Below are positions 1 through 64,000 of a stretch of DNA of 64,000 nucleotides, piece by piece. The notes beneath the pieces are model-generated. The model had not been told where the DNA came from and did not search any database. It saw only the letters and a program-made list of their open reading frames with translations. The DNA lies in the IMG/VR virus record IMGVR_UViG_3300044854_000085, positions 1-64,000 of that record, one strand, 5' to 3'. Numbering within the stretch: position 1 is the stretch's first letter; each line of letters starts with the position of its first letter. The DNA is from a virus (taxonomy: Duplodnaviria > Caudoviricetes). Both the position numbers and the translations under genes were made by a program.

Positions 1-39
1 TTAGGAAACCGCTGCTCTATCCATCTGAGCTACGGGGCC
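1..39 (-). tRNA. tRNA-Arg(CCT), 5' half (runs off the window at the anticodon loop); probable att site
   Basis: Reverse complement reads GGCCCCG-TA-GCTCAGATGGATAGAGC-A-GCGGT-TTCCTAA: acceptor strand, D-arm and anticodon loop with CCT. It lies 15 bp from the integrase stop. Confidence 0.9.
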
Positions 40-54
40 AAGCTATTCAGACGA

Positions 55-1245
55 TCACCCGCCGGTCGAATGGCCCTTTTGCCGGCCCTTTTGAGCGCCG
101 TCGATGGCTGCGGCCGCGGCCGCAAGATCCTCTCGCGACACGATGCTGTAGCGATCAAACATCGACCTGGTTCGGTGACCCATGAGCTCCATGATAACCC
201 GCTCGGATACCCCCTGATTTCGCATTTCACGCGCGGCGCTTCGCCGCAGATCGTGGAACGTCCGCGCCGGGATGATCTTCTTTACGCGCACGCATTCCTT
301 CCCTTTGTCGGGCCCTCGCTTTGCGATAAACGTCTCTGGAACGATCGTGCACGGCAGCCCGGCTTTGTAGCACGCGCGCGCCCACGACTTTCTAAATGCG
401 CCGACCTTCTGGCCGTATGCGGTGAACACGTACGGGACGATGGCGGCGACCTTGTCGGTCTCTTCAGGCCTGCCGAACTTCACGTTCTTCGGTTTGGCCT
501 CCGACGCCCGCACGCTCTTGAGCAATTGCCGCAGCTCGGCCGTGAACGGAAACACGCGGCCGTCGCCGTTCTTCGTCGTTCCCGGATCCAGTCGGATCTC
601 GCTGGCGACGAAATCGATGTGGCGCCATTCCAATTCCTGGATCTCTTCATAGCGCCAGCCGGTGAAGAATCCGAACATCGTGAAACTGCGGTACGGTTCC
701 TCCAGCGACGAACAGAGGCGATCGACTTCCTGCCGCGTCAAGAAACCGGTCCGAACGTTCCGTTCAACGAGCATCGGCACGTGAGGCATGTGGAACAGCT
801 TGCGGCCGATCATAGCCAGCCGGAACGTGTGGCGGATCGCCTCCAGCTCGCGGTTGATCGTTCCATTGGCCGGCGTCGGCGTCTCGCCCATGCGCATGCG
901 GATATAGATTTTCAGGTCGGCCGTCGTAATCTGCGACGCTTTGCGTTTTCCGAGCACTGGCAGGATGTGCAGGCGCAGCCGCGCGTCGATGTCGTCGAGC
1001 GATTTCCGTTTGTTGATCTTGTAGTCGGTGATGACGTCCGCGGCCAGTTCCTCAAACAACACCCGGTTGGGTTTGGAAGACACTGGCAAACCGTCGGCGA
1101 TCTCGGCCAACCGCAGCGTGCGTTGCCGTTCGGCTTCGTCCATGGTTCGGTAGTGCTCCGTGTGGCGGATGCCGTTCGCATCCGTGTAGCGCAAGCGGAA
1201 GCAGGCAGGTCCACGTTGTTGTATGCTTCCGGTGAGTCTCCGCAT
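55..1245 (-). CDS. int: Tyrosine integrase (phage integrase family)
   Basis: 396 aa with N-terminal arm-binding-like FRLRYTD and catalytic motifs GWRYEEI (R), FHDLRRS (H-x-x-R) and LMGHRTRSMFDRY (H..Y); adjacent to tRNA. Confidence 0.95.
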   Translation of the reverse strand: MRRLTGSIQQRGPACFRLRYTDANGIRHTEHYRTMDEAERQRTLRLAEIADGLPVSSKPNRVLFEELAADVITDYKINKRKSLDDIDARLRLHILPVLGKRKASQITTADLKIYIRMRMGETPTPANGTINRELEAIRHTFRLAMIGRKLFHMPHVPMLVERNVRTGFLTRQEVDRLCSSLEEPYRSFTMFGFFTGWRYEEIQELEWRHIDFVASEIRLDPGTTKNGDGRVFPFTAELRQLLKSVRASEAKPKNVKFGRPEETDKVAAIVPYVFTAYGQKVGAFRKSWARACYKAGLPCTIVPETFIAKRGPDKGKECVRVKKIIPARTFHDLRRSAAREMRNQGVSERVIMELMGHRTRSMFDRYSIVSREDLAAAAAAIDGAQKGRQKGHSTGG

Positions 1246-1547
1246 TCGGTCCTCCCAAACACCGCGTCCCTCCTAGCCGTCGCAAGCAAATGGGGATGCG
1301 GTGTGGACCGAATTTTACACACTCCGGCTTTTTCCTCTGACTGTTTCTCGTTTCCCAAAAGAGCGGCTGCGTTATGGAGTCATGACCCGGCGCGCGCCTC
1401 GCGGCTGAAAACCCACAAGCGATGGTGTGAAGAAATGTTTTACGACGACGGCTAGTGTGTTGGGTTTCCAACATAAGCTCACTTATGCGAAACAGGTTTT
1501 TCTCATGCGACAGCGGGCCGAAGCGGCGCGCTCTCAGGGATACGTGT

Positions 1548-1886
1548 ATGACGCGCGAACAACAAATTTTTTGGTGGAACGTGAACAGCGAGCGGCTCTA
1601 TCGCCTGACCTGCCGCCAAGGTCACGCGCGGGAGTTCGGGCAGAAATGTTGCCGGCGCTGTCAGGTGCAATTTGTTGCGCGAACGATGGCGCGTTATCCC
1701 GACAAGTACGGACCGATGAAGAGGGCGCAGAAACGCAAGGAGCGCGCACGCAGGAAAGAAGCCTTTATCGCAACTGCCCTTGAGGCCAGAGACCGCGCGG
1801 CAAACCGTTCTCGGATCTTGTCGGCCAAAGACACTGCGCGGTTATTCGGCTGGGCGGGATTTCGCACGATCACGCGCGGGATGTAG
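1548..1886 (+). CDS. Hypothetical protein (Cys-rich, basic)
   Basis: ATG at 1548 with purine-rich leader, CxxC-like motif, oriented toward rep; a competing overlapping frame exists. Confidence 0.4.
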   Translation: MTREQQIFWWNVNSERLYRLTCRQGHAREFGQKCCRRCQVQFVARTMARYPDKYGPMKRAQKRKERARRKEAFIATALEARDRAANRSRILSAKDTARLFGWAGFRTITRGM

Positions 1887-2026
1887 ACGAAACACAAACG
1901 AAAACAGCGCCCGTTGTGGGGCGCCGTTCTCACAGCCTCAGGATTGCGAACCATCGAAGTAACGCAAAGTAAAACAGAGGCAGACGTGCAGATAGTCGCA
2001 CGGCTGCCCGGTGGAGTGCAAGAAAC

Positions 2027-2806
2027 ATGCAGGCAGCGTCAACGTCGACAAGCCGCGAACGCGTCAACATCGCGGTCTACCATGCGATCCTTGAGAACTC
2101 CAAAGCCACCGGTCACCACCTAGCCCTGTTGCTCGTGCTCGCAAAGTGGGCCGACAACAAGGGCGAATGCTTTCCCTCCGTCCCCACTCTCGCGAAGTAC
2201 TGCCACTGTAGCGTCCGGACCATCCAGCGCCTGGTCGTCGAGCTCGTCGCAAACAGGGAGCTCCAAGTTGAAAAGGGCGGCGGCAGCCACAAAGCGACAA
2301 ACCTCTATCGCATCCTCGCCGTGCGCGGACCGGTGACATATCTGTCACCGGTGACACTGTTGTCACCGGTGACAAAACGTGCGCGTACAGGTGACAAATC
2401 CGGTAAACGACGGGTGACAACTGTGTCACCCAAAGAAGCATTAGAAGAATCAGTGAAGAAGAAAACGCGCGCGCGCGCGAAGGGAAAACCGCGAACGCTG
2501 TGGCCGGCCGAACAGCCCGATGTATCGAACCCCTGGCCGGCAATTCTGGCCGAGCTCCGGAAAACGACGGACGTCCAGACCTTCAACACCTGGTACAGGG
2601 CGACCCGTTTTGTCGCGGTGAGGGGCTGTCACCTAATCGTGGGAGTGCCTAACACGCTGTTTGCCGAATGGCATGATCATGAAACCCCATACACGTGGGC
2701 GGCAGCCCAACGCGCCGGATTCACCGACATCAAGCAGCTCCACTTTCAGGTCGTCGACGACTGGCAATCGCTCGACAAGCCGAAAGCGCGCGCAGCGTCT
2801 CCCTGA
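2027..2806 (+). CDS. Phage replication initiator: N-terminal HTH_36-like domain, C-terminal DnaA N-terminal-like domain
   Basis: LALLLVLAKWADNKGECFPSVPTLAKYCHCSVRTIQRLVVEL (wHTH initiator signature); WPAILAELRKTTDVQTFNTWY...LIVGVPN (DnaA domain I-like); internal iterons. Confidence 0.8.
   Translation: MQAASTSTSRERVNIAVYHAILENSKATGHHLALLLVLAKWADNKGECFPSVPTLAKYCHCSVRTIQRLVVELVANRELQVEKGGGSHKATNLYRILAVRGPVTYLSPVTLLSPVTKRARTGDKSGKRRVTTVSPKEALEESVKKKTRARAKGKPRTLWPAEQPDVSNPWPAILAELRKTTDVQTFNTWYRATRFVAVRGCHLIVGVPNTLFAEWHDHETPYTWAAAQRAGFTDIKQLHFQVVDDWQSLDKPKARAASP
2332..2430. repeat. Iteron cluster / putative phage origin within rep
   Basis: Two perfect 14-bp palindromes TGTCACCGGTGACA (2343-2356, 2361-2374) plus GGTGAC(A)/TGTCACC half-sites at 2332, 2390, 2413 and 2424. 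Confidence 0.8.
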
Positions 2807-2857
2807 CGGCGCGCTTTCATGCAGTTTATGCAGTTATGCGTTTCGTAGGAGGCCGAC

Positions 2858-5800
2858 ATGGAGAAAATCACAATTCGAAATCTGGACCCACTCAGCGACG
2901 AGGCGGGCCGCGTGATGGAATGGCGCGATCGCTTCTCAAAGAAGCTCCCGCCGCGGCAGCGCGCAGTGCTGGACGACATCGCCGAACAAGTCACGTTTCC
3001 TTCGCGCGGTCCGTTGTCGCAGAAAGCGATGGAGCAGCTCATAACAATCCTGGCTGCCGCCGGCATTCCGGTAAAACCGATCCTAATCGAGGCGCTTATT
3101 TGCGAGAACACTCCGCTCAATCTCAGGATCGTGGGCCGGCCGTCCGAAGGCGAGTAAGGAGAAGTTTTGAATGTCTGCGCGTCCCAAACTCCAACTCGTT
3201 ACGGAACCGCCGAAGCCACCGAAGCCAACACCGGCGCCTCCGCAACTAGAACTTACCGGCGCGCCCGTTTTCGGCGATCCCGCCTGGATCCGACAGCGCG
3301 GTCCCCTCAAGCCGCGGCGGTATCGCTTCCCGAAGCGCAAGCCTCGGAATTTCTACACCGCGATCTGGCAACGGATCGAAGGCGAGTGGACGAAACTGCA
3401 TTGCAAAGTCTGCAAGAGCCCACACTGGAGAATCCTGGAATCCGACGAGATCTTCGTCCGCTTGTGTTGCATGGGTGGACACGAAGGCCGATGCCTATTG
3501 GGTTATGCAGTACGGAAACCGGAGGAGTGAACCCGTGAGTTTGACCATTCAGCCCTGGGCGCTCCACGAATTACGGTGGAGCAAGCATTACTACGAAGAA
3601 GGCCACCCCAAATGCATCTGTTCGCTATGCGGAGAGGTTATCGGCGTACCCGACGACGATCCACGCAAGCTGGCGCATGATCCCGATTTTTGCGACGCGC
3701 AGACCACGGGCGACTGTGACTTGTGCGAGATCGCGATCCGGATCTTCAAGGGCGAAGGCCGCGACTGCGTTGCGCAGCAGTACCACTTCAAGTGCTTTAT
3801 CCGTGTTTGCCGGCCGAGGCCCGCGCTCGGACCGGCCGAACAACAGGAGGTTTCGCAATGACGACGATCGAGTCCGAATGGGAAACCTTCGCGCGCGAAG
3901 TTGTGCCGCCCGACGCGAACCCGGTACAGCGCCAGGAAATGCGCCGCGCTTTCTACGCCGGCGTGCGCTCAATGTTTCACATCGGAACCCGCGAGTTGGC
4001 CGCATTGTCGGACGACCATGCCGAGGAACGCTTGCAGAAAATCGAGCGTGAACTGAAGCAGTTTGGCGACGACGGTCCGAGGTATCGCTTGAGCGAATAC
4101 AAACACGCCGAGGCCTTCAACCTAATGCACTACGAGTGCGAGCGGTGCAAGAAGCGTGAGGTCCTCTGGAATTCTCGAGACGGCGTCACGCCGTTCTGTA
4201 TCTCTTGCCGGGATTGCACAAACGCGGTTGCGCAACACGTCGATTTTAATCGCGACGTGCGCGATCCGAACTTTGGACGGCAGCTCTTTCTCAAGGCGTT
4301 CCGGAATATGCGCGTGTTCATCGATGCCAGTCCCGACAACAAACATATTCAGGAGTCGGCGGCTAAGTACGTGGAGAAGTATTGGAACGATGCAGAGTAT
4401 CAGATGCGCAACAACTTCTCCGACAAACCCGCCGCGATAGCCTATTTGATCAAAGACTGGACAAAGCCGGGCTCGCCGGCGATCGTGACGGCCGAAGAAT
4501 TCATCACCGGATCATGGAGGAAGGCTTGAGCGACCAGCGCAGCAAAGAGCTCGAACGCGCATACGCGATGTACATCGCCGCGATCGACGCCCCGCCGTCT
4601 GGTAACGATTATCCCTTCGGCCGACTGCAAGGACTCGGGGATGCCTGGATTGAAATTCAGATGCTCCTGGAGCAACGCGAAGGGACCGGTGAATGAACTT
4701 GGAGCCGTTGTGGCAGCGTCTCAACGAGCGCGCTATTCGACAGAAGCAAGAGGCCCAGATGATCCGACGGGCGATCGAAGCGTCCCAACGGTGTTCGAGC
4801 CCGCGCATTCTGAGCGAGAGCGAAGCCGCGGAATTATTTGGTGAACTTTGGAAGGAGGAAGACTGTGGCTGCAAAGAATCAACTGATCACAAAGAGCGTC
4901 GGGAAAGAGCCCGCGCAGCGGTGCTATGAAATCGCGACAACGGAGGGGTTGTGGTCTGTCCACGGATGGTCTCTGCCGATTAATCCCCATCTTGCTTATC
5001 GCCTGCGCTATCTCGAGCCCGAAGAAATGTCGTGGACCGTGGACCATATCCCTTCGGGGTTGTCGGTGTCACAGCGCGCGAAGCTGACGAAGGAACAAGC
5101 GGTCGGACTAATCCTGCTCATTGGACATCTCGACTGGTCCGACAGAGACGAGGCGCGCAAACACGGGCCGGTTGTTTATGAAGCGATGGACACACTCAAG
5201 ATCGATTACGGCCGCGGCATTCGCATCGCGGAGGGGGAGTCGGTCCACATCGATCTGACGAAGATGAAAGACGGCGAGAGCGTGACGTTTCGGTTCAGGT
5301 GACCTTATGGACCGAACGATGACGCTTACTGAAAGACAGGCCGCGATGAAGGCGCTGAGTCGATGGCGAAAGCGCGGACGGTTTAAGCGCGCAGTCTGTC
5401 CCGCGTGCCACGAAACAGTCGCGTTACGCAAAAGCGGCGGTCACCGAAAACACGCAGATTATTCGAAATGGCCGGTGACTGTCTGCCGCGGATCCGGTCC
5501 GCCGCTCGATCGCGCGGGTCGGCTCATTCAGGAGGGATTCAAACCATGCCAGACGACCACGCGTATGTTTCGACGGCGTGCATCCACGAATTGCATGACA
5601 GGTGTCGGTTGACATGCAAATTCTGCGAGGCCATCTGCCGTTGTCCCTGCCATGGCGCCATTCCGGATCCGGCCGAGCTGTCGGCCGCCGTCCCGATCGA
5701 GGAGGAGGTTCTATCGTGAAGGTTCGATATGGTCCCTACGTCCATGTCCCACATCTGAGTCGCCGGCTTCGGAATGAGCTCTATGAAGCGCCGTCGACGT

Positions 5801-7339
5801 CGCGCGAGTTGAGCGTGGTTCTGGCAATTCCTCTTCGGACCGTTCAGGTCGGCCTGTGGATACTCACATCGCAAGGCCATGCACGCGTCGCCGGAGTCGT
5901 TCCGGGTGAACTGCGAAGGGGACCGCGGCTGAAGCTGTACAAACTGACGCCGGCAGGCCGGTACATGGTGCGGAAGGCCGCAGCATGAAGCAGCTCTGGA
6001 AGAACTTGTGTGAATGGCGCCGCCACACGCTTGCGCGCCCCGTCCCGATGCGCCCCGAAGCGCGCTCACCGCATCCGCCAAACAAGCGCCGGCTCGAGCA
6101 ATTGCTTGTCGATCTGGAACAGATCCGTCACGAGCTCGACCGATACGTCGATACCGTGCAAGGCGTTGCGGAGGCGCAATCGTTTCTCCGCCTGGCGCTG
6201 TTGCAAGTGAAAGTGATTTCGCCAAAATCCGCGCGCCAGGCCGCACCGGGGTTGAGGCATTTCGAGGAACGCGAATGAAAAAGAAAAGCTGCCCCAGATG
6301 TAAAGCTGTTTTGCCGCTCTCGCAGTTCAAGCAATACCTTCGAGAGGGACTGCCCACGATCAACACGTATTGCAAGACCTGCCAGCGCCGGTATAACGAA
6401 GAGTACAACCGGCAAAACGAGCGCGAGTACAACACCGGATCGCTGGAGTGCTTGTGGCGTCGCCTCAATCGACGCGCGGCCGCAAGGAAAGCGGCATCCG
6501 CACCGCCGGCCGAAGCGGCGGAGCCGCGCTCGCGCGTGATGGATTCTGTGCGTCACATGCGTGCGAGCACCGGTCAACTGATACGTCGCTTTGGAGGGTA
6601 AAGACGTGACGGCCGATATCGTCTACTTCGGCGGGAAACTACTCCGCGACTATTTTCGCTGCTACCGGAAAAGGAAGTTCGAGACCTGGAACCAGGCGAA
6701 GAAGGCGGCGCGGTGGGCCCGAAAGCAAACGGGCCATTGCAACATCACGCCTTACAAGTGCGCGATCTGTTTGTGTTTCCACATTGGACATGACAAGCGT
6801 GTTCCGCGCGAACGCGCCGCGGTCGCCTCATGAAGCATATTGCTCTGACCTTGATCACGTTGGCGATGGTGCTCAACGCCTTCGCGATGTTCTTGCTTCT
6901 CCGCCGTCGCTGAACACGAACTGGAGTACTCCTCGCTTCGCGCAGTAACATAACTCAACGCGCCCTCCTGCGAGGGTTTCAAACAAAGGGAGAAAAGGAC
7001 ATGGCGAGTAAGCCACACAACCGCGACCGCGCGGGTCAACAGACCGGCGAACGCCAAGGGAGCATCGGCCGGCTTTCGAACATCGACACCGTTGTCGACA
7101 GACAGCGTCAGCTCGAAGCCAAGTACGGCATCGCTCTCAACCTCAGCTTCGGCGGTCCGCACATTCCTGGGTATGAGGGGCAGGATATGTGGACGGTGCG
7201 CATCTCGCGCGCCGACACGCAGTTCACGATCGTGGATCTGCAACTGCCCTCGGCCACCGAAGTCATCAGCGTCGGCTTGAATGCCGCGGCCGAGTGGCTG
7301 GCGCAACACCAGACACGCCGGGGCAAAGAGGCGGCCTGA
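2858..7339 (+). CDS. Run of ~15 tightly coupled small phage hypothetical ORFs (2858-3157, 3171-3530, 3535-3861, 3858-4529, 4693-4929, 4838-5302, 5307-5612, 5716-5988 wHTH-like, 5985-6278, 6275-6601 Zn-finger, 7001-7339, etc.)
   Basis: ATGA/GTGA stop-start overlaps, GGAG/GGAGG RBSs and frequent CxxC motifs, typical of a phage early/nin region. Individual functions not assignable. Confidence 0.75.
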
Positions 7340-7380
7340 CGGGTTTGGGTAAGATCATAGAATAGAAAGGAGAAGCTCCA

Positions 7381-7494
7381 ATGGGATTCGACACCAGCCG
7401 ACAGGCGCCACGGCCGAAACGGGCCACGAAGCCGGCGATGCCGCCGAAGAAGGCCCCCAAGGCCGGCGCGAAGACGACGCGCAAATCCTCATAG
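7381..7494 (+). CDS. 37-aa Lys/Pro/Ala-rich basic peptide
   Basis: Strong RBS AAAGGAG, then MGFDTSRQAPRPKRATKPAMPPKKAPKAGAKTTRKSS*; below the ORF-track cutoff. Confidence 0.5.
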   Translation: MGFDTSRQAPRPKRATKPAMPPKKAPKAGAKTTRKSS

Positions 7495-7694
7495 TCAATA
7501 TCCCCGCGTCGTCCCGGGTTCTGTCGTAATGACGGCGATCATACGGCGTCATGGGATCCATCCGGCGCGGGGCTTCAGTCAGCGTTTTCGCTGCCGCCGC
7601 CTTTTGATCTGAGCGTGATAGGCTGCGTTGCTTATCCGCCAGCCCCTTAAAAATCCAACACAGCCTGGCAGGTATGGCAGGACTGTTCTGTAGT

Positions 7695-7880
7695 CTATTT
7701 CTTTCTGGGCGGATTCTTCCCTGGGTGAGCTAGTCGCCATGCTTCACGGATGAGCCGGCGCACGACATTCGATCTGTTGCCCGGCTGGGTCTCGTCACGG
7801 TCCGCAAGATCGCGCAGCATGTGCTGCGTCTCTTCGTCCAGCGTAAACATGACGTTTTTTTGACGACGTTCAACAGGCAT
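7695..7880 (-). CDS. Ribbon-helix-helix (CopG/Arc-like) repressor
   Basis: MPVERRQKNVMFTLDEETQHMLRDLAD...NRSNVVRRLIREAW has the beta-strand/helix/helix RHH pattern; divergent from the downstream operon. Confidence 0.75.
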   Translation of the reverse strand: MPVERRQKNVMFTLDEETQHMLRDLADRDETQPGNRSNVVRRLIREAWRLAHPGKNPPRKK

Positions 7881-7960
7881 ATATGCAGTGTGAATGCAGA
7901 CACGCCGTTCGTCAATAGGATTCGGCATTGACACTGCATATGCAGTGCATATATGCTACT
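7877..7960. promoter_or_regulatory. Divergent promoter pair with palindromic operators
   Basis: TTGACA (7928-33), 18 bp, TATGCT on +; TTGACG-17-CACACT on -; 16-bp palindrome CACTGCATATGCAGTG (7932-47); GCATATATGC at 7877 and 7947. Confidence 0.7.
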
Positions 7961-8013
7961 TCAGTGTTTGGCAATCGAGATTCCGGCGCGGGCCGCCCAA
8001 CTGGAGGGAAACG

Positions 8014-9949
8014 ATGAAGATCGAACTCGATATCGAGACCAACACGGGCAATGTGCCGGCCGTCGAGGCCAGCATTTTGAGAGCGCTCCTGGAGTACACC
8101 GAAACCGTGACGGCGGTGCTCCATCTGAGCGTGACGCATGAATCACCTTATGTCTGAAACAAAGAAAGGAATCTCGGCGGGGTTCCGCATGGGGCGGACG
8201 GGCTCCGAAGGCAAAAGGGCCGAGCCGGACGCCGCCGCCGTTACAGGAGAAATTATGAAAATCATCACAACACTGATCACAACGCTAGTCATCGTCGCGG
8301 CGCTTGCCGGATTGAGCCTGGAAGCCCGAGGTTTTGTCGAGAACGTTCAAGCAGCGGCCGTTTCGGTGGCGCAGGTATTCAACCGATGAAAAGAGCGGCA
8401 TCACTCATCGAGAAACTGGACAGCGACCAGAAGACCGAGCTCAAGAGCCTGCTGGCCGACATCGCAAATTCGCAGGAAACCTTTTGGGATAACCTGCGCG
8501 CCTTCGAGAACGCCGCTGCAGGCGCGGGCATTACGGTCGATCTAGACGGCACGTCCGACTTCATCGACTACACCGACGTAACAGACGAACAACTGGAAGA
8601 AATTCTGAAAGCCTATATCGAAGAATCCGAGGAAGAGAAGGAAGAGTAGCCATGCCATACGGTGACGACAACGACAACCTCAACGGCCGCTCCAGGCCGA
8701 GCCCCGGAATGCCGGACCAGTTCGACCGGATCATGGGCGCGCTCGACGGCTTGCCCGATGTGGAGCATACGCGGCCTGCCACAATTCGCGTCGTGCCGCC
8801 TCTCGGTATCGGCGGGGCGCAACTGTGGGTTGTGCAAACGTTCCGGCAAAAAGACCAGGGGGACGTGATCTTCCTTGAGACCGTCGCCGGCAGCATCGCG
8901 ACGCGACTGCCCATCCCTGCGAAGGTCGCGGATCTGATCGCACGGCAGCGCGACCAGCTCAGCGGCCAGATGCGCAGCAAAGCGGCGAAGGCCTCAGCTC
9001 AGGCGCGCAAAGACCGCGGCGAGCTACCCGCGTTCATGAAGAGGAAACCCGCGAAAAGAAAGAAGAAGGCCAAGGCCGGAACGGAGAAACAAAAATGAGC
9101 ATGAACATTTACACCGATCTTTGGTTGTCGCCGAAGGATTATGAGCGGCCGAAGTTTCGCAAACTCTTCGACAACGGCGGATGGGATTTCGAATTCGAAG
9201 GCGAGGACAACAAGCCCGACGCAGAGGGCCTGATTCACCTTTACGCTCCCGAGCACGCATCCTTCGACGAAATGCAGCAACTGGCGGCCGACGGATTGGC
9301 GTTCTTTGCGCGTGAAGACTCGCGGTCCGAAAGCGAGGGCATGCAGTCGCTCTACGTCGCTCACCGCCGCCGCACGGTTTACATACAGGAGGACGGCTCC
9401 GGGTGTCCTGTTGTACCCGTCAAACAAGACGGCAAGCCGGATCGCGAACTACTCAAAGCCGCGCGCCAGTTCCACCGGCTGAAGGCAAAGGTCGTCACGC
9501 ACGCGCTGAAACAGGCGCAACCGGAGGCGAGCCATGCTTGAGACGCTCTACAACCAGTACGCCAAAAGCGGCACGGTCCAACTGTATGAAACGGCGCACT
9601 CGGCCGGGGAGTGCAGCTACGGGCACACCGGCCATTGCACAACACAGCCGCAGCGGATGTTCCGCGGATTCACGCCCGGAATGTCACGCAGGCTGTGTTT
9701 CGGTCACGCGGTGAAATTCGCGAAACGGCACGGCATGCCGGCGCCGGAAGACAAGGGGAACTGACCGTGGAAGAGTTTGTTGTCGAGATTCGATTCCGTG
9801 CCGAGACCGACATGACGTCGCCTCAGATCGAGCGCCGGCTTCTGGGGGAGCTGCGCCGACGCCTTGATTGGCTGGTGGATGATGACAGCTTGGATTGCGA
9901 AGTCATGGCAAGAACCGAACGTGGAACGGAAGTACCGCAGCGGACATGA
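8014..9949 (+). CDS. Operon of small hypothetical ORFs (8014-8157, 8257-8389, 8386-8649, 8652-9098, 9095-9541, 9534-9764, 9767-9949)
   Basis: Overlapping start/stop codons and RBSs downstream of the TTGACA promoter. Confidence 0.7.
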
Positions 9950-10059
9950 AATACGGCCGGACGCAATCGAACAACACCGGCGGGGCCGGCATGCGTCGCT
10001 ATTGGGGAATTCGTGAGCCAGTCTGCATCACGCGTTCCTTCACTGACCTTGCGTCTTTT

Positions 10060-10257
10060 TTAAACATCCTCCGAAGAACGGCGTGCGCGCCTGCGGAGCA
10101 ATAAATACTCGATCGCGAGACGCGTCCGCTCATCGATCGGAAGTAGGCCGGCTTCCCACTTCGCCACCGTCACGCGGTGCACCTGGAGCACGTCGGCGAG
10201 TTCGGCCTGGGTGAGTTTGAGTCGCTGACGTTTCGCTTTGAACTGCTCAGGAGTCAT
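10060..10257 (-). CDS. XRE/Cro-family HTH protein
   Basis: MTPEQFKAKRQRLKLTQAELADVLQVHRVTVAKWEAG is a classic HTH_3 pattern. Confidence 0.88.
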   Translation of the reverse strand: MTPEQFKAKRQRLKLTQAELADVLQVHRVTVAKWEAGLLPIDERTRLAIEYLLLRRRARRSSEDV

Positions 10258-10409
10258 TGCATTGAACCTCCCCTCATACAGCGTTCGTCGATAAACAGAT
10301 CTATTGCTGCATCCTCCCCAAACGCCTGCGAAACTCGGGCGCGCAGCGCGCTGGTTGGGACGTCCATGAGTTCCTCCGCGCGGAAGGGGCCCGAAGGCCC
10401 CGTGCCCGT

Positions 10410-11270
10410 TTATGCCATTTTGATCTCGGCCATTTTCTCGGCGAGGGTCCAGAGTGCGCGGTTCAAGCGCACATCTTGATCGATGCCCTTCACGGTGCGG
10501 GTTGTCGTGCGCTGAGCGGCTCCCGATTTGTAAGCACTGAGTCCGCCTTTGATCACGTTCTCCTGCACGCGATTGAACACGGACCACAGATCCGCACTGC
10601 GGTCGTCATAGCGACGAGTACGGAGCAACTGTTCGGAGTGGATCGGTGTATCCACGCGGCCTTCAGCGTCCGCAAAGCGGATCACGTGCGCTGCCTCGGC
10701 GAAGGCGGACTGTTCAGCCGCGGAGAGTTGAATCTGTTGCCAGCGGGCGACCGCGTCGATGGCGGCAGGCATGTTCTCGACGAGCTGCACCGATCCGGAG
10801 GCGACATCTTCGATCACGTTTCCGGTATGACGAACATTGATGGATCCGATCATGGAATCCGCCACAATCAGGCCGTTTGAGCAAACCAGCCGGAAGATGC
10901 CAGCCATGAGCTTGTAGGCGCTCGATCCGTCGTGCGAGTTGATTAGCACGACTTCCGGAAATGTACCCCCGACGCTGACAGCGGTGTCTTGCGAGCGGAA
11001 GCGAATCATGTGCTTCGCATGCTCTTTCCTGTCTTGGACACGCACGACCGATTGGGACGCCGCGAACGGCTGAAAGCCGTAGCGTTTCATGCCGTCAATC
11101 ACTGCGACCGTGGGAATGTAGGCGTATCGCGCGGACATGCCATGGTAAGCCTCGGTGGCGAACGCCGACGGAGCGGCTTGGCGGATTTGATCCAGGGTTA
11201 AGGGTTGATGACTGTTTCGGATCGGACGCGGGTTAAAATCGATCGCAGCTTTCATTGGACTAGCCTCCAT
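10410..11270 (-). CDS. DUF932/DUF945 family mobile-element protein
   Basis: HAKHMIRFR, PEVVLINSHDGSSAYKLMAGIFRLVCSNGLIV, DLWSVFNRVQENVIKGG and DQDVRLNRALW are family signatures. Confidence 0.88.
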   Translation of the reverse strand: MEASPMKAAIDFNPRPIRNSHQPLTLDQIRQAAPSAFATEAYHGMSARYAYIPTVAVIDGMKRYGFQPFAASQSVVRVQDRKEHAKHMIRFRSQDTAVSVGGTFPEVVLINSHDGSSAYKLMAGIFRLVCSNGLIVADSMIGSINVRHTGNVIEDVASGSVQLVENMPAAIDAVARWQQIQLSAAEQSAFAEAAHVIRFADAEGRVDTPIHSEQLLRTRRYDDRSADLWSVFNRVQENVIKGGLSAYKSGAAQRTTTRTVKGIDQDVRLNRALWTLAEKMAEIKMA

Positions 11271-11337
11271 TGAGAGTTAGAAGCCCGTCCGGTGTTTGCG
11301 CGCCGGGCGGGTTTCGCGTTTAACTGACTACTTTACT

Positions 11338-11366
11338 AATGTAGCGTAAAGCTACACTCATGTCAA
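11338..11366 (-). promoter_or_regulatory. Sigma70-type promoter for DUF932/XRE with overlapping inverted repeat
   Basis: TTGACA-17 bp-TACATT on minus strand; TGTAGC-N5-GCTACA (11340-11356) overlaps the spacer and -10. Confidence 0.72.
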
Positions 11367-11897
11367 CAAGAAAAATCCGTGCCAACCGCCGTGTCGTCAC
11401 GGTTGCGAAAGAGCATCGGGAATGGGACGAGAGTCTAAAACAAAAACGATCGGCTCTGAATGGGTAGCAAAGGTTGCCTGAAACAAACCTGTCATGCTGG
11501 CTAAATAGCTGTTGTCTCCGGGACCTGAGGAGTGGATACTGGCCTTTCCCCTTCACCTTCCCTGAAGTCTCAAGAGGGGGCCTGCCACACCTGCCTGTCA
11601 CACCAGATGCCACAGGCGCCACACTGTGGGCCTTTGTGCTTGGTTTATCAACACTTTAGGATGGAGTCTCAAGGATAAGATATCCTTGTGCGTCTCTCAG
11701 CCGGGCCGCCCCTCCTTATATATAAGGTAGCGGGCACGTGATCCGGATCTGACAGATCGCGACTCAGATGCCCGGCCGCCGATCGCCAGGCGGCGCCGCC
11801 GCGCCCCTCCACACCGTTCCACGCCTCACGCGCGCGCGAGAAAATTTGATCGCCTCCTGGAGCATAAGGACTTACGACGAAACTCTGGGCGGTGAAG

Positions 11898-12116
11898 TCA
11901 GCCTCGTTGCGCTGGATGGCGACGACGCCACTCGTCCCGGGCCTCACGAAGCTGAATGACATAACTCTCCCGCGGAGGCCGGCCGTGCGTCGCTTGCGGC
12001 GAACACATATAGCGCGCCGCCTCACCAAATTGGATCAATTCGGAATCCGACATTCTGCGCAGGCGGATTCGGAGTTGATCCACGTCGATCGGTTTATCAC
12101 TCGCGAAGTCATACAC
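11898..12116 (-). CDS. Small hypothetical protein downstream of the ligase
   Basis: 72-aa ORF starting 4 bp after the ligase stop, plausible helical composition. Confidence 0.65.
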   Translation of the reverse strand: MYDFASDKPIDVDQLRIRLRRMSDSELIQFGEAARYMCSPQATHGRPPRESYVIQLREARDEWRRRHPAQRG

Positions 12117-12119
12117 GGG

Positions 12120-12725
12120 TCACCGCCTCGCGTCGAATAATTCGCGGCGGCCTTCAGCCTGGCTGTATGCCGGATTCTTCACCTTGATCCATCGCGCCGA
12201 CTTCGTATCCGCATACGGCGCTGTCTTCAGCTTTGCGACAATTCCCTCCAGGTCGCGGGCGCAGATCATCTGAAACAATCGCACACCGCAATCCTCAGCA
12301 TGATCCACGTAACGGATCCATGACGGTTCGGGCTGAATGATTCGCCTCAGCCTTCGCTTCCGTTCCAGCAACGGAAGCGCGCGCAGATCCCGGCCGTTGA
12401 GCCAGAGAATATCGAACGCACAGAAGTGCGGATCCTGCCGGCGAAACATCAGGCTGTAGAACCGCGGCTTACCATCGGCCGACAAACAGACGAGTTCCCC
12501 ATCAATGACGGCATTCTTGCAGCGTACCGATTCTGCGATCGAGGCACAGAGCGGACCGAATCCCTTGAAGGCGTGATTGTTGCGGGAGATCAGGCGACAG
12601 ACGCCGTTCTCGATATAGGCCAGTGCGCGGAACCCATCGTACTTGATTTCGAAAATCCAATCGGGATGATCGAACGGTTCGGAGCGGCGGCCCAAGCGCA
12701 TCGGCGAAACCACAGGCAGACTCAC
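12120..12725 (-). CDS. ATP-dependent DNA ligase adenylation domain (LigD/LigC-like), no OB domain
   Basis: Motif I EIKYDGFR, III DGELV, IIIa AFDIL, IV EGIVAK and V WIKVK; the ORF ends about 16 aa after motif V. GTG start inferred. Confidence 0.88.
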   Translation of the reverse strand: MSLPVVSPMRLGRRSEPFDHPDWIFEIKYDGFRALAYIENGVCRLISRNNHAFKGFGPLCASIAESVRCKNAVIDGELVCLSADGKPRFYSLMFRRQDPHFCAFDILWLNGRDLRALPLLERKRRLRRIIQPEPSWIRYVDHAEDCGVRLFQMICARDLEGIVAKLKTAPYADTKSARWIKVKNPAYSQAEGRRELFDARR

Positions 12726-12922
12726 GATTGTAGAATGCCATTCTTTTTCTATTCGAACCAGGGAGAGATTCGTCCTCCCCCAAAAGGAAACTTTCCGTCG
12801 GTTGTGTTCCGATGAAATCCGCCTATATACTTCATAGCCCGGTGGGGTAGGCTGGCCGGCCGAGTCCTGAGCTCCCGTCTCGGGATCCCACCCGCACTTC
12901 AAACAACGCGCGGGAGGCGTTC

Positions 12923-13291
12923 ATGTCTTCAGAAGAAATCGCTGTTCGCTGTTCACAATGCAACGATACCGGTTGGATGACCGTTTCGGCCGACGGCCGG
13001 AGTGGGGTCATTCGCTGTGAGTGTTTCAAGCGTGAGCGGGTCCCCCGGCTATTGGAACTTGCGCACGTTCCACCGCACTACACCAACGCCACCTTGGAAA
13101 CCTTTGACGTGCCGCCGCAGAACCCAACTTTGAATTATGCAAAATTGGTTGCAGAAACGTTTGTTCGGGAGTACCCCACAGCGGTCGGCCGCGGAATACT
13201 GTTCATGGGTAAGCCGGGCTTAGGCAAAACCCATCTCGCATGCGCGATGATCAACGCTCACACTCATAACGAAACGACAGAAGCGAGGTAA
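12923..13291 (+). pseudogene. DnaC/IstB-like helicase loader, truncated after Walker A
   Basis: CxxC..CxC zinc site, PPHYTNATLETF and GILFMGKPGLGKTHLACA, then a stop; no Walker B or rest of the AAA+ domain. Confidence 0.75.
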
Positions 13292-13409
13292 ACGAAAAGA
13301 GAAATTGGTCCTAAAACGGCGAAAGCCGTGAGTTCATCACGGCTTCCAAAATCTATTAATCCCGCTTGTCATAACCGGTGCTGGCACACTGGCGACTCGC
13401 TTACCCGAA

Positions 13410-14243
13410 GTGTATCACAGGGGGAGGCGAATCATGGCTAGGGTGCAGTTCGACATCATTGGCGAACCGGAAAAAATATCCGTCGGGACATTCTTTGGTT
13501 CGTTTTCAATTGCATTAACGCTGCTTCGCGAATTCGATCAAGCCATTTCCGGGAAGTATCATGGCAGCTTGCTATGGTACATCTCTCGTCTTCACGGCAA
13601 TGGTTCTTTATCACTTCAGTTCCGATCTGATCCAAAGCGGAAAAAGAAGGAGCCGATCGCCGAAATCCGCGACTTTGGGCCTCAGGTAACGAACGCCTTC
13701 GTGACTGGCTTTGAGAATATCGAGAAGAAGGGCATCAGCCCTCCATATCTCTCCGAATTCGGTATGGCGCGTATTGATTCGCTGCTCCGATTTATTAAAG
13801 AAGATCGGGCAAAGGAATTTGAAGTAAGTGACCTTACGCGCTCGGTTCGCGTCTCCAATAAATCTTCTGAGAACCTCGGGCAGCTTCTGCCTGTAACAAG
13901 GGAGTCTATTGGCAGCATTGAGGGCAAACTTGAAGCCATTTCAATTCATAAAAGACCGAGGGTGATGGTTTATCACTCCATAACACGAAAGGCCGTCACA
14001 TGCAGATTTGAAGAATCCGAGTTTTTAGACGCGATGAAGTCTGCCTTAGGTCATCGCGTTGTAGTTTCGGGCAATGTCCATTCCAACATAAAAGGTGAAC
14101 CGATCAGAGTAGAGATGGAAGCATTGCGCGTTCTCGGACCGGAAAGCGCACTCCCCGATATTGAGGAACTGGGCGGCTCCGACCCAATGTTCACGGGTGA
14201 GATGACGACAGATGAATTCATACGGAGCATACGCGGTGGCTGA
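13410..14243 (+). CDS. Hypothetical 277-aa protein, putative partner/antitoxin of the PIN toxin
   Basis: Long clean ORF in an AT-richer segment; overlaps the PIN start; beta-rich C-terminal region (SIEGKLEAISIHKRPRVMVYHSITRKAVTCRF). Confidence 0.75.
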   Translation: MYHRGRRIMARVQFDIIGEPEKISVGTFFGSFSIALTLLREFDQAISGKYHGSLLWYISRLHGNGSLSLQFRSDPKRKKKEPIAEIRDFGPQVTNAFVTGFENIEKKGISPPYLSEFGMARIDSLLRFIKEDRAKEFEVSDLTRSVRVSNKSSENLGQLLPVTRESIGSIEGKLEAISIHKRPRVMVYHSITRKAVTCRFEESEFLDAMKSALGHRVVVSGNVHSNIKGEPIRVEMEALRVLGPESALPDIEELGGSDPMFTGEMTTDEFIRSIRGG

Positions 14244-14748
14244 CCAGTATAGAAAGCCGTACTTGGAATCTTCAGTCTTTATAAGTTGGATTAAAGGTGA
14301 AGTCGTCAAAAGTATCGATCGAAAATCAATCGTTGAGCATGTCCTCAACTCAGCAAAGAATGGGTCATATTACATTTTTATTTCACCTGTGGTCCTCGCT
14401 GAAGTTCATAAGCGGCGTGGATCGCCGTCCCTAACAGACGAGGAAAACGGCCGTATTCTGAAATTCTTCGAGCATGAATGGATCAAGATGATCGATATAA
14501 ATCGTGATGATGGCGAGAAAGCCAATTTGCTGTGCCGTCAATATTCACTTACACCAAACGATGCGTTGCATCTCGCCTGTGCATTAAAGGGCGGATGTGA
14601 CGTCTTATTATCATGGGACGAACGGCTCATTTCAGTTGTCCATTCATCTATAAGAATTGAAGAACCGCAAATCATCACTACGGCCGCAGCAGGCTCGGGC
14701 GGTCAGTTCGTGCTTGGCGATATGCTGCCACGTGAGCGGACTGAATGA
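14236..14748 (+). CDS. PIN-domain ribonuclease (VapC-like toxin)
   Basis: YLESSVFI, ISPVVLAEV, LTPNDALHLACA and LLSWDERL supply the acidic PIN residues. Confidence 0.88.
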   Translation: MADQYRKPYLESSVFISWIKGEVVKSIDRKSIVEHVLNSAKNGSYYIFISPVVLAEVHKRRGSPSLTDEENGRILKFFEHEWIKMIDINRDDGEKANLLCRQYSLTPNDALHLACALKGGCDVLLSWDERLISVVHSSIRIEEPQIITTAAAGSGGQFVLGDMLPRERTE

Positions 14749-14754
14749 GATTCT

Positions 14755-14913
14755 ATGCCTAAATCAAAATCACAAGCCGAAGCGCATTTTCGCCGCTTTG
14801 AAGAAATGATGAAACAGATTCTCTCCGTGCCGAAAACGGAGATTGAGAAGCGCGATGCGGAGTGGAAGAAACAGCGGGCGAAGCTGAAAAAGAAGCGAGC
14901 GGTGAAACGCTAG
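14755..14913 (+). CDS. 52-aa basic helical peptide
   Basis: MPKSKSQAEAHFRRFEEMMKQILSVPKTEIEKRDAEWKK... translated by hand; follows PIN by 6 bp. Confidence 0.55.
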   Translation: MPKSKSQAEAHFRRFEEMMKQILSVPKTEIEKRDAEWKKQRAKLKKKRAVKR

Positions 14914-14922
14914 GCGGTTAAT

Positions 14923-17670
14923 GTGGGAAGCGAATCTGGATTAGCGGACAAGATTGTCGATTTGTGCAAGCGTGGCGTCCTGCCGAAACTATTTTGCGTA
15001 GCTGACATAAGAAAACATTTCGGCAACGATTACGCAGAGAACTACATCAGAACGGTTCTCGCGAACTATTCGGAGCGCACTGGCGACTACGTAAAGCGCG
15101 GCCAGAAGGCCAGGTTTAAACGGGTGGCGGGCGGAAATTATGCCTGCCTCTAAGCGAGCTTGTTTAGTCAAATTGCAGCACGGGTAGATTATGCCTAGGG
15201 AACCTGCACATATCAGCCATGACCCGGACTTCCACATCCCATTGTCTGACCTATGGGAGCATCGCTCTACTCCGAACACTCTATCTGTTGAGCAACTGAG
15301 GCACATGCTGGGATGTACCGATTGCCTCGCGCTCCTCGGTCTTTGTCAGATGTCAAAAACCGTTGAGCAGGTTGAAAAAATCGAACGAGAGAGAAAAGCC
15401 AAATAAAGGCCAAGGCAAAGCTTCAAATTAGGACATTACTCGGATTCCCTCGGATTCTCGGTTTCCCTCTACACTGGACTCATGACACATGAAGTAACCG
15501 AAGAAACCTGCGGCATCGATCACGGCGGATGGAGCTGCAAGCGATGCAAGCATTGCCGTCGGTGGGTGACACCGAAGCAGGAACAGGAACACGCGCAGTG
15601 TCCGCCTGGGAACTGAATCCTTTTTAACCACGTGCGCCGGTCTACACTGGATGCATGACACAAACCATTGAAGTGCAGTACTCATGTCCCGACTGCGCGC
15701 TCGTCGACGTCGGCGTGCACGTGCAGGCTCGGACCGATGAAGATGTCCGGGAGTGGATGGACCAGACGGTCCAGGCCGTCAACGCGGATCACGCGCAGCG
15801 ATCGCGGGCTTGTCGGCCACAAAGGATCGGCAATCTCAAGATCCCGATCGAGGGCGCCGACAGGGTTGGCGGACCGGTGGTTCATTGAAGCCGAAAATCC
15901 GCGTGATTCCATCGTCTGATTGTTCTACTAACAGTTTCCACCAGACCGAGATCGTCAGCTCGGCCCCCGAATTCGCCGAGGCCACAACCTGGGCGGAGCC
16001 GTGGCGAAGCACGATCATGATGAGGGCGCGGTCCTATCTGGCGGTGTGCAGTTGCGGCTGGCGTTTCATCGCTCGCGAGTCCGCATGGGAAGCGGAAAGA
16101 GACGCCGATGTCCACATGCTGTACGTCATGCTCGAGCCGGAGCCGGACCCGCCTCTTGACGAAGTGAACCTGGAGTGAGCATCAATTGTGCTTGTCGGGC
16201 TTTCTCGGACAGGCGACAATCGGTAGCGTGTTGCCATCCCCTCAGACAAATGGTGTGTGTCGATGATGACCTATCACGAACGGTTAAAGGCGGCTCTGTT
16301 GAAGCGCGCGGAAATGGAGCGCGAGCTGCGTCAGGCGGAAATCATGATGGACCTGGTGAAGCGCAAACTCCGGGAAGTGGATGTTTCCCTCGCCGAGATC
16401 CAACGCTTGCACATCACCCCGGTTCAGGCGAAAGCGTCATAGGACTAGCCTCCCATCGAGCATAGGTGGTCAGCCTTATAGGACCTTACTCCCCTAACGT
16501 GCTATAACCGTCAGCGTTTTCGTGCAGTTCACGAAGCGGCGAAAACGGTTTCCCACAGTAAATCCACTTTCGAAAGGTCTGAAATGTCCCAAATCTGTGT
16601 CGGCTGCCAACAGCCATCGCCTGTCGCGTCTTCAACACTGGATGCTCATGTTCACGACCGATGCCCGAAATGTTTAGTCCAGTTCTACGATCGACTGTTC
16701 GCAACCTTCCTGAAATCCTGTTCCGTGTGCGGTGAGCTGAAACAAATCGCATCCTCCAACGTTGTTCCCGAATTGAAGGACGTGTGCGCCGGATGCATGG
16801 CGCACGTCTACGATGACGCGTTTCGCACTGCGAATGCCGCCTGGATGCGGCGCTGTCTGCATTGCGAAGCGGTTCTGCCGATCGGCCACGGCAGCATCTA
16901 CTGCAACAAGAACTGCGCCAACGCGCGAAACTACAGAGAACGAACCAAATAACGATTCAGACGAACCATCTGAAGACCCCCTTTTAAAAGCGTGGTCAGT
17001 TAGGCACTATAGCCTCGCCTTTCGAATTTCACGGGATGGCGCGCCGCCAACTGATTGCCGGCGACTGAACGTAAGGGTCACGGATGATTCCATCTGACAG
17101 TTCTGCTCGCAACACTCAGCCGGCCGCAGCAAGCAAGCGCCAACGCGGCCCGGCATCTTCCTCCGAGACTTCCACCGAGAAAACACCCACGTTCCGCCAA
17201 GCGTGTTCGGAATACATCCGGAAACACGCCGAAGCCGCGGAGCTCGCCAAAAGACTCGAACTGCTTCGCGAAATCGCCATGGAAGGTCTGCGTCGGGGCC
17301 AGAAGTCGCCGGCCGATCTGCCGTTCCTTCTCGAGATCCAGGAATCGGAACGCACCATCAAGGACTACAAAACGCCGCTGCTGGAGGCGTTGGTGAATCT
17401 GCTCGGATCGGAAGAACAGGCCCAATCCCATATTGAAGAGATCGAATCGGAGTTTGAAACCAATCCCGTGGAGTCGTTGGTTGTGAAGCCGAACCGGCTT
17501 TACATCATCAAGAAACTATGACGGTCGGTTTGATTGTTCTGGGACTGTGTACGGTATTGGCGGGCCTAGTGATCGGCGCGGGCATGTGCTCGATCGGTGA
17601 CGGGATCCGCGAGCTGGCGAAGGTCGCCACACGCGAAGTCGTGCGGCGCGAGACCTACAAAGGCTTTTAA
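14923..17670 (+). CDS. Cluster of small hypothetical ORFs (14923-15153, 15191-15406, 15655-15888, 16257-16442, 16584-16952 multi-CxxC, 17084-17521, 17518-17670 single TM)
   Basis: ORF track plus manual translation; many CxxC motifs. Confidence 0.6.
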
Positions 17671-17775
17671 GCCGCGTCCTTTTGTTCCCTTTTCGGCCAC
17701 GGTGCTGGCCGAGACCCATCGTGGTGAAGCAATAGCTTCCTGACGGTCGAATTTCATCCAAGAGAGATAAGCAAG

Positions 17776-17946
17776 ATGCTCATCAGTAATCGAAAGCGCG
17801 GCGAATCGATCACGATCGCCAACAAAGTCGAAGTCACGATACTTCACATCGGTACTACTCGCGTTCGCCTGGGAATCAAAGCCCCGAAAGACATTCCGGT
17901 CCGTGCTTCTGTCGGCCCGTCCCTTAACTTCCGACCGAAGCAGTGA
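17776..17946 (+). CDS. csrA: CsrA/RsmA family carbon storage regulator homologue
   Basis: Manual translation MLISNRKRGESITIANKVEVTILHIGTTRVRLGIKAPKDIPVR... matches the CsrA pattern MLILTRRxGE...VRIGIxAPK; 56 aa, absent from the ORF track. Confidence 0.88.
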   Translation: MLISNRKRGESITIANKVEVTILHIGTTRVRLGIKAPKDIPVRASVGPSLNFRPKQ

Positions 17947-19340
17947 GGACGATCGTCCGCATCGCCAACCCCGTTCCCGGCGGCAAACGCTACACCAGCC
18001 TGGATCGCGCAAAACACTACGTGAAGATGCGCCGGGCGGTGATGACGGACGAGGGTGAGTTGTTTTTCTACACGTCTGCGCAACTTTTGATCCGACGCGA
18101 AGAAGAGAACCTGCGTGAGGCGATCAAGCGATACCGCGGCGGCGTCATCCTCTGGAACGGATCCAGCAAACCGAATCATCACGGGCCGGTGTTGCACGGG
18201 CCCGGCGAAGTGCGGAGTTAGTCGAGTGCCAACCGCCGCGGAACTCAAAGCAGCCGGCCTTGTCGAGCGCCTGTGGAAGCAAAGGCCATCGGCCTGGGAT
18301 TGGGATCACTGCAACGCCTGCCGGTATCCATTCAAGAAACGACTGGACGGAAAGATCGACATGGACGACTTCCGCGGTCACAAAGAATCGTGCCCGAAGG
18401 CACATAAGCAAGGACGCTGATGGACGGTTACCCGTATCCACTGGAAGATCTAATCGACAAGCTGCCGAATAAGACGTTGTTCGAATGCGCGAAGGACTTC
18501 GTTGAAAACCCTTCATCCGGATCGATCAATACGCAACTGGCGCTCGCGTCCGAGCTCCGGAGGCGGCGGTTCTTCATCAGCGAAGACGCCGTGCTACATG
18601 CCGCGGCCAGTCAGATCCGAGGGCATTTTTAACGGTGATGCGACTGTCCGATCTCGCTGCGACTGCCGAAGCACTGATCGCCGCGCACCGCGAAACGCTG
18701 TCATTCCTACATTACGACGGGTTGTTCTTTGTACGCCGGCCGATGCTGAGTGTCGAGACGAAACAACAGTTATCCGAAATCGCCGAAGCGATGGTCACCG
18801 GCTACAGTGACCTTGCGCCGGAGCTCTCTTTCCGCGACGGGCTCTGGTGTTTGAAGTTCTACCGGCCGATACGCGCGGAATGGCGCGGTTCAATCGCATG
18901 CGTACTGCGCCAAGCGGAACAATTCGCTTCCATCCAGGCAAGAGCGTGATCGCGAACACGATGATCCATTACGAGGACAACCGCGACGCGGCCGAAATGC
19001 AGCGTGTGCGGGAAGCGGAAGTCGAAGCCCTGCGGCGCGAGTGCCGGCGCTTGCGCCAGCTTCTCGAGATCCAGGAATCGGAACGCACCATTCTCGTGCG
19101 CCAAATGGCCAATCAAGCCGATACGGCCGCGCTGCCCCGCCCCGCCCAATGAGCATGGCCGACGGTTCGATCAGCGTCACCTGGCTCTGCGGATCGGGCA
19201 TGCATTGCACGAACACAACAACCCCGGGCACACACCCCGGCGACGATCTGACAGAAGTCGCGCTGTGCGTGCACATGAAACACGAGCGCAAGGCGGTGAA
19301 TGACTCGAATGGAACGCAAGCAGACGAACCGAAAGCGTAA
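17943..19340 (+). CDS. Coupled small hypothetical ORFs (17943-18221, 18420-18632, 18635-18949, 18946-19152, 19149-19340)
   Basis: Start/stop overlaps on the same strand as neighbours. Confidence 0.6.
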
Positions 19341-19602
19341 CGAATTCGGTCTGACGCCCCGGCATATGGACGTCGTGAAGATGCTGCCGTACGGCTGGTC
19401 ACAGCGCGATATGGCGCGCGACTTGGGCGTGTCGGTCCATACGATCAAGCATCATTTGACGGAAATCTACGACATCACCGGGACCGAGAGCCATCGCCAT
19501 CTGTTGGTTTGGGCGATTCAGCACGGCGTGGTCTCTGTTGAAGTTCCCGGATGCTGTGCGGTAGCCGGCTCCAGCAGGTACGCTGGAGAATCCGGCGACT
19601 GA
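19300..19602 (+). CDS. LuxR/GerE-type HTH transcriptional regulator
   Basis: LTPRHMDVVKMLPYGWSQRDMARDLGVSVHTIKHHLTEIY is the GerE HTH pattern. Confidence 0.88.
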   Translation: MTRMERKQTNRKRNEFGLTPRHMDVVKMLPYGWSQRDMARDLGVSVHTIKHHLTEIYDITGTESHRHLLVWAIQHGVVSVEVPGCCAVAGSSRYAGESGD

Positions 19603-19692
19603 CACGGCAGATCCGAGAAATCGAAAAGCGGCTCGCCAGCGGCAGGCGACCAGCGACAACAAGCAAGCCGCAATGCCAACATTCACGGAGGA

Positions 19693-20106
19693 ATGATGAG
19701 GGAGCTAACCGATCACATTGTTGAAGGTGATTCGAGCAATCACCAACTGAATATTCTGGTAGCGGACGCGCCCGGCGCCGGCGGCGCAAGCCACCGCTAC
19801 GAAATCACGGGTTTCGATACGGAGAATAACCCATCGCGCGCCGACCACAAGGGCTATTGCGCGATCTATTCTCGCGAGCTGGTTCTGTTTCAGAACGGCC
19901 CGATCAAAGAGAACGGCGTCAACGGCATCACCAACGAAGCACTTCTCGCAATCGTCATCGATCGGCTGCGCGGCTTCCAGGCCGGCCCGTTCTCCTGTCG
20001 CGATAACGCGATCGCGCTGACGCACTGCGACGAAGCGCTGATGTGGTTGCAACGCCGCACACGCGAACGCATCAAGCGCGGCGTCGAAGGAACCACCCAG
20101 AAATGA
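19693..20106 (+). CDS. tad1: Tad1-like anti-defence signal-sponge protein (anti-Thoeris/CBASS)
   Basis: PGAGGASHRYEI...FQNGPIKENGVNGITNEALLAIVIDRLRGFQAGPFSCRDNAIALTHCDEALMWLQRRTRERIKRGVEGT closely follows the Tad1 consensus as I recall it. Confidence 0.85.
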   Translation: MMRELTDHIVEGDSSNHQLNILVADAPGAGGASHRYEITGFDTENNPSRADHKGYCAIYSRELVLFQNGPIKENGVNGITNEALLAIVIDRLRGFQAGPFSCRDNAIALTHCDEALMWLQRRTRERIKRGVEGTTQK

Positions 20107-20375
20107 GCGCCGTCGAACAGTCCGCAATGAATCCGGTCGGTCTAACGAACAGGATTTTTGTCGACATTCCTACGGCCGCCGAACTCGCTGGCTTTTCGAT
20201 CCGGCACTTTCGCCGAATCATTGAAGAGGATCGGATTCCGATTGTGCAGATCGGCCGGAAGTTTTTCATCCTCGGCAGGGATCTAAATCTATGGGCCGAA
20301 TCGCCTGGCCGCTCTCCATGGGCGGACGCAAAGACAGAGCCCGTGCAGCTCGATGACGAGGACGACGAGTTATGA
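20103..20375 (+). CDS. HTH_17/MerR-like DNA-binding protein, candidate excisionase
   Basis: IFVDIPTAAELAGFSIRHFRRIIEEDRIPIVQIGRKFFI is an Xis-like wHTH pattern. Confidence 0.72.
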   Translation: MSAVEQSAMNPVGLTNRIFVDIPTAAELAGFSIRHFRRIIEEDRIPIVQIGRKFFILGRDLNLWAESPGRSPWADAKTEPVQLDDEDDEL

Positions 20376-21242
20376 CGCATTACATCGTTCTCGGTCTCTT
20401 GCTCGTTGCTGGCGTTCTGAATATCGCTTTCGTGGTTTTCGCAAGAAGCACGCGCCGCAATGCCGCGAAGATCGAGTTTTCCGGCTCTACCGCACATTGG
20501 GTGCGACCGCCGAAGGTGCAGCACGGTCCGCAGGAATGGCCGTGGTGGCGCTTGATGTCCTGGTGCTTCTGCCGCCTCCAAGTGGTGCGACCGTCGACCG
20601 GCTGGCGCTTGTGGATTTACACGCGGTGGGGCGCACTCTTTGGCGACGTCTACTTCATCCGAAAGAACCAATGAACGCCGGGCAAGACATGCTCGTGCTG
20701 ACGCGCGATCTCGGTCAAGTCGTCTTCACCGAGTACGACGCGGCGAACGATCAGTTCGTCATCGGCTTCGATGGCAGATTGTTTTCCGCGCATTCGTTCG
20801 AAATGGCCGTCGCCAAGGCGCGCAATTGGGCGGAACACAACAGCGGATCGAAGCCCATGAGACGGCCGTAAGAGAGAATGTGTGATCACGTCTGGGGCTA
20901 CGACTTCCTCGCCAACGTCTACCGCTGCGGTCGCTGCGGCGAGCCCCTGCCGGAAGAATTAGAACGAACTCGAATAATTATTCGATCGCACTCGAATAAT
21001 TCCGAATCGACCGATCGGACCTGAACAGGCCTAAATAGACCCCAAAGTGGGTCCATATGGTGCGGTTGACCGAAAGCCGCTGCATCAACTGTGGCGATCG
21101 GCACATCGAATCCCTGTCGCCGCAACTGGAGTTTCCGTTCACACGGATGTGCATCTGCGGATGTTCGCTGTTCGAACCTGAGCCGGACCCGCTTCTGAGG
21201 ACTGATGAGCTGCTACAAACGCGGGAAGTACTACTGGTATGA
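20372..21242 (+). CDS. Small hypothetical ORFs (20372-20674 with TM, 20671-20871, 21057-21242)
   Basis: ATGA overlaps; ORF track. Confidence 0.55.
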
Positions 21243-22263
21243 CCTCCTCTGGGACGGAAAACGGATCCGTCGATCGACACGTCAAGCCTCCAAACGCGCC
21301 GCTGAACAATTAGAAGCCGCACACCGTACGCGCCTGGCATTGGGCGAGGCCGATATCGCGCCGCGAAAGAAGGTCACGCTCAAAGATTTCTCCGCGCAGT
21401 TCAACGACTATGTGAAGGTGCGATCGGCCGAACGGCCGCATACGGTCGCCTTCTACAAGCGCACGACGTCGAAACTTCTCGAGTACGAGCCCCTCGCTGC
21501 GGTCTGGCTCCATGCGATCGATGAAACATTGATTGACGGATACGTCAGTCAACGCCGGGAACAAGTCGCGCCGGCGACGGTCAATCGCGAGCTCGCCACG
21601 CTGAAACGCATGCTGCGGCTGGCGATGACGCATTGGAAGCTGCTCGACAAGGTCCCGAAGGTCACGCTGCTCGACGGAGAACGGATTCGCGAATTCATTC
21701 TCTCGCCGGAGCTCGAAACCAAGTACCTGGCGGCGGCGCCGCAACCGTTAAAGGATGCCGCGGTCGTCATGCTCGACGCAGGCCTGCGCGCCGGCGAGCT
21801 GCTCCGTCTGACGATTCACGACATCGAATCCGAACCGAAGCAAGGCGCGAAACTCGGCTCGATTTGGATCCGGAAGGGGAAATCGAAGAATGCCAAGCGC
21901 GTCCTCTCGATGACGGAACGCGTTAATGAAACGTTGGCCAATCGGCCGCTGACCACGAGCGTTTACATCTTCCCGGGTAAGAAGCCGGAAACGCCGATAT
22001 CGATTTCGTGGCTGGAGCGGCAGCACCGCAAGGTGCGCGAGACGCTGAAGCTGCCCGAAGAGTTTGTCATCCACTCGCTGCGACACACGTTCGGAACCCG
22101 CCTGGGTGAGACCGGCGCGGACGCGTTCACAGTCATGAAGGTGATGGGTCACTCCTCGGTGACGATCTCACAGCGTTACGTGCATCCGACTCCGGACACG
22201 ATGGAACGGGCGTTCGAGCGCCTGGCTGCGTTGCAGACCGCTAAAGAAAAGAAGGAAAGTTAA
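21205..22263 (+). CDS. Second tyrosine recombinase/integrase
   Basis: N-terminal KRGKYYWYDLLWDGKRIRRST arm domain, AGLRAGEL (R), IRKGKSK (K), HSLRHTF and MGHSSVTISQRY. Confidence 0.93.
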   Translation: MSCYKRGKYYWYDLLWDGKRIRRSTRQASKRAAEQLEAAHRTRLALGEADIAPRKKVTLKDFSAQFNDYVKVRSAERPHTVAFYKRTTSKLLEYEPLAAVWLHAIDETLIDGYVSQRREQVAPATVNRELATLKRMLRLAMTHWKLLDKVPKVTLLDGERIREFILSPELETKYLAAAPQPLKDAAVVMLDAGLRAGELLRLTIHDIESEPKQGAKLGSIWIRKGKSKNAKRVLSMTERVNETLANRPLTTSVYIFPGKKPETPISISWLERQHRKVRETLKLPEEFVIHSLRHTFGTRLGETGADAFTVMKVMGHSSVTISQRYVHPTPDTMERAFERLAALQTAKEKKES

Positions 22264-22471
22264 AGCGTGAAGTACTTGGAACCGTCGTTTACAGTCGCGG
22301 TGACCGACCGCAAGACAGCACCGAAGACGCGCAACTTTCGCGAGCTCCGTGAGGATCTCGAACGTCGGCAGCGCGCCAAACGGCCGCACAAATACGTCAA
22401 CGGCGGCGTGATGTGCCAGATCTGCGGGCTGGATCCCCGCGCTGCGATTCACATCTAAAATTAAATTCATA

Positions 22472-22927
22472 ATGCCGGAAAGTAATGCAGCGCCGGCGCC
22501 ACCAGATTTCCTCAGCGCAGAAGCGCAACAAGAATGGGGCCGACTCGCTCCAGGCCTCTTCGCCTCCGGCATTCTAACCTCCACGGACATCGCGGCATTC
22601 GCGGCGTACTGCCAAGCCTGGGCAGACTTCAGTTATGCGCGACGCCAGATCCAGGCGGAGGGAATGCTCGTGGTCGGCGCCCTGGGAAATGTCATCGTGA
22701 ATCCGCTACTTTCGGTTCAGAATCGCGCGGCGCATACATTCCACAAGTTTGCGGTCGAATTCGGAATCACGCCACGATCGCGGTCGAGCCCGTCGAAGAA
22801 GAAGCCAAATGCCGAGCCGAATCGGCATATCGAAGCGTCGGCCCCGCGCCAGCCGCACACAAATGCCGAGCGGAATCGGCAAATCGAAGCGCCGGTCGAC
22901 GATCTCGACGCGTTCATGCGCGGCTGA
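22472..22927 (+). CDS. Terminase small subunit, P27 family
   Basis: PPDFLSAEAQQEWGRL...TDIAAFAAYCQAW...NPLLSVQ...EFGITPRSRS. Confidence 0.88.
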   Translation: MPESNAAPAPPDFLSAEAQQEWGRLAPGLFASGILTSTDIAAFAAYCQAWADFSYARRQIQAEGMLVVGALGNVIVNPLLSVQNRAAHTFHKFAVEFGITPRSRSSPSKKKPNAEPNRHIEASAPRQPHTNAERNRQIEAPVDDLDAFMRG

Positions 22928-22928
22928 C

Positions 22929-23435
22929 ATGAGCGAAGAACGAAAGCTGCTGCCCGCATTCGCCGTCTCGCTGATGCCGGCCAAGCAAGAAGTGTTTCTG
23001 GACGCCTATGCCAAACACGGCTGCATCACCGCGGCCGCGAAAGTCGCCGGCATCGATCGCAAGACGCATTACAACTGGCTCGGCCCGAAAGATAACCCAA
23101 CGTCCTACGCGATCCGGTTTAACGAGGCCCGAGATACATTCGCCGATCGCATTCGCTACGAGATCAAACGGCGCGCGCTGGAAGGCGTCAAAAAGGCCGT
23201 CTATTACAAGGGCGAAAAGATCGGCACCGAGGAAGAGCACTCCGACCGGCTGCTGGAAATGCTTGCCAAAGCGCATTGTCCGGAATACCGCGACAAGGCT
23301 GAAGTCACCCACAGCGGTGAGATCACGCACAAAGGGCAAGTCGGCATAACCGGCGGCGTTCTGCGCGTGGAATTTGTCAGAAGCCCCTTCGAAGACGGAT
23401 CTACTCCAAAGATTACTGATACCCGAACGCCTTGA
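22929..23435 (+). CDS. Second terminase small subunit-like protein (HTH type)
   Basis: KQEVFLDAYAKHGCITAAAKVAGIDRKTHYNW...IKRRALEGV...SDRLLEMLAK...PEYRDK; overlaps the TerL start. Confidence 0.78.
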   Translation: MSEERKLLPAFAVSLMPAKQEVFLDAYAKHGCITAAAKVAGIDRKTHYNWLGPKDNPTSYAIRFNEARDTFADRIRYEIKRRALEGVKKAVYYKGEKIGTEEEHSDRLLEMLAKAHCPEYRDKAEVTHSGEITHKGQVGITGGVLRVEFVRSPFEDGSTPKITDTRTP

Positions 23436-24684
23436 ATTCCTTTTCCAGCCCGCGCGCTTCAAAGCGGTGTGGGGTGGGCGTGGGGGCGGTAAAAGTCACA
23501 CAATCGCGGCCGCGCTAATCATTGAGGCGTATCGCCGGCCGCTGCGCGTGCTCTGCGCACGCGAGATCCAGCAATCGATCCGGGACTCGGTAAAACGTCT
23601 GCTCGACGACAAGATCGCGGCGGCCGGCATCGGCGACTTCTATCGGTCGACAGATACGGAGATCCGCGGGGCCAACGATTCGCTGTTCATTTTCGCGGGC
23701 CTGCGGACCAATATTGCGTCGGTCAAATCGCTGGAAGGCATCGACATCGCATGGATTGAAGAAGCCAACACGGTGTCTCAGGGAAGTCTCGATGTCCTGA
23801 TCCCGACCATTCGAAAGCCGGGATCCGAGCTCTGGTTTAGCTGGAACCCGCGGCACTCGACCGATCCTGTCGATGCGATGTTTCGCGGCGCCGCTCCGCC
23901 GCCGAACACGATCGTCCATGAGATCCAGTGGCGCCACAACCCGTGGTTTCCAAAGGTGCTCCAGGATGAGATGGAATGGTGCAAGGCGCGCGATCGCGAC
24001 AAATGGTTGCACGTTTGGGAAGGCGGATATCTCAGAAACTCCGAAGCGCGCGTGTTCAAGAACTGGCGCATCGGATCCCCGGACGAATTCCCAACGAAGC
24101 GCGAAACGCGGTTTTACTACGGCGCCGATTGGGGCTTCTCGACAGACCCGTCGACGCTGGTGCGCTGCTACATCGAAGGCCGCGTGCTGAAGGTCGACTA
24201 CGAAGCTTACGGCCACGGCGTCGACATCGATTTCCTGCCGTTCATGTTCGGCGGCTTCGGCGATCCCGAGCTCAAGAAGCTCAATGAGGAAGCGCACAAG
24301 AAACTCTCGAGCGGTTTGCCGCAGTACGGCGGCAAGCTGCCGAACTGGAAAGGCGTGCCGATGGCGCGCAAATGGCCGATCCGCGCGGATTCGGCCCGGC
24401 CCGAAACCATCAAGTACTTGCAGACGCATGGCTTCCCGCGGATGGTGGCGGCCAGCAAAGGCGCCGGCTCGGTTGAGGACGGCGTGGAGTTTCTCAAAAG
24501 CTACGACATCGTGGTGCATCCGCGCTGCATACACACGATTGACGAATTGACGACGTATTCCTACAAGACGGATCCGTTGACGGGCCAGGTCCTGCCGATC
24601 CTCGAAGACGACAAAAACCATATCATCGACCCGCTGCGATACGCGCTGGAAGACGCGCGCCGCCCGGGCCTGCAAATCTTTTAA
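23374..24684 (+). CDS. terL: Terminase large subunit, PBSX/XtmB family
   Basis: Walker A WGGRGGGKS, CAREIQQSI, Walker B IAWIEEA, SWNP, nuclease GADWGFSTDP and NHIIDPLRY. Exact start uncertain. Confidence 0.95.
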   Translation: MSEAPSKTDLLQRLLIPERLEFLFQPARFKAVWGGRGGGKSHTIAAALIIEAYRRPLRVLCAREIQQSIRDSVKRLLDDKIAAAGIGDFYRSTDTEIRGANDSLFIFAGLRTNIASVKSLEGIDIAWIEEANTVSQGSLDVLIPTIRKPGSELWFSWNPRHSTDPVDAMFRGAAPPPNTIVHEIQWRHNPWFPKVLQDEMEWCKARDRDKWLHVWEGGYLRNSEARVFKNWRIGSPDEFPTKRETRFYYGADWGFSTDPSTLVRCYIEGRVLKVDYEAYGHGVDIDFLPFMFGGFGDPELKKLNEEAHKKLSSGLPQYGGKLPNWKGVPMARKWPIRADSARPETIKYLQTHGFPRMVAASKGAGSVEDGVEFLKSYDIVVHPRCIHTIDELTTYSYKTDPLTGQVLPILEDDKNHIIDPLRYALEDARRPGLQIF

Positions 24685-26939
24685 TGAAATTCTCACACCG
24701 TTTCGCACGTTGGGTATTACGGCGCGCCGCCGAACTCCCTCTTCCCATGCAAGCCCGCGAAGGCTTCCTGCTCAACGTCGGCGCCGGCAATGATTTAGAA
24801 CTACGCCCGGTCAAAACGAAGTCCGACCAGCTCGACTCCTATGCGGGTTGGGTATATGCATGCGCGTCGACGATCGCCTCCGATCTCCGCGCCAATCCAT
24901 GGGCCGTCTGGAAGAAGACCGGCAAGCGCCGCGAAGACTGGGAGGAAGCCGACAAGGCCTCGCTGCCATCGCTATTCAGCCGCCCCAACAGCACGCAGAC
25001 CTGGGGACAATTCATTGAACTCCGGAACCTGCACAAGGATCTGTGCGGCGAAGCGTACTGGCATCTGATCTGTTCCAAACCCGGCGGCGCCGTCGTCGGC
25101 ATCCAGCTCATTCAACCCGACTATGTCGAACAGCCAGTCCTTGACGGCCCACGCATCGTCGGGTGGAGAGTGAGCATCGGGGGACGCAGCGCCACCACGA
25201 TCGATGCGCAGGACATCATTCCGGACTTCTATCCGCATCCGGCCGATCCGCTGCGCGGCGCTTCCCCGGTTGAAGCGTTCGCACTGTCGCATCATCTGGA
25301 TCTCTATATGCGCGCGTACGGCGTGAAGATGGTTCGCGACGGGTCCTCGATTGCTCAATATCTCAAAACCGAACAAGAACTGACTCCCGAACAAGCCGAA
25401 GCGTCAGCCGAACAGGTGACTGCGCGCGGCCGCCGGATCGGCCGGCTTCACGTTTTCGGCAAAGGCGTATCGGTTGAAACGCCGGGCCTGCCGTTCAAGG
25501 AGTTGGAGTTGCTGGACACACTGAAGCCGTCGCAGCAACAAATCATGGGCATCTACAAGGTGCCCGCCTCGAAGCTCGGCATTGTCGAAGACAGCAACCG
25601 CGCCAACATGGAAGCGGCCTCCTACAACTACAACCTGAATGCGCTGTGGCCGCGGCTGATGACGTTCGATGAAATCATGAATTTGATTCTGATGCCGCGC
25701 GTATTCGGTAAAGCGGCCTCCGGTTTGGCGTATGAATCCGAGAGTCCGGTCAAAGAGGATGAGCAGCAAATCTTCGATCGCGCGCTGAAAAAGTTTAATG
25801 CGGGACTGATCAAGGTCAATCAGGCGTTACACGAAGTCGGCGCCGACGATCAGGGCGAAGAAGGCAACGTCTACTTCATTCCGTCGACCGTGACGATCGT
25901 CAAGAACCTGGAACCGACGCCGCCGAAGCCGGAACCCACAGTCTCGCCAATCGCCCCCAACAATGAAAGCGGCGGGCAATCGCCCGCCGCTCCCACCCCG
26001 CAAACAAACCAACCGAAACAGGCCAATCCTATCGAAGAGGCCACAAAGAAGATAGCCGCGGCCGCTCAAGTGACCGCCGATGCGGGCATGCGCCTGGCGC
26101 TCGACGCCAACAAGCGCGAGATGGCGGTCATGCGGAGGCAATTGGCCGAAGAACGCTACCTGCGCATGCAGGAGCAGCTCGAAGCGCGCGCCAAATCGAA
26201 GTTGCGGGCGCAGTTCTCGCGCGACCTGAAGGAAACCAAGCGGCTGCTCGATGAACATTTCGCCGGCACGCGCATCATGCGTCCTCCGGCAGGATTCCCG
26301 GAACAACTCATGGTTCTGGATATGGGAACGCGGAACTGGATCGACGACGCCGCCAAAGCGAACCACGATGAATGGCTCGATCTGCTGCGCGAGATCACAT
26401 TGGACGGCGCGCGCGCGGGCACGGAACTGCTCAAACAGGAAGTCGCCGGCGGAATCTCCTTCAACGTGTTCCAACAGAAGGCCGCCGAATTCGCTGCACG
26501 GCACGCGGCCGAAAAAATCAGCGGCATTCAGATCACGACGGAAAGAGCCGTCCGCCAATTGATCACGCGCGCGGTGGAAGACGGCTCGAGCCTGGCGGAC
26601 ACATCGAAGGGTTTGGCCGAGCTCTACGACGAATTCAAAGGCAGCCGCGCGGAAACGATCGCGCGCACCGAAACATCAACCGCCGTCAGTTGGGGCAAGT
26701 ATCAAGCGGCGCGAACCAGCGCCGCGAACCTGGGCTTAACGCTAGAGCGCCAATGGGTTGCCACGCGAGACGATCGAACACGCGATACGCACGCTGAGGC
26801 CGACGGTCAGACGATCGCTTTGAACGACACGTATGTCGTCGGCGGCGCGAACCTGAGACAACCGTCCGATCCCAACGGGCCGGCTGAAGAAACAATCAAC
26901 TGCCGGTGTACGGAAACGTACATCGACGTTTCGGACTAG
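24684..26939 (+). CDS. Portal protein (HK97-type) fused to a Mu gpF-like minor head domain
   Basis: N-terminal ~410 aa portal (WVYACASTIA, GEAYW, IMGIYKVPASKLG), P/Q-rich linker, then C-terminal AETIARTE...QWVATRDDRTRDTH...INCRC (MuF signature). Confidence 0.9.
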   Translation: MKFSHRFARWVLRRAAELPLPMQAREGFLLNVGAGNDLELRPVKTKSDQLDSYAGWVYACASTIASDLRANPWAVWKKTGKRREDWEEADKASLPSLFSRPNSTQTWGQFIELRNLHKDLCGEAYWHLICSKPGGAVVGIQLIQPDYVEQPVLDGPRIVGWRVSIGGRSATTIDAQDIIPDFYPHPADPLRGASPVEAFALSHHLDLYMRAYGVKMVRDGSSIAQYLKTEQELTPEQAEASAEQVTARGRRIGRLHVFGKGVSVETPGLPFKELELLDTLKPSQQQIMGIYKVPASKLGIVEDSNRANMEAASYNYNLNALWPRLMTFDEIMNLILMPRVFGKAASGLAYESESPVKEDEQQIFDRALKKFNAGLIKVNQALHEVGADDQGEEGNVYFIPSTVTIVKNLEPTPPKPEPTVSPIAPNNESGGQSPAAPTPQTNQPKQANPIEEATKKIAAAAQVTADAGMRLALDANKREMAVMRRQLAEERYLRMQEQLEARAKSKLRAQFSRDLKETKRLLDEHFAGTRIMRPPAGFPEQLMVLDMGTRNWIDDAAKANHDEWLDLLREITLDGARAGTELLKQEVAGGISFNVFQQKAAEFAARHAAEKISGIQITTERAVRQLITRAVEDGSSLADTSKGLAELYDEFKGSRAETIARTETSTAVSWGKYQAARTSAANLGLTLERQWVATRDDRTRDTHAEADGQTIALNDTYVVGGANLRQPSDPNGPAEETINCRCTETYIDVSD

Positions 26940-26974
26940 AATCCGAATCACCATAACAACTTTTGCGAAATGAC

Positions 26975-27004
26975 AGGCCCGCCTCCCCGGCGGGCCTTTT
27001 CTTT
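26975..27004 (+). terminator. Rho-independent terminator-like hairpin
   Basis: AGGCCCGCC-N5-GGCGGGCCT followed by a T-run. Confidence 0.65.
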
Positions 27005-27018
27005 TGGAGCTGATTTTC

Positions 27019-27663
27019 ATGGATGAAAAACTCTGTATGCGCGGCGCTTTCTTAAGCGCCGACGACACATCGCGCGTGATTACCTTCCGCGCATCCTCCG
27101 CCGCAGTCGACCGCCACGGCACCCGCATCGATCCCACTGGCATCGACACCGACAACTACAACCAGAATCCCGTGTTCTGTTGGGCGCATGACGCCTACCC
27201 CTCCATGTTCGGCGTGCCGAAGATGGAACACGTGCTGGGCCGTGTTGTCGCGACGCGAGCATCGAATGATGCCTTCGACATCGATGTCGAATTCGCGACC
27301 GCCGACGTGAATCCGCTCGCCGACCAGGCCTTGAAGATGGTCAAGGCGCGGTTCCTCAATGCCGTGAGCATCGGCTTCCGGATCATCGACGCGCACGTGA
27401 GCGTGGTTGACGGCGAAGAGATCCCGATGATCACCAAGTGCGAGCTGCTGGAAATCTCGCTCGTGGCCGTGCCGTCGAATCCCGAGGCGCTGGCTTTATC
27501 GCGGGCCAAAGAAAAAACGAAATCGAGCGTTCCCCCTGTGGAACGCCAACAATCTTCAACGCCTCCCTCCCAAGAGGCAGACTTCGGCGTTGTGATCCAC
27601 GCGCTCCAACGCGCGTTCACCGACTGGCAGATCCAGAAAGCTTTTGAATCTGCCCTCAATTAG
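27019..27663 (+). CDS. HK97-family prohead protease
   Basis: VDRHGTRIDP, NPVFCWAH, FLNAVSIGF and LLEISLVAVPSNPEAL. Confidence 0.92.
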   Translation: MDEKLCMRGAFLSADDTSRVITFRASSAAVDRHGTRIDPTGIDTDNYNQNPVFCWAHDAYPSMFGVPKMEHVLGRVVATRASNDAFDIDVEFATADVNPLADQALKMVKARFLNAVSIGFRIIDAHVSVVDGEEIPMITKCELLEISLVAVPSNPEALALSRAKEKTKSSVPPVERQQSSTPPSQEADFGVVIHALQRAFTDWQIQKAFESALN

Positions 27664-27711
27664 CAAACAGACCGATCCCCAAATCCCAAAACACAACTCG
27701 GAGTAAAGAAA

Positions 27712-29028
27712 ATGGAAACCCAGAATACGGATTTCGCCGCCGTCGTGCGCGCCGAAATCAAACAGGTCGAAGAGACCTTGAAATCCCACGTGTCCGGCCA
27801 GGTTGCCGAACAGTTCCGCACGGTTCAGGCCGACATGGCCGCGATCCGCGAAGACCTGAAGACACGCGCGTTGGCCGGCGAATCGCCGAAAGCCGAAAGC
27901 GTGAAGGAACTCGAAACGCGGTTGGCCGCGGCCGAGACTTCCGTTCGCGAAATGGTTGAAGCTGCGAAAACAGCGACGACCAAAGTCACGTCGATGAATG
28001 AAGAGGAGCGCGATGCGAAACTCTTCACGGGCGCTTTCATCGCCAATCAGGAGGAGCTGCGAAGCCGCCTGTATCAGTTGCGCCAGTTCGGAAGCGACAG
28101 CACGCGCGCTATCGACGCGTCGCTGTTTGCGACCGGCGGCAAGCTGAGCCCCGAGACCGCGGACCGATTCATCGATTGGGTCATTCAGAAGCAAGCGGCT
28201 CTTTCGAGAATCACCACGCGCCGGATGCTGGCTCCCCAGGGCCACATCGATGAGCTGACGGTGTCCCGCCGCAGCATGCGCAAAGCCGTCGACGGCGAAG
28301 CGCCAACGGTTGCCGATGCCATCGGCACCAAGCGCCGGACGTTGACGACAGTCGAAGTCATCTGGGCGGAAGACATCACACTGACGTTCCTCGAAGACAA
28401 CATCGAGCGACGCGGTGCGGAAGCCCACATCGCCCGGCTGATCGCGACGCAGTTCGGCAACGACGCCAACGATCTGGGCTGGAACGGCGACGACAGCGAA
28501 GATTCCAGCGGCGGCGATCCGTTCCGCTCCATCAACCAGGGATGGATCCGGTTGGCGCAAGACGACAACCAGGTCAACGACGTCGACGCGTCGGACAACT
28601 CCGGCGACGATGCCACCTGCTCGGGCGTCCTCGGCGAAGCGATGCGCAGCCTTCCCGTCGAATACCTCGGCCTGGGCGACCTCGGCTACTTCATGCCGTT
28701 GCCGTTCTGCCAACGCTATGCGGAGGAATTGTCTCAGCGCAAGACGCCGCTCGGCGACCAGGTAATGGTCAACGGTTTCCCCGTGCTCCGATATTTCGGA
28801 TTGCCCGTGATTCCGGAAGTCCACCTGTACGAATTCACCCAGGACAAGGGCATGCTGACCCCGCTCAGCAACCTCGTGTTCGGCGTGCAGCGCGTCGTGA
28901 CGGTTGATGCGGAATGGCGGCCTCGCAAGCGCGCGGTGGAATACACCGTGACGGCGAGAATCGACTACGAGTACTCGACTGGCAAAGCCATCGCGCTCGT
29001 GTCCGGTATCCCGGCCTTCCTGCGGTAG
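27712..29028 (+). CDS. Major capsid protein (HK97 fold, N-terminal coiled-coil delta domain)
   Basis: Follows the protease; coiled-coil N-terminus; GGKLSPETADRFI and FGNDANDLGWNGD; 438 aa. Confidence 0.88.
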   Translation: METQNTDFAAVVRAEIKQVEETLKSHVSGQVAEQFRTVQADMAAIREDLKTRALAGESPKAESVKELETRLAAAETSVREMVEAAKTATTKVTSMNEEERDAKLFTGAFIANQEELRSRLYQLRQFGSDSTRAIDASLFATGGKLSPETADRFIDWVIQKQAALSRITTRRMLAPQGHIDELTVSRRSMRKAVDGEAPTVADAIGTKRRTLTTVEVIWAEDITLTFLEDNIERRGAEAHIARLIATQFGNDANDLGWNGDDSEDSSGGDPFRSINQGWIRLAQDDNQVNDVDASDNSGDDATCSGVLGEAMRSLPVEYLGLGDLGYFMPLPFCQRYAEELSQRKTPLGDQVMVNGFPVLRYFGLPVIPEVHLYEFTQDKGMLTPLSNLVFGVQRVVTVDAEWRPRKRAVEYTVTARIDYEYSTGKAIALVSGIPAFLR

Positions 29029-29072
29029 TCGCAATTCATGACGGCGTTGGCTCCCCCGTGCCGTCATCCTCC

Positions 29073-29106
29073 CCGGGCCCGGGTTTACCGGGCCCGGCCT
29101 TTTTTC
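29073..29106 (+). terminator. Rho-independent terminator after capsid gene
   Basis: CCGGGCCCGG-N5-CCGGGCCCGG followed by TTTTTT. Confidence 0.75.
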
Positions 29107-29121
29107 ACCAGCTTCTCAGAA

Positions 29122-29142
29122 GTAGGAGAAGCGTTCTCCTAC
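29122..29142. repeat. Late-region palindrome copy 1, GTAGGAGAA-GCG-TTCTCCTAC
   Basis: Perfect 9-bp inverted repeat; same motif at 38093 and 44824. Confidence 0.85.
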
Positions 29143-29213
29143 CGCTTCTCACACCGGCCAATGGGTCGGAGTGGGACGGATAGGGATGAATCGGGACAGA
29201 TAGGGCTTTACAC

Positions 29214-29495
29214 ATGAACGATGCAATTCCTGTAGTGACTGCGGCGGTCGACAAAGCCGAAGTCGCTTTACCGAACTTCTCACGGGCCGCGCGCGTCTGG
29301 TCGACAGCCGATTGGGCACGGTTCAAAACCTCCGATGGCAAAAAGTACGTAACGATCGAGAACAAGAACGGCGGCATTGTGTCGCGATCGATCCGCTTAC
29401 TGGAACCAGACACGCGATCGGTTAAACAACGCAAGCGCGATCGGCGCGCAGCGCGCGAGCTTGGCGCTATCGCCGCGAAGGCGCAGACGGCATGA
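29214..29495 (+). CDS. Hypothetical head-associated protein
   Basis: 93-aa ORF overlapping the adaptor start (ATGA). Confidence 0.6.
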   Translation: MNDAIPVVTAAVDKAEVALPNFSRAARVWSTADWARFKTSDGKKYVTIENKNGGIVSRSIRLLEPDTRSVKQRKRDRRAARELGAIAAKAQTA

Positions 29496-30073
29496 AACGC
29501 CTGATCACCATCGGCGATGTCTGCACGTATTTGAAGATCGCCGCCACACCCGACGTGGAGCCGGCAATCGATACGGCGCACGCGCTGGTTGCCGCGCATC
29601 TGCTGGTGCAGTCCCTCGATCGAGCGGTACGCACCGAGAAACACAAGCCGACGTGGGACACCCGGCTGATCGTGACGCGCAGCGGGCCCATCGCCACATT
29701 CACATCCGCGAAACTGAACGGCGTGGCCATCAGCGAGGACAACTATCTGTCCCGCTTCTGGACGATCGAAAACATTGGCGATGAGCCGTGGGTCCGCGGC
29801 GATGTGCTCGAACTGGAATTCACCACCGGCTTCGGGAAGCTGGAATCCTCCGCCGGCGACGACGTCTATTTGCCGTTCAACGTGAAGCGCGCGCTGATCA
29901 TCACCGCGGCCGTGCTGCACAAGCGCAACTCAACGAACGTGGATCCGACCGTCACGTCCGAACGTATCGGCGATTACTCCTACACCCGCAGCGATCGAAA
30001 CTCAGATGAACACGGCGACATCCCCCAGGCCGCCGCGGACCTTTTACTTGAGTACAGAAAGCCGAGGATATGA
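29492..30073 (+). CDS. Head-tail adaptor (gp6/gp15-like)
   Basis: Position after capsid; LITIGDVCTYL, PFNVKRALII and TSERIGDYSYT. Confidence 0.82.
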   Translation: MKRLITIGDVCTYLKIAATPDVEPAIDTAHALVAAHLLVQSLDRAVRTEKHKPTWDTRLIVTRSGPIATFTSAKLNGVAISEDNYLSRFWTIENIGDEPWVRGDVLELEFTTGFGKLESSAGDDVYLPFNVKRALIITAAVLHKRNSTNVDPTVTSERIGDYSYTRSDRNSDEHGDIPQAAADLLLEYRKPRI

Positions 30074-30232
30074 GCGACAGAGAAATCGCCGCCCTCGGTA
30101 CTGCATTCGGCGCAGGACTGATGCTGCTGTGTTTCGGTTTGTGGTCTCACAGTGAGCAGATGCTCGCTTGGGGAGGCTTTGCATCCGCTATCGCCGGCTT
30201 TCTCTTATTTCTCGAACTGACGTAGTGCAGCA

Positions 30233-30838
30233 ATGCCCTGGCGCGTGCCCGACGAATGGAAGGGCGAAACGGCCGTCATCTTCGGCGGCGGTCCTTCACT
30301 GAACCAAGCCGACGTGGACTATGCGATCTCGCGCGGCTGGCGTCGGATTGCATGCAACAACGCCTATCTGCTCGACCCGCACGCCGACGTGCTGTGTTGG
30401 GCCGATCAACGCTGGTATTTGTGGAACCGCAAGGATCTCCACAAGCACGTTGGGAAATACAAGGTCTGTTGGCGTCTCGTGCCGGCGACGACCGGGCTCA
30501 CGATCAAGACGCTGATGCATCACCGCGGCGTGGTCTCGAACGATCCTCTGGCGATCGTCGCCAACAACACCGGCCAGGGCGCGATCAACCTCGCCTACCT
30601 GTTCGGCGCGAAGCGCATTCTGTTGCTCGGCTTCGATATGCGCACGCACGGCGCTCAACACAACTGGCACAAGCTGCACCAGCGCGGAACGGCGCAGAGC
30701 CGCTATAAGGAAGTGTTCGGGCCCGCGATCGCGAAAGCCGGAGAAGCGATCCAGAAGAAGGGCGTGACGATCCTCAACTGCACGAAGGATTCAGCCATGA
30801 AGTGTTTTCCGATCGTCGATATCCGGGAGATCCAATGA
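30233..30838 (+). CDS. DUF115/Maf (GT42 CstII-like fold) putative ulosonic-acid glycosyltransferase 1
   Basis: AVIFGGGPSL...IACNNAY...NNTGQGAINLAYLFGAKRILLLGFDM resembles the nucleotide-sugar binding motifs of CstII/Maf (IAGNGPSL, GYKEIYLSGIDF). Confidence 0.72.
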   Translation: MPWRVPDEWKGETAVIFGGGPSLNQADVDYAISRGWRRIACNNAYLLDPHADVLCWADQRWYLWNRKDLHKHVGKYKVCWRLVPATTGLTIKTLMHHRGVVSNDPLAIVANNTGQGAINLAYLFGAKRILLLGFDMRTHGAQHNWHKLHQRGTAQSRYKEVFGPAIAKAGEAIQKKGVTILNCTKDSAMKCFPIVDIREIQ

Positions 30839-31095
30839 CGGTTGAACAGAAACTCGCGCGGCTAACGCCGTCCCATCACCACTTCGAACGGGTCCTCGAT
30901 CCGTGGCACGTCGACGCATTCGTGGGAACGCCGGCCGAAGGACACGGCATCGGTGGCGAACGCCGCGTGGTCTGGTACTCGGTCGATTGGTGCGGCAACC
31001 TGATTCAGTGTTGGGGCGAAGACACGCCGCCGGGAGTCGAAGCCAGCGATAAGGACGGCCAGAAGATCATCGCCGGATGCCCGGCCAACGAGTAA
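30835..31095 (+). CDS. Hypothetical protein
   Basis: ATGA overlap upstream and TAATG overlap with kdsA. Confidence 0.6.
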   Translation: MTVEQKLARLTPSHHHFERVLDPWHVDAFVGTPAEGHGIGGERRVVWYSVDWCGNLIQCWGEDTPPGVEASDKDGQKIIAGCPANE

Positions 31096-31952
31096 TGCTT
31101 TATAACCTGCCCGAATTCGGAATCAATCTCGCGCCGTGGTTCGATACAGTGTTCGAGAACGATCAGCCCCGCAAGCGCGGCCTGTTCCTCATTGCCGGCC
31201 CGTGCGTGATCGAATCTCACGCGCACGCGAAATACATGGCCATGGCGATTAAACAGATGGCCGCGGCCGCGGGCATTCCGTTCGTGTTCAAGGCGTCTTT
31301 CGATAAGGCCAACCGCACATCGCATGCATCCTATCGCGGGCCTGGTCTGGCGCGCGGGTTGGACATTCTCGACGACATCCGGCGGACGATACACGTGCCG
31401 GTCCTCACCGACGTGCACGAAGCGTTCGAAGCGGGTCCTGTCGCCGATGTAGTCGACATCATCCAGATTCCGGCATTCCTTTGCCGGCAAACCGACGTCG
31501 TTCAAGAGGCGGCGCGGACGGGAAAGATCATCAACGTGAAGAAAGGCCAGTTCCTTTCTCCATGGGACGCGAAAGCGATTGTCGATAAGGCCCGCGCCGT
31601 CGGAAACGATCGCGTGATGCTCACCGAGCGCGGATCCACATTCGGCTACAACAACCTGGTGGTCGACTTCCGATCGCTGCCGATCATGAGCCGGTTCGGT
31701 TGTCCTGTGATTTTCGACGCGACACACAGTTTGCAATTGCCCGGCGGTGAAGGATCGCACTCCGGAGGAACTCCCGAGTTTATTCCCCACCTGGTGCGCG
31801 GTGCCGTGGCCGTCGGCGTTGATGGGGTCTTCATGGAAGTTCACGACCAGCCGGAGAAGGCGCTATCGGACGGAGCCAATGCGTTGAAGCTCGATCGACT
31901 GCCTGCGGTTCTTGCGGAAATGAAACGGATTCACCAATGTTTAAACAGGTAG
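31095..31952 (+). CDS. kdsA: KDO-8-phosphate synthase (2-dehydro-3-deoxyphosphooctonate aldolase)
   Basis: LIAGPCVIES, FKASFDKANRTS, IPAFLCRQTD, NVKKGQFL, TERGSTFGYNNLVVD and FDATHSLQLPGG. Confidence 0.97.
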   Translation: MLYNLPEFGINLAPWFDTVFENDQPRKRGLFLIAGPCVIESHAHAKYMAMAIKQMAAAAGIPFVFKASFDKANRTSHASYRGPGLARGLDILDDIRRTIHVPVLTDVHEAFEAGPVADVVDIIQIPAFLCRQTDVVQEAARTGKIINVKKGQFLSPWDAKAIVDKARAVGNDRVMLTERGSTFGYNNLVVDFRSLPIMSRFGCPVIFDATHSLQLPGGEGSHSGGTPEFIPHLVRGAVAVGVDGVFMEVHDQPEKALSDGANALKLDRLPAVLAEMKRIHQCLNR

Positions 31953-32539
31953 CGCTCAAACCGGCCGACGTGATGCACGCATCGATTGCCGCGATTGCGC
32001 GCGCGGCGCGTGTTGTTCCGCACCTGTACGCGTTCGATATCGTGGCGCACGCGATTGCGACCACCGATCGGACGGTGTTTGTCACCGGCATTGGAAAGTC
32101 CGGAGTCGTCGCCCGCAAGATTGCCGCCACGCTGGCGACATGCCGGATACGCGCGGTATTCGCGGATCCCGGCGCGTTATGGCATGGCGAGCTCGGCTCG
32201 ATCGAGAGCGATGACATCGTCATCATGGTCAGTCACAGCGGCGAGACCGACGAGCTCCTGCGGCTGGTCCCGATTCTCGAGAAGAAACGGTGCATGATCG
32301 CGCCTATCGTCGGTTATCCGTTATCCACGCTCGGCAAGATGCTCTGTTCCATCGCGACTGGAATAGTCGACGAGCCATTCGCGCAGATCCCAACCGCGTC
32401 GGCCGCGGCGGCAACTGCCGTCGGCGATGCGCTCGCCGTAACGGTTGCTCAGTTGAAAGGACTCGATGACGTTTCGCTCGCACCAGAACATCCCGGTGGA
32501 ACTATCGGCCAGACAAACGGTCGATTGGGCCCGCGTTGA
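31937..32539 (+). CDS. kdsD: D-arabinose-5-phosphate isomerase, SIS domain only (no CBS pair)
   Basis: VFVTGIGKSGVVARKIAATL, HGELG, VSHSGETDEL, PTASA...GDALAV and HPGGTIG; ends at 200 aa. Confidence 0.9.
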   Translation: MFKQVALKPADVMHASIAAIARAARVVPHLYAFDIVAHAIATTDRTVFVTGIGKSGVVARKIAATLATCRIRAVFADPGALWHGELGSIESDDIVIMVSHSGETDELLRLVPILEKKRCMIAPIVGYPLSTLGKMLCSIATGIVDEPFAQIPTASAAAATAVGDALAVTVAQLKGLDDVSLAPEHPGGTIGQTNGRLGPR

Positions 32540-33176
32540 AGGTTCTGCTGAAACCGTAATCATCGTCGCGTCCGGTCCGAGCCTGCGGGCATTTCCCTTC
32601 TACCGGCTGCGCGGCCGCGGATTCGTCATTGCCGTGAACAACGCGGCGCGGGCGGTTCCTTTCGCCAATGCATGGGTCACCGTCGACACGATGCGCCTGG
32701 GCGACCGCATCCCCGCGCGGTTCGACGGAACGCGCTACATCGCCGCGCCGGAAGAATTCGGATCTCCGGATGCGCGCTGCCCGTGCGATCGCCACATTCC
32801 GGACTTCGACGTGAAGTACCTGCGGCGGATCGATCAACCGACGCTCGCGGAGGATCCGACGGTTCTGCACGGATTGAATTCCGCGTTCGGCGCTTTGAAT
32901 TTCGCCTATCACCTGCGGCCGCGGCGCATCGTGATGTTCGGCGTGGATGCGAATCGGTTCGAGGCGTACTTCTACGGTCACCGCCAGGCGACACGGAAAC
33001 AGAACCGCGTCATCCAGGATATGCCCGATGTATTTGCCTCGGCCGTTCCCCAACTGGAGGCGGCCGGCATTGAAGTCCTCAATGCGAGCGCAGCGAGCTC
33101 GGTCCGTTGTTTTCCACGGATGGATTCTCAGACGGCACTTAACCGTCTGCGGTCATGGACACCCTTCGCACGATAG
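32466..33176 (+). CDS. DUF115/Maf (GT42-like) putative ulosonic-acid glycosyltransferase 2
   Basis: VIIVASGPSL...FVIAVNNA...LNSAFGALNFAYHLRPRRIVMFGVDA...EVLNAS; paralogue of 30233-30838. Confidence 0.72.
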   Translation: MTFRSHQNIPVELSARQTVDWARVEGSAETVIIVASGPSLRAFPFYRLRGRGFVIAVNNAARAVPFANAWVTVDTMRLGDRIPARFDGTRYIAAPEEFGSPDARCPCDRHIPDFDVKYLRRIDQPTLAEDPTVLHGLNSAFGALNFAYHLRPRRIVMFGVDANRFEAYFYGHRQATRKQNRVIQDMPDVFASAVPQLEAAGIEVLNASAASSVRCFPRMDSQTALNRLRSWTPFAR

Positions 33177-33357
33177 TCCGGAGATCGTCTTCCCACAACA
33201 GGCGCGCGCATTTGGCGCACAGCAATAGGTCGCTGTTCGTTTCCGAATCGTACAAGCGAATGGCGGCTAGTTCTGAACAGTCGCCGTTCAAGTGGGTCTG
33301 ATGGAAGTTGTGCGGACAAGCACAGGTCGGCTCGATCGGAGCCATAACTAGAGTCTT

Positions 33358-33888
33358 ATGGAGTTTCAAATGTTTCGTGGCGATTTTCTCGTAGAACTGA
33401 TCAAAACGCACGGCCTAAAACGCGGCGTCGAGTTGGGTTTGTGGAAAGGCCGGACCTACTTCCACATGCTCGACCGCTGTCCGGAACTGGAGCTGGTGGG
33501 CGTGGATCAGTGGATGTACCACCCGGAGCGCAAGAGCATTCCCGGCGGTGAAACCTACGAACGCTGGAACATGCCGGGCCTGGAAAAGACGGTCCGGACC
33601 CAGGCGAAGAAGTACGGCGATCGCGCCGTGCTGCTCAAATCAGCGACCGTCAGCGCCGCCAAGTACTTCCAGGAAGGTTTTTTCGATTTCGTCTTCATTG
33701 ACGCCGATCACTCGGAAGCCGGCGTGCGCTCCGATATCGAGGCATGGAAACCGAAGGTGCGAGCTGGCGGGTTTCTGACGGGTCACGACATCATGTGGCC
33801 GACCGTGGAGAAGGTTGTCCGCGAGCTGGTGCCCGGCTATCAGCAGAACGGGACCCATAGCGACGCTTGTTGGTACATCCAAATATGA
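33358..33888 (+). CDS. Class I SAM-dependent methyltransferase (Methyltransf_24-like, sugar O-methyltransferase type)
   Basis: GVELGLWKG, LVGVDQW, FDFVFIDADHSEAGVRSDIEAW and GGFLTGHD. Confidence 0.88.
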   Translation: MEFQMFRGDFLVELIKTHGLKRGVELGLWKGRTYFHMLDRCPELELVGVDQWMYHPERKSIPGGETYERWNMPGLEKTVRTQAKKYGDRAVLLKSATVSAAKYFQEGFFDFVFIDADHSEAGVRSDIEAWKPKVRAGGFLTGHDIMWPTVEKVVRELVPGYQQNGTHSDACWYIQI

Positions 33889-34777
33889 ACGAAAAAACAT
33901 CCAAACGCGTGGCTTCCGTTGCCGGACGCATTTCCCGCAGACTCGGCACGCTCAAAGCCATCGAGGACGCCGGAGTGTGGGTTGCAGTATTTCCGGCAGG
34001 AGAAGAGGAGTTGCAGTTCGTCAAAGTGGCGAGCTTGGCCGAACTGAGAGCCATGGCCGCGTCGCTGATGACTCAGGCTCCCGATAAAAAATTATGATTC
34101 GCACCGCATTGACGCCCGAGGACGCCGTGCGCGTTCTCAACGAAGCGCTCGAACTCGACCGCGTCGGGCTATCGCAATTGTTTTTGCGCGCCGCCCCATG
34201 CAACGAAGCGTTGGCGGATCATCCGACCATCCAGGTCGGCACATATCCGAACGGCAGCTTTTACGTGCGGCCGTTGGGTTTGATCAACGGTCTGTTCGGC
34301 GTCGACGAGGAAAGCTATGGACCCATCGCCGCGCAGGTCGAAAACGGTTTGATTCTGAAGTTCGTCACACGGAACTGACGGGTTTGCGGACGATGTGCAT
34401 TGCGCCGTCGTCCGCGGCCGGCCGAACGCGTTCATCATGCGATGCGACGCCTTGGCTGGTGGTTGGGGCGGGCTCTGTACGCATCGGCAGAGCCCGCACC
34501 GCCGAAGGCTTTTGATCCTATGGGCAAGCTACTGTTTTTCAGGAACGCATATTCGGCGCTGCGCGAGGAAGCCAATCGCGTCGTCATTCGGCAGGACGAG
34601 TTTTGCGCGAAGCTCCAGACAGCGATCGATTCCAAAAACCGACGCGCCGTCATAGAAGCTTTTCTTGAATTGAAGCAGAGTGTCGGCCGGTCGAGCGAGC
34701 CCGCAAAGACTTCCGTTGCCGGCTGCCGGCACATCGTGCTCCAGGTCTTGCGCCAGTTGAAGGTGCAAGCGTGTTGA
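33885..34777 (+). CDS. Three small hypothetical ORFs (33885-34097, 34094-34378, ~34400-34777)
   Basis: ATGA couplings within the glycan cluster. Confidence 0.55.
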
Positions 34778-35451
34778 CCGTCGCCTGTGTGATGCGTTCC
34801 GGCGGCGTTTACAACGCCACGCACGTACGCACGCTCGAAGCGATGGTCTCGCGCCATCTGCCGTACCTGGACCGGTTCGTGTGTCTGACCGATTCCGACT
34901 TCCTCGATCCGCATGTCGAATGCATCGGCCTGGTGAACCACTGGCCGGGCTGGTGGTCAAAACTCGAACTGTTCAGCAAGCGGGTGGCTCCGGAAGGCAG
35001 CCGCGTGTTGTATTTCGATCTCGACATGGTGATCACCGGAAGCCTAGTGGAGATCGCAGCCCGGCCCGAGCCGTTCATCGTCAAGAGCGACACGTACCGG
35101 AACGGCATCAAGAGCCCGCGGCATCTGAAGGGACGGCCGGGTTATCAATCGAGCATGATGGCGTGGACGGCCGGCGAGCTCGAATACTTGTATACCGACT
35201 TCGCGCGCACCGCGCCCACGCATATGACCAAACACAAGGCGATCGGCGATCAGGAGTTTTTAGAATTCCACGCCCCGCGTGCGGCATATTGGGACGATGT
35301 GGCGCCGGGCCAGGTGGTCAGTTTCCGTAGACATTGCCGCGAAGGCCTGCCCGCCGATGCACGGGTTGTGGACTTCCACGGCAAAATGAAACCGTGGCTC
35401 GCTGACGACGCCTGGATTGCCGAGCATTACCGGATCGGAGAGAGACTGTGA
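34771..35451 (+). CDS. GT-A fold glycosyltransferase (GT8-like)
   Basis: TVACVMRSGGVY, FVCLTD, GWWSKLELF, DxD in LYFDLDMVI, SSMMAW, GDQEFL and DFHGKMKPW. Confidence 0.85.
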   Translation: MLTVACVMRSGGVYNATHVRTLEAMVSRHLPYLDRFVCLTDSDFLDPHVECIGLVNHWPGWWSKLELFSKRVAPEGSRVLYFDLDMVITGSLVEIAARPEPFIVKSDTYRNGIKSPRHLKGRPGYQSSMMAWTAGELEYLYTDFARTAPTHMTKHKAIGDQEFLEFHAPRAAYWDDVAPGQVVSFRRHCREGLPADARVVDFHGKMKPWLADDAWIAEHYRIGERL

Positions 35452-35623
35452 ACAAACCAGAGACATTCGAACTCCAGATTTCAGCCGTCCGCATTGACGA
35501 AAACAACAAATCGTCGGTCGTCTACAAATCGCGAACTGTCGCGAAGCTCGAGACGCAGGAGCAAGTCGATAGAATCCTCAGCCGCATCGAAGATGTCATC
35601 GCGGATATGACAGGCAGGGCCGC

Positions 35624-35953
35624 ATGAATATTGCGCACTTTCTCACCGAGACGCTCACGCAGGAGCGGAAGACACGCACGTCCAACGGCAAGGGCGGCTT
35701 CACCGAGACGTATCACTCGATCGGCACGGTGAACGGCCGGATCAACGACGCCGGCGGAAGCGAAGTCCACGTCGCCAAGCAGCGGAAGGCGGAAGTCAGT
35801 CACATCGTCTACCTGGATCCGGACACGGATGTGAAGATGGGCGATCGCTTCATCGACTCGCGCGGCCGCGTGTTGCGCGTGACGATCCCGCACGCGGAGA
35901 TCCCGTCGGTGCCGATTTATTCGAAATCGTTCCTCATTGAAACGCAACACTGA
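35624..35953 (+). CDS. Head closure protein (SPP1 gp16-like head-tail joining)
   Basis: TLTQERKTRTSNGKGGFTETY...SHIVYLDPDTDVKMGDRF. Confidence 0.85.
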   Translation: MNIAHFLTETLTQERKTRTSNGKGGFTETYHSIGTVNGRINDAGGSEVHVAKQRKAEVSHIVYLDPDTDVKMGDRFIDSRGRVLRVTIPHAEIPSVPIYSKSFLIETQH

Positions 35954-35969
35954 CAAGCGTTCCACGTGG

Positions 35970-36014
35970 CACATGATAGGTATCATGTGGATTATCATGA
36001 GGCACTTATCATGA
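35970..36014. promoter_or_regulatory. Palindrome plus TATCATG repeats upstream of tRNA-Glu
   Basis: CACATGATA-GG-TATCATGTG (35970-35989); TATCATG again at 35993 and 36008. Confidence 0.5.
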
Positions 36015-36016
36015 TC

Positions 36017-36089
36017 GCGCCGGTCGTCTAGCGGTTAGGACACGGCCCTTTCAAGGCCGGGATCAGGGGTTCGAATCCCCTCCGGCGTA
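36017..36089 (+). tRNA. tRNA-Glu(TTC), phage-encoded, no encoded CCA
   Basis: Cloverleaf: GCGCCGG/CCGGCGT acceptor, GTCTAGCGGTTAGGAC D-arm, CGGCC-CTTTCAA-GGCCG anticodon arm, AGGGG-TTCGAAT-CCCCT T-arm. Confidence 0.93.
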
Positions 36090-36184
36090 TTGTCTTGACG
36101 ATCATCAAGAACATCTGAACGTATATACGTCGATATACGCCGATATACGCTTCCGGAAGTCTTCTCCGACTCTTCTCCGACACA

Positions 36185-36616
36185 TTGAGCAACAACCCGC
36201 AGATCCAGTGGAACTCGGCCGCAATCGTCGCGAAAGTGACGGCACGGGTGGAGAAGAACGTCGAAAAGGCCGCGCTCCTGGTCGAACGCACCGCGATCCG
36301 GAAACTCAGCACCGGCCAACCGGTGCGCCGCACACCAGGCGGCCACCTGGTCGGATTGAATCCGTCGGCGCCCGGTCAACCGCCCCACACGTTAAGCGGC
36401 CGATTGAAGCAAAGCATCACGCACATTGTGGAGAACGTCGGCGGCAAGATCATCGCCTGGATCGGATCCAACGTCGAATACGCCCGCCGTCTGGAGCTCG
36501 GCTTTACGGGCCGAGACCGAGCGGGCCGCAACATCCGCCAAGCGCCGCGGCCGTACTTGCGGCCGTCGGTAACCGAAAACAAGTCTGCGATCGAAACCAT
36601 TCTTCGAGGCAAATAA
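36185..36616 (+). CDS. Tail completion protein (HK97 gp10-like)
   Basis: PSAPGQPPHTLSGRLKQSI, IGSNVEYARRLELG and PRPYLRPS. Confidence 0.88.
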   Translation: MSNNPQIQWNSAAIVAKVTARVEKNVEKAALLVERTAIRKLSTGQPVRRTPGGHLVGLNPSAPGQPPHTLSGRLKQSITHIVENVGGKIIAWIGSNVEYARRLELGFTGRDRAGRNIRQAPRPYLRPSVTENKSAIETILRGK

Positions 36617-36617
36617 G

Positions 36618-37643
36618 GTGAAGACCCTCTTCCAGCGACCCGACCGCATCAACGATCCATTGTATGTCGTGACCATGATTTCGAACCCAGCGCGTTACCG
36701 AGTCCGCTGGAAACACTTCGAGGATTTCGCGAAGCGCTGCGAGGAAGCCGGTGCGATTCTCTATCCCGTTGAAGTCGCCTTCGGCGAGCGCGCGTTTGTT
36801 ATCGATCATCCGAACGTGATCCAGCTTCGAACCTCACACGAACTCTGGCACAAAGAGAACGCCATCAATCTCGGCATCCAACGGCTGCCGCAGGATTGGA
36901 AGTACGTGGCCTGCATCGACGCCGATATCACGTTTGCGCGGCCGGATTGGGCGAACGAAACTATCCATCAGCTCCAGCATTACTCGGTCGTGCAGATGTG
37001 GTCGCAGGCGCAGGACCTGGATCCGGAGCACCAAGCTCTTGTCGAGCAGCGCCTGAGTCTGGCCTATTGCTGGATGCACGGACTGCCGCGCCGTGTGAAT
37101 CACACGAAGGGCGATTATTACGGCTACGAAACCACCGTCTCCGGACAGGGATTCTATTGGCATCCCGGTTATGCGTGGGCATACCGCCGCGACGCGATCG
37201 ACGGATTCGGTGGATTGCTCGACGTGTGCATGCTTGGCGGCGCCGATTATCACATGGCGTACGGCCTGATCGGTGAAATCGAACAGACGATCCAGCGCAA
37301 GACGCTCACAAACTACAACGACATCATTCGACGTTGGGCCGACCGCGCCGATCGCACAGTAAAGCGCAGTGTTGGTTACGTTCCCGGGCTGATCCTTCAC
37401 TCATGGCACGGCGCGAAGGCACACCGCCGATATCGCGATCGCTGGAGCATCTTCGAGCAAGTTCAATATGACCCGTATGCCGATCTCAAGCACGACTGGC
37501 AAGGTCTCTGGCAGCTCACCGATCGCAGTCCGGAATTCCGCCACATGCTGAGCGCTTACTTCAGACAGCGAAACGAAGACAGCGTCGACGTGGATCCGCG
37601 CTGGGCGGCGACAATGCTGAATGCGCCGGGAAAGCAACAATGA
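36618..37643 (+). CDS. GT-A fold glycosyltransferase-like protein
   Basis: LWHKENAINLGI, DxD in VACIDADITF, HPGYAWA, LGGADYHMA and ILHSWHG. Confidence 0.7.
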   Translation: MKTLFQRPDRINDPLYVVTMISNPARYRVRWKHFEDFAKRCEEAGAILYPVEVAFGERAFVIDHPNVIQLRTSHELWHKENAINLGIQRLPQDWKYVACIDADITFARPDWANETIHQLQHYSVVQMWSQAQDLDPEHQALVEQRLSLAYCWMHGLPRRVNHTKGDYYGYETTVSGQGFYWHPGYAWAYRRDAIDGFGGLLDVCMLGGADYHMAYGLIGEIEQTIQRKTLTNYNDIIRRWADRADRTVKRSVGYVPGLILHSWHGAKAHRRYRDRWSIFEQVQYDPYADLKHDWQGLWQLTDRSPEFRHMLSAYFRQRNEDSVDVDPRWAATMLNAPGKQQ

Positions 37644-38086
37644 GCGATGGATTTATCGACCTGGACGCCGCCTTCTACAACCGCATGGCGGGAGATCACA
37701 CGCTCACCGGCCTGCTCGCCAGCTACCCGGACGCGGAGGCAACTAGCGGCGAAATGCCGGCAATCTTCACGGATCGTGAAGTGCCCGAAGACGCGACACT
37801 GCCCTACATCGAAAGCTTCGGCCAGTTATCCGACGTCCCCGACGACGACAAGATCACAGTCGGCCGCGAAGTTCACCGCGACATCTTCTGCTTCACCGAG
37901 CGAGGCCAGACCGACACGCTCAATCAGATCGCCGATCGCGTCAAAACGCTCTTTCATCGTCATGCACTGGAAATCACCGGCGCGACGACGATCAGCGCCT
38001 CGGTTAGCGGTCCGATCCCGGCCGAAACCGATGACACGCTGATCGGCGTGGTTCTCACGGTACGACTGCGCTTTGAGATGAACTAA
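37640..38086 (+). CDS. Tail terminator (DUF3168-like)
   Basis: Position before tail tube; IFTDREVPEDATLPYI, DIF and IADRVKTLFH. Confidence 0.8.
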   Translation: MSDGFIDLDAAFYNRMAGDHTLTGLLASYPDAEATSGEMPAIFTDREVPEDATLPYIESFGQLSDVPDDDKITVGREVHRDIFCFTERGQTDTLNQIADRVKTLFHRHALEITGATTISASVSGPIPAETDDTLIGVVLTVRLRFEMN

Positions 38087-38092
38087 ACCCCG

Positions 38093-38113
38093 GTAGGAGA
38101 ACCCTTCTCCTAC
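38093..38113. repeat. Late-region palindrome copy 2, GTAGGAGAA-CCC-TTCTCCTAC
   Basis: Perfect 9-bp inverted repeat. Confidence 0.85.
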
Positions 38114-38136
38114 TCCGACAATTCAACCCTTTTCCG

Positions 38137-38172
38137 AAAGCCCGGCGGGCTCAACTCGCCGGGCTTTTTTAT
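38137..38172 (+). terminator. Rho-independent terminator before tail tube gene
   Basis: AAAGCCCGGCG-N9-CGCCGGGCTTT followed by T-run. Confidence 0.75.
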
Positions 38173-38197
38173 TTCACATCGATAGGAGAAACCCAAC

Positions 38198-38656
38198 ATG
38201 GCTGGCCAAAACGGCGCAATTGTCCTTCTGAAGGTCAACGTTTCCACTTCCTCTGGAGACGATTTCCAATTCATTGGAGGGCAAACCAACCTTTCCATCA
38301 ACGAAACCACGGCAGAAATCGACGTTTCCGACAAGCTCTCCGGACGCTTGGGTGAACGCGTTCCCGGCCGCGCGAAAGCGAACGTGTCGGTGAACCTGCA
38401 CTTCCTGCGGAGCGATCCGACGATCGTGTACCTCAAGGACAAGTACAGAAACCGCGAACAGATCGAAGTCATGGTCTTCGACCGCGCGAACCTGGACGCC
38501 GTCGACTCGGTGGGCGAAATCACCGGCGACAGCGTCGAATCCGCGAGCGGCATCATCGTCAACTTCAGCGAAACCCATCCCGATCAGGACAAGTCCACAG
38601 TCAGCTTGGAAATCTCGCTGAACAACGACTGGGTCCCTGCTTCGTCTGGCGAGTAG
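38198..38656 (+). CDS. Major tail (tube) protein, TP901-1-like
   Basis: AGQNGAIVLLKV, IGGQTNLSINETTAEIDVSDK; follows the terminator protein. Confidence 0.85.
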   Translation: MAGQNGAIVLLKVNVSTSSGDDFQFIGGQTNLSINETTAEIDVSDKLSGRLGERVPGRAKANVSVNLHFLRSDPTIVYLKDKYRNREQIEVMVFDRANLDAVDSVGEITGDSVESASGIIVNFSETHPDQDKSTVSLEISLNNDWVPASSGE

Positions 38657-38675
38657 ACCCGAAAGGAACCACTAA

Positions 38676-39394
38676 ATGAATCCCGAACGCACGATTGAAA
38701 TCGGCGGCCGCGCCTACCCGCTCCTGTTTTCCACCAACGCTGTCTATCAGCTCGAGCTGAAACTGCGGCAGGACAACATGGGCACGCTCGGATCTTTCCT
38801 CCAGCGTGTTGCTGCGGGACAGGCCGGACCGGTCGAACTCCATTTGTTGCTTTGGGCGTGCATGGAAGGGGGCCGGCGGAAAACCGGCTTCCGTCCGATT
38901 CCCTTCACGCTCGATGAAGTCGGCGATCTGATCGATGACGCCGGCGGTATCGTCACACTGGCTTCCAAACTGAGCGACGCGGTCGCCGCGGCCAGTCCCG
39001 ATTCCAAGGACGACAACTCAAAAAACGAACAGTCGGCGAAGAGTGGGACTGGAAAACGCTCCTCGCCCAGGCGCTCCGCACGGGCATCGGAATCGACGAA
39101 TTCTGGAACCGAAGCTTCGGCGAACTCGAGCTCCTGATTTCCGCCTGGCTGTGGCGGCAGGAACGCGAACGGGACGTCGCCAAAACGATGGCATGGCTGA
39201 CGGCCGCACTCGGCCGGGCATCCCCGATGCCATCGATTGAGAAGCTCCTGGATCACAAACCGCCTCAGGCATCGCTCGAAGAAATCGAGCAGCAGCGCGC
39301 CTTCGAAGACAAGGTGAAGCGCGCATTCATAACCACTGAACAACGACGCGGGCCTCTGAAACGACGGCCTGCCCGCATCCCCTCATCCGCATAA
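38676..39394 (+). CDS. Tail assembly chaperone pair (gpG 38676-39137; gpGT via -1 frameshift at 39020-39026 ending 39394)
   Basis: Slippery heptamer A-AAA-AAC in frame; the -1 frame is open from 39026 to 39394 (EWDWKTLL...IDEFWNRSFGEL...); precedes TMP. Confidence 0.82.
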
Positions 39395-39403
39395 AAACCG
39401 AAC

Positions 39404-42400
39404 ATGAGTGACAACAGTCTCGGACAACTTGGCTCCGCCGCAGTCGCGATCGTTGCGGATCTCTCTACGCTCAAGCCCGGCCTCGATAGCGCCAAAACGC
39501 CCGTGCAGGAGGCCGCTCGATCCCTCGGCGATCTCTTCACGAAGGAATTCCAAAAGGCGCTGAAGGACAGCAATGAAAACCCGCTCGCGAAATTCGGAGA
39601 GAACCTCACCGAAATGGGCGGGAAAGCCAAGGAAGCCGGCAAAGCGTTAACCGAGCTGGCTGTCCCCTTCGAGATCATCGGCGGTGGGGCTTTCGAAGCC
39701 GCCGAGAAGATCGAAGCGGCGATGAACACCATCCGTGTCGGTACCGGAGCCACGGGGGAAAAACTGGAAGAGTTGGGAGCCAGCTTCAAAACAGTCTTTG
39801 CGGCTGTTCCCAATTCAACCGAAGACGTCGGCCGCGCCATCGCCGATCTTCACGTCCGCGCGGATCTTTCCGGCAAGGCACTGGAAGAGATGGCGACGCA
39901 ATTGTTGAACGTGTCGCGCATCACGAAGGGCGACATCGGCGCCAACGTCTCTGCCACCACGCGCTTGTTCCGCGGCTGGACCGACGCGGCTAAGGACCAG
40001 GCCGGAAGCCTCGATTACCTGTTCAAGGTCTCTCAGCAGACCAATATCGGCTTTACGACCCTCAATGATTTGATGGTTCGCTTCAAGGTTCCGCTCCAAC
40101 AGCTCGGATTCGATTTCGAGCACTCCGCGGCGATGCTCGGCAATTTCGAAAAAGCGGGCGTCAATGTGGATCAGGCCATGATGGCGCTCAGCCTCGGCTT
40201 GAACACGCTCGCCGAACACGGCGCGCAGGATGCGGGCGCGACGATGGGATTGCTCTTCGACAAGATTAAGCACGCCAAGTCGGATGTCGAAGGGACCGCG
40301 ATCGCGATCAAAGTCTTCGGCGCTCGCGCAGGCAAGGAACTCGGCGCCGCCATTCGCTCGGGAAAACTCGACGTCGACGGTTTCGTCGAAAGCCTGAAGA
40401 ACAACAAAGAGACCATCAACGCGGCCGCTGAAGACGCGAAGACCTTCGGTGACAAAATCGCCGAGCTCGGTCACAAGATGATGGAAGCCCTGGCTCCGCT
40501 CGGACTCACCATCAAGAAATCTCTCGAGAGCTGGATGCCGACGATTCAGTCGGCCATCGGCACGGTCGCCAAACTTGTCGAAGGATTCGGCCATCTGCCG
40601 CAATCTCTGCAAACCATCATCCTGGTCGGTGGCGCACTCGCTGCGGCCGCCGGTCCGACGCTATTCGGCATCGGACTGTTGAGCTCCATTGTCGGCGAAG
40701 CCATCGCGGGACTCTCGGCGCTGGCTGGCGTGTTCGCGGGAATCGCGGCCGTCGCTGCGCCCGTGGCCGCGCCGATCGCCGTTGTTGTCGCTGCACTCGC
40801 AGCACTCGGCGGCGCCGCGTATCTGGTCTATAAGAATTGGGACACGGTCAAAGGCGCATTGGTCGGCGTCTGGAACTCCGTCAAGGGCGCCGTCCTGCCC
40901 GCGGTTACAGGAATCGAAAAGGCGCTGACCGACACGTGGAACGAAATCCGCGAGACGCTCAAACACACCTGGGCGGACATCGTATCGAACGCCTCGGGCG
41001 CATGGTCTTCCCTTAAAACGTCAATCGCCCCGATATTGGAAGCAGTCAAAGACCTTTGGGACCGCTGGGGCGGCACGATCCTTTCGGGCATGGCCACCGT
41101 GCGTGATGGGATTGGCGTCGTATTCAGCACGATCGGCAGCATCGTGGGCAACGCGTTCCGCGCCGTCGGCGCCGTCATCGCAGGAGCTCTCAACGCGATT
41201 GTTCCGCTGGTGAAAATCTTCGTCGGTGGATTGACCGGCAACTGGTCGCTGGCGTGGGAAGGCATGCAAGGCGTCGTGAAGGCCGCGTGGGGTGCGATCA
41301 GCGGCGTCGTGTCGGCAGGCCTGAAAATCGTCGCCGACTACATCAACAACTTCCTCGGCTTCTGGGCCACCACCGCAAGCAAGGTTGCATCGGCATTGCC
41401 GTCGGCCGTATCCGGCCCGGTACAAACGCTGGCCGACAAACTCAGAAGCGGCGCCGATGCCGCCAAAGGTTTCGGCGACGCGCTGCAATCCTCCGCTCCG
41501 AAAACCGCGCAGGCGGCCGGTGAAATCAAGAAGGTCGGCGAGAGCTCCAAAGAAGCGGCGACGGCGGCCGGCGAACACGGCAAGGCAATTGGCGAGGCCG
41601 CGAAAGCCACAGCAGAACATGGCAAGGCGGCAAAGGCGAGCGCCCACGATCAGGACGTTCTCAACGCCGTTATGACCGGCACGAAGACCGCGGCGGAGCA
41701 GTATGACGAAAAGCTGAAGGAAATGAAGAAGTCGCTTACGGAGGCCAACTTCGAAGCGCGGGCCCTGAGCGAAATCCTCCTCTATGCCCAAAAGAACCAC
41801 ATTTCCGCGACGGTCGTACTGTCCAAGTTTGGCGAGCAGATCCGCTCCACGGTCGAAAATCTCATGGGAGAAGGCAAGGCGGTCAAGTCCGACCTTGCGG
41901 CCTGGTACGACAAAGCGAAGGTTTACGAACTCACGACCGCCGCGCTGAAGAAATTCGGCGACGCCGCGCACGAGCCCAAGGTTCTCGCCGACGCATTCAA
42001 CGAACTGTCGAAATCGATCGGACCCACAAAGGCGCTGGAAGCCGTCAGCCAGCATCTGACCGCGATGCGCGAGAGCGCAATCAAGGCGGGCGAGGCTGTG
42101 CCGCAGGTTCTCGATGCGACCGGCAAAGACCTGATCAAGCTGAACGAAACGTCGAAGGTGACGGCCGCAATCCGCACCAGCATCGACAGCATGTGGCAGT
42201 CGATCTCGCAGGGGCGCGACGCCGGATCCACGCTCGAAACGAAGTTCAAAGGACTGACTCACGACGGCGCCACCGTCGATGAAGCCATCAAGGCTTTGAG
42301 CAGCGACATCGAACAGATGTCCGCTCGCGCGCGCGCGGCCGGCGAACCACTGTCGGCTTTCGTCCAGGATCTCGTCCGCACCAAAGAAGTCACCACGGCC

Positions 42401-44827
42401 GTTGAAGAGGCCATGAAGAAATTGGGCGAGCAGCACGATGCCCCGGAAGCGATCGCCGCGACGTTTGCGGCAGTGCTTTCGAAAACCAATTCCATCCCCG
42501 CTGCGCTGGATGCGGTTCGCGACAAACTGAATGCCGTTCGCGCTGAAGCGGTAAAGACGGGCAAGGACCTCGGGAATCTGAACGTGATCGCGGTTCTTGA
42601 CGACAATACCCAACACGCCGAAGCATTCAAGAAATCGCTCGAAGACATTAAGCGCGCAACCCAAGAAGCCTCACTCACGCTGGCCGATCTCCGCACACCG
42701 GATCGCCGCGAGCAAGTGGTCACCCGCCGCACGCAAAACGTCGTCACGACAAGCGAACTCCATCAGGCCGAAGCCAGCGTCAATCTCGACGCCTTCAAAC
42801 GCGCCGCCGCCGAGTATCTCGCCGAAGGCAAGTCGATGGCGGAAGTCACGCAACTGATCGGATCCGATTACGTTGCGGCCGCCGAGACGGCGCGCAAGTA
42901 TGGCATTGCCATTGACGAAACCACGCAGCAGCAACTGAAGCAGATCGCCGTGCAGCAAATGGCGACCAAGGGCCTGGAGGACATCGAACGGCTCAAACAA
43001 TTGCCCGATATCGTCGTGAATGCCGTCCAGCAGATGTGGCTTGCCGGCGCGAATTGGGACGCCATCATCAAGGTCCTTGGGCCCGACATTATCGCAGCGT
43101 CGGAAGCAGCAAAAGAGCTGCACCTGCAATTACCCAAGACCACAAAAGATCAACTGGAAGCGGCGGCCGCCGATGCACGGCGCGCGCAGGCTGCAAAGGA
43201 ATTCCAGCAGGCGATGACGCAGGCGATGGGCCAGCTCATCGCGGATTTCAACCGCGGACTCACCGATGCGATTTTCCACGCGAAATCCTTCGGCGAGGCG
43301 ATTAAGGATGTTTTTCTCAACGCGAGCAAAAACATCACGACCATCATCCTGACGCAAATGACCGCGCCGCTAACCGAGGCGATGCAGGGCCTCGGCAAAA
43401 AGTTGGCCGGCCTGTTCAGCGATGGTGGCGTGTTCGGTAATCTATTCAACAAACTCGGAGACAAGATCAGCGGGATGTTCGGCGGCCTTGGAGAAAACGC
43501 CGGCAAGAAAATTGGCGGCCTCATCGGTAGTGTGGCCGGGCCACTCGCCGCCGCTGGCATCGGCGCCGCGATCTCCGCCATCACGAACGCCATTGGCAAA
43601 GGCCGGCGCACCGCCAACAAATTCGGGGAAGAAGTTCAGAATCCCTTCGGGGCCGATTTAGGCAAGGATGTCGCCGCGTTCAATGCGCTGGCCAGCAGCG
43701 GACATGCGAGCGCGAAGCAATTGTTGGATGCATACAACAACGTCCGTTCGCTGATTGACCAGTTCAAAACGGACGCCGGCGCCTTCGCGGCTAAAGGGAG
43801 CACCGAAGCAAAAGTCGTCAAGCAGGCATGGGACACCATGACCCAGAACTTCGGCCCGGATTTCGTCAAAATCCTCGGGCCGATGGGCGACAAATTGAAA
43901 GAACTGGGCGTGGATGTAACCCAGAGCGCCGGCGATATCGACAAGGCCGCCCAAGTTCTCGATAACTTCGAAAGTTCCGTTGAATCGATTGTTAGTCAAA
44001 CCACGGCGAGCGCCGACAGCGCCGACGTTCTCGTGGAAGCGATCAAGCGCCTTCAGGACGCCGGCGTTCCGCTCAAGGTCATCCTGGATGCCAATGGGGA
44101 CGCGATCCGCAACGCCGTCGATCAACTGAAGGATCTCGGCCGGGACGTTCCCGACACCCTACAACAGATGGCCGATGCGATCGACCAGCTCGGCGATTCG
44201 GCAGCGGAAGGAACGCGGAAGTTTAACGACGCCGTTGCGTCGATCGTCAGTTCAACGACCAGCTACGCCGACAATGCCAACGTGCTGGAAGAGGCGTTGA
44301 AGCAACTGATCGCGAAAGGCACGCCGACCAGTCTGATCATCGACGCTAACGGTGATGCGATCGCAAAAACGGCCGCTCAATTGACGGCGCTCGGTAAAGA
44401 CGTTCCACCGAACATCGCCGCATTGGCGGATCAGATTGCAAAGACGTCGAAAGCGGCGAAGGATGCAACGACCAACCTGGCCGGCAACGGCGTGGAAAAG
44501 ATGCTGCACGATTACGCGGCCGCCTATGCTCACGGCTTCGAAGTCGCGAACCGCCTCAGCCCGTCCGGATCGTCGCTCGCCTATCACGCCGCAACAACCG
44601 GCAACTTCAACCCGTCGGTCGGTACGATCTCCGGAGTGAACACAACCGGCCAACCCGCAACTGTCAATGTCCAGCATCAAGGCGTTGTCGTCAACATCAA
44701 CGGCGACGCATCCAAGGACGTGATTGACAAGATCACCACGGCCCTGGAAACCAACCAGCGGCAGTTCCTCGATAAAACAGTGCTCTCGATCAAGAGAGTC
44801 TGGAACGGAGTCGGCCCGACGCGGTAG
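39404..44827 (+). CDS. Tape measure protein (TP901-like), 1807 aa
   Basis: Ala-rich helical composition, TP901 core (IRVGTGATG, DYLFKVSQQT), Trp-periodic repeats, position. Confidence 0.93.
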   Translation: MSDNSLGQLGSAAVAIVADLSTLKPGLDSAKTPVQEAARSLGDLFTKEFQKALKDSNENPLAKFGENLTEMGGKAKEAGKALTELAVPFEIIGGGAFEAAEKIEAAMNTIRVGTGATGEKLEELGASFKTVFAAVPNSTEDVGRAIADLHVRADLSGKALEEMATQLLNVSRITKGDIGANVSATTRLFRGWTDAAKDQAGSLDYLFKVSQQTNIGFTTLNDLMVRFKVPLQQLGFDFEHSAAMLGNFEKAGVNVDQAMMALSLGLNTLAEHGAQDAGATMGLLFDKIKHAKSDVEGTAIAIKVFGARAGKELGAAIRSGKLDVDGFVESLKNNKETINAAAEDAKTFGDKIAELGHKMMEALAPLGLTIKKSLESWMPTIQSAIGTVAKLVEGFGHLPQSLQTIILVGGALAAAAGPTLFGIGLLSSIVGEAIAGLSALAGVFAGIAAVAAPVAAPIAVVVAALAALGGAAYLVYKNWDTVKGALVGVWNSVKGAVLPAVTGIEKALTDTWNEIRETLKHTWADIVSNASGAWSSLKTSIAPILEAVKDLWDRWGGTILSGMATVRDGIGVVFSTIGSIVGNAFRAVGAVIAGALNAIVPLVKIFVGGLTGNWSLAWEGMQGVVKAAWGAISGVVSAGLKIVADYINNFLGFWATTASKVASALPSAVSGPVQTLADKLRSGADAAKGFGDALQSSAPKTAQAAGEIKKVGESSKEAATAAGEHGKAIGEAAKATAEHGKAAKASAHDQDVLNAVMTGTKTAAEQYDEKLKEMKKSLTEANFEARALSEILLYAQKNHISATVVLSKFGEQIRSTVENLMGEGKAVKSDLAAWYDKAKVYELTTAALKKFGDAAHEPKVLADAFNELSKSIGPTKALEAVSQHLTAMRESAIKAGEAVPQVLDATGKDLIKLNETSKVTAAIRTSIDSMWQSISQGRDAGSTLETKFKGLTHDGATVDEAIKALSSDIEQMSARARAAGEPLSAFVQDLVRTKEVTTAVEEAMKKLGEQHDAPEAIAATFAAVLSKTNSIPAALDAVRDKLNAVRAEAVKTGKDLGNLNVIAVLDDNTQHAEAFKKSLEDIKRATQEASLTLADLRTPDRREQVVTRRTQNVVTTSELHQAEASVNLDAFKRAAAEYLAEGKSMAEVTQLIGSDYVAAAETARKYGIAIDETTQQQLKQIAVQQMATKGLEDIERLKQLPDIVVNAVQQMWLAGANWDAIIKVLGPDIIAASEAAKELHLQLPKTTKDQLEAAAADARRAQAAKEFQQAMTQAMGQLIADFNRGLTDAIFHAKSFGEAIKDVFLNASKNITTIILTQMTAPLTEAMQGLGKKLAGLFSDGGVFGNLFNKLGDKISGMFGGLGENAGKKIGGLIGSVAGPLAAAGIGAAISAITNAIGKGRRTANKFGEEVQNPFGADLGKDVAAFNALASSGHASAKQLLDAYNNVRSLIDQFKTDAGAFAAKGSTEAKVVKQAWDTMTQNFGPDFVKILGPMGDKLKELGVDVTQSAGDIDKAAQVLDNFESSVESIVSQTTASADSADVLVEAIKRLQDAGVPLKVILDANGDAIRNAVDQLKDLGRDVPDTLQQMADAIDQLGDSAAEGTRKFNDAVASIVSSTTSYADNANVLEEALKQLIAKGTPTSLIIDANGDAIAKTAAQLTALGKDVPPNIAALADQIAKTSKAAKDATTNLAGNGVEKMLHDYAAAYAHGFEVANRLSPSGSSLAYHAATTGNFNPSVGTISGVNTTGQPATVNVQHQGVVVNINGDASKDVIDKITTALETNQRQFLDKTVLSIKRVWNGVGPTR

Positions 44828-44844
44828 GAGAACCCTTCTCCGAC
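44824..44844. repeat. Late-region palindrome copy 3, GTAGGAGAA-CCC-TTCTCCGAC (contains the TMP stop codon)
   Basis: One mismatch to copies 1 and 2. Confidence 0.8.
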
Positions 44845-44857
44845 CCTTCCGAGAACC

Positions 44858-45637
44858 ATGAAGAAGCCTGCATATTTTCTCGCCAACTTCCTTGCATCGG
44901 CCGCGGCGATCACCACGTCGACGGAGGATGATCTGTTCGTGAAGGCGAACCTGTACGACCAGATCGCCGGCAAGCCGTTCAAGTTCACGTCATCGACGAC
45001 GGGCTATATCGAAATCGATCACGGCGCCGCGGCCACATACGACACCATCGCGATCATCGGCCACAACCTCACGGCCGAATCCTCGGTGGTTGTCAAAGGC
45101 GGTGCAGCGGCCAATCCGTCGACGGTGATTGAAACGGCCGAATACCGGGAAGACTGTTTGTGGATCGACCTGGGCTCGCGCAACGAGCGTTACACGCGCG
45201 TCGTGTTCACGGATACGAATCCGGACAAGATCACGATCGGAGAAATCGTGCTCGGCACGCGCATTGAATTGCCGCGCGCTCCACGGTTCGGCGTCCAGGC
45301 GTCGCGTGAAGAAATGGATCTCGCCTTCGAGACCGTGCGCAGAGTCGAATCGGTTTACAAACTCGGCGGCCGCGAGCGCCGCAAGTATGCGTTCCGGTTT
45401 CCGCAATCCGAATACGACGATTTCCGCGACATGCACATGGCCGTGGGCGGGCAGGCCGCGCCGTTTGTCTGGATCCCGGATCAGGACGGAGCTGAAGTCT
45501 TCTACGTTCGCAAGCAGGCTGGTTTCGACCCGCGCGCTTCGGAAGAACCGGCTCAGGACAGCGACGGTTTGGACGAAATCTACGATTACGACCTGGAGCT
45601 GCGCGAAGAAGTCCACGGCGTTCTCGTGCTCTCGTAA
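44858..45637 (+). CDS. Distal tail (Dit)-like protein
   Basis: Immediately after TMP; DTIAIIGHNL, GEIVLG and PFVWIPD pattern. Confidence 0.65.
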   Translation: MKKPAYFLANFLASAAAITTSTEDDLFVKANLYDQIAGKPFKFTSSTTGYIEIDHGAAATYDTIAIIGHNLTAESSVVVKGGAAANPSTVIETAEYREDCLWIDLGSRNERYTRVVFTDTNPDKITIGEIVLGTRIELPRAPRFGVQASREEMDLAFETVRRVESVYKLGGRERRKYAFRFPQSEYDDFRDMHMAVGGQAAPFVWIPDQDGAEVFYVRKQAGFDPRASEEPAQDSDGLDEIYDYDLELREEVHGVLVLS

Positions 45638-45686
45638 CGCGTCGCGTTATTACCGCAACCCATAATCGACCGGAAATCATCCCAAA

Positions 45687-46757
45687 ATGCTTTTACTCGC
45701 AGATTCGTTTGACTACATCGCAAGCCCGACCGAACGCGGTTGGATCGCCAATTACTCCGGAGGCGGCAATTACCCGCCATCGATCGATGCCGGCACGGGC
45801 CGCCGGGGATCCAACAGCCTCAAGATCAACGGCAACTATTCGCACCTGCAACGGTCAATTCCCGGAACGCCGGCGACGTTGATTGCGCAGTGTTCCATCA
45901 AACCGCCCGGCGCCCCGCCCACGAACGCCGACTCCGATCCCGCCCACCTTTTCATGCTTTGGCAGGGCGGCGGCCGCGGCTCGGGAACCACGGCCCAATG
46001 TGGATTGGGATTGCTCCCGTCGATGAAGCTGGCTGTCGTTCGCGGCTATCGCGAACACGGTACGTACAGCATCCTCGGTACGACGCCGGACGCGATCAGT
46101 CCGTTTTCCACCTGTCACGTTGGATTGAAAATCACGATCGACAATTCAACGGGAGCCGCGACGGTTTACATCAACGGCGTGGCAGTCCTCACGTTGACGG
46201 GCCTGGATACTCAGGTAACGGCCAATGCCTACGCCGACGTGTTCACGCTCGGTCATCTGCATAATTTCAACTACATCTACAACGTCGATGACTTTGTCCT
46301 GATGGACGATTCCGGATCGAGTTGCAACGATTTCCTCGGTGACCGCGGCGTCTATGCCGACGTGAACAGCGGAGCGGGATCTAACGCCGACTTCACGCCT
46401 TCGACTGGATCCAATGAGGGCAACGTCGACGACGCCACTCCGAACAACGACACCGACTACAATAAATCGCCCAACGTCGGGGATAAGGATTCGTTTGTGT
46501 TCCCGGATCTGCCCGATGACGTCGATAGCGTCGATGCCGTGTGCATCGACATCATTGCGAAAAAGACAGACGCCGGCAGCCGCTCGCTTTCCGGATATGC
46601 GAAATCCGGCGGCAGCGACGCGGTTGAGGACGACCATCCGCTAAACACCGATTACGACCACTTCCAAGGCCACTTCACCGAAGACCCTGCCACATCGGCG
46701 GCGTGGCTCCCGTCGGCCGTCAACGATGCCGAACTCGGCTACAAGGTCACCGTCTAG
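45687..46757 (+). CDS. Putative virion structural/carbohydrate-binding protein
   Basis: Beta-rich N-terminus, Asp/Asn-rich C-terminus (VDDFVLMDDSG..NDFLGD); tail module context. Confidence 0.55.
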   Translation: MLLLADSFDYIASPTERGWIANYSGGGNYPPSIDAGTGRRGSNSLKINGNYSHLQRSIPGTPATLIAQCSIKPPGAPPTNADSDPAHLFMLWQGGGRGSGTTAQCGLGLLPSMKLAVVRGYREHGTYSILGTTPDAISPFSTCHVGLKITIDNSTGAATVYINGVAVLTLTGLDTQVTANAYADVFTLGHLHNFNYIYNVDDFVLMDDSGSSCNDFLGDRGVYADVNSGAGSNADFTPSTGSNEGNVDDATPNNDTDYNKSPNVGDKDSFVFPDLPDDVDSVDAVCIDIIAKKTDAGSRSLSGYAKSGGSDAVEDDHPLNTDYDHFQGHFTEDPATSAAWLPSAVNDAELGYKVTV

Positions 46758-46776
46758 GATGGGAGTACTCCTACCA

Positions 46777-47166
46777 ATGATTACAGCCGATCAACTCGTC
46801 GCTCATGCCGTAGGCGACTACATCTTTCAGTCCGACTGGATGGCGCGCCACAAACGCCAAAGCGACATCGCCGCGATGGTTCATGCGATTACCTACGCTC
46901 TGCCGTTTTTACTGTTTGGTCCTTCTGCTGGGGCCCTGGGCTTCATCGTCGGATCACACTTCCTTATCGATCGATTCGGGCTCGCGCGGTACGTGGTCTA
47001 TGCCAAGAACCTCGTGGCGCCGCGGTTGTTTCGTCGACCTTGGGCGGAATGCGACCGTACGGGATATCCCGCAACGAGTCCGGATTTTCTGGCGGTCTGG
47101 CTCCTAATCATCGCGGACAACATCCTTCACGTTCTCCTGAACGCCGCAGCGCTGCGCTGGCTATAG
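46777..47166 (+). CDS. DUF3307 membrane protein
   Basis: LVAHAVGDYIFQSDWMA...HAITY...SHFLIDR...ADNILH. Confidence 0.8.
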   Translation: MITADQLVAHAVGDYIFQSDWMARHKRQSDIAAMVHAITYALPFLLFGPSAGALGFIVGSHFLIDRFGLARYVVYAKNLVAPRLFRRPWAECDRTGYPATSPDFLAVWLLIIADNILHVLLNAAALRWL

Positions 47167-47182
47167 CCTTCCAGAAGTTTGA

Positions 47183-50100
47183 ATGACTGCACGCCAAGAT
47201 TACTTAACCGCACTCAGCGGCGCCGGATATGCGGCGACCGTCGCCGTTCTCTTTGAGGAAGGCAGCGGCACACCGAATGAATTTGTCTCGAGTACTCCCG
47301 TCGGGACCAGTGGCTCGCCCGATTGGGATATCGTCGACGGCGTCACCGCGGGTAAGGCGGCCAGCGTCAACGACGCGTGGAATCTCGGCGCATCGAACGC
47401 ATTCCTGAACCATGACAAGGGAACCGTTCTTATCATCCGGAAAAAGCTCGATACGACCGCGCGCAACAGTTCCGGATTCGGGGTCGATGTTGGCGAGCAC
47501 CGTTGTGCGGCCCACATGCCGTGGGGCGATAACCACATCTATTGGGATTTCGATACGTGGTCTAGCGGACGTTGCACCTGGAACGGCTACACGCCATCGA
47601 CCGATTGGGAAGCGTGGGCCTTCCGCGGCGGTCCATCCGGCGCATCGATCTGGCTGAACGGGGTAAAGAAAGCATCCCACACGACGGCCGTCACCACGAC
47701 GCTCGTCAGTGACGATTTCTGGATCAACAAGTCCGCCGTCACCGGCGACGTTCAGGACGTTTTCTTTTTCGCTTACGTTCCCGACGAAGTTTCCGACGCC
47801 GTTCTGGAAGACTTCACCCCCGGAACGGTTCTCGGTCTGCCGGGAGGCGACGCCCGCGTCACCCATGCGGTGCGCAGCGTCGTTGCGTCCGCCGACTCCG
47901 ACGCACGCGTCAGCCACATGGTGCGCTCCGTCGTTGCCGGCGCGGATCCCGACGCGCATGTAACACAGATCGTCCGGCAAGTCATCGGCGGGCCCGTGAC
48001 CGCGATCGCCGTTGAGGATTCCATCGGCCTGGCGGAAAGCGTCGAAGGCGCGGTCTATGACGTCATATCCGGCGATGTGAGCGATGCGCTAGCGCCGTTT
48101 GTCGACGCGATTCCGACGGCGGAACACGATCGCTTTTTAGGAGATCGCCCGGTCGTTCTCGCGCGGCAATTTCTCGATACCGGCACGGAGAACATTTCCG
48201 ACGTTGGGGTCCGCCATCCGACACGCTTCTATGAACCGCGCGTCGTGGATTGGGGCGAAGTCGAACGCGCCATTCCTCTTCCTCCGGGATTGCCGATTAT
48301 CAGCGAAGCCACAATCAAGCTGACCGACAACGACGGCTACTGGAGAAGGATCGCGCACATCCGCAGCCTTCGCCGTAAAGGCATCCAGATCAAGACCGGG
48401 TTTGAAGGCGGAAGAGAATCTCTCTTTCCGATCGCCTACACGGGCGAGCTCACCAAAGCCGTGTTTCCGGACGGGGCCGTCACGCTCACGGCGCGCGACC
48501 AATGGCAGCGCTGGCTCAACATCTCCATTCCGCCGTGGGGGGACCGCACCAATTTCCCGAATCAGCCCGACGGGCAGGACTCATTTTTCTTTCCGCTGAT
48601 CTTCGGCCGAAACATATCGACCGACGAAAACCCAAGAGGACAGGTCAAGCTCTTCCTCTGCGACACGGAGCGCAATCTGTGGGCCCTGAACCGCACGCCG
48701 ACGAAAGCCATCGTCCGTCTTTACCGGAAGCTGCCGTCCGGTGACACGGTGAGCATTGTTCCTCTGGCGGAGTACGAAAAGGTCGAAGAGGACAAAGAAA
48801 TCGACGGTTGGACCTTCACGCCGGCGTACGTCCATATGTTCGAAGACCAGCCGGACGGAACCGAGCTCTACGCGGACGTCGATGGAATATCCGAACGCGG
48901 CGGCTACGGCACGCTGCCATCGTTCACGCACGCAACGGTTGAAAACCTGATCGATCACCTGATCAATCTGTTCTTCTATCTCACGGTCATCGATCCCATC
49001 GCGGATCCGTTCGGAAGCACGGAAACGACGGCATGGGAAACGGCCTGGCACTACTACAACGACAACAACCTGTTGTTCGCCGGCTGCGTCGTCGAACCGA
49101 TGACGTTCGGTGCGCTCTTTGCGCGCATGTGCGAATCCGGCAATCTGTTCCTTTATCCGAACTGGAGAGGGCGCATTGCGGCATCCGTGCAGCCGGTCAC
49201 CAATCCCGATCGGCCCGTTTACACAGACGCCTTCGAACTCTTGAGCAAAGCCGCCGGCAGCGAAGCGGAAATCGTTTCCAGTCTCCCCGAAAAAACGCAG
49301 AACCAGTTCTTGTACCTGTTCTCGAGAAACTACGTCACCAATCAGTGGGGCGCCGGCGACATCTACAACAACGAAGCGGACCAGGCCGAGCTCGGCGTCA
49401 TTGAGCCGGATAACGATATCGAGCTGCATTGGGTGCGCGACGCCGCCACGGCCGCATGGGTCATTGCCCGCCGGGCGGAGCTGTTCAGCCTGCGGGCCTA
49501 TCAGGTCGAACTGAGCGTTGAAGCGCCCAAAAACATTTACAAGCTCGAGCTCGCGCAGACGATCGGCATCACCCATTACGCTGGCATCGGCGGACCGTGG
49601 ACGAATCGCGAATTCATGATCTATGCCATCCGCTACGCGATGGCCGCGCAGAAATTGATCTTGCGCCTGGTCGCTCTGCCGGTCGGCATTACCGGGCCCA
49701 TTCCTTATGAGCTGGTGGAAATCGGATTGGGCACGACCTTCCCCGGTCTTAACGGCCCGTACGGCAAAGCGTCGTTTTATTGGCGCGCATCGGATTATCC
49801 GGAAGGCACAACGTTTCAATGGGAAGCGACCGTCGAGCCGGTCGGCAGCGCTCCGCTTGCGTACGTGACCGACGAGAGCGGCGCGTTCGTGTACGCGGAC
49901 TTGACGCTCCCGGATGGCGATGCCACTCCTGCCGGCGAGACTGTCTATTTCGACTGGAATCCGGTGGGAACGCCCGACGGGCTGTTGAAGGTGACCGTCT
50001 ACAACCTGATTCTCTACCGGCTCCGCCTGGTCGCCTATCACAACAGTGCGCAGTACGTCTGGATCGACATCAATATGTCGAACGGAGGCGGGTTTAACGC

Positions 50101-50800
50101 GACCGATCAGAACATCGCTAGCGGCGAGGAATTCCGGACGACGTCGGATCATCCGCAATTGTGCGGCGTGCCGTTCAAGTACGAGGCATCGAAGTATCAA
50201 GACGCGACGGTTTTCCGCTGGAGGATATGGCTCGCGCAAATTTTTGGCAGTTGCTTTAGCGCGTTGTTCGACATCACGGACGGAACGACGATCACGTTCG
50301 ACAACGTCATTCCGGAAACGTTCTTGATGACCGGTTCGGAAGCCTTCCTCAACCCAACGTACTATGAATTGCCTCTGCCGATCGGATTGCTCAAGGACGG
50401 CCACATCTATCAGCCGGCGATCTGGCGCCATCCGCTGGTGAGCATACAAAACGTCTTCTTCCACAAGGCGCGGATCTCGATCAAATCCACTCCCGTCAAG
50501 GACGTCGAAGTCCGTTGGCGCGTCGACAACGAGCGAATGGTGAATCGCGCGTCGGCTTACAGCCGCGTCGTGATGGCGCAATTGGAAGTCACGGGCAATG
50601 ACGGCAGCGGCGTGTTGACCGATTGCGGCGAGGGCGACACGGCCATCACCGGAACGGAAGTCGTCGAAGTCGCCGCGGACGCAGTTGAAGGCTTCGCACG
50701 TTCGGAGAATCTTCTGGCGGACTTGGTTCCTCTCGATCGATACGTCGCCGGCGGCGTCGGGCCCCAAGATCAGAACTTGATTTACCGGGTAACGCCATGA
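47183..50800 (+). CDS. Large tail-tip protein with N-terminal LamG/concanavalin-like region, 1205 aa
   Basis: Beta-rich N-terminus (WEAWAF..SIWLNGVK), central hub-like region, tail module position. Confidence 0.7.
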   Translation: MTARQDYLTALSGAGYAATVAVLFEEGSGTPNEFVSSTPVGTSGSPDWDIVDGVTAGKAASVNDAWNLGASNAFLNHDKGTVLIIRKKLDTTARNSSGFGVDVGEHRCAAHMPWGDNHIYWDFDTWSSGRCTWNGYTPSTDWEAWAFRGGPSGASIWLNGVKKASHTTAVTTTLVSDDFWINKSAVTGDVQDVFFFAYVPDEVSDAVLEDFTPGTVLGLPGGDARVTHAVRSVVASADSDARVSHMVRSVVAGADPDAHVTQIVRQVIGGPVTAIAVEDSIGLAESVEGAVYDVISGDVSDALAPFVDAIPTAEHDRFLGDRPVVLARQFLDTGTENISDVGVRHPTRFYEPRVVDWGEVERAIPLPPGLPIISEATIKLTDNDGYWRRIAHIRSLRRKGIQIKTGFEGGRESLFPIAYTGELTKAVFPDGAVTLTARDQWQRWLNISIPPWGDRTNFPNQPDGQDSFFFPLIFGRNISTDENPRGQVKLFLCDTERNLWALNRTPTKAIVRLYRKLPSGDTVSIVPLAEYEKVEEDKEIDGWTFTPAYVHMFEDQPDGTELYADVDGISERGGYGTLPSFTHATVENLIDHLINLFFYLTVIDPIADPFGSTETTAWETAWHYYNDNNLLFAGCVVEPMTFGALFARMCESGNLFLYPNWRGRIAASVQPVTNPDRPVYTDAFELLSKAAGSEAEIVSSLPEKTQNQFLYLFSRNYVTNQWGAGDIYNNEADQAELGVIEPDNDIELHWVRDAATAAWVIARRAELFSLRAYQVELSVEAPKNIYKLELAQTIGITHYAGIGGPWTNREFMIYAIRYAMAAQKLILRLVALPVGITGPIPYELVEIGLGTTFPGLNGPYGKASFYWRASDYPEGTTFQWEATVEPVGSAPLAYVTDESGAFVYADLTLPDGDATPAGETVYFDWNPVGTPDGLLKVTVYNLILYRLRLVAYHNSAQYVWIDINMSNGGGFNATDQNIASGEEFRTTSDHPQLCGVPFKYEASKYQDATVFRWRIWLAQIFGSCFSALFDITDGTTITFDNVIPETFLMTGSEAFLNPTYYELPLPIGLLKDGHIYQPAIWRHPLVSIQNVFFHKARISIKSTPVKDVEVRWRVDNERMVNRASAYSRVVMAQLEVTGNDGSGVLTDCGEGDTAITGTEVVEVAADAVEGFARSENLLADLVPLDRYVAGGVGPQDQNLIYRVTP

Positions 50801-50966
50801 CGAAAGATCAACAACGTGACGCCCTATTGAGCCTCTCCGACGAGCTGCGGGGGCGGCTGCTGACATGGCCGGCAAACACATCGTTGCTGTTCAACGATGA
50901 GGAAACTGCCGAACTCGAGTCCGCGTTCGGGCCGAATTGGCGCGCACTACTAAGCGGCACTTAGTA

Positions 50967-51033
50967 TCGGAGAAGCATAGGAGAAGCTCTGGCGTCTTTA
51001 AAGACGCCAGTCGTCGGAGAAGCGTAGGAGAAG
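50967..51033. repeat. Two 20-bp direct repeats flanking a 22-bp perfect palindrome
   Basis: TCGGAGAAGC(A/G)TAGGAGAAG at 50967 and 51014; CTGGCGTCTTTAAAGACGCCAG at 50989-51010. Confidence 0.85.
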
Positions 51034-51099
51034 TAAGTGTCGCGTTGACGCGACATTTCAAAAAGGGTGTACACACCCGGATTTCGTTTGGAGAAAACT

Positions 51100-51822
51100 G
51101 TGAAGCACGGATGCGAACGAATTGGCCTTGAAGGCCTGGACATCATCGGCACGCTTTTGGAGCGTGATCCAGAAACGGGTCTCTACACCCGAATTGTCGC
51201 GGAAGCGAAAACCAAAAACTTGATCGTCGACAGCGCGCAGCCGGTCTTGCTGCAACGGCTGTTCGGCGTGTCCGGATCCGCGCGGACGATTTCGAAGATC
51301 GGCGTCGGCTCCGGAACCACGGCGCCGGCAACCAGCGATGTGGCGCTGACCACCGAGCTCCTGAAGAAAATCATCCAGAGCGTCGACCAGACCGGTGAGG
51401 CGTCGCTGCCTCCATCGCGCATCTGCTACACGCAATTCGATCCGACCGAAGCCAACGGCAGCGGTACGTCCTACATCCGCGAAGTCGGTTTCTTCTTCGA
51501 CAACAACGCGATGGTCACGCACGCATTGTTCGGACAGAAAGCGATCACGAACGCGACGCAGGCCGATCCGGTTGTCATCACCAGCAACGGCCACGGCTTG
51601 TCGAACGGCGATTCCGTGTACATCCAATCGGTCGGCGGCATGACGGAGCTCAACAACAATCACTACGTTGTGGCCAACAAGACCACGAACACGTTTGAAC
51701 TCGCCGGCGTCGACGGAACCGGCTTCACCGCATACACCACTGGCGGCAAGTGGACGAAGGAATTTATGAAGAACTCTTCTCGAGTGTTCCGCGTGAGCTA
51801 CACGTTCGGATTCTCGTCCTGA
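51100..51822 (+). CDS. Tail protein with E1-FCCH-like beta domain
   Basis: IGVGSGTTAPATSDVALTTE (tail-fibre N-terminal type) and ITNATQADPVVITSNGHGLSNGDSVYI..GMTELN..TFEL. Confidence 0.65.
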   Translation: MKHGCERIGLEGLDIIGTLLERDPETGLYTRIVAEAKTKNLIVDSAQPVLLQRLFGVSGSARTISKIGVGSGTTAPATSDVALTTELLKKIIQSVDQTGEASLPPSRICYTQFDPTEANGSGTSYIREVGFFFDNNAMVTHALFGQKAITNATQADPVVITSNGHGLSNGDSVYIQSVGGMTELNNNHYVVANKTTNTFELAGVDGTGFTAYTTGGKWTKEFMKNSSRVFRVSYTFGFSS

Positions 51823-51875
51823 GTTTTGGCGTCCGCACACTTCACACACACGAATAAAAGGATCGGATAAAAGAA

Positions 51876-52512
51876 ATGGATTTAAGCAACGTATTCCGGC
51901 TTCCCGCGAAACCGCTCGCAGCAGGAGATTTCGTGATCGGCGCGAAACACAGCGGGCCTCCCTCGTTCTATCGCGCCATCCCCAACCCGCGCACCGTGAT
52001 TACCATAGCGAGCGGCGCGATTCCCACCGCCGGCGCCGTTCTTTTGGCCCGCAGCGACGACGCCTCGAACCTCACGCTCGCCCAACCGGGAGCGGCCGAC
52101 GACACGCTGCGCATCGTCGATGTGTCGGGCAAGGCGCACACCATCAGCACCGGATCCAATGGCATCAACGGCAGCATGAACCTGATCACGTTTAGCGGCA
52201 ACAAAGGCGCGTCGATCACGCTGCTCGCCTACGCCGGCGTCTGGTACGCCGTGGAATTCAATGATGTGGAGATCACCAATGACTAAAAGCGTCCTCTTCA
52301 TCGCACTCGTATTGATCCTCGGCTTGATCGCTCTCGCCGCGGCCGCGCAGAGCCCCACACAGTTCGGGGCGGACGATCTCAAACGCATGCTCGGTGAGCG
52401 GGACATCGTCATCGAACAACAGGGCCGCATCATCCAAACACTCGAAAAAGAAAACGCCGCATTGAAGCAGGAAAACACCGATCTCAAAAAGGCGATAGAG
52501 AAAGGACAATGA
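51876..52512 (+). CDS. Two small proteins (51876-52286 beta-rich; 52279-52512 TM/signal plus coiled coil)
   Basis: RBSs and overlaps; ORF track. Confidence 0.6.
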
Positions 52513-54113
52513 CCATGAGAAAACTATTTTCACTTATCGGCGCAGTTCTACTCCTCGCCACGGCGAGCGACGCGCAGACGGTCGCGAACCGGCCGACATA
52601 CTCCGGCGAGGGAGCACCCGCCGACCTTCGTCCCACATGCAATTCTGGAGATCGCTTCATCGATACCTCGGCGAAACTCGCATACACCTGCACGGACCCG
52701 ACGAACGAAACCGCGGCGAATCGCTGGTCGCAAGATGGAGGTTCGAGCGGCGGGGCGGGGTCGTTCTCGGACCAATACACGGTCACGGGTTCTGAACTGG
52801 TGGTTGACGGCAATCTGGCCACAGATCCGACCATGAGTGGGTGGACGCTGGGGGGCGACACGTCCTGGTCGCCCGGGTCTGTCACGTCCGTCTACGCCGG
52901 TGGCGACCCGACAGTTACGACCAACGCGTTCTCAGTCACTATGGGGCACTTCTATCTGGTGTCGTTCACGTTGAGCGGGGTTGTGGGGGCTGGTCCTAAT
53001 TTCTACAGCAACGGTGGCAGGCTTACCAGCTACAGTCCTGCAATCCCGAACGGCGACTTCTCCGTCGTCGTGTACGGCAAGTCTACGGGGTCGGATTCGC
53101 TCGTCATCGACGACCACGACTATTCGATGGACGACGCCTGGACGGTGTCCAACGTGTCGGTCAAGGAAGTGGACCTGTCCCCCGCCTTCACCGACGGCAG
53201 GATCAACATCATAAATTCCGTCAGCAGGCACCAAGGCATATTCTCCGACTTCAAACTCGAGGTGCGGACTCCACTTTTGCGCGTGGGGCAGAGCGACGCC
53301 GCGCCCGAACTGCTTTTTAATGCGGACGGCCTGTCGGTATTCGGCGGCGCGAACCCCGACGCGGCGTCCGTATTGAGCGTATTCGACAGTACTACGTTTC
53401 CGGGCGACGCCACGAACTACTACAGCGCCTTCGTCTACCAGTTGATGAACGCGAACGGCCACGTCATCACGAACCAGTCCGGCATGAGCGTGACGGCGGG
53501 GGTCACGGACACGACGGGCGGCGCGTCATTTACTGGGTATTCCGCCGCGTACTCGGGCATCTTCGGCATCAGCGGCAACGCCACCACCGCGTCGCCGGTG
53601 GCGGCTGTCGCGGTGTACTACGCCGACGTGCAGCAGGCTAGTGGCGGCCCCAAGTCGCACGCTGCCCAAGTTTCTGGATTCTACGCACCCACGTTCGAGA
53701 CGTTCCCGTGGAACGGAACCCGCGGCACCGACACGGTGATGGTCTTTTGGTCCGGCGATCAAGCCGGAACGGCAACGAACGTCTACTATTCCTGGTTCGA
53801 TTCCAGAGGCGTCGGCCGTTGCAAAGAAGATAGCAGCTTCGACTCGGTCGGTCAGTCCATCTGCGTCGTTTATAACCCGCAGTTCACGAAGTACACGCCA
53901 GGGGCGTCGAACTACGAGCGTATCGTCTACGGCCAGTGGGACGGCAACGTCGCGGAGATGGGTCCAGAAAAAGGCGGCACCGGAACCGAGCGCGATCTAA
54001 AACTGCTCGGCGCACATTTGAAGATTAAATCCATAACTGCATGCCCGTCCGGACAAACCGCGCCCTTGTCGATCGATGAGAATGGCAACGTGGTAAAGGG
54101 TAGCTGCTCCTAA
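52509..54113 (+). CDS. Putative tail fibre/receptor-binding protein with a signal-peptide-like N-terminus
   Basis: MRKLFSLIGAVLLLATASDA, then Ser/Thr/Gly-rich beta protein with a CBM-like segment (VVDGNLATDPTMSGWTLG). Confidence 0.55.
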   Translation: MTMRKLFSLIGAVLLLATASDAQTVANRPTYSGEGAPADLRPTCNSGDRFIDTSAKLAYTCTDPTNETAANRWSQDGGSSGGAGSFSDQYTVTGSELVVDGNLATDPTMSGWTLGGDTSWSPGSVTSVYAGGDPTVTTNAFSVTMGHFYLVSFTLSGVVGAGPNFYSNGGRLTSYSPAIPNGDFSVVVYGKSTGSDSLVIDDHDYSMDDAWTVSNVSVKEVDLSPAFTDGRINIINSVSRHQGIFSDFKLEVRTPLLRVGQSDAAPELLFNADGLSVFGGANPDAASVLSVFDSTTFPGDATNYYSAFVYQLMNANGHVITNQSGMSVTAGVTDTTGGASFTGYSAAYSGIFGISGNATTASPVAAVAVYYADVQQASGGPKSHAAQVSGFYAPTFETFPWNGTRGTDTVMVFWSGDQAGTATNVYYSWFDSRGVGRCKEDSSFDSVGQSICVVYNPQFTKYTPGASNYERIVYGQWDGNVAEMGPEKGGTGTERDLKLLGAHLKIKSITACPSGQTAPLSIDENGNVVKGSCS

Positions 54114-54138
54114 ACTTTCGTTTTTAACTTCAAATCTC

Positions 54139-54187
54139 CGGCCCGTCGAAGAACATTGCGTTTCTTTCGACGGGCCGTTTCATTTCC
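54139..54187 (+). terminator. Hairpin/terminator between tail and lysis genes
   Basis: CGGCCCGTCGAA...TTCGACGGGCCG followed by TTTCATTT. Confidence 0.6.
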
Positions 54188-54198
54188 TGCGAACTCAA

Positions 54199-54630
54199 AT
54201 GACACGAGACGAACTGATTGCGCTCTCGCGCGATGTGGCAAACACACACAGCCTCGACCCGTCGCTGGTTTGCGCCGTGTGCCATCACGAAAGCGACAAC
54301 TGGAACGTGTGGGCGGTCCGGTACGAGCCCGCATTCTTCACACGGTACGTGGAGCCGATCGCCGGCATCGGCGACACGGAAAAGATCATGCGCTCGACGA
54401 GCTGGGGATTGATGCAGCTCATGGGCCAGGTGGCGCGCGAGCTGGGATTCAAGGGATCGTACCTTTCGGAACTATTGGATCCGCCGACCAACCTCGAATG
54501 GGGTTGCCAGAAATTAAAACGCTGCGTGGATCGCGCGAACGATACACGCACCGCGTTGCTCCTGTGGAACGGCGGTGCCAACAAGAATTATCCGGACCTG
54601 GTGCTGCGGCATCTGACGGAGTACTCGTGA
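54199..54630 (+). CDS. Endolysin, lytic transglycosylase (SLT domain)
   Basis: LVCAVCHHES (catalytic E), SWGLMQLM, NLEWGCQKL and WNGG. Confidence 0.9.
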   Translation: MTRDELIALSRDVANTHSLDPSLVCAVCHHESDNWNVWAVRYEPAFFTRYVEPIAGIGDTEKIMRSTSWGLMQLMGQVARELGFKGSYLSELLDPPTNLEWGCQKLKRCVDRANDTRTALLLWNGGANKNYPDLVLRHLTEYS

Positions 54631-55782
54631 AGCTCGCCGGCATTCTCCTCCGCTTGACGGCCGCGATCGCTCTCCTCGCCATTGGCTTCGCGGCCGTCTA
54701 CCTGGCGATCCAGATCCCGGATGAAATCGCCCGCACGCGATCGCGATTCTCCATCGAGATGCGATTCACGCGGAAAGCACTTCAAACGGAGATTGCCAAC
54801 ACACGGGCGGCCGCGCAGGAAGAGATCCGCGCGACGCGTCAGGATCTGTTGTCAGAACTGACAACAACCCGCAAGCAGGTCCTCGCTATCACCGATGACC
54901 GATTGAAGTCTGTTACCGCGTTGTTAGATGAAACGCGCCGTGATCTGAACGCGCAATTAACGCGGACGAATGAAACGATCGCGCGTTTTTCTGAAACGAC
55001 ATCGGCCCAAAGCGAAACGCTGGTGGCGAACACGACCGAGCTGAAGGACCGCGCGCTCTTACGCGAGCCGATGCTTTATTCCCGCGTTCTTGGAACTACC
55101 GGAGAGTTCAACAAATTTCTCGACGCTGGACGCCGCGCGGCTGAAGAAGGCGCAAAGGCCGCTCCCGTCCTCGCGAGCTCGATCGAGAAAACCTCCGCCC
55201 ACGTGGAAGCCATCACTGCCGACGTGGAGATCGTCACACACGAATACACCAAGCCGAAAGCCTGGTGGAGAGCGCTTCTCCCGGCAGCCGGAGGCGCTGC
55301 ACTGAAATTGATCTTTTGAAAGGATTCACAAAATGGAAACAACACTGATGTTATTGAAGCTGATTCCCGCCATCATCGCCGCGATCCGCGCGATCGAAGA
55401 TGCCCTGCCTGTTGCCGGCGCAGGAGCCGACAAGCTGAATGCCATCCTCGACACCGTCAAAGCCGCAGACGAAAAAGTGGACCCGGGCAAGCTCGCCAAA
55501 GTGGTCTCTGTGTTCGTCGCATTATTCAAGAAATTCGGTGTGTTCGGCGGCGCTCCCGCAACCTCGCCGACTGTCTAACCAATGAACGGCTTCATCGACA
55601 TCCTCAAGGACTGGCATCTGTGGGTGATCGTCGGAGGCTATTGGGTCGTGATGGCCGCCATTGGTGGCATGCCCGAACCGAACTCCGCGTCCAGCCTGCG
55701 CTATCGTTGGGCTTATCGAAGCTCGCATATTTTCGCGGCGAATGTGAAAACGGCATTCGCGGCAATCACCGACAAGAAGTAA
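54627..55782 (+). CDS. Lysis-associated membrane proteins (54627-55319 TM plus coiled coil, spanin-like; 55333-55578; 55582-55782 holin-like)
   Basis: Hydrophobic N-termini; GTGA overlap with the endolysin. Confidence 0.55.
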
Positions 55783-55814
55783 ATCGCTCGGCCCAAGGAG
55801 AGGGGTTTAAGTCA

Positions 55815-56249
55815 ATGAACGATCTCACACGTGCATTCGTCCGGACAAACTCCGCTTTGCTGGACAAGGAAATCATCGATCTCGTTGTCGGCGACGACAG
55901 GGATTTCGAAGCCGATGTTTCCGGGATTCCCGAAGACGCGGAGCTCCAGACAGCCTGGCTCACGATCAAATTGAACGAAGAGGATGACGACTCGGCCGCC
56001 GTCGTTCAAAAGAGCATTACGGCCGAAGCAGAAGACGGCGTCGGGCAGATCACCGAGACCGGTTCGAGCGCATCGACCGGACACCTGGTGTTTCAGCTCA
56101 CGCACGAAGACACGGCCGAGCTGGAAGCCGGCGTCGGCTATTACTATGACATTCGCGTTCGCACCGACACCGGCAAGACCTTTACGGTCGAACACGGCCG
56201 CCTGATCCCGCGGAGCGCGATCACGCGCGACGTTGAGCCGGCTTCCTGA
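55815..56249 (+). CDS. BppU N-terminal-like Ig-fold structural protein
   Basis: IDLVVGDDRDF...GHLVFQLTHEDTAEL..YYYDIRV...TVEHG. Confidence 0.55.
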   Translation: MNDLTRAFVRTNSALLDKEIIDLVVGDDRDFEADVSGIPEDAELQTAWLTIKLNEEDDDSAAVVQKSITAEAEDGVGQITETGSSASTGHLVFQLTHEDTAELEAGVGYYYDIRVRTDTGKTFTVEHGRLIPRSAITRDVEPAS

Positions 56250-56297
56250 TTTCCCGCAGTTTCCCACTTTTTGAAAAACCAAGGACGGTACCTCCCC

Positions 56298-56567
56298 ATG
56301 CACTTCGATGGCACTATCACCCTCGGCAACATTGGCACGATCGTTTCGATCATCGCGTATGCGGCTTTCCAATACGCGACGATGAAAGCGCGTCAGAGAC
56401 GATCCGAGGAAAGAATCACACTCATCGAAAACTTCATTACGGCGCACGCGAAGTGTCATCAATCGCAAGAACAGATCGTGGTGGAATTGCGCGAAGCGGT
56501 TTCGTTTATCAAAGGCTGGATGTCCGGCGCCGTTCGACCAGAACCGGCGCGCGTCGCCGGTCTTTAG
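56298..56567 (+). CDS. Holin-like single-TM protein
   Basis: FDGTITLGNIGTIVSII TM followed by a coiled coil. Confidence 0.55.
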   Translation: MHFDGTITLGNIGTIVSIIAYAAFQYATMKARQRRSEERITLIENFITAHAKCHQSQEQIVVELREAVSFIKGWMSGAVRPEPARVAGL

Positions 56568-56631
56568 CTTAGGGCAAAAAAAATGGGGCATGCCTTGGCA
56601 CGCCCCGCTGGTGGTGGAAGTTTAACGGCCG

Positions 56632-56790
56632 TTACGCCGTCGGTTGATTGTCCCCCTTCCAGCGGTCATAGAGACCGAAATTTTTCGCGCACGTGGGACC
56701 GTAGCCCACACCCGTGCTGCGCTCGTCGGTCAATGTTCGATTGCAGAACGAGCAATGACCGCTCAACAGTCCGTATGCGGCCGCGACTCC
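56632..56790 (-). pseudogene. DUF6011-like zinc-finger remnant
   Basis: YGLLSGHCSFCNRTLTDERSTGVGYGPTC motif without a clear start or N-terminal region. Confidence 0.55.
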
Positions 56791-56836
56791 CAAGGGGTCC
56801 GCGGCGAATGAGTCTCGGCCGCTGTAATTGATAGAA

Positions 56837-59827
56837 CTATTTCTGGCCGCGTATCGAGGGCTCTCTCGCCAACTTCCGTCGCAAAAGGTCAATGGCACCG
56901 TCCTTGCCTACCACCGACTCCGATAGACCGAGGACATCACGCAAGAATCGGCTGTCGAGCTCCTGCCGTATCTTGTCGTGATCGATTTCGTGAAACGGCA
57001 GCAAATCCATTCCACTTAAATCATCGAAGATTTCGGCCGTCTTCTTGAGTTGCTTAGCCGAGAGTGCCGTCACGTCAAGGATTGGTAAAGAGGGCAGAAC
57101 CGATACACCAATGCTTCCTCTTCCCGACTGCTGTTTGTTCGCGTGATACCAGTGTAAGAGCAACCCGAGCGAGGTATTCGACCAGAGCACCAAAGCTTTC
57201 TCCTGATCTTCAGAAGCCAACCGAATAGAAATCCAGGCTCGACCGCCAATTGTCCGTCTTTGAGTAAATTGCATACTCGTGGACTGGCTATTGAAGCGAA
57301 AATCACGGCTGAAGTGACAATGCGAGGCACTGTTCCAGACGTTCTTGAGTTTGAATTCAATGATGACCTTTTCCTTCGCATTCTTGCCCTTGCGTGGCAA
57401 TCCCTCACTATCCCCCTCGAACGCGATACTACGTTGCTTCTCTGCGTCGTGGGACCATAGAACTGGATACGTTGGTGCGCTTCCCGGTTTCACCGCTGAG
57501 ACATCGAACGGCCCTCGGATTCCTCCGCCTTGAGTCTTCCCGTTAATGTCCGCGTGGTAAGGGCCAATTTGACCTATCGTGTCCACGGTCGTCATTGAAA
57601 TCGCGATTGATTCAGATTCTTCCATCGTCGGCAACCAGATGCGTTTCATGACTGCAATTTGGTACGCCGCCTGTGCGAGAGCAATGTCGGCGACGCGGGC
57701 CAAATTCCAACCACCTTCCGTCGGCAGAGGGGCTTCCACGGCCTGACCGATCACGTCATTTCCGAAATTCAACAGCGTTCCGCCAAACGGACCATCCTCA
57801 AGGCTTCGAAGGTTTTTCGCGGCAATCAAATTATGAATCTGGCGCGCAGCACTCGCGCCCAGCATCGGAAAAGCAGGTCGTTCGTTCAGCACCACAAAGG
57901 TTCCTCGCTTCTCTGGACGGACCGCAGGAAGAGGAGTGGCTTCCTCTGCAACCTTTCGTCCCACCACGAGACATTCGCCGATATCTGTGTCTGCGGAAAA
58001 CGACAATTCCGCGCCCTGCGCACCCGCAATCGACACGACAATCAAATCGTCATAGCGTTTCGTCAGCACACTCCGCGAATCCTCCCAAGCCTCACCCGAC
58101 ATGAGACTGAGTGGCATAACCAACGCAAGCATGCCGCCGATCTTCAATTTGCGGTCCGCCAGAACAAGAAAGACAGACGCTTCGCCGGCGTTGCCGTGCG
58201 CACTCGTTTTGTCGGTGAGATCCTTCAACTTGTCCGCCATCTTTTTCTGTTCTTGGTCGGTTGCCGAAAAAGCGGCGAACATCGGATTGCGTACGCCAAT
58301 CTTCTGTGCTTCGTGACCGGTGTCTCGAGTAAACGGCGGATTCATTATCACCACATCAAACGAACGATGCGGCATGTCGGCCCATCTCGCTTTCTCAAAT
58401 TCACCCATGCCTTCGACCACTTTGGCCGAGGTGATGTGAAGAAAATCCTCAATCTTCCCTTGCGGATCGAGCAACGCCAATGAACCGAGTGCAACGCCTC
58501 CATCCTCCTGGACCCCATAAGCGACGGTCAGAATCGAACTTTGTTTGTATTTAACGAGCGGATGCGCTCCGGCAAGCATTGAAGCCGTCAAATGGGCGGC
58601 GGCCGGCAATACGTCACAACCCATGAATGCTAGAGCCATCATGTCTGGATGAAGAACTTCGGAATCGCCTCCGGCAAGTTCGTGCAATTGACTGACGCGC
58701 TGATACGCCGTCGTCAACAACGTGCCGGTACCACACGCGAAATCCACGATTCGGAGATTCTTCACGTCTTCAGGATTAGTCCATGAACCGCCTGTCGGCG
58801 TTTTTTCCGGAATGACGGCAAGCCCAACAAGCAAAGCTGCCGCGGCCGGTGTTGTGTAAAAGGCCGCCAAAAACTTTCGATCCGCAATGAGCCGCTGAAA
58901 CACCGCCCCCGTGAGATCGTGCGATCGCATCAAGCGATTCTCGAGTAACCTTTCTGCCGTCACGACCAGCGTTTCTATTAAAGGTTTGCTGTACGCGGTG
59001 GGAATAAGCTGAAGAATGCGTCGGGCGATATCGAAGATCGGCCAATAATTGATTTTTAGGATCGCACGCCACTCGGCGAGAATCACGGATTTGGTCAATG
59101 CGCCTTGATTGCGAAGTTCGTCGAGGGATTTCACCTTCGCCAATTCATCCGGTCCGCCGGCCAACGTCTCCTGAAAAATGAATGCATTCGTCAAAATCGT
59201 TGTGGCCATGCGTTGCGTTTGCGCACTGTCGTCCTGTTTTAGTTCCGCCGCTATGTTCTCGATTGCGCCTTTGTGAGTAATCGCCATTTGTTCGAGCAAT
59301 CCAGCGGATTCGATCACGCCGTTCGCCAGTTGATTCGCGGCTTCCTCGATAACGGCGGGCGGGACGGAGGCCGATTGAGCAAGGATCGAAATGTCTGCAA
59401 TTGTTCCTTCAATCCAACCTGCTCCTGGCCATCGGGCTGAACTCGCCGGATCTGTGCCCGTATACAAGATCATTTGAAAGTCGGACGCGCTCACAATTTG
59501 AGAATGCAACTTCGAAGGCGTTGCGTTTCGTAGCCGATCGGGAACGCGCAACGCGATTGATGAAAGGATCGTGCGGCCAGTCGTCTTGAGTTGTTGCCCG
59601 AGCCGCGATTTGGCTTCCGCTTCTACCGTGATAGCAGGCAGGACTTCCGTTTCGATGACGACCGGCGAAACGTTCGCCTCAATAACTAAAATGTCAGGAC
59701 GTTTACTACTGCCCTTGAGCATTCCGGTGTTTTCAGAACTGATGACGTTTGACGATTGCCAAGCGCGCCGCGTTTGACGCAACGCCGCGGCGATCGCGTC
59801 ATTGATGGTGTGCTCTGTGAGCGGCAC
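56837..59827 (-). CDS. Type IIG (fused restriction-modification) enzyme, N6-adenine MTase
   Basis: N-terminal PD-(D/E)xK-like KRPDILV...VIETE; motif I IVDFACGTGTLL; motif IV VIMNPPF; C-terminal TRD-sized region; 996 aa. Confidence 0.85.
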   Translation of the reverse strand: MPLTEHTINDAIAAALRQTRRAWQSSNVISSENTGMLKGSSKRPDILVIEANVSPVVIETEVLPAITVEAEAKSRLGQQLKTTGRTILSSIALRVPDRLRNATPSKLHSQIVSASDFQMILYTGTDPASSARWPGAGWIEGTIADISILAQSASVPPAVIEEAANQLANGVIESAGLLEQMAITHKGAIENIAAELKQDDSAQTQRMATTILTNAFIFQETLAGGPDELAKVKSLDELRNQGALTKSVILAEWRAILKINYWPIFDIARRILQLIPTAYSKPLIETLVVTAERLLENRLMRSHDLTGAVFQRLIADRKFLAAFYTTPAAAALLVGLAVIPEKTPTGGSWTNPEDVKNLRIVDFACGTGTLLTTAYQRVSQLHELAGGDSEVLHPDMMALAFMGCDVLPAAAHLTASMLAGAHPLVKYKQSSILTVAYGVQEDGGVALGSLALLDPQGKIEDFLHITSAKVVEGMGEFEKARWADMPHRSFDVVIMNPPFTRDTGHEAQKIGVRNPMFAAFSATDQEQKKMADKLKDLTDKTSAHGNAGEASVFLVLADRKLKIGGMLALVMPLSLMSGEAWEDSRSVLTKRYDDLIVVSIAGAQGAELSFSADTDIGECLVVGRKVAEEATPLPAVRPEKRGTFVVLNERPAFPMLGASAARQIHNLIAAKNLRSLEDGPFGGTLLNFGNDVIGQAVEAPLPTEGGWNLARVADIALAQAAYQIAVMKRIWLPTMEESESIAISMTTVDTIGQIGPYHADINGKTQGGGIRGPFDVSAVKPGSAPTYPVLWSHDAEKQRSIAFEGDSEGLPRKGKNAKEKVIIEFKLKNVWNSASHCHFSRDFRFNSQSTSMQFTQRRTIGGRAWISIRLASEDQEKALVLWSNTSLGLLLHWYHANKQQSGRGSIGVSVLPSLPILDVTALSAKQLKKTAEIFDDLSGMDLLPFHEIDHDKIRQELDSRFLRDVLGLSESVVGKDGAIDLLRRKLAREPSIRGQK

Positions 59828-60470
59828 CTACAGCAATCCTTCCAGTAATGCCTTCGCTCGATCGATCCGCGGTTCATTGAGCATCCGGATCGCTTTAAGC
59901 ACCGTTCGTTTGTGTCGTTCTTGTTCAACGATGTCAGGGGCCGCGTCTGCGGCTTCACGCACGAGTTTGATGATCCTAGCGTGCTGTGCTTGCGACCACG
60001 GATCGGTGTCGGGCAAATCGCTCGTCGGCATGATCTCTCCTCGGTCGGTGATGATCGGATGCCGGCTTGGCCGTCTCAACTTTTCCGTTATGATGTGATC
60101 CAGCCGGATTGTTCACGATCATTCCGTGAATGTGTCGGTCAGGCCCGATGGAAAGAACGCCTCTTTCCATCGGGCTGCGCGTCATTCTACAACAGCGCGT
60201 TGGACAGATTCGGGGCGCCTTCAGAGAGTCTGTCTTGTTTGGGATTCAGATCGCCTCGCCTAACTCGTTGACGCTCGGCGAAGCTATTCTTCAAGAGCGT
60301 GGGGCTTTGCGCGGCAAAGACAATCCTCGTCCGTCTCGATGTCTAACAGGCCGGTTCCTAACGAAGACTTCTTAGTCGAAATTGCAACCGCGACACAGCA
60401 GCCCTCGAATCCGCCAGGGGAGGACCCATGTTCGTGGTCTATATGGAACATCCGGTCGGAATCCCAATGT

Positions 60471-60719
60471 TCATATCCGATCCACGTGCATATAGGGCCG
60501 CCAGCCATCCATGTCGTCGCATGTATCTGCGTCTTCTATTGGTGGTTTACCGGCCAACTGTCGCGCACGACGGCACGTTTCAATGAGGGCGGTATCCAAG
60601 TCCGGAATCGTGTCTCGAAATATTTGGCCGGGTAAAATCACTTCGCATTCCCACGCGTTTTCCACTCGATGCACGCGCAATTCAAAACCGAAAGATTGCC
60701 GCATCCATCCTTGAGCCAT
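60471..60719 (-). CDS. Small hypothetical protein
   Basis: GGAG RBS upstream; 82 aa. Confidence 0.5.
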   Translation of the reverse strand: MAQGWMRQSFGFELRVHRVENAWECEVILPGQIFRDTIPDLDTALIETCRRARQLAGKPPIEDADTCDDMDGWRPYMHVDRI

Positions 60720-60808
60720 AATCACTGCTCCATTTTTGATCCAAATTTTCGTTCGAATCGGATTTCATCACATCAACTGATTTTGCGCAGCGCGGCGTCG
60801 AAACGGGT

Positions 60809-61543
60809 TCAAGGTTTCGGCCCTACTTCAATTTGAACCATGCCTTCCGCAATTCGTGGATCTTCAAATAGGTCCATAGAAAAACCTTCTGATTCAAACG
60901 CTCGTTGCAATATGGAGGCATGTACTGGTGGATTTAACCCGCTACGAATGATGATGCGGACGCCACGATGCGTGCTGCCAGATGCCTGGGCAAAAGAGTT
61001 CCGCCAACCCGCAGCGGTCAAAACATTGCGTATATCCGACGCAAATGCGCCCACCTCGGAATCTCCCTGTCCGTGCGTCAAGACCGCTACAGGCCCTTTT
61101 GCTGATCGGCTCAATACTCCGATTAAGCGCACGGTTTGCTCAGAGGTAATGATTCGAGGCGTGAGTTGCCGTCTGAGTTCTAGCGAGTCCTTCTCGAATA
61201 TGGCGGCCCGCTGACGCAGTGCGGCCGCAGTCACCTCCAGGTTGCCAGCCCGTTCGTTAGCAGCACCAGCTTCCTTGCGTGCTGTCCCGGCTTCCTTGTT
61301 GGCTTCGCCCGCGAGATTATTCAACTTTGCTATCTCAGCCTTGCTCAAGTCTTCTATCGCTTGCTGCACGGCGTGCAATTTGCGATTGTTCCACCATGCA
61401 CGAACGCCAAATACCGTTTCACCGCCGACGCCGATAACTACGAGTACCCCAAACAGAATTACCCACTTTTCGATGCCGTCCAGGGCTGTTTCAAGCGCTT
61501 CCCTTTTGGCGAGCAGTGTTTCTACTGTCTCCGGCGGGACCAT
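60809..61543 (-). CDS. Single-pass membrane protein with coiled coil and C-terminal alpha/beta domain
   Basis: AGGAGA RBS, TM WVILFGVLVVIGVGGETVFGV, Ala/Glu/Lys heptads; overlaps the nuclease gene by 22 nt. Confidence 0.7.
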   Translation of the reverse strand: MVPPETVETLLAKREALETALDGIEKWVILFGVLVVIGVGGETVFGVRAWWNNRKLHAVQQAIEDLSKAEIAKLNNLAGEANKEAGTARKEAGAANERAGNLEVTAAALRQRAAIFEKDSLELRRQLTPRIITSEQTVRLIGVLSRSAKGPVAVLTHGQGDSEVGAFASDIRNVLTAAGWRNSFAQASGSTHRGVRIIIRSGLNPPVHASILQRAFESEGFSMDLFEDPRIAEGMVQIEVGPKP

Positions 61544-62205
61544 TGACTCATTTCTCCTGGCCCGATCTGTGAGCGGACCCATTGGGTCACATGATCGGGC
61601 TGAGTCTGTGGGGTTGGTTCTCGGACAACCTTGATGACCATGCTCCCCGCATCCTCGATCGGATCGTCGACCGGCTGGCAAATCTCAACAACGACTACAC
61701 CGACCCCCGGCCGAAGCACCAGGTTGTTTACATAGTCATAGATGGTCTTGACCAGAGGACCGGAGAGCCCACGGCTGAAAAACTTACCGTGCCTTTCGCG
61801 ACCATCGATGGCGACGCAGACTAGAAGCCAGTTGCGATGAAATTGTTTCTCGTGCAGGCCCGTCGCTTGCCGTGTTCCCTTCTTTTCCAGTTCGCGCAGC
61901 TTCCCGGGAAGAAGCGTTTCAAATGTTTGTGGTTTGACCTTCACCCTCTTTGACTCGAACACGACAGCACGATCCGGTTTCGCTGGGTGACACACGAGAA
62001 CGTCGATGTTCCCAGGCACCGTTGATTTACCGTGGATCTCCGGTGGTTTTAACTCAAACGCAATGCGAGCTGGGATGGGAAGATCTAACTCCCTCCAAAG
62101 CGTATGCCGGGCAGAAGATTGGCTAAATAGCCACCGTGTCAGCGGACCTTCGACAATGTCCGTGACCGTCGACGACCTCCGCTGATTCAATCGCAATTCA
62201 GACAT
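61522..62205 (-). CDS. PD-(D/E)xK restriction-endonuclease-like protein
   Basis: GNIDVLV...VVFESKRVK...RQA active-site spacing. Confidence 0.65.
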   Translation of the reverse strand: MSELRLNQRRSSTVTDIVEGPLTRWLFSQSSARHTLWRELDLPIPARIAFELKPPEIHGKSTVPGNIDVLVCHPAKPDRAVVFESKRVKVKPQTFETLLPGKLRELEKKGTRQATGLHEKQFHRNWLLVCVAIDGRERHGKFFSRGLSGPLVKTIYDYVNNLVLRPGVGVVVVEICQPVDDPIEDAGSMVIKVVREPTPQTQPDHVTQWVRSQIGPGEMSQWSRRRQ

Positions 62206-62282
62206 CGTTTGTATCTTCAATCGAATTATGGTGACGGCGGTCATCACGCGATGCAGTGGATCGGGGCCAGATCAGTGTTGCG

Positions 62283-63263
62283 CTACGCCGTGGCTTTTTG
62301 AGCGTTGGAGTCCGAAGACGTCTGCGTGGAACCGTCGGCGCTATTCAAAGACCTGCGCCGTCGTATGTACGCAATGGCCTCAAGCACTTTGAAAAACGCA
62401 TCCCCAATGTGATCCGGTGTGAAGCGAATGAATTCGTGATCTGAATAGATGCCCTTCTCGAAAACAGCCCCCTCTTCGACAAGAGGTACAAGAAAAGCCC
62501 CCTGTTGAGCTCTCGCCATCTCGTCTCGCATCCATGAAGACGCTCCATCGACCGTTTGGATCACGACTACCAAATCGATGTCGCCCGACAACCTCTCCTG
62601 CACCTTCTCGCTGACACGACGCGGCTCATATGCTTCGCCGGTTATGACACGCACATCGAGCAGTTCCAGAAATCTTCGAAGCTGCTGCGCATAATCGACC
62701 GCCTTTCCATCAAACCGAAAGCTGAGAAACGCCACAATCTGCTTGGCATGTGCGGCCGCCATCTCTTCCAGCTTTTCAATACGTTCGGTAATTTCCTTGA
62801 ACCGCTGATTCATCCCACCAGGAGGAAGTTCGAGCTCTAGCTGTTTGCTCTTTCGCTCCACACGCGAAGGCCCCGCTGTCAGCGAAATATGTTTCCCTAT
62901 TAACGCGATAAGCTGAGATAGATCATCGGGACCTTCCGCTTCAACGTAGATCGACAAAAACGCTTCATCATCAGAGAAAAAAGACAAACTTTCCCTTCTG
63001 TTGTTATAAGAAATGGCGCCTGAAATCAGCTCTTGAAAATCGACGGATAAACTACAGACGTCACATTTCAACTCGCATATCGAGACCAAGTCTTCTGGAG
63101 TAAGGTTGCGCCGATGTTCAGTTCCATCGGGAAAGGTCTCATGTAGCGTGATATCCATTGACGTCCGGCCGAGATCATTCAAAATCGCCGTCAAACCGCG
63201 TCTGAGCTCACCGGGAGCAAAAACCTTCGGCTGAAACCACAAGTGCTTTGTCGTCTTTCCCAT
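62283..63263 (-). CDS. C-terminal TIR-like domain protein with unknown N-terminal domain
   Basis: AFLSFRF...RRFLELLDVRVITGE...DLVVVIQT....SSWMRDEMARA...LVPLVE is the TIR beta-alpha pattern with the catalytic-position Glu. Confidence 0.72.
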   Translation of the reverse strand: MGKTTKHLWFQPKVFAPGELRRGLTAILNDLGRTSMDITLHETFPDGTEHRRNLTPEDLVSICELKCDVCSLSVDFQELISGAISYNNRRESLSFFSDDEAFLSIYVEAEGPDDLSQLIALIGKHISLTAGPSRVERKSKQLELELPPGGMNQRFKEITERIEKLEEMAAAHAKQIVAFLSFRFDGKAVDYAQQLRRFLELLDVRVITGEAYEPRRVSEKVQERLSGDIDLVVVIQTVDGASSWMRDEMARAQQGAFLVPLVEEGAVFEKGIYSDHEFIRFTPDHIGDAFFKVLEAIAYIRRRRSLNSADGSTQTSSDSNAQKATA

Positions 63264-63268
63264 TTGTC

Positions 63269-63679
63269 CTACGAGTAAACCGAAGTGTCCTGCGCGGGCA
63301 CTGCATGCTTGGCAACCCACTCGAAGAAGCCTTCCTGATCCATCGCGTCCGCGCCTAAAGCCTCGAACGCTGCGGCGATTTCGTCATCGTCCTGACTCAA
63401 TTCCCAACCGTTGACTTCCAGAAACACGAGCATCGCGCCTGCACCCGTCCTCTTGTTGCCGTCGATGAACGGTTGACCTTCCGCGAGAAAAAAACCATAC
63501 GCTGCGGCCTTCTCTGGGATCGTCGAATATGCATCCTCACCGAATGCACTTTGTTGTGGCTGGAACACCGCCGACAGCAATTGATGTTCAGAACGAATGC
63601 CGTCGAGGCCACCGTATAGTGCGATGGCCCGACGGTGAATTTCTACAATTTGATCGGCGTTGAGATAAAGAACATCCAT
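63269..63679 (-). CDS. doc: Doc/Fic family toxin (death-on-curing type)
   Basis: IVEIHRRAI...GGLDGIRSEHQLLSAVFQP...EKAAAY...QPFIDGNKRTG...FLEVNG. Confidence 0.88.
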   Translation of the reverse strand: MDVLYLNADQIVEIHRRAIALYGGLDGIRSEHQLLSAVFQPQQSAFGEDAYSTIPEKAAAYGFFLAEGQPFIDGNKRTGAGAMLVFLEVNGWELSQDDDEIAAAFEALGADAMDQEGFFEWVAKHAVPAQDTSVYS

Positions 63680-63692
63680 CCGCGTCTTCCTT

Positions 63693-63920
63693 TTACTTTG
63701 CTAGTCTCCGCATCAGCTTCTCTCGCTTGCCGAAAACCTTGCTGGTTGCCCGCTCGAATTCTTCGGAGCTCGCATATCGGTGCGGAGCGATGATAAGTTC
63801 ACTACCTCGGGTGCGGATTTCTACTTCGGTTTCGTCTTCCCAGTTGAGCTGCCGAATGACAGCCGCCGGGACGATGATCCCCTGAGAATTGCCCACCTTC
63901 CGCAGTTTGCTCGTCAGCAT
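63693..63920 (-). CDS. AbrB/MazE (SpoVT) family antitoxin
   Basis: KLRKVGNSQGIIVPAAVIRQL..EVEI...LIIAP; directly upstream of doc. Confidence 0.88.
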   Translation of the reverse strand: MLTSKLRKVGNSQGIIVPAAVIRQLNWEDETEVEIRTRGSELIIAPHRYASSEEFERATSKVFGKREKLMRRLAK

Positions 63921-64000
63921 GTTGAGTCCCTCCAGACTATTCCCGTCCCTCAAGATGAGACGTACGTTATAACAACGTTATAACATTGTTTAAGGGTGCA

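Follow-up and report, generated by a model that had tools for sequence, protein, structure and literature searches.

A complete 84.7-kb genome of an uncultivated temperate phage carries, within the analyzed window of 64,000 nucleotides, seven enzyme genes and four neck genes that are interleaved in the same orientation (+ strand) in one block. The enzymes are KdsA, a CBS-less KdsD, two DUF115 paralogs, an O-methyltransferase-like protein, a GT8-fold transferase, and a GT-A-like transferase. We give an about even chance to the reading that this block is a late, cytoplasmic O-glycosylation module by which one or more virion proteins receive a short methylated Kdo-containing glycan. Taken individually, the donor sugar is probably Kdo, and the acceptor may well be a virion protein. 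The gene content, coordinates, and shared orientation had been described in an earlier note on this DNA, and were confirmed by an ORF check and profile matches.

Directly 3' of the capsid gene, the left block boundary (29073..29142, + strand) consists of a terminator-like hairpin (29073-29097; a stem of 10 G-C pairs with a T run after it) and a palindrome (29120-29142; GTAGGAGAA-N3-TTCTCCTAC), identical copies of which are located at 38091-38113 and 44822-44844. The copy at 38091-38113 and a terminator-like hairpin at 38136-38168 form the right boundary (38091..38168, + strand), 5' of the major tail gene. The PHROGs matches agreed with the earlier naming of the neck genes as head-tail adaptor (29492..30073; phrog_442, E 1.4e-13), head closure (35624..35953; phrog_1059, 1e-4), HK97 gp10-like tail completion (36185..36616; phrog_5, 5e-12), and tail terminator (37640..38086; phrog_176, 3e-4). 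A mosaic relative (L091), which has a different head module but shares the cassette and the neck/tail genes (39-64% identical), encodes homologs of the head closure protein (49% identical, bearing PF05521 Phage_HCP) and of the tail terminator (51% identical). Five more ORFs of the block, also on the + strand, are small or without known function: a 51-aa ORF ATGA-coupled to the adaptor gene (30070..30225); an 86-aa ORF (30835..31095 from ATG, also listed as 30802-31095 from GTG), which had no match in family searches and no homolog in related loci; a 94-aa ORF (34094..34378; sole match phrog_21281, E 7e-4); an ORF of up to 125 aa (34400..34777) with no match in family searches; and a 59-aa ORF coupled to both neighbours (35448..35627).

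Most junctions in the block are 4-base or 1-base overlaps or a 1-base gap. Translational coupling, as claimed earlier for the whole cluster, therefore held at most junctions but not at three true gaps (33177-33357, 33889-34093, and 35954-36184), the last of which contains a tRNA-Glu (UUC) detected by ARAGORN (36017..36089, + strand). Promoter-like sites inside the block were not above chance, and terminator-like hairpins were confined to its two ends. Because of the coupling, the lack of an internal promoter excess, and the position of the hairpins, the enzyme genes are likely coexpressed late with the neck genes, in line with the previously assumed late operon.

The KdsA assignment (Kdo-8-phosphate synthase; 31077..31952, + strand, probable start at 31095) was upheld by scores far above the cut-offs of NCBIfam NF003543 (404 versus 242 bits) and TIGR01362 (394 versus 314). 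This KdsA groups in one clade with KdsA of Acidobacteriota, and phages have captured kdsA on at least two occasions, in both cases next to a gene of PmgQ type. The KdsD-like arabinose-5-phosphate isomerase (31937..32539, + strand) matches TIGR00393 (5e-33, positions 3-151 of 268) and phrog_5670 (1e-22). Its identity was borne out for the KpsF/GutQ-type SIS domain, but the score is under the full-length cut-offs, the protein ends shortly after HPGG, and the CBS pair is absent. Since neither kdsB nor kdsC was found in the complete phage genome, Kdo activation depends on the host.

The two DUF115 proteins, DUF115a (30233..30838, + strand; phrog_4603, 3e-33) and DUF115b (32466..33176, + strand; phrog_2111, 2e-23; phrog_4603, 5e-19), are 24% identical, and both match Pfam MptE-like under the gathering score. 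The AlphaFold model of DUF115a (pLDDT 96) has the Maf protein of Clostridium botulinum (PDB 5mu5) as its best PDB fold match, followed by CstII. In an hhalign comparison, the DUF115 profile aligned with E. coli WaaZ almost end to end (probability 93%, E 3e-7, 186 columns), while the NCBIfam WaaZ equivalog gave 18 bits against a cut-off of 200. DUF115b, which is a row of alignment A2, had two weak but collinear matches to the WaaZ HMM. Together, model and profiles suggest that the DUF115 proteins have a fold like that of the Maf flagellin glycosyltransferases and are homologs of WaaZ, the Kdo-III protein of E. coli. The earlier label "Maf/GT42-like" thus stands for the Maf part, and Maf/WaaZ-like is the better name.

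WaaZ (CAZy GT73) is an LPS-core protein of E. coli K-12/R2 required for Kdo III. It is linked to Kdo transfer, like the predicted role of DUF115 as a user of CMP-ulosonic acid (Kdo), but it acts on lipid A-core, whereas the phage DUF115 genes sit among virion genes. The flanking domains of Maf are thought to recognise flagellin; the phage proteins, of about 200 residues, correspond to the central domain alone (DUF115a, 201 residues versus 632 in full-length Maf). As cytoplasmic enzymes, the Maf proteins O-glycosylate Ser/Thr from CMP-activated ulosonic acids, and CMP-Kdo is among the donors that they accept (PMC11339370). Their acceptor is flagellin, which cannot be the acceptor of the cassette if the virion reading is right. 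Kdo is a plausible donor for the cassette because Maf uses CMP-Kdo, DUF115 is homologous to WaaZ, and a kdsA or SIS gene recurs beside DUF115 genes in relatives.

The SAM-dependent methyltransferase (33358..33888, + strand; Methyltransf_24, PF13578, 2e-16), recognized as such already in the earlier note, has weak PDB matches to O-methyltransferases, TylF/MycF types among them, and a 53% identical homolog at the same position in L091; by these matches it is probably a sugar O-methyltransferase. The GT8-like assignment of the PmgQ-like enzyme (34771..35451, + strand; phrog_1962, 9e-37) was supported by its model (pLDDT 85), for which Foldseek found LgtC, UGGT, glycogenin, and GlyE as best matches (approximately 2e-9). 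This retaining GT-A glycosyltransferase with the GT8 fold has an invariant DxD motif (D83-L84-D85) and shares 28.8% identity with P1 pmgQ over 95% of its length. For the second GT-A-like glycosyltransferase (36618..37643, + strand), the GT2 match is weak (PF00535, E 0.005), but the ESM Atlas placed it in viral "glycosyltransferase" clusters with GT7C/GT2 as nearest Pfam families, in agreement with the earlier call. Its family is virus-dominated and occurs in 186 IMG/VR stretches without a link to the other cassette genes. As an add-on, the gene sits between those for tail completion and the tail terminator, and is missing at the matching site in L091 and in L089.

In a comparison of synteny, which had been named as a check of the proposal, a DUF115a homolog was present in the head-tail block of all eight capsid relatives examined (capsid identity 45-60%), directly after the adaptor in the seven closest. 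At more distant DUF115-bearing viral loci, kdsA was found within 10 kb of DUF115 in 0 of 80 cases, so the DUF115 family as a whole may not be tied to Kdo as donor. The downstream sugar genes of the capsid relatives differ and include GT9, GT-D (in L253), GT2, an E1 dehydrogenase, short-chain dehydrogenases, and methyltransferases; kdsA, kdsC, or a SIS gene recur elsewhere: 5' of terS, in the interval from terL to portal, or next to the DUF115 gene.

The core module is not unique: it is found in phage P1 (pmgO-pmgP-pmgQ), D3-like phages, and hundreds of uncultivated phages. The P1 pmgO-pmgP-(ppp)-pmgQ module and the D3/PMG1 orf7 module share its core families, and P1 pmgO is annotated as sialyltransferase-like, as is the D3/PMG1 homolog of DUF115a. 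In PMG1, a DUF115 gene lies between capsid and adaptor, and a methyltransferase gene between head closure and a gp10-like gene. All these modules lack kdsA, kdsD, and the GT-A add-on, and P1 also lacks the Methyltransf_24 gene. The P1 pmg operon has an annotated late promoter and C1 operators, and pmgO, pmgP, and pmgQ are known only as non-essential (PMC10695390). Late expression and dispensability for plaques are as expected for a decoration.

We infer the following order of steps. The phage SIS-only KdsD and KdsA would boost the conversion of ribulose-5-P, via arabinose-5-P, into Kdo-8-P, and host KdsC and KdsB would complete the pathway to CMP-Kdo. The two minimal Maf/WaaZ-like DUF115 enzymes would then transfer Kdo; one may initiate on an acceptor Ser/Thr, while the other extends the chain or serves a second acceptor. 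The PmgQ-like GT8-fold and GT-A-like enzymes would attach hexose-type sugars from host UDP-sugars, and the Methyltransf_24 enzyme would O-methylate a sugar.

Consistent with direct transfer onto a cytoplasmic acceptor, transmembrane helices are absent from all cassette proteins, and the cassette has no recognised flippase, polymerase, ligase, or polyprenyl-phosphate transferase. Protein-glycosylating members of GT8 (glycogenin, GlyE, UGGT) and GT-D (as in L253) argue for a protein acceptor. The fixed placement of DUF115a upstream of variable sugar genes, the recurrence of kdsA/kdsC/SIS genes, the two kdsA captures, and the cassette shared with the mosaic relative L091 likewise support the proposed module. 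The Kdo glycan proposed earlier for capsid or tail was strengthened by the gene identities, the likely late expression, and the plausible donor. It was weakened by the absence from capsid and tail tube of a C-terminal Ser/Thr-rich extension as in glycosylated mycobacteriophages, by the absence of the Maf flanking domains from DUF115a, and by the fact that all families present are also typical of LPS-core assembly, which is cytoplasmic without lipid-carrier flippases. Furthermore, the GT8-like fold points to UDP-hexose as donor, which leaves the tight pairing of kdsA with a PmgQ-like gene in another phage lineage without explanation. That the glycan mimics host LPS is pure conjecture.

The passages of PMC12619734 and PMC13313380 that cite Freeman et al. 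2023 describe mycobacteriophage glycosyltransferases that, along with a methyltransferase, have been either proposed or demonstrated to coat the capsid and the tail tube. That system is similar in combining phage-encoded glycosyltransferases with a methyltransferase, but, as described there, it differs in its actinobacterial hosts, its transferase families, and its glycans on C-terminal extensions, and involves neither ulosonic acid nor sugar-supply genes. Our literature search found no report of a glycosylated virion protein of P1 or D3, which, given the long study of both, counts against the reading; as the earlier note had stated, there was also no published Kdo-based virion glycosylation in any phage. 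What is new here is the supply of Kdo and the link to WaaZ; together they name the likely donor sugar. If the reading is true, a Kdo-containing virion glycan would be the first shown for a phage.

The main alternative, which is less likely, is that the phage remodels the core of host LPS during lytic growth. In this case DUF115 would add extra Kdo to the inner core, the GT8-like and GT-A enzymes would alter the outer core, and phage KdsA and KdsD would meet the extra Kdo demand. Changed LPS could lower the adsorption of progeny or competing phages to infected cells, debris, and vesicles. The WaaZ homology fits this explanation, as do the adjacency of waaJ and waaO to waaZ in K-12, the GT9 (heptosyltransferase-like) genes in relatives, and GT8 as the family of LPS-core glucosyl- and galactosyltransferases, with LgtC as top fold match. 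The isolated module-carrying phages all infect Gram-negative hosts, LPS-core assembly likewise gets by with soluble or peripheral enzymes of the cytoplasm, and the literature assigns phage kdsA to LPS or the cell wall (PMC12801897). However, the enzyme genes are coupled to neck genes without a promoter excess of their own, late expression would leave little time to replace existing outer-membrane LPS, and the P1 homologs, under C1 operators, would be off in lysogens. In divergent as well as mosaic relatives, DUF115a also holds its position within the morphogenesis block, unlike patchy conversion morons, and methyltransferases and GT-D, the latter to our knowledge known from protein glycosylation only, are unusual for LPS core.

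It is quite improbable that the module plays no part in the particle and glycosylates some other acceptor in the cytoplasm, such as a small molecule, a phage protein that is not structural, or a host protein (flagellin or pilin, for example). Maf, the nearest characterised fold relative, does modify flagellin, DUF115 genes are found in Caulobacter jumbo phages of the flagellotropic type, and one podovirus-like contig has the cassette between replication and lysis genes, away from head genes. Nevertheless, most DUF115 contexts are within head-tail blocks, DUF115a lacks the domains flanking its counterpart in Maf, and no candidate acceptor gene was found travelling with the module.

Evasion of restriction by Kdo-containing glycans on phage DNA bases has a precedent in phage transferases that can put Kdo and heptose on 5-hydroxymethylcytosine (bioRxiv 10.1101/2023.12.21.572611), and late expression would suit modification just ahead of packaging, but it is hardly credible here: the complete genome encodes no Tet/JBP dioxygenase, C5 DNA methyltransferase, or thymidylate-synthase-like hydroxymethylase, which leaves the phage without a hydroxylated base. 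The enzyme published as adding Kdo is similar to the GT-B T4 beta-glucosyltransferase, in contrast to the Maf/WaaZ-like and GT-A folds of the cassette. We know of no sugar-modified base reported for P1 DNA.

Kdo pathway genes are also borne by cyanophage S-SCSM2R (kdsA-kdsB) and by jumbo phages, as auxiliary metabolic genes. There they are located outside structural operons and are read as host cell-wall modification, whereas kdsA and kdsD of the neck block lie between two transferase genes inside the structural block.

The IMG/VR record is 84,756 bp long, and the window comprises its first 64 kb. Its first bases are seen again near the end, from position 84,629, as direct terminal repeats, and its completeness is 100% (CheckV). 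Two of the encoded proteins resemble tyrosine integrases and another is a DnaA_N/HTH replication protein, so the phage is probably temperate; the integrase genes (55-1245 and 21205-22263) are distant from the neck block. On the plus strand, the portal-MuF fusion gene (24684-26939) is followed by a protease/scaffold gene, the major capsid protein gene (27712-29028), two small ORFs and the head-tail adaptor gene (29492-30073), and then by the enzyme cassette. After it come the genes for head closure (35624-35953) and gp10-like tail completion (36185-36616), with a plus-strand tRNA-Glu gene (anticodon UUC; 36017-36089) in the 231-base gap between them. The GT-A-like gene (36618-37643) lies between the tail completion and tail terminator (37640-38086) genes, and those for the major tail protein, a chaperone and the tape measure protein follow. 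This order of adaptor, cassette, head closure, gp10-like, GT-A-like and terminator genes bears out the earlier note, which had placed the enzyme genes amid neck genes.

Most gene junctions are ATGA or GTGA overlaps, 1-base overlaps or 1-base gaps. Between 28.9 and 39.5 kb, strong terminator-like hairpins were detected only at 29073-29097, after the capsid gene, and at 38136-38168, before the major tail gene. Promoter-like sites were not in excess (2 versus 3.1 expected from shuffling), as scored with an E. coli-type sigma-70 model that may not fit the host. Because the junctions are coupled, the hairpins stand at both ends only and promoters show no excess, the neck genes and enzymes look like one read-through segment, probably of lower abundance, of the late operon. 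In line with this, the earlier argument that late-operon placement speaks against lysogenic expression was supported, the genes being coupled and free of notable internal terminators or a promoter excess. Three late-gene boundaries carry a copy of a 23-base palindrome, GTAGGAGAA-N3-TTCTCCTAC, namely those following the capsid (29120-29142), tail terminator (38091-38113) and tape measure (44822-44844) genes. The first two copies adjoin the strong terminator-like hairpins, and the palindrome may be a late-regulator site or an attenuator.

The identification of KdsA was confirmed: the protein is full-length and scores above the equivalog cut-offs (NF003543, 404 versus 242 bits; TIGR01362, 394 versus 314). 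It also matches Pfam DAHP_synth_1 (8.5e-67), and its translation shows the motifs GPCVIES, KASFDKANR, FDATHS and MEVHDQPEKALSDG as putative catalytic and metal-site residues. The proposed KdsD has a KpsF/GutQ-type SIS domain (TIGR00393, 4.8e-33, profile positions 3-151) and matches the KdsD and GutQ equivalogs at 4e-30, while GmhA and other SIS types gave no match or far weaker ones. However, it stays below the curated cut-off (115 versus 204 bits), and the tandem C-terminal CBS domains were not found: at 200 aa, the protein stops right after HPGG and therefore lacks the CBS pair. Thus, the assignment held for the SIS domain but not for full KdsD architecture or score; isomerases with a SIS domain only are known to be active. 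As neither kdsB (PF02348) nor a kdsC-type phosphatase (PF08282) had a match in the complete phage genome, the host must complete CMP-Kdo.

The paralogous proteins DUF115a (30233-30838) and DUF115b (32466-33176) had PHROG matches at 3e-33 and 2e-23, respectively, and matched Pfam PF01973 (MptE-like) with 26.2 and 22.2 bits, under the gathering score of 34.6. The top PDB match of the DUF115a model (pLDDT 96) was Maf 5mu5 (E 1e-5; TM 0.68 normalised to the query), followed by the sialyltransferase CstII (1ro8) and then by MptE kinase, which predicts a Maf/CstII catalytic-domain fold. The flanking N- and C-terminal domains of Maf are absent from both proteins, which have 201 and 236 aa versus 632 aa in 5mu5. 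The earlier description of Maf/GT42-like transferases therefore stood as regards the modelled fold of DUF115a, but not as regards the PF01973 threshold or the Maf domain architecture. In an hhalign comparison, a profile of 47 family members matched E. coli K-12 WaaZ with 93% probability (E 3.3e-7) over 186 columns. Judged by this alignment, the DUF115 family is homologous to WaaZ over the full domain; the WaaZ equivalog level (TIGR04437) was not reached, with two collinear weak matches and 18 versus 200 bits. Maf proteins of C. botulinum and Geobacillus kaustophilus transfer Kdo from CMP-Kdo onto Ser/Thr of flagellin in E. coli (PMC11339370 and its reference 18). Based on this precedent, the WaaZ homology and the recurrence of kdsA, SIS and kdsC genes as neighbours, we predict with reasonable confidence that Kdo is the likeliest donor for DUF115a and DUF115b.

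The methyltransferase gene (33358-33888) belongs to Methyltransf_24, and its product weakly matches O-methyltransferases in the PDB, among them TylF and MycF, which methylate sugars. Its PHROG label "DNA methyltransferase" was dropped because Pfam and PDB favour O-methyltransferases. The gene at 34771-35451 (phrog_1962, 9e-37) has homologs in phages P1 (pmgQ) and P7 (hdmD). Its product is modelled as a GT8-type retaining GT-A enzyme, with Foldseek matches to LgtC, UGGT, glycogenin and GlyE (about 2e-9) and a DxD motif, D83-L84-D85, that is invariant in 29 sequences; Pfam Glyco_transf_8 gave no match. The GT-A-like protein had only a weak GT2 match and none in a PDB sequence search, and its virus-dominated family adjoins GT7C/GT2 clusters in the ESM Atlas. 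This family has no Pfam entry and occurs in 186 IMG/VR stretches, many in bins labelled giant-virus MAGs; the Xanthomonas jumbo phage XaC1 carries a gene 43% identical to that of the window. Membership of the GT-A gene in a conserved module was rejected, since its best 80 viral homologs lack other cassette genes nearby, except for a weak methyltransferase match in 4 of these loci. Altogether, HMM searches of the enzyme ORFs and structure searches with the models of DUF115a and the PmgQ-like protein recovered families of sugar synthesis, transferases and methyltransferases, as the earlier reading of these genes had implied.

Neither megablast against phages nor scans for capsid patterns in viral and genome contigs revealed close relatives. 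Relatives were found by protein search alone, with capsids at most 60% identical. Every relative examined has a DUF115a homolog within its head-tail block, and in the seven closest it lies directly 3' of the adaptor gene. L254, the most distant (45% capsid identity), has a 32% identical homolog about 5.7 kb 3' of its capsid gene, and a large methyltransferase. The genes after the DUF115 gene differ among relatives. In L085 and L086, the DUF115 gene is accompanied by a second DUF115 copy, a large methyltransferase, a GT9-like protein and two Methyltransf_24 genes, as well as by genes for a Zn alcohol dehydrogenase, for E1 dehydrogenase alpha and beta and for a short-chain dehydrogenase. In L085 (Logan SRR22868761, an 84.2-kb contig), these genes occupy the same site (12181-21269) and the large methyltransferase has 614 aa; this gene set points to a sugar that is branched or unusual in some other way. 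L087 and L088 have a PmgQ-like gene beside DUF115a and, on the opposite strand upstream of terS, kdsA and a kdsC-like phosphatase gene. A sigma-70-family (r2/r4) gene was noted in L087 (2391-5060) a few genes upstream of the minus-strand kdsA-kdsC pair, just before the terminase genes. In L089, kdsA lies between terL and the portal gene, a SIS gene directly follows DUF115a, and further GT2-like and putative transferases are present. L090 carries two Methyltransf_24 genes, and the cassette of L174 is only about 2 kb long. L253 has a GT-D/methyltransferase fusion, Methyltransf_24, DUF115b and a PmgQ-like gene; additionally, its prohead protease/scaffold gene (8550-9914) has a Pfam match to Acb1, an anti-CBASS phosphodiesterase, and an IS605 OrfB/Cas12f-like gene lies downstream of the cassette. 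In a more distant 87.8-kb contig, kdsA, DUF115 and a SIS gene are adjacent. The association of transferase genes with neck genes is thus shared by other phages, and kdsA, SIS or kdsC-like genes recur at other positions in L087/L088 and L089.

The mosaic locus L091 separates the parts of the cassette. Its head module (ClpP protease, PF05065 capsid) is unrelated, and its DUF115a (63% identity to the window), DUF115b (48%), Methyltransf_24 (53%), PmgQ-like (47%) and tail tube (64%) genes keep their order, including head closure, gp10 and terminator; kdsA, kdsD and the GT-A gene are absent. From this composition we conclude that DUF115a, DUF115b, the methyltransferase and the PmgQ-like gene are the core cassette, which moves with neck and tail genes, and that the window phage carries kdsA-kdsD and the GT-A gene as add-ons.

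The DUF115 family occurs in at least 591 IMG/VR stretches. Among its best 80 loci, a PmgQ-like gene was found in 20 and kdsA within 10 kb in none, so kdsA was rejected as a general DUF115 partner and is confined to the nearer relatives. KdsA occurs in at least 214 IMG/VR stretches, and in 72 of its best 80 loci, all of one syntenic lineage, a PmgQ-like gene is directly downstream. This pair (e.g., L048:9977-11642) follows tail-fibre-like genes and a QueD-like gene, with no DUF115 gene; the pairing of a GT8-fold enzyme with Kdo supply in this lineage is puzzling. In the KdsA tree, the sequences of this lineage make up a clade of their own (SH-aLRT 99) neighbouring alphaproteobacterial KdsA, and the window KdsA groups with KdsA of Acidobacteriota, L087 and L089 (support 90). 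Because these clades are separate, the tree indicates that phages captured kdsA at least twice, each time beside a PmgQ-like gene. On the evidence of this one gene, the host of the window phage is probably an acidobacterium. Isolated phages with a DUF115 gene are D3-like Pseudomonas phages and jumbo phages of Caulobacter, Brevundimonas and Xanthomonas, and all named hosts of module-bearing isolates are Gram-negative. In phage PMG1, the capsid and adaptor genes flank the DUF115 gene, and the head closure and gp10-like genes flank a methyltransferase gene. In P1, the annotation of the operon with pmgO-pmgP-ppp-pmgQ includes a late promoter and C1 operators; the pmg genes are non-essential by CRISPRi (PMC10695390).

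As putative acceptor we favour a protein of the virion, an assignment for which we see an even chance. It is favoured because the cassette has a fixed placement in the morphogenesis block and is coupled to neck genes, the enzymes are soluble and lack lipid-carrier machinery, and the P1 homologs are under lytic-only control. As in virion glycosylation of the mycobacteriophage type, glycosyltransferase and methyltransferase genes of the phage lie among structural genes and are probably expressed together with them. However, the glycan-bearing C-terminal extension of that type is absent: the capsid protein ends with ...GIPAFLR, aligned with its relatives, and the tail tube protein (38198-38656) with ...VPASSGE. 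No acceptor emerged from the search of these proteins; acidic Ser-rich loops of the capsid (WNGDDSEDSSGG, DASDNSGDD), which are partly conserved, are candidates only.

The strongest rival is lytic-phase remodelling of the LPS core. Enzymes of Kdo synthesis and of the WaaZ-like, GT8 and GT9 types are exactly the families of LPS-core assembly, which likewise needs no flippase of its own. Against this reading, the genes are timed late and stably embedded in the neck block, and the cassettes contain methyltransferases and GT-D. Modification of some other acceptor is less likely, as is sugar modification of DNA. A phage transferase is described that puts Kdo on 5hmC (bioRxiv 10.1101/2023.12.21.572611), but the complete genome had no match to Tet/JBP (PF12851), C5 DNA methyltransferase (PF00145) or thymidylate-synthase-like hydroxymethylase (PF00303), so this route would be without substrate here and DNA glycosylation was set aside. 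An LPS-modifying moron of lysogenic conversion would have its own promoter and terminator, membrane-bound Gtr- or Wzy-type proteins and a place close to the immunity or att region. The block does not fit this type: the genes are coupled, promoters show no excess, internal terminators are not notable, transmembrane helices are absent from every cassette protein and the integrase genes are far off.

Returning to a virion acceptor, we tentatively propose that a wide set of phages with Gram-negative hosts, including P1 (pmgO/pmgP/pmgQ) and D3, could O-glycosylate virion proteins with Kdo via minimal Maf/WaaZ-like transferases, to which the window lineage would add kdsA and kdsD supply and variable O-antigen-like tailoring. 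If true, this would be the first natural protein-linked Kdo. To our knowledge, engineered E. coli is the only setting in which such a linkage has been produced to date, and virion glycosylation is established only in some actinobacteriophages, in which it influences how the immune system recognises therapeutic phages; the cassette suggests that many phages of Gram-negative hosts also coat their particles. Our literature search found no description of Kdo on a phage particle, in agreement with the earlier note, or of what these DUF115 or PmgQ genes do, and phage kdsA is taken in the literature as a host cell-wall gene. Phage kdsA/kdsD, the WaaZ homology and the use of CMP-Kdo by Maf name a concrete donor sugar, and the idea is therefore checkable by simple mass shifts in P1 or D3. 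A lytic-phase system remodelling the LPS core would likewise be new, and either reading provides a working hypothesis for the P1 pmg genes, which have long lacked an explanation, and for hundreds of phage genes from metagenomes. New here are a Kdo supply carried by the phage, the connection to WaaZ, two separate captures of kdsA and tailoring sets that vary at a single fixed site.

Elsewhere in the genome, two islands of low G+C content (0.51-0.55 versus about 0.59) were observed in the window. The island at 12000-16000 carries, on the minus strand, a gene resembling those of ATP-dependent DNA ligases (12120-12902) and also a PIN-domain gene (14212-14748), and that at 56000-64000 a minus-strand gene (56837-59827) for a 996-aa Eco57I-like methylase/endonuclease. 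Furthermore, the early region outside the window contains a DUF5131 (phage Gp37/Gp68) gene (231 bits; L003:5930-7030, corresponding to genome positions 69930-71030, minus strand).
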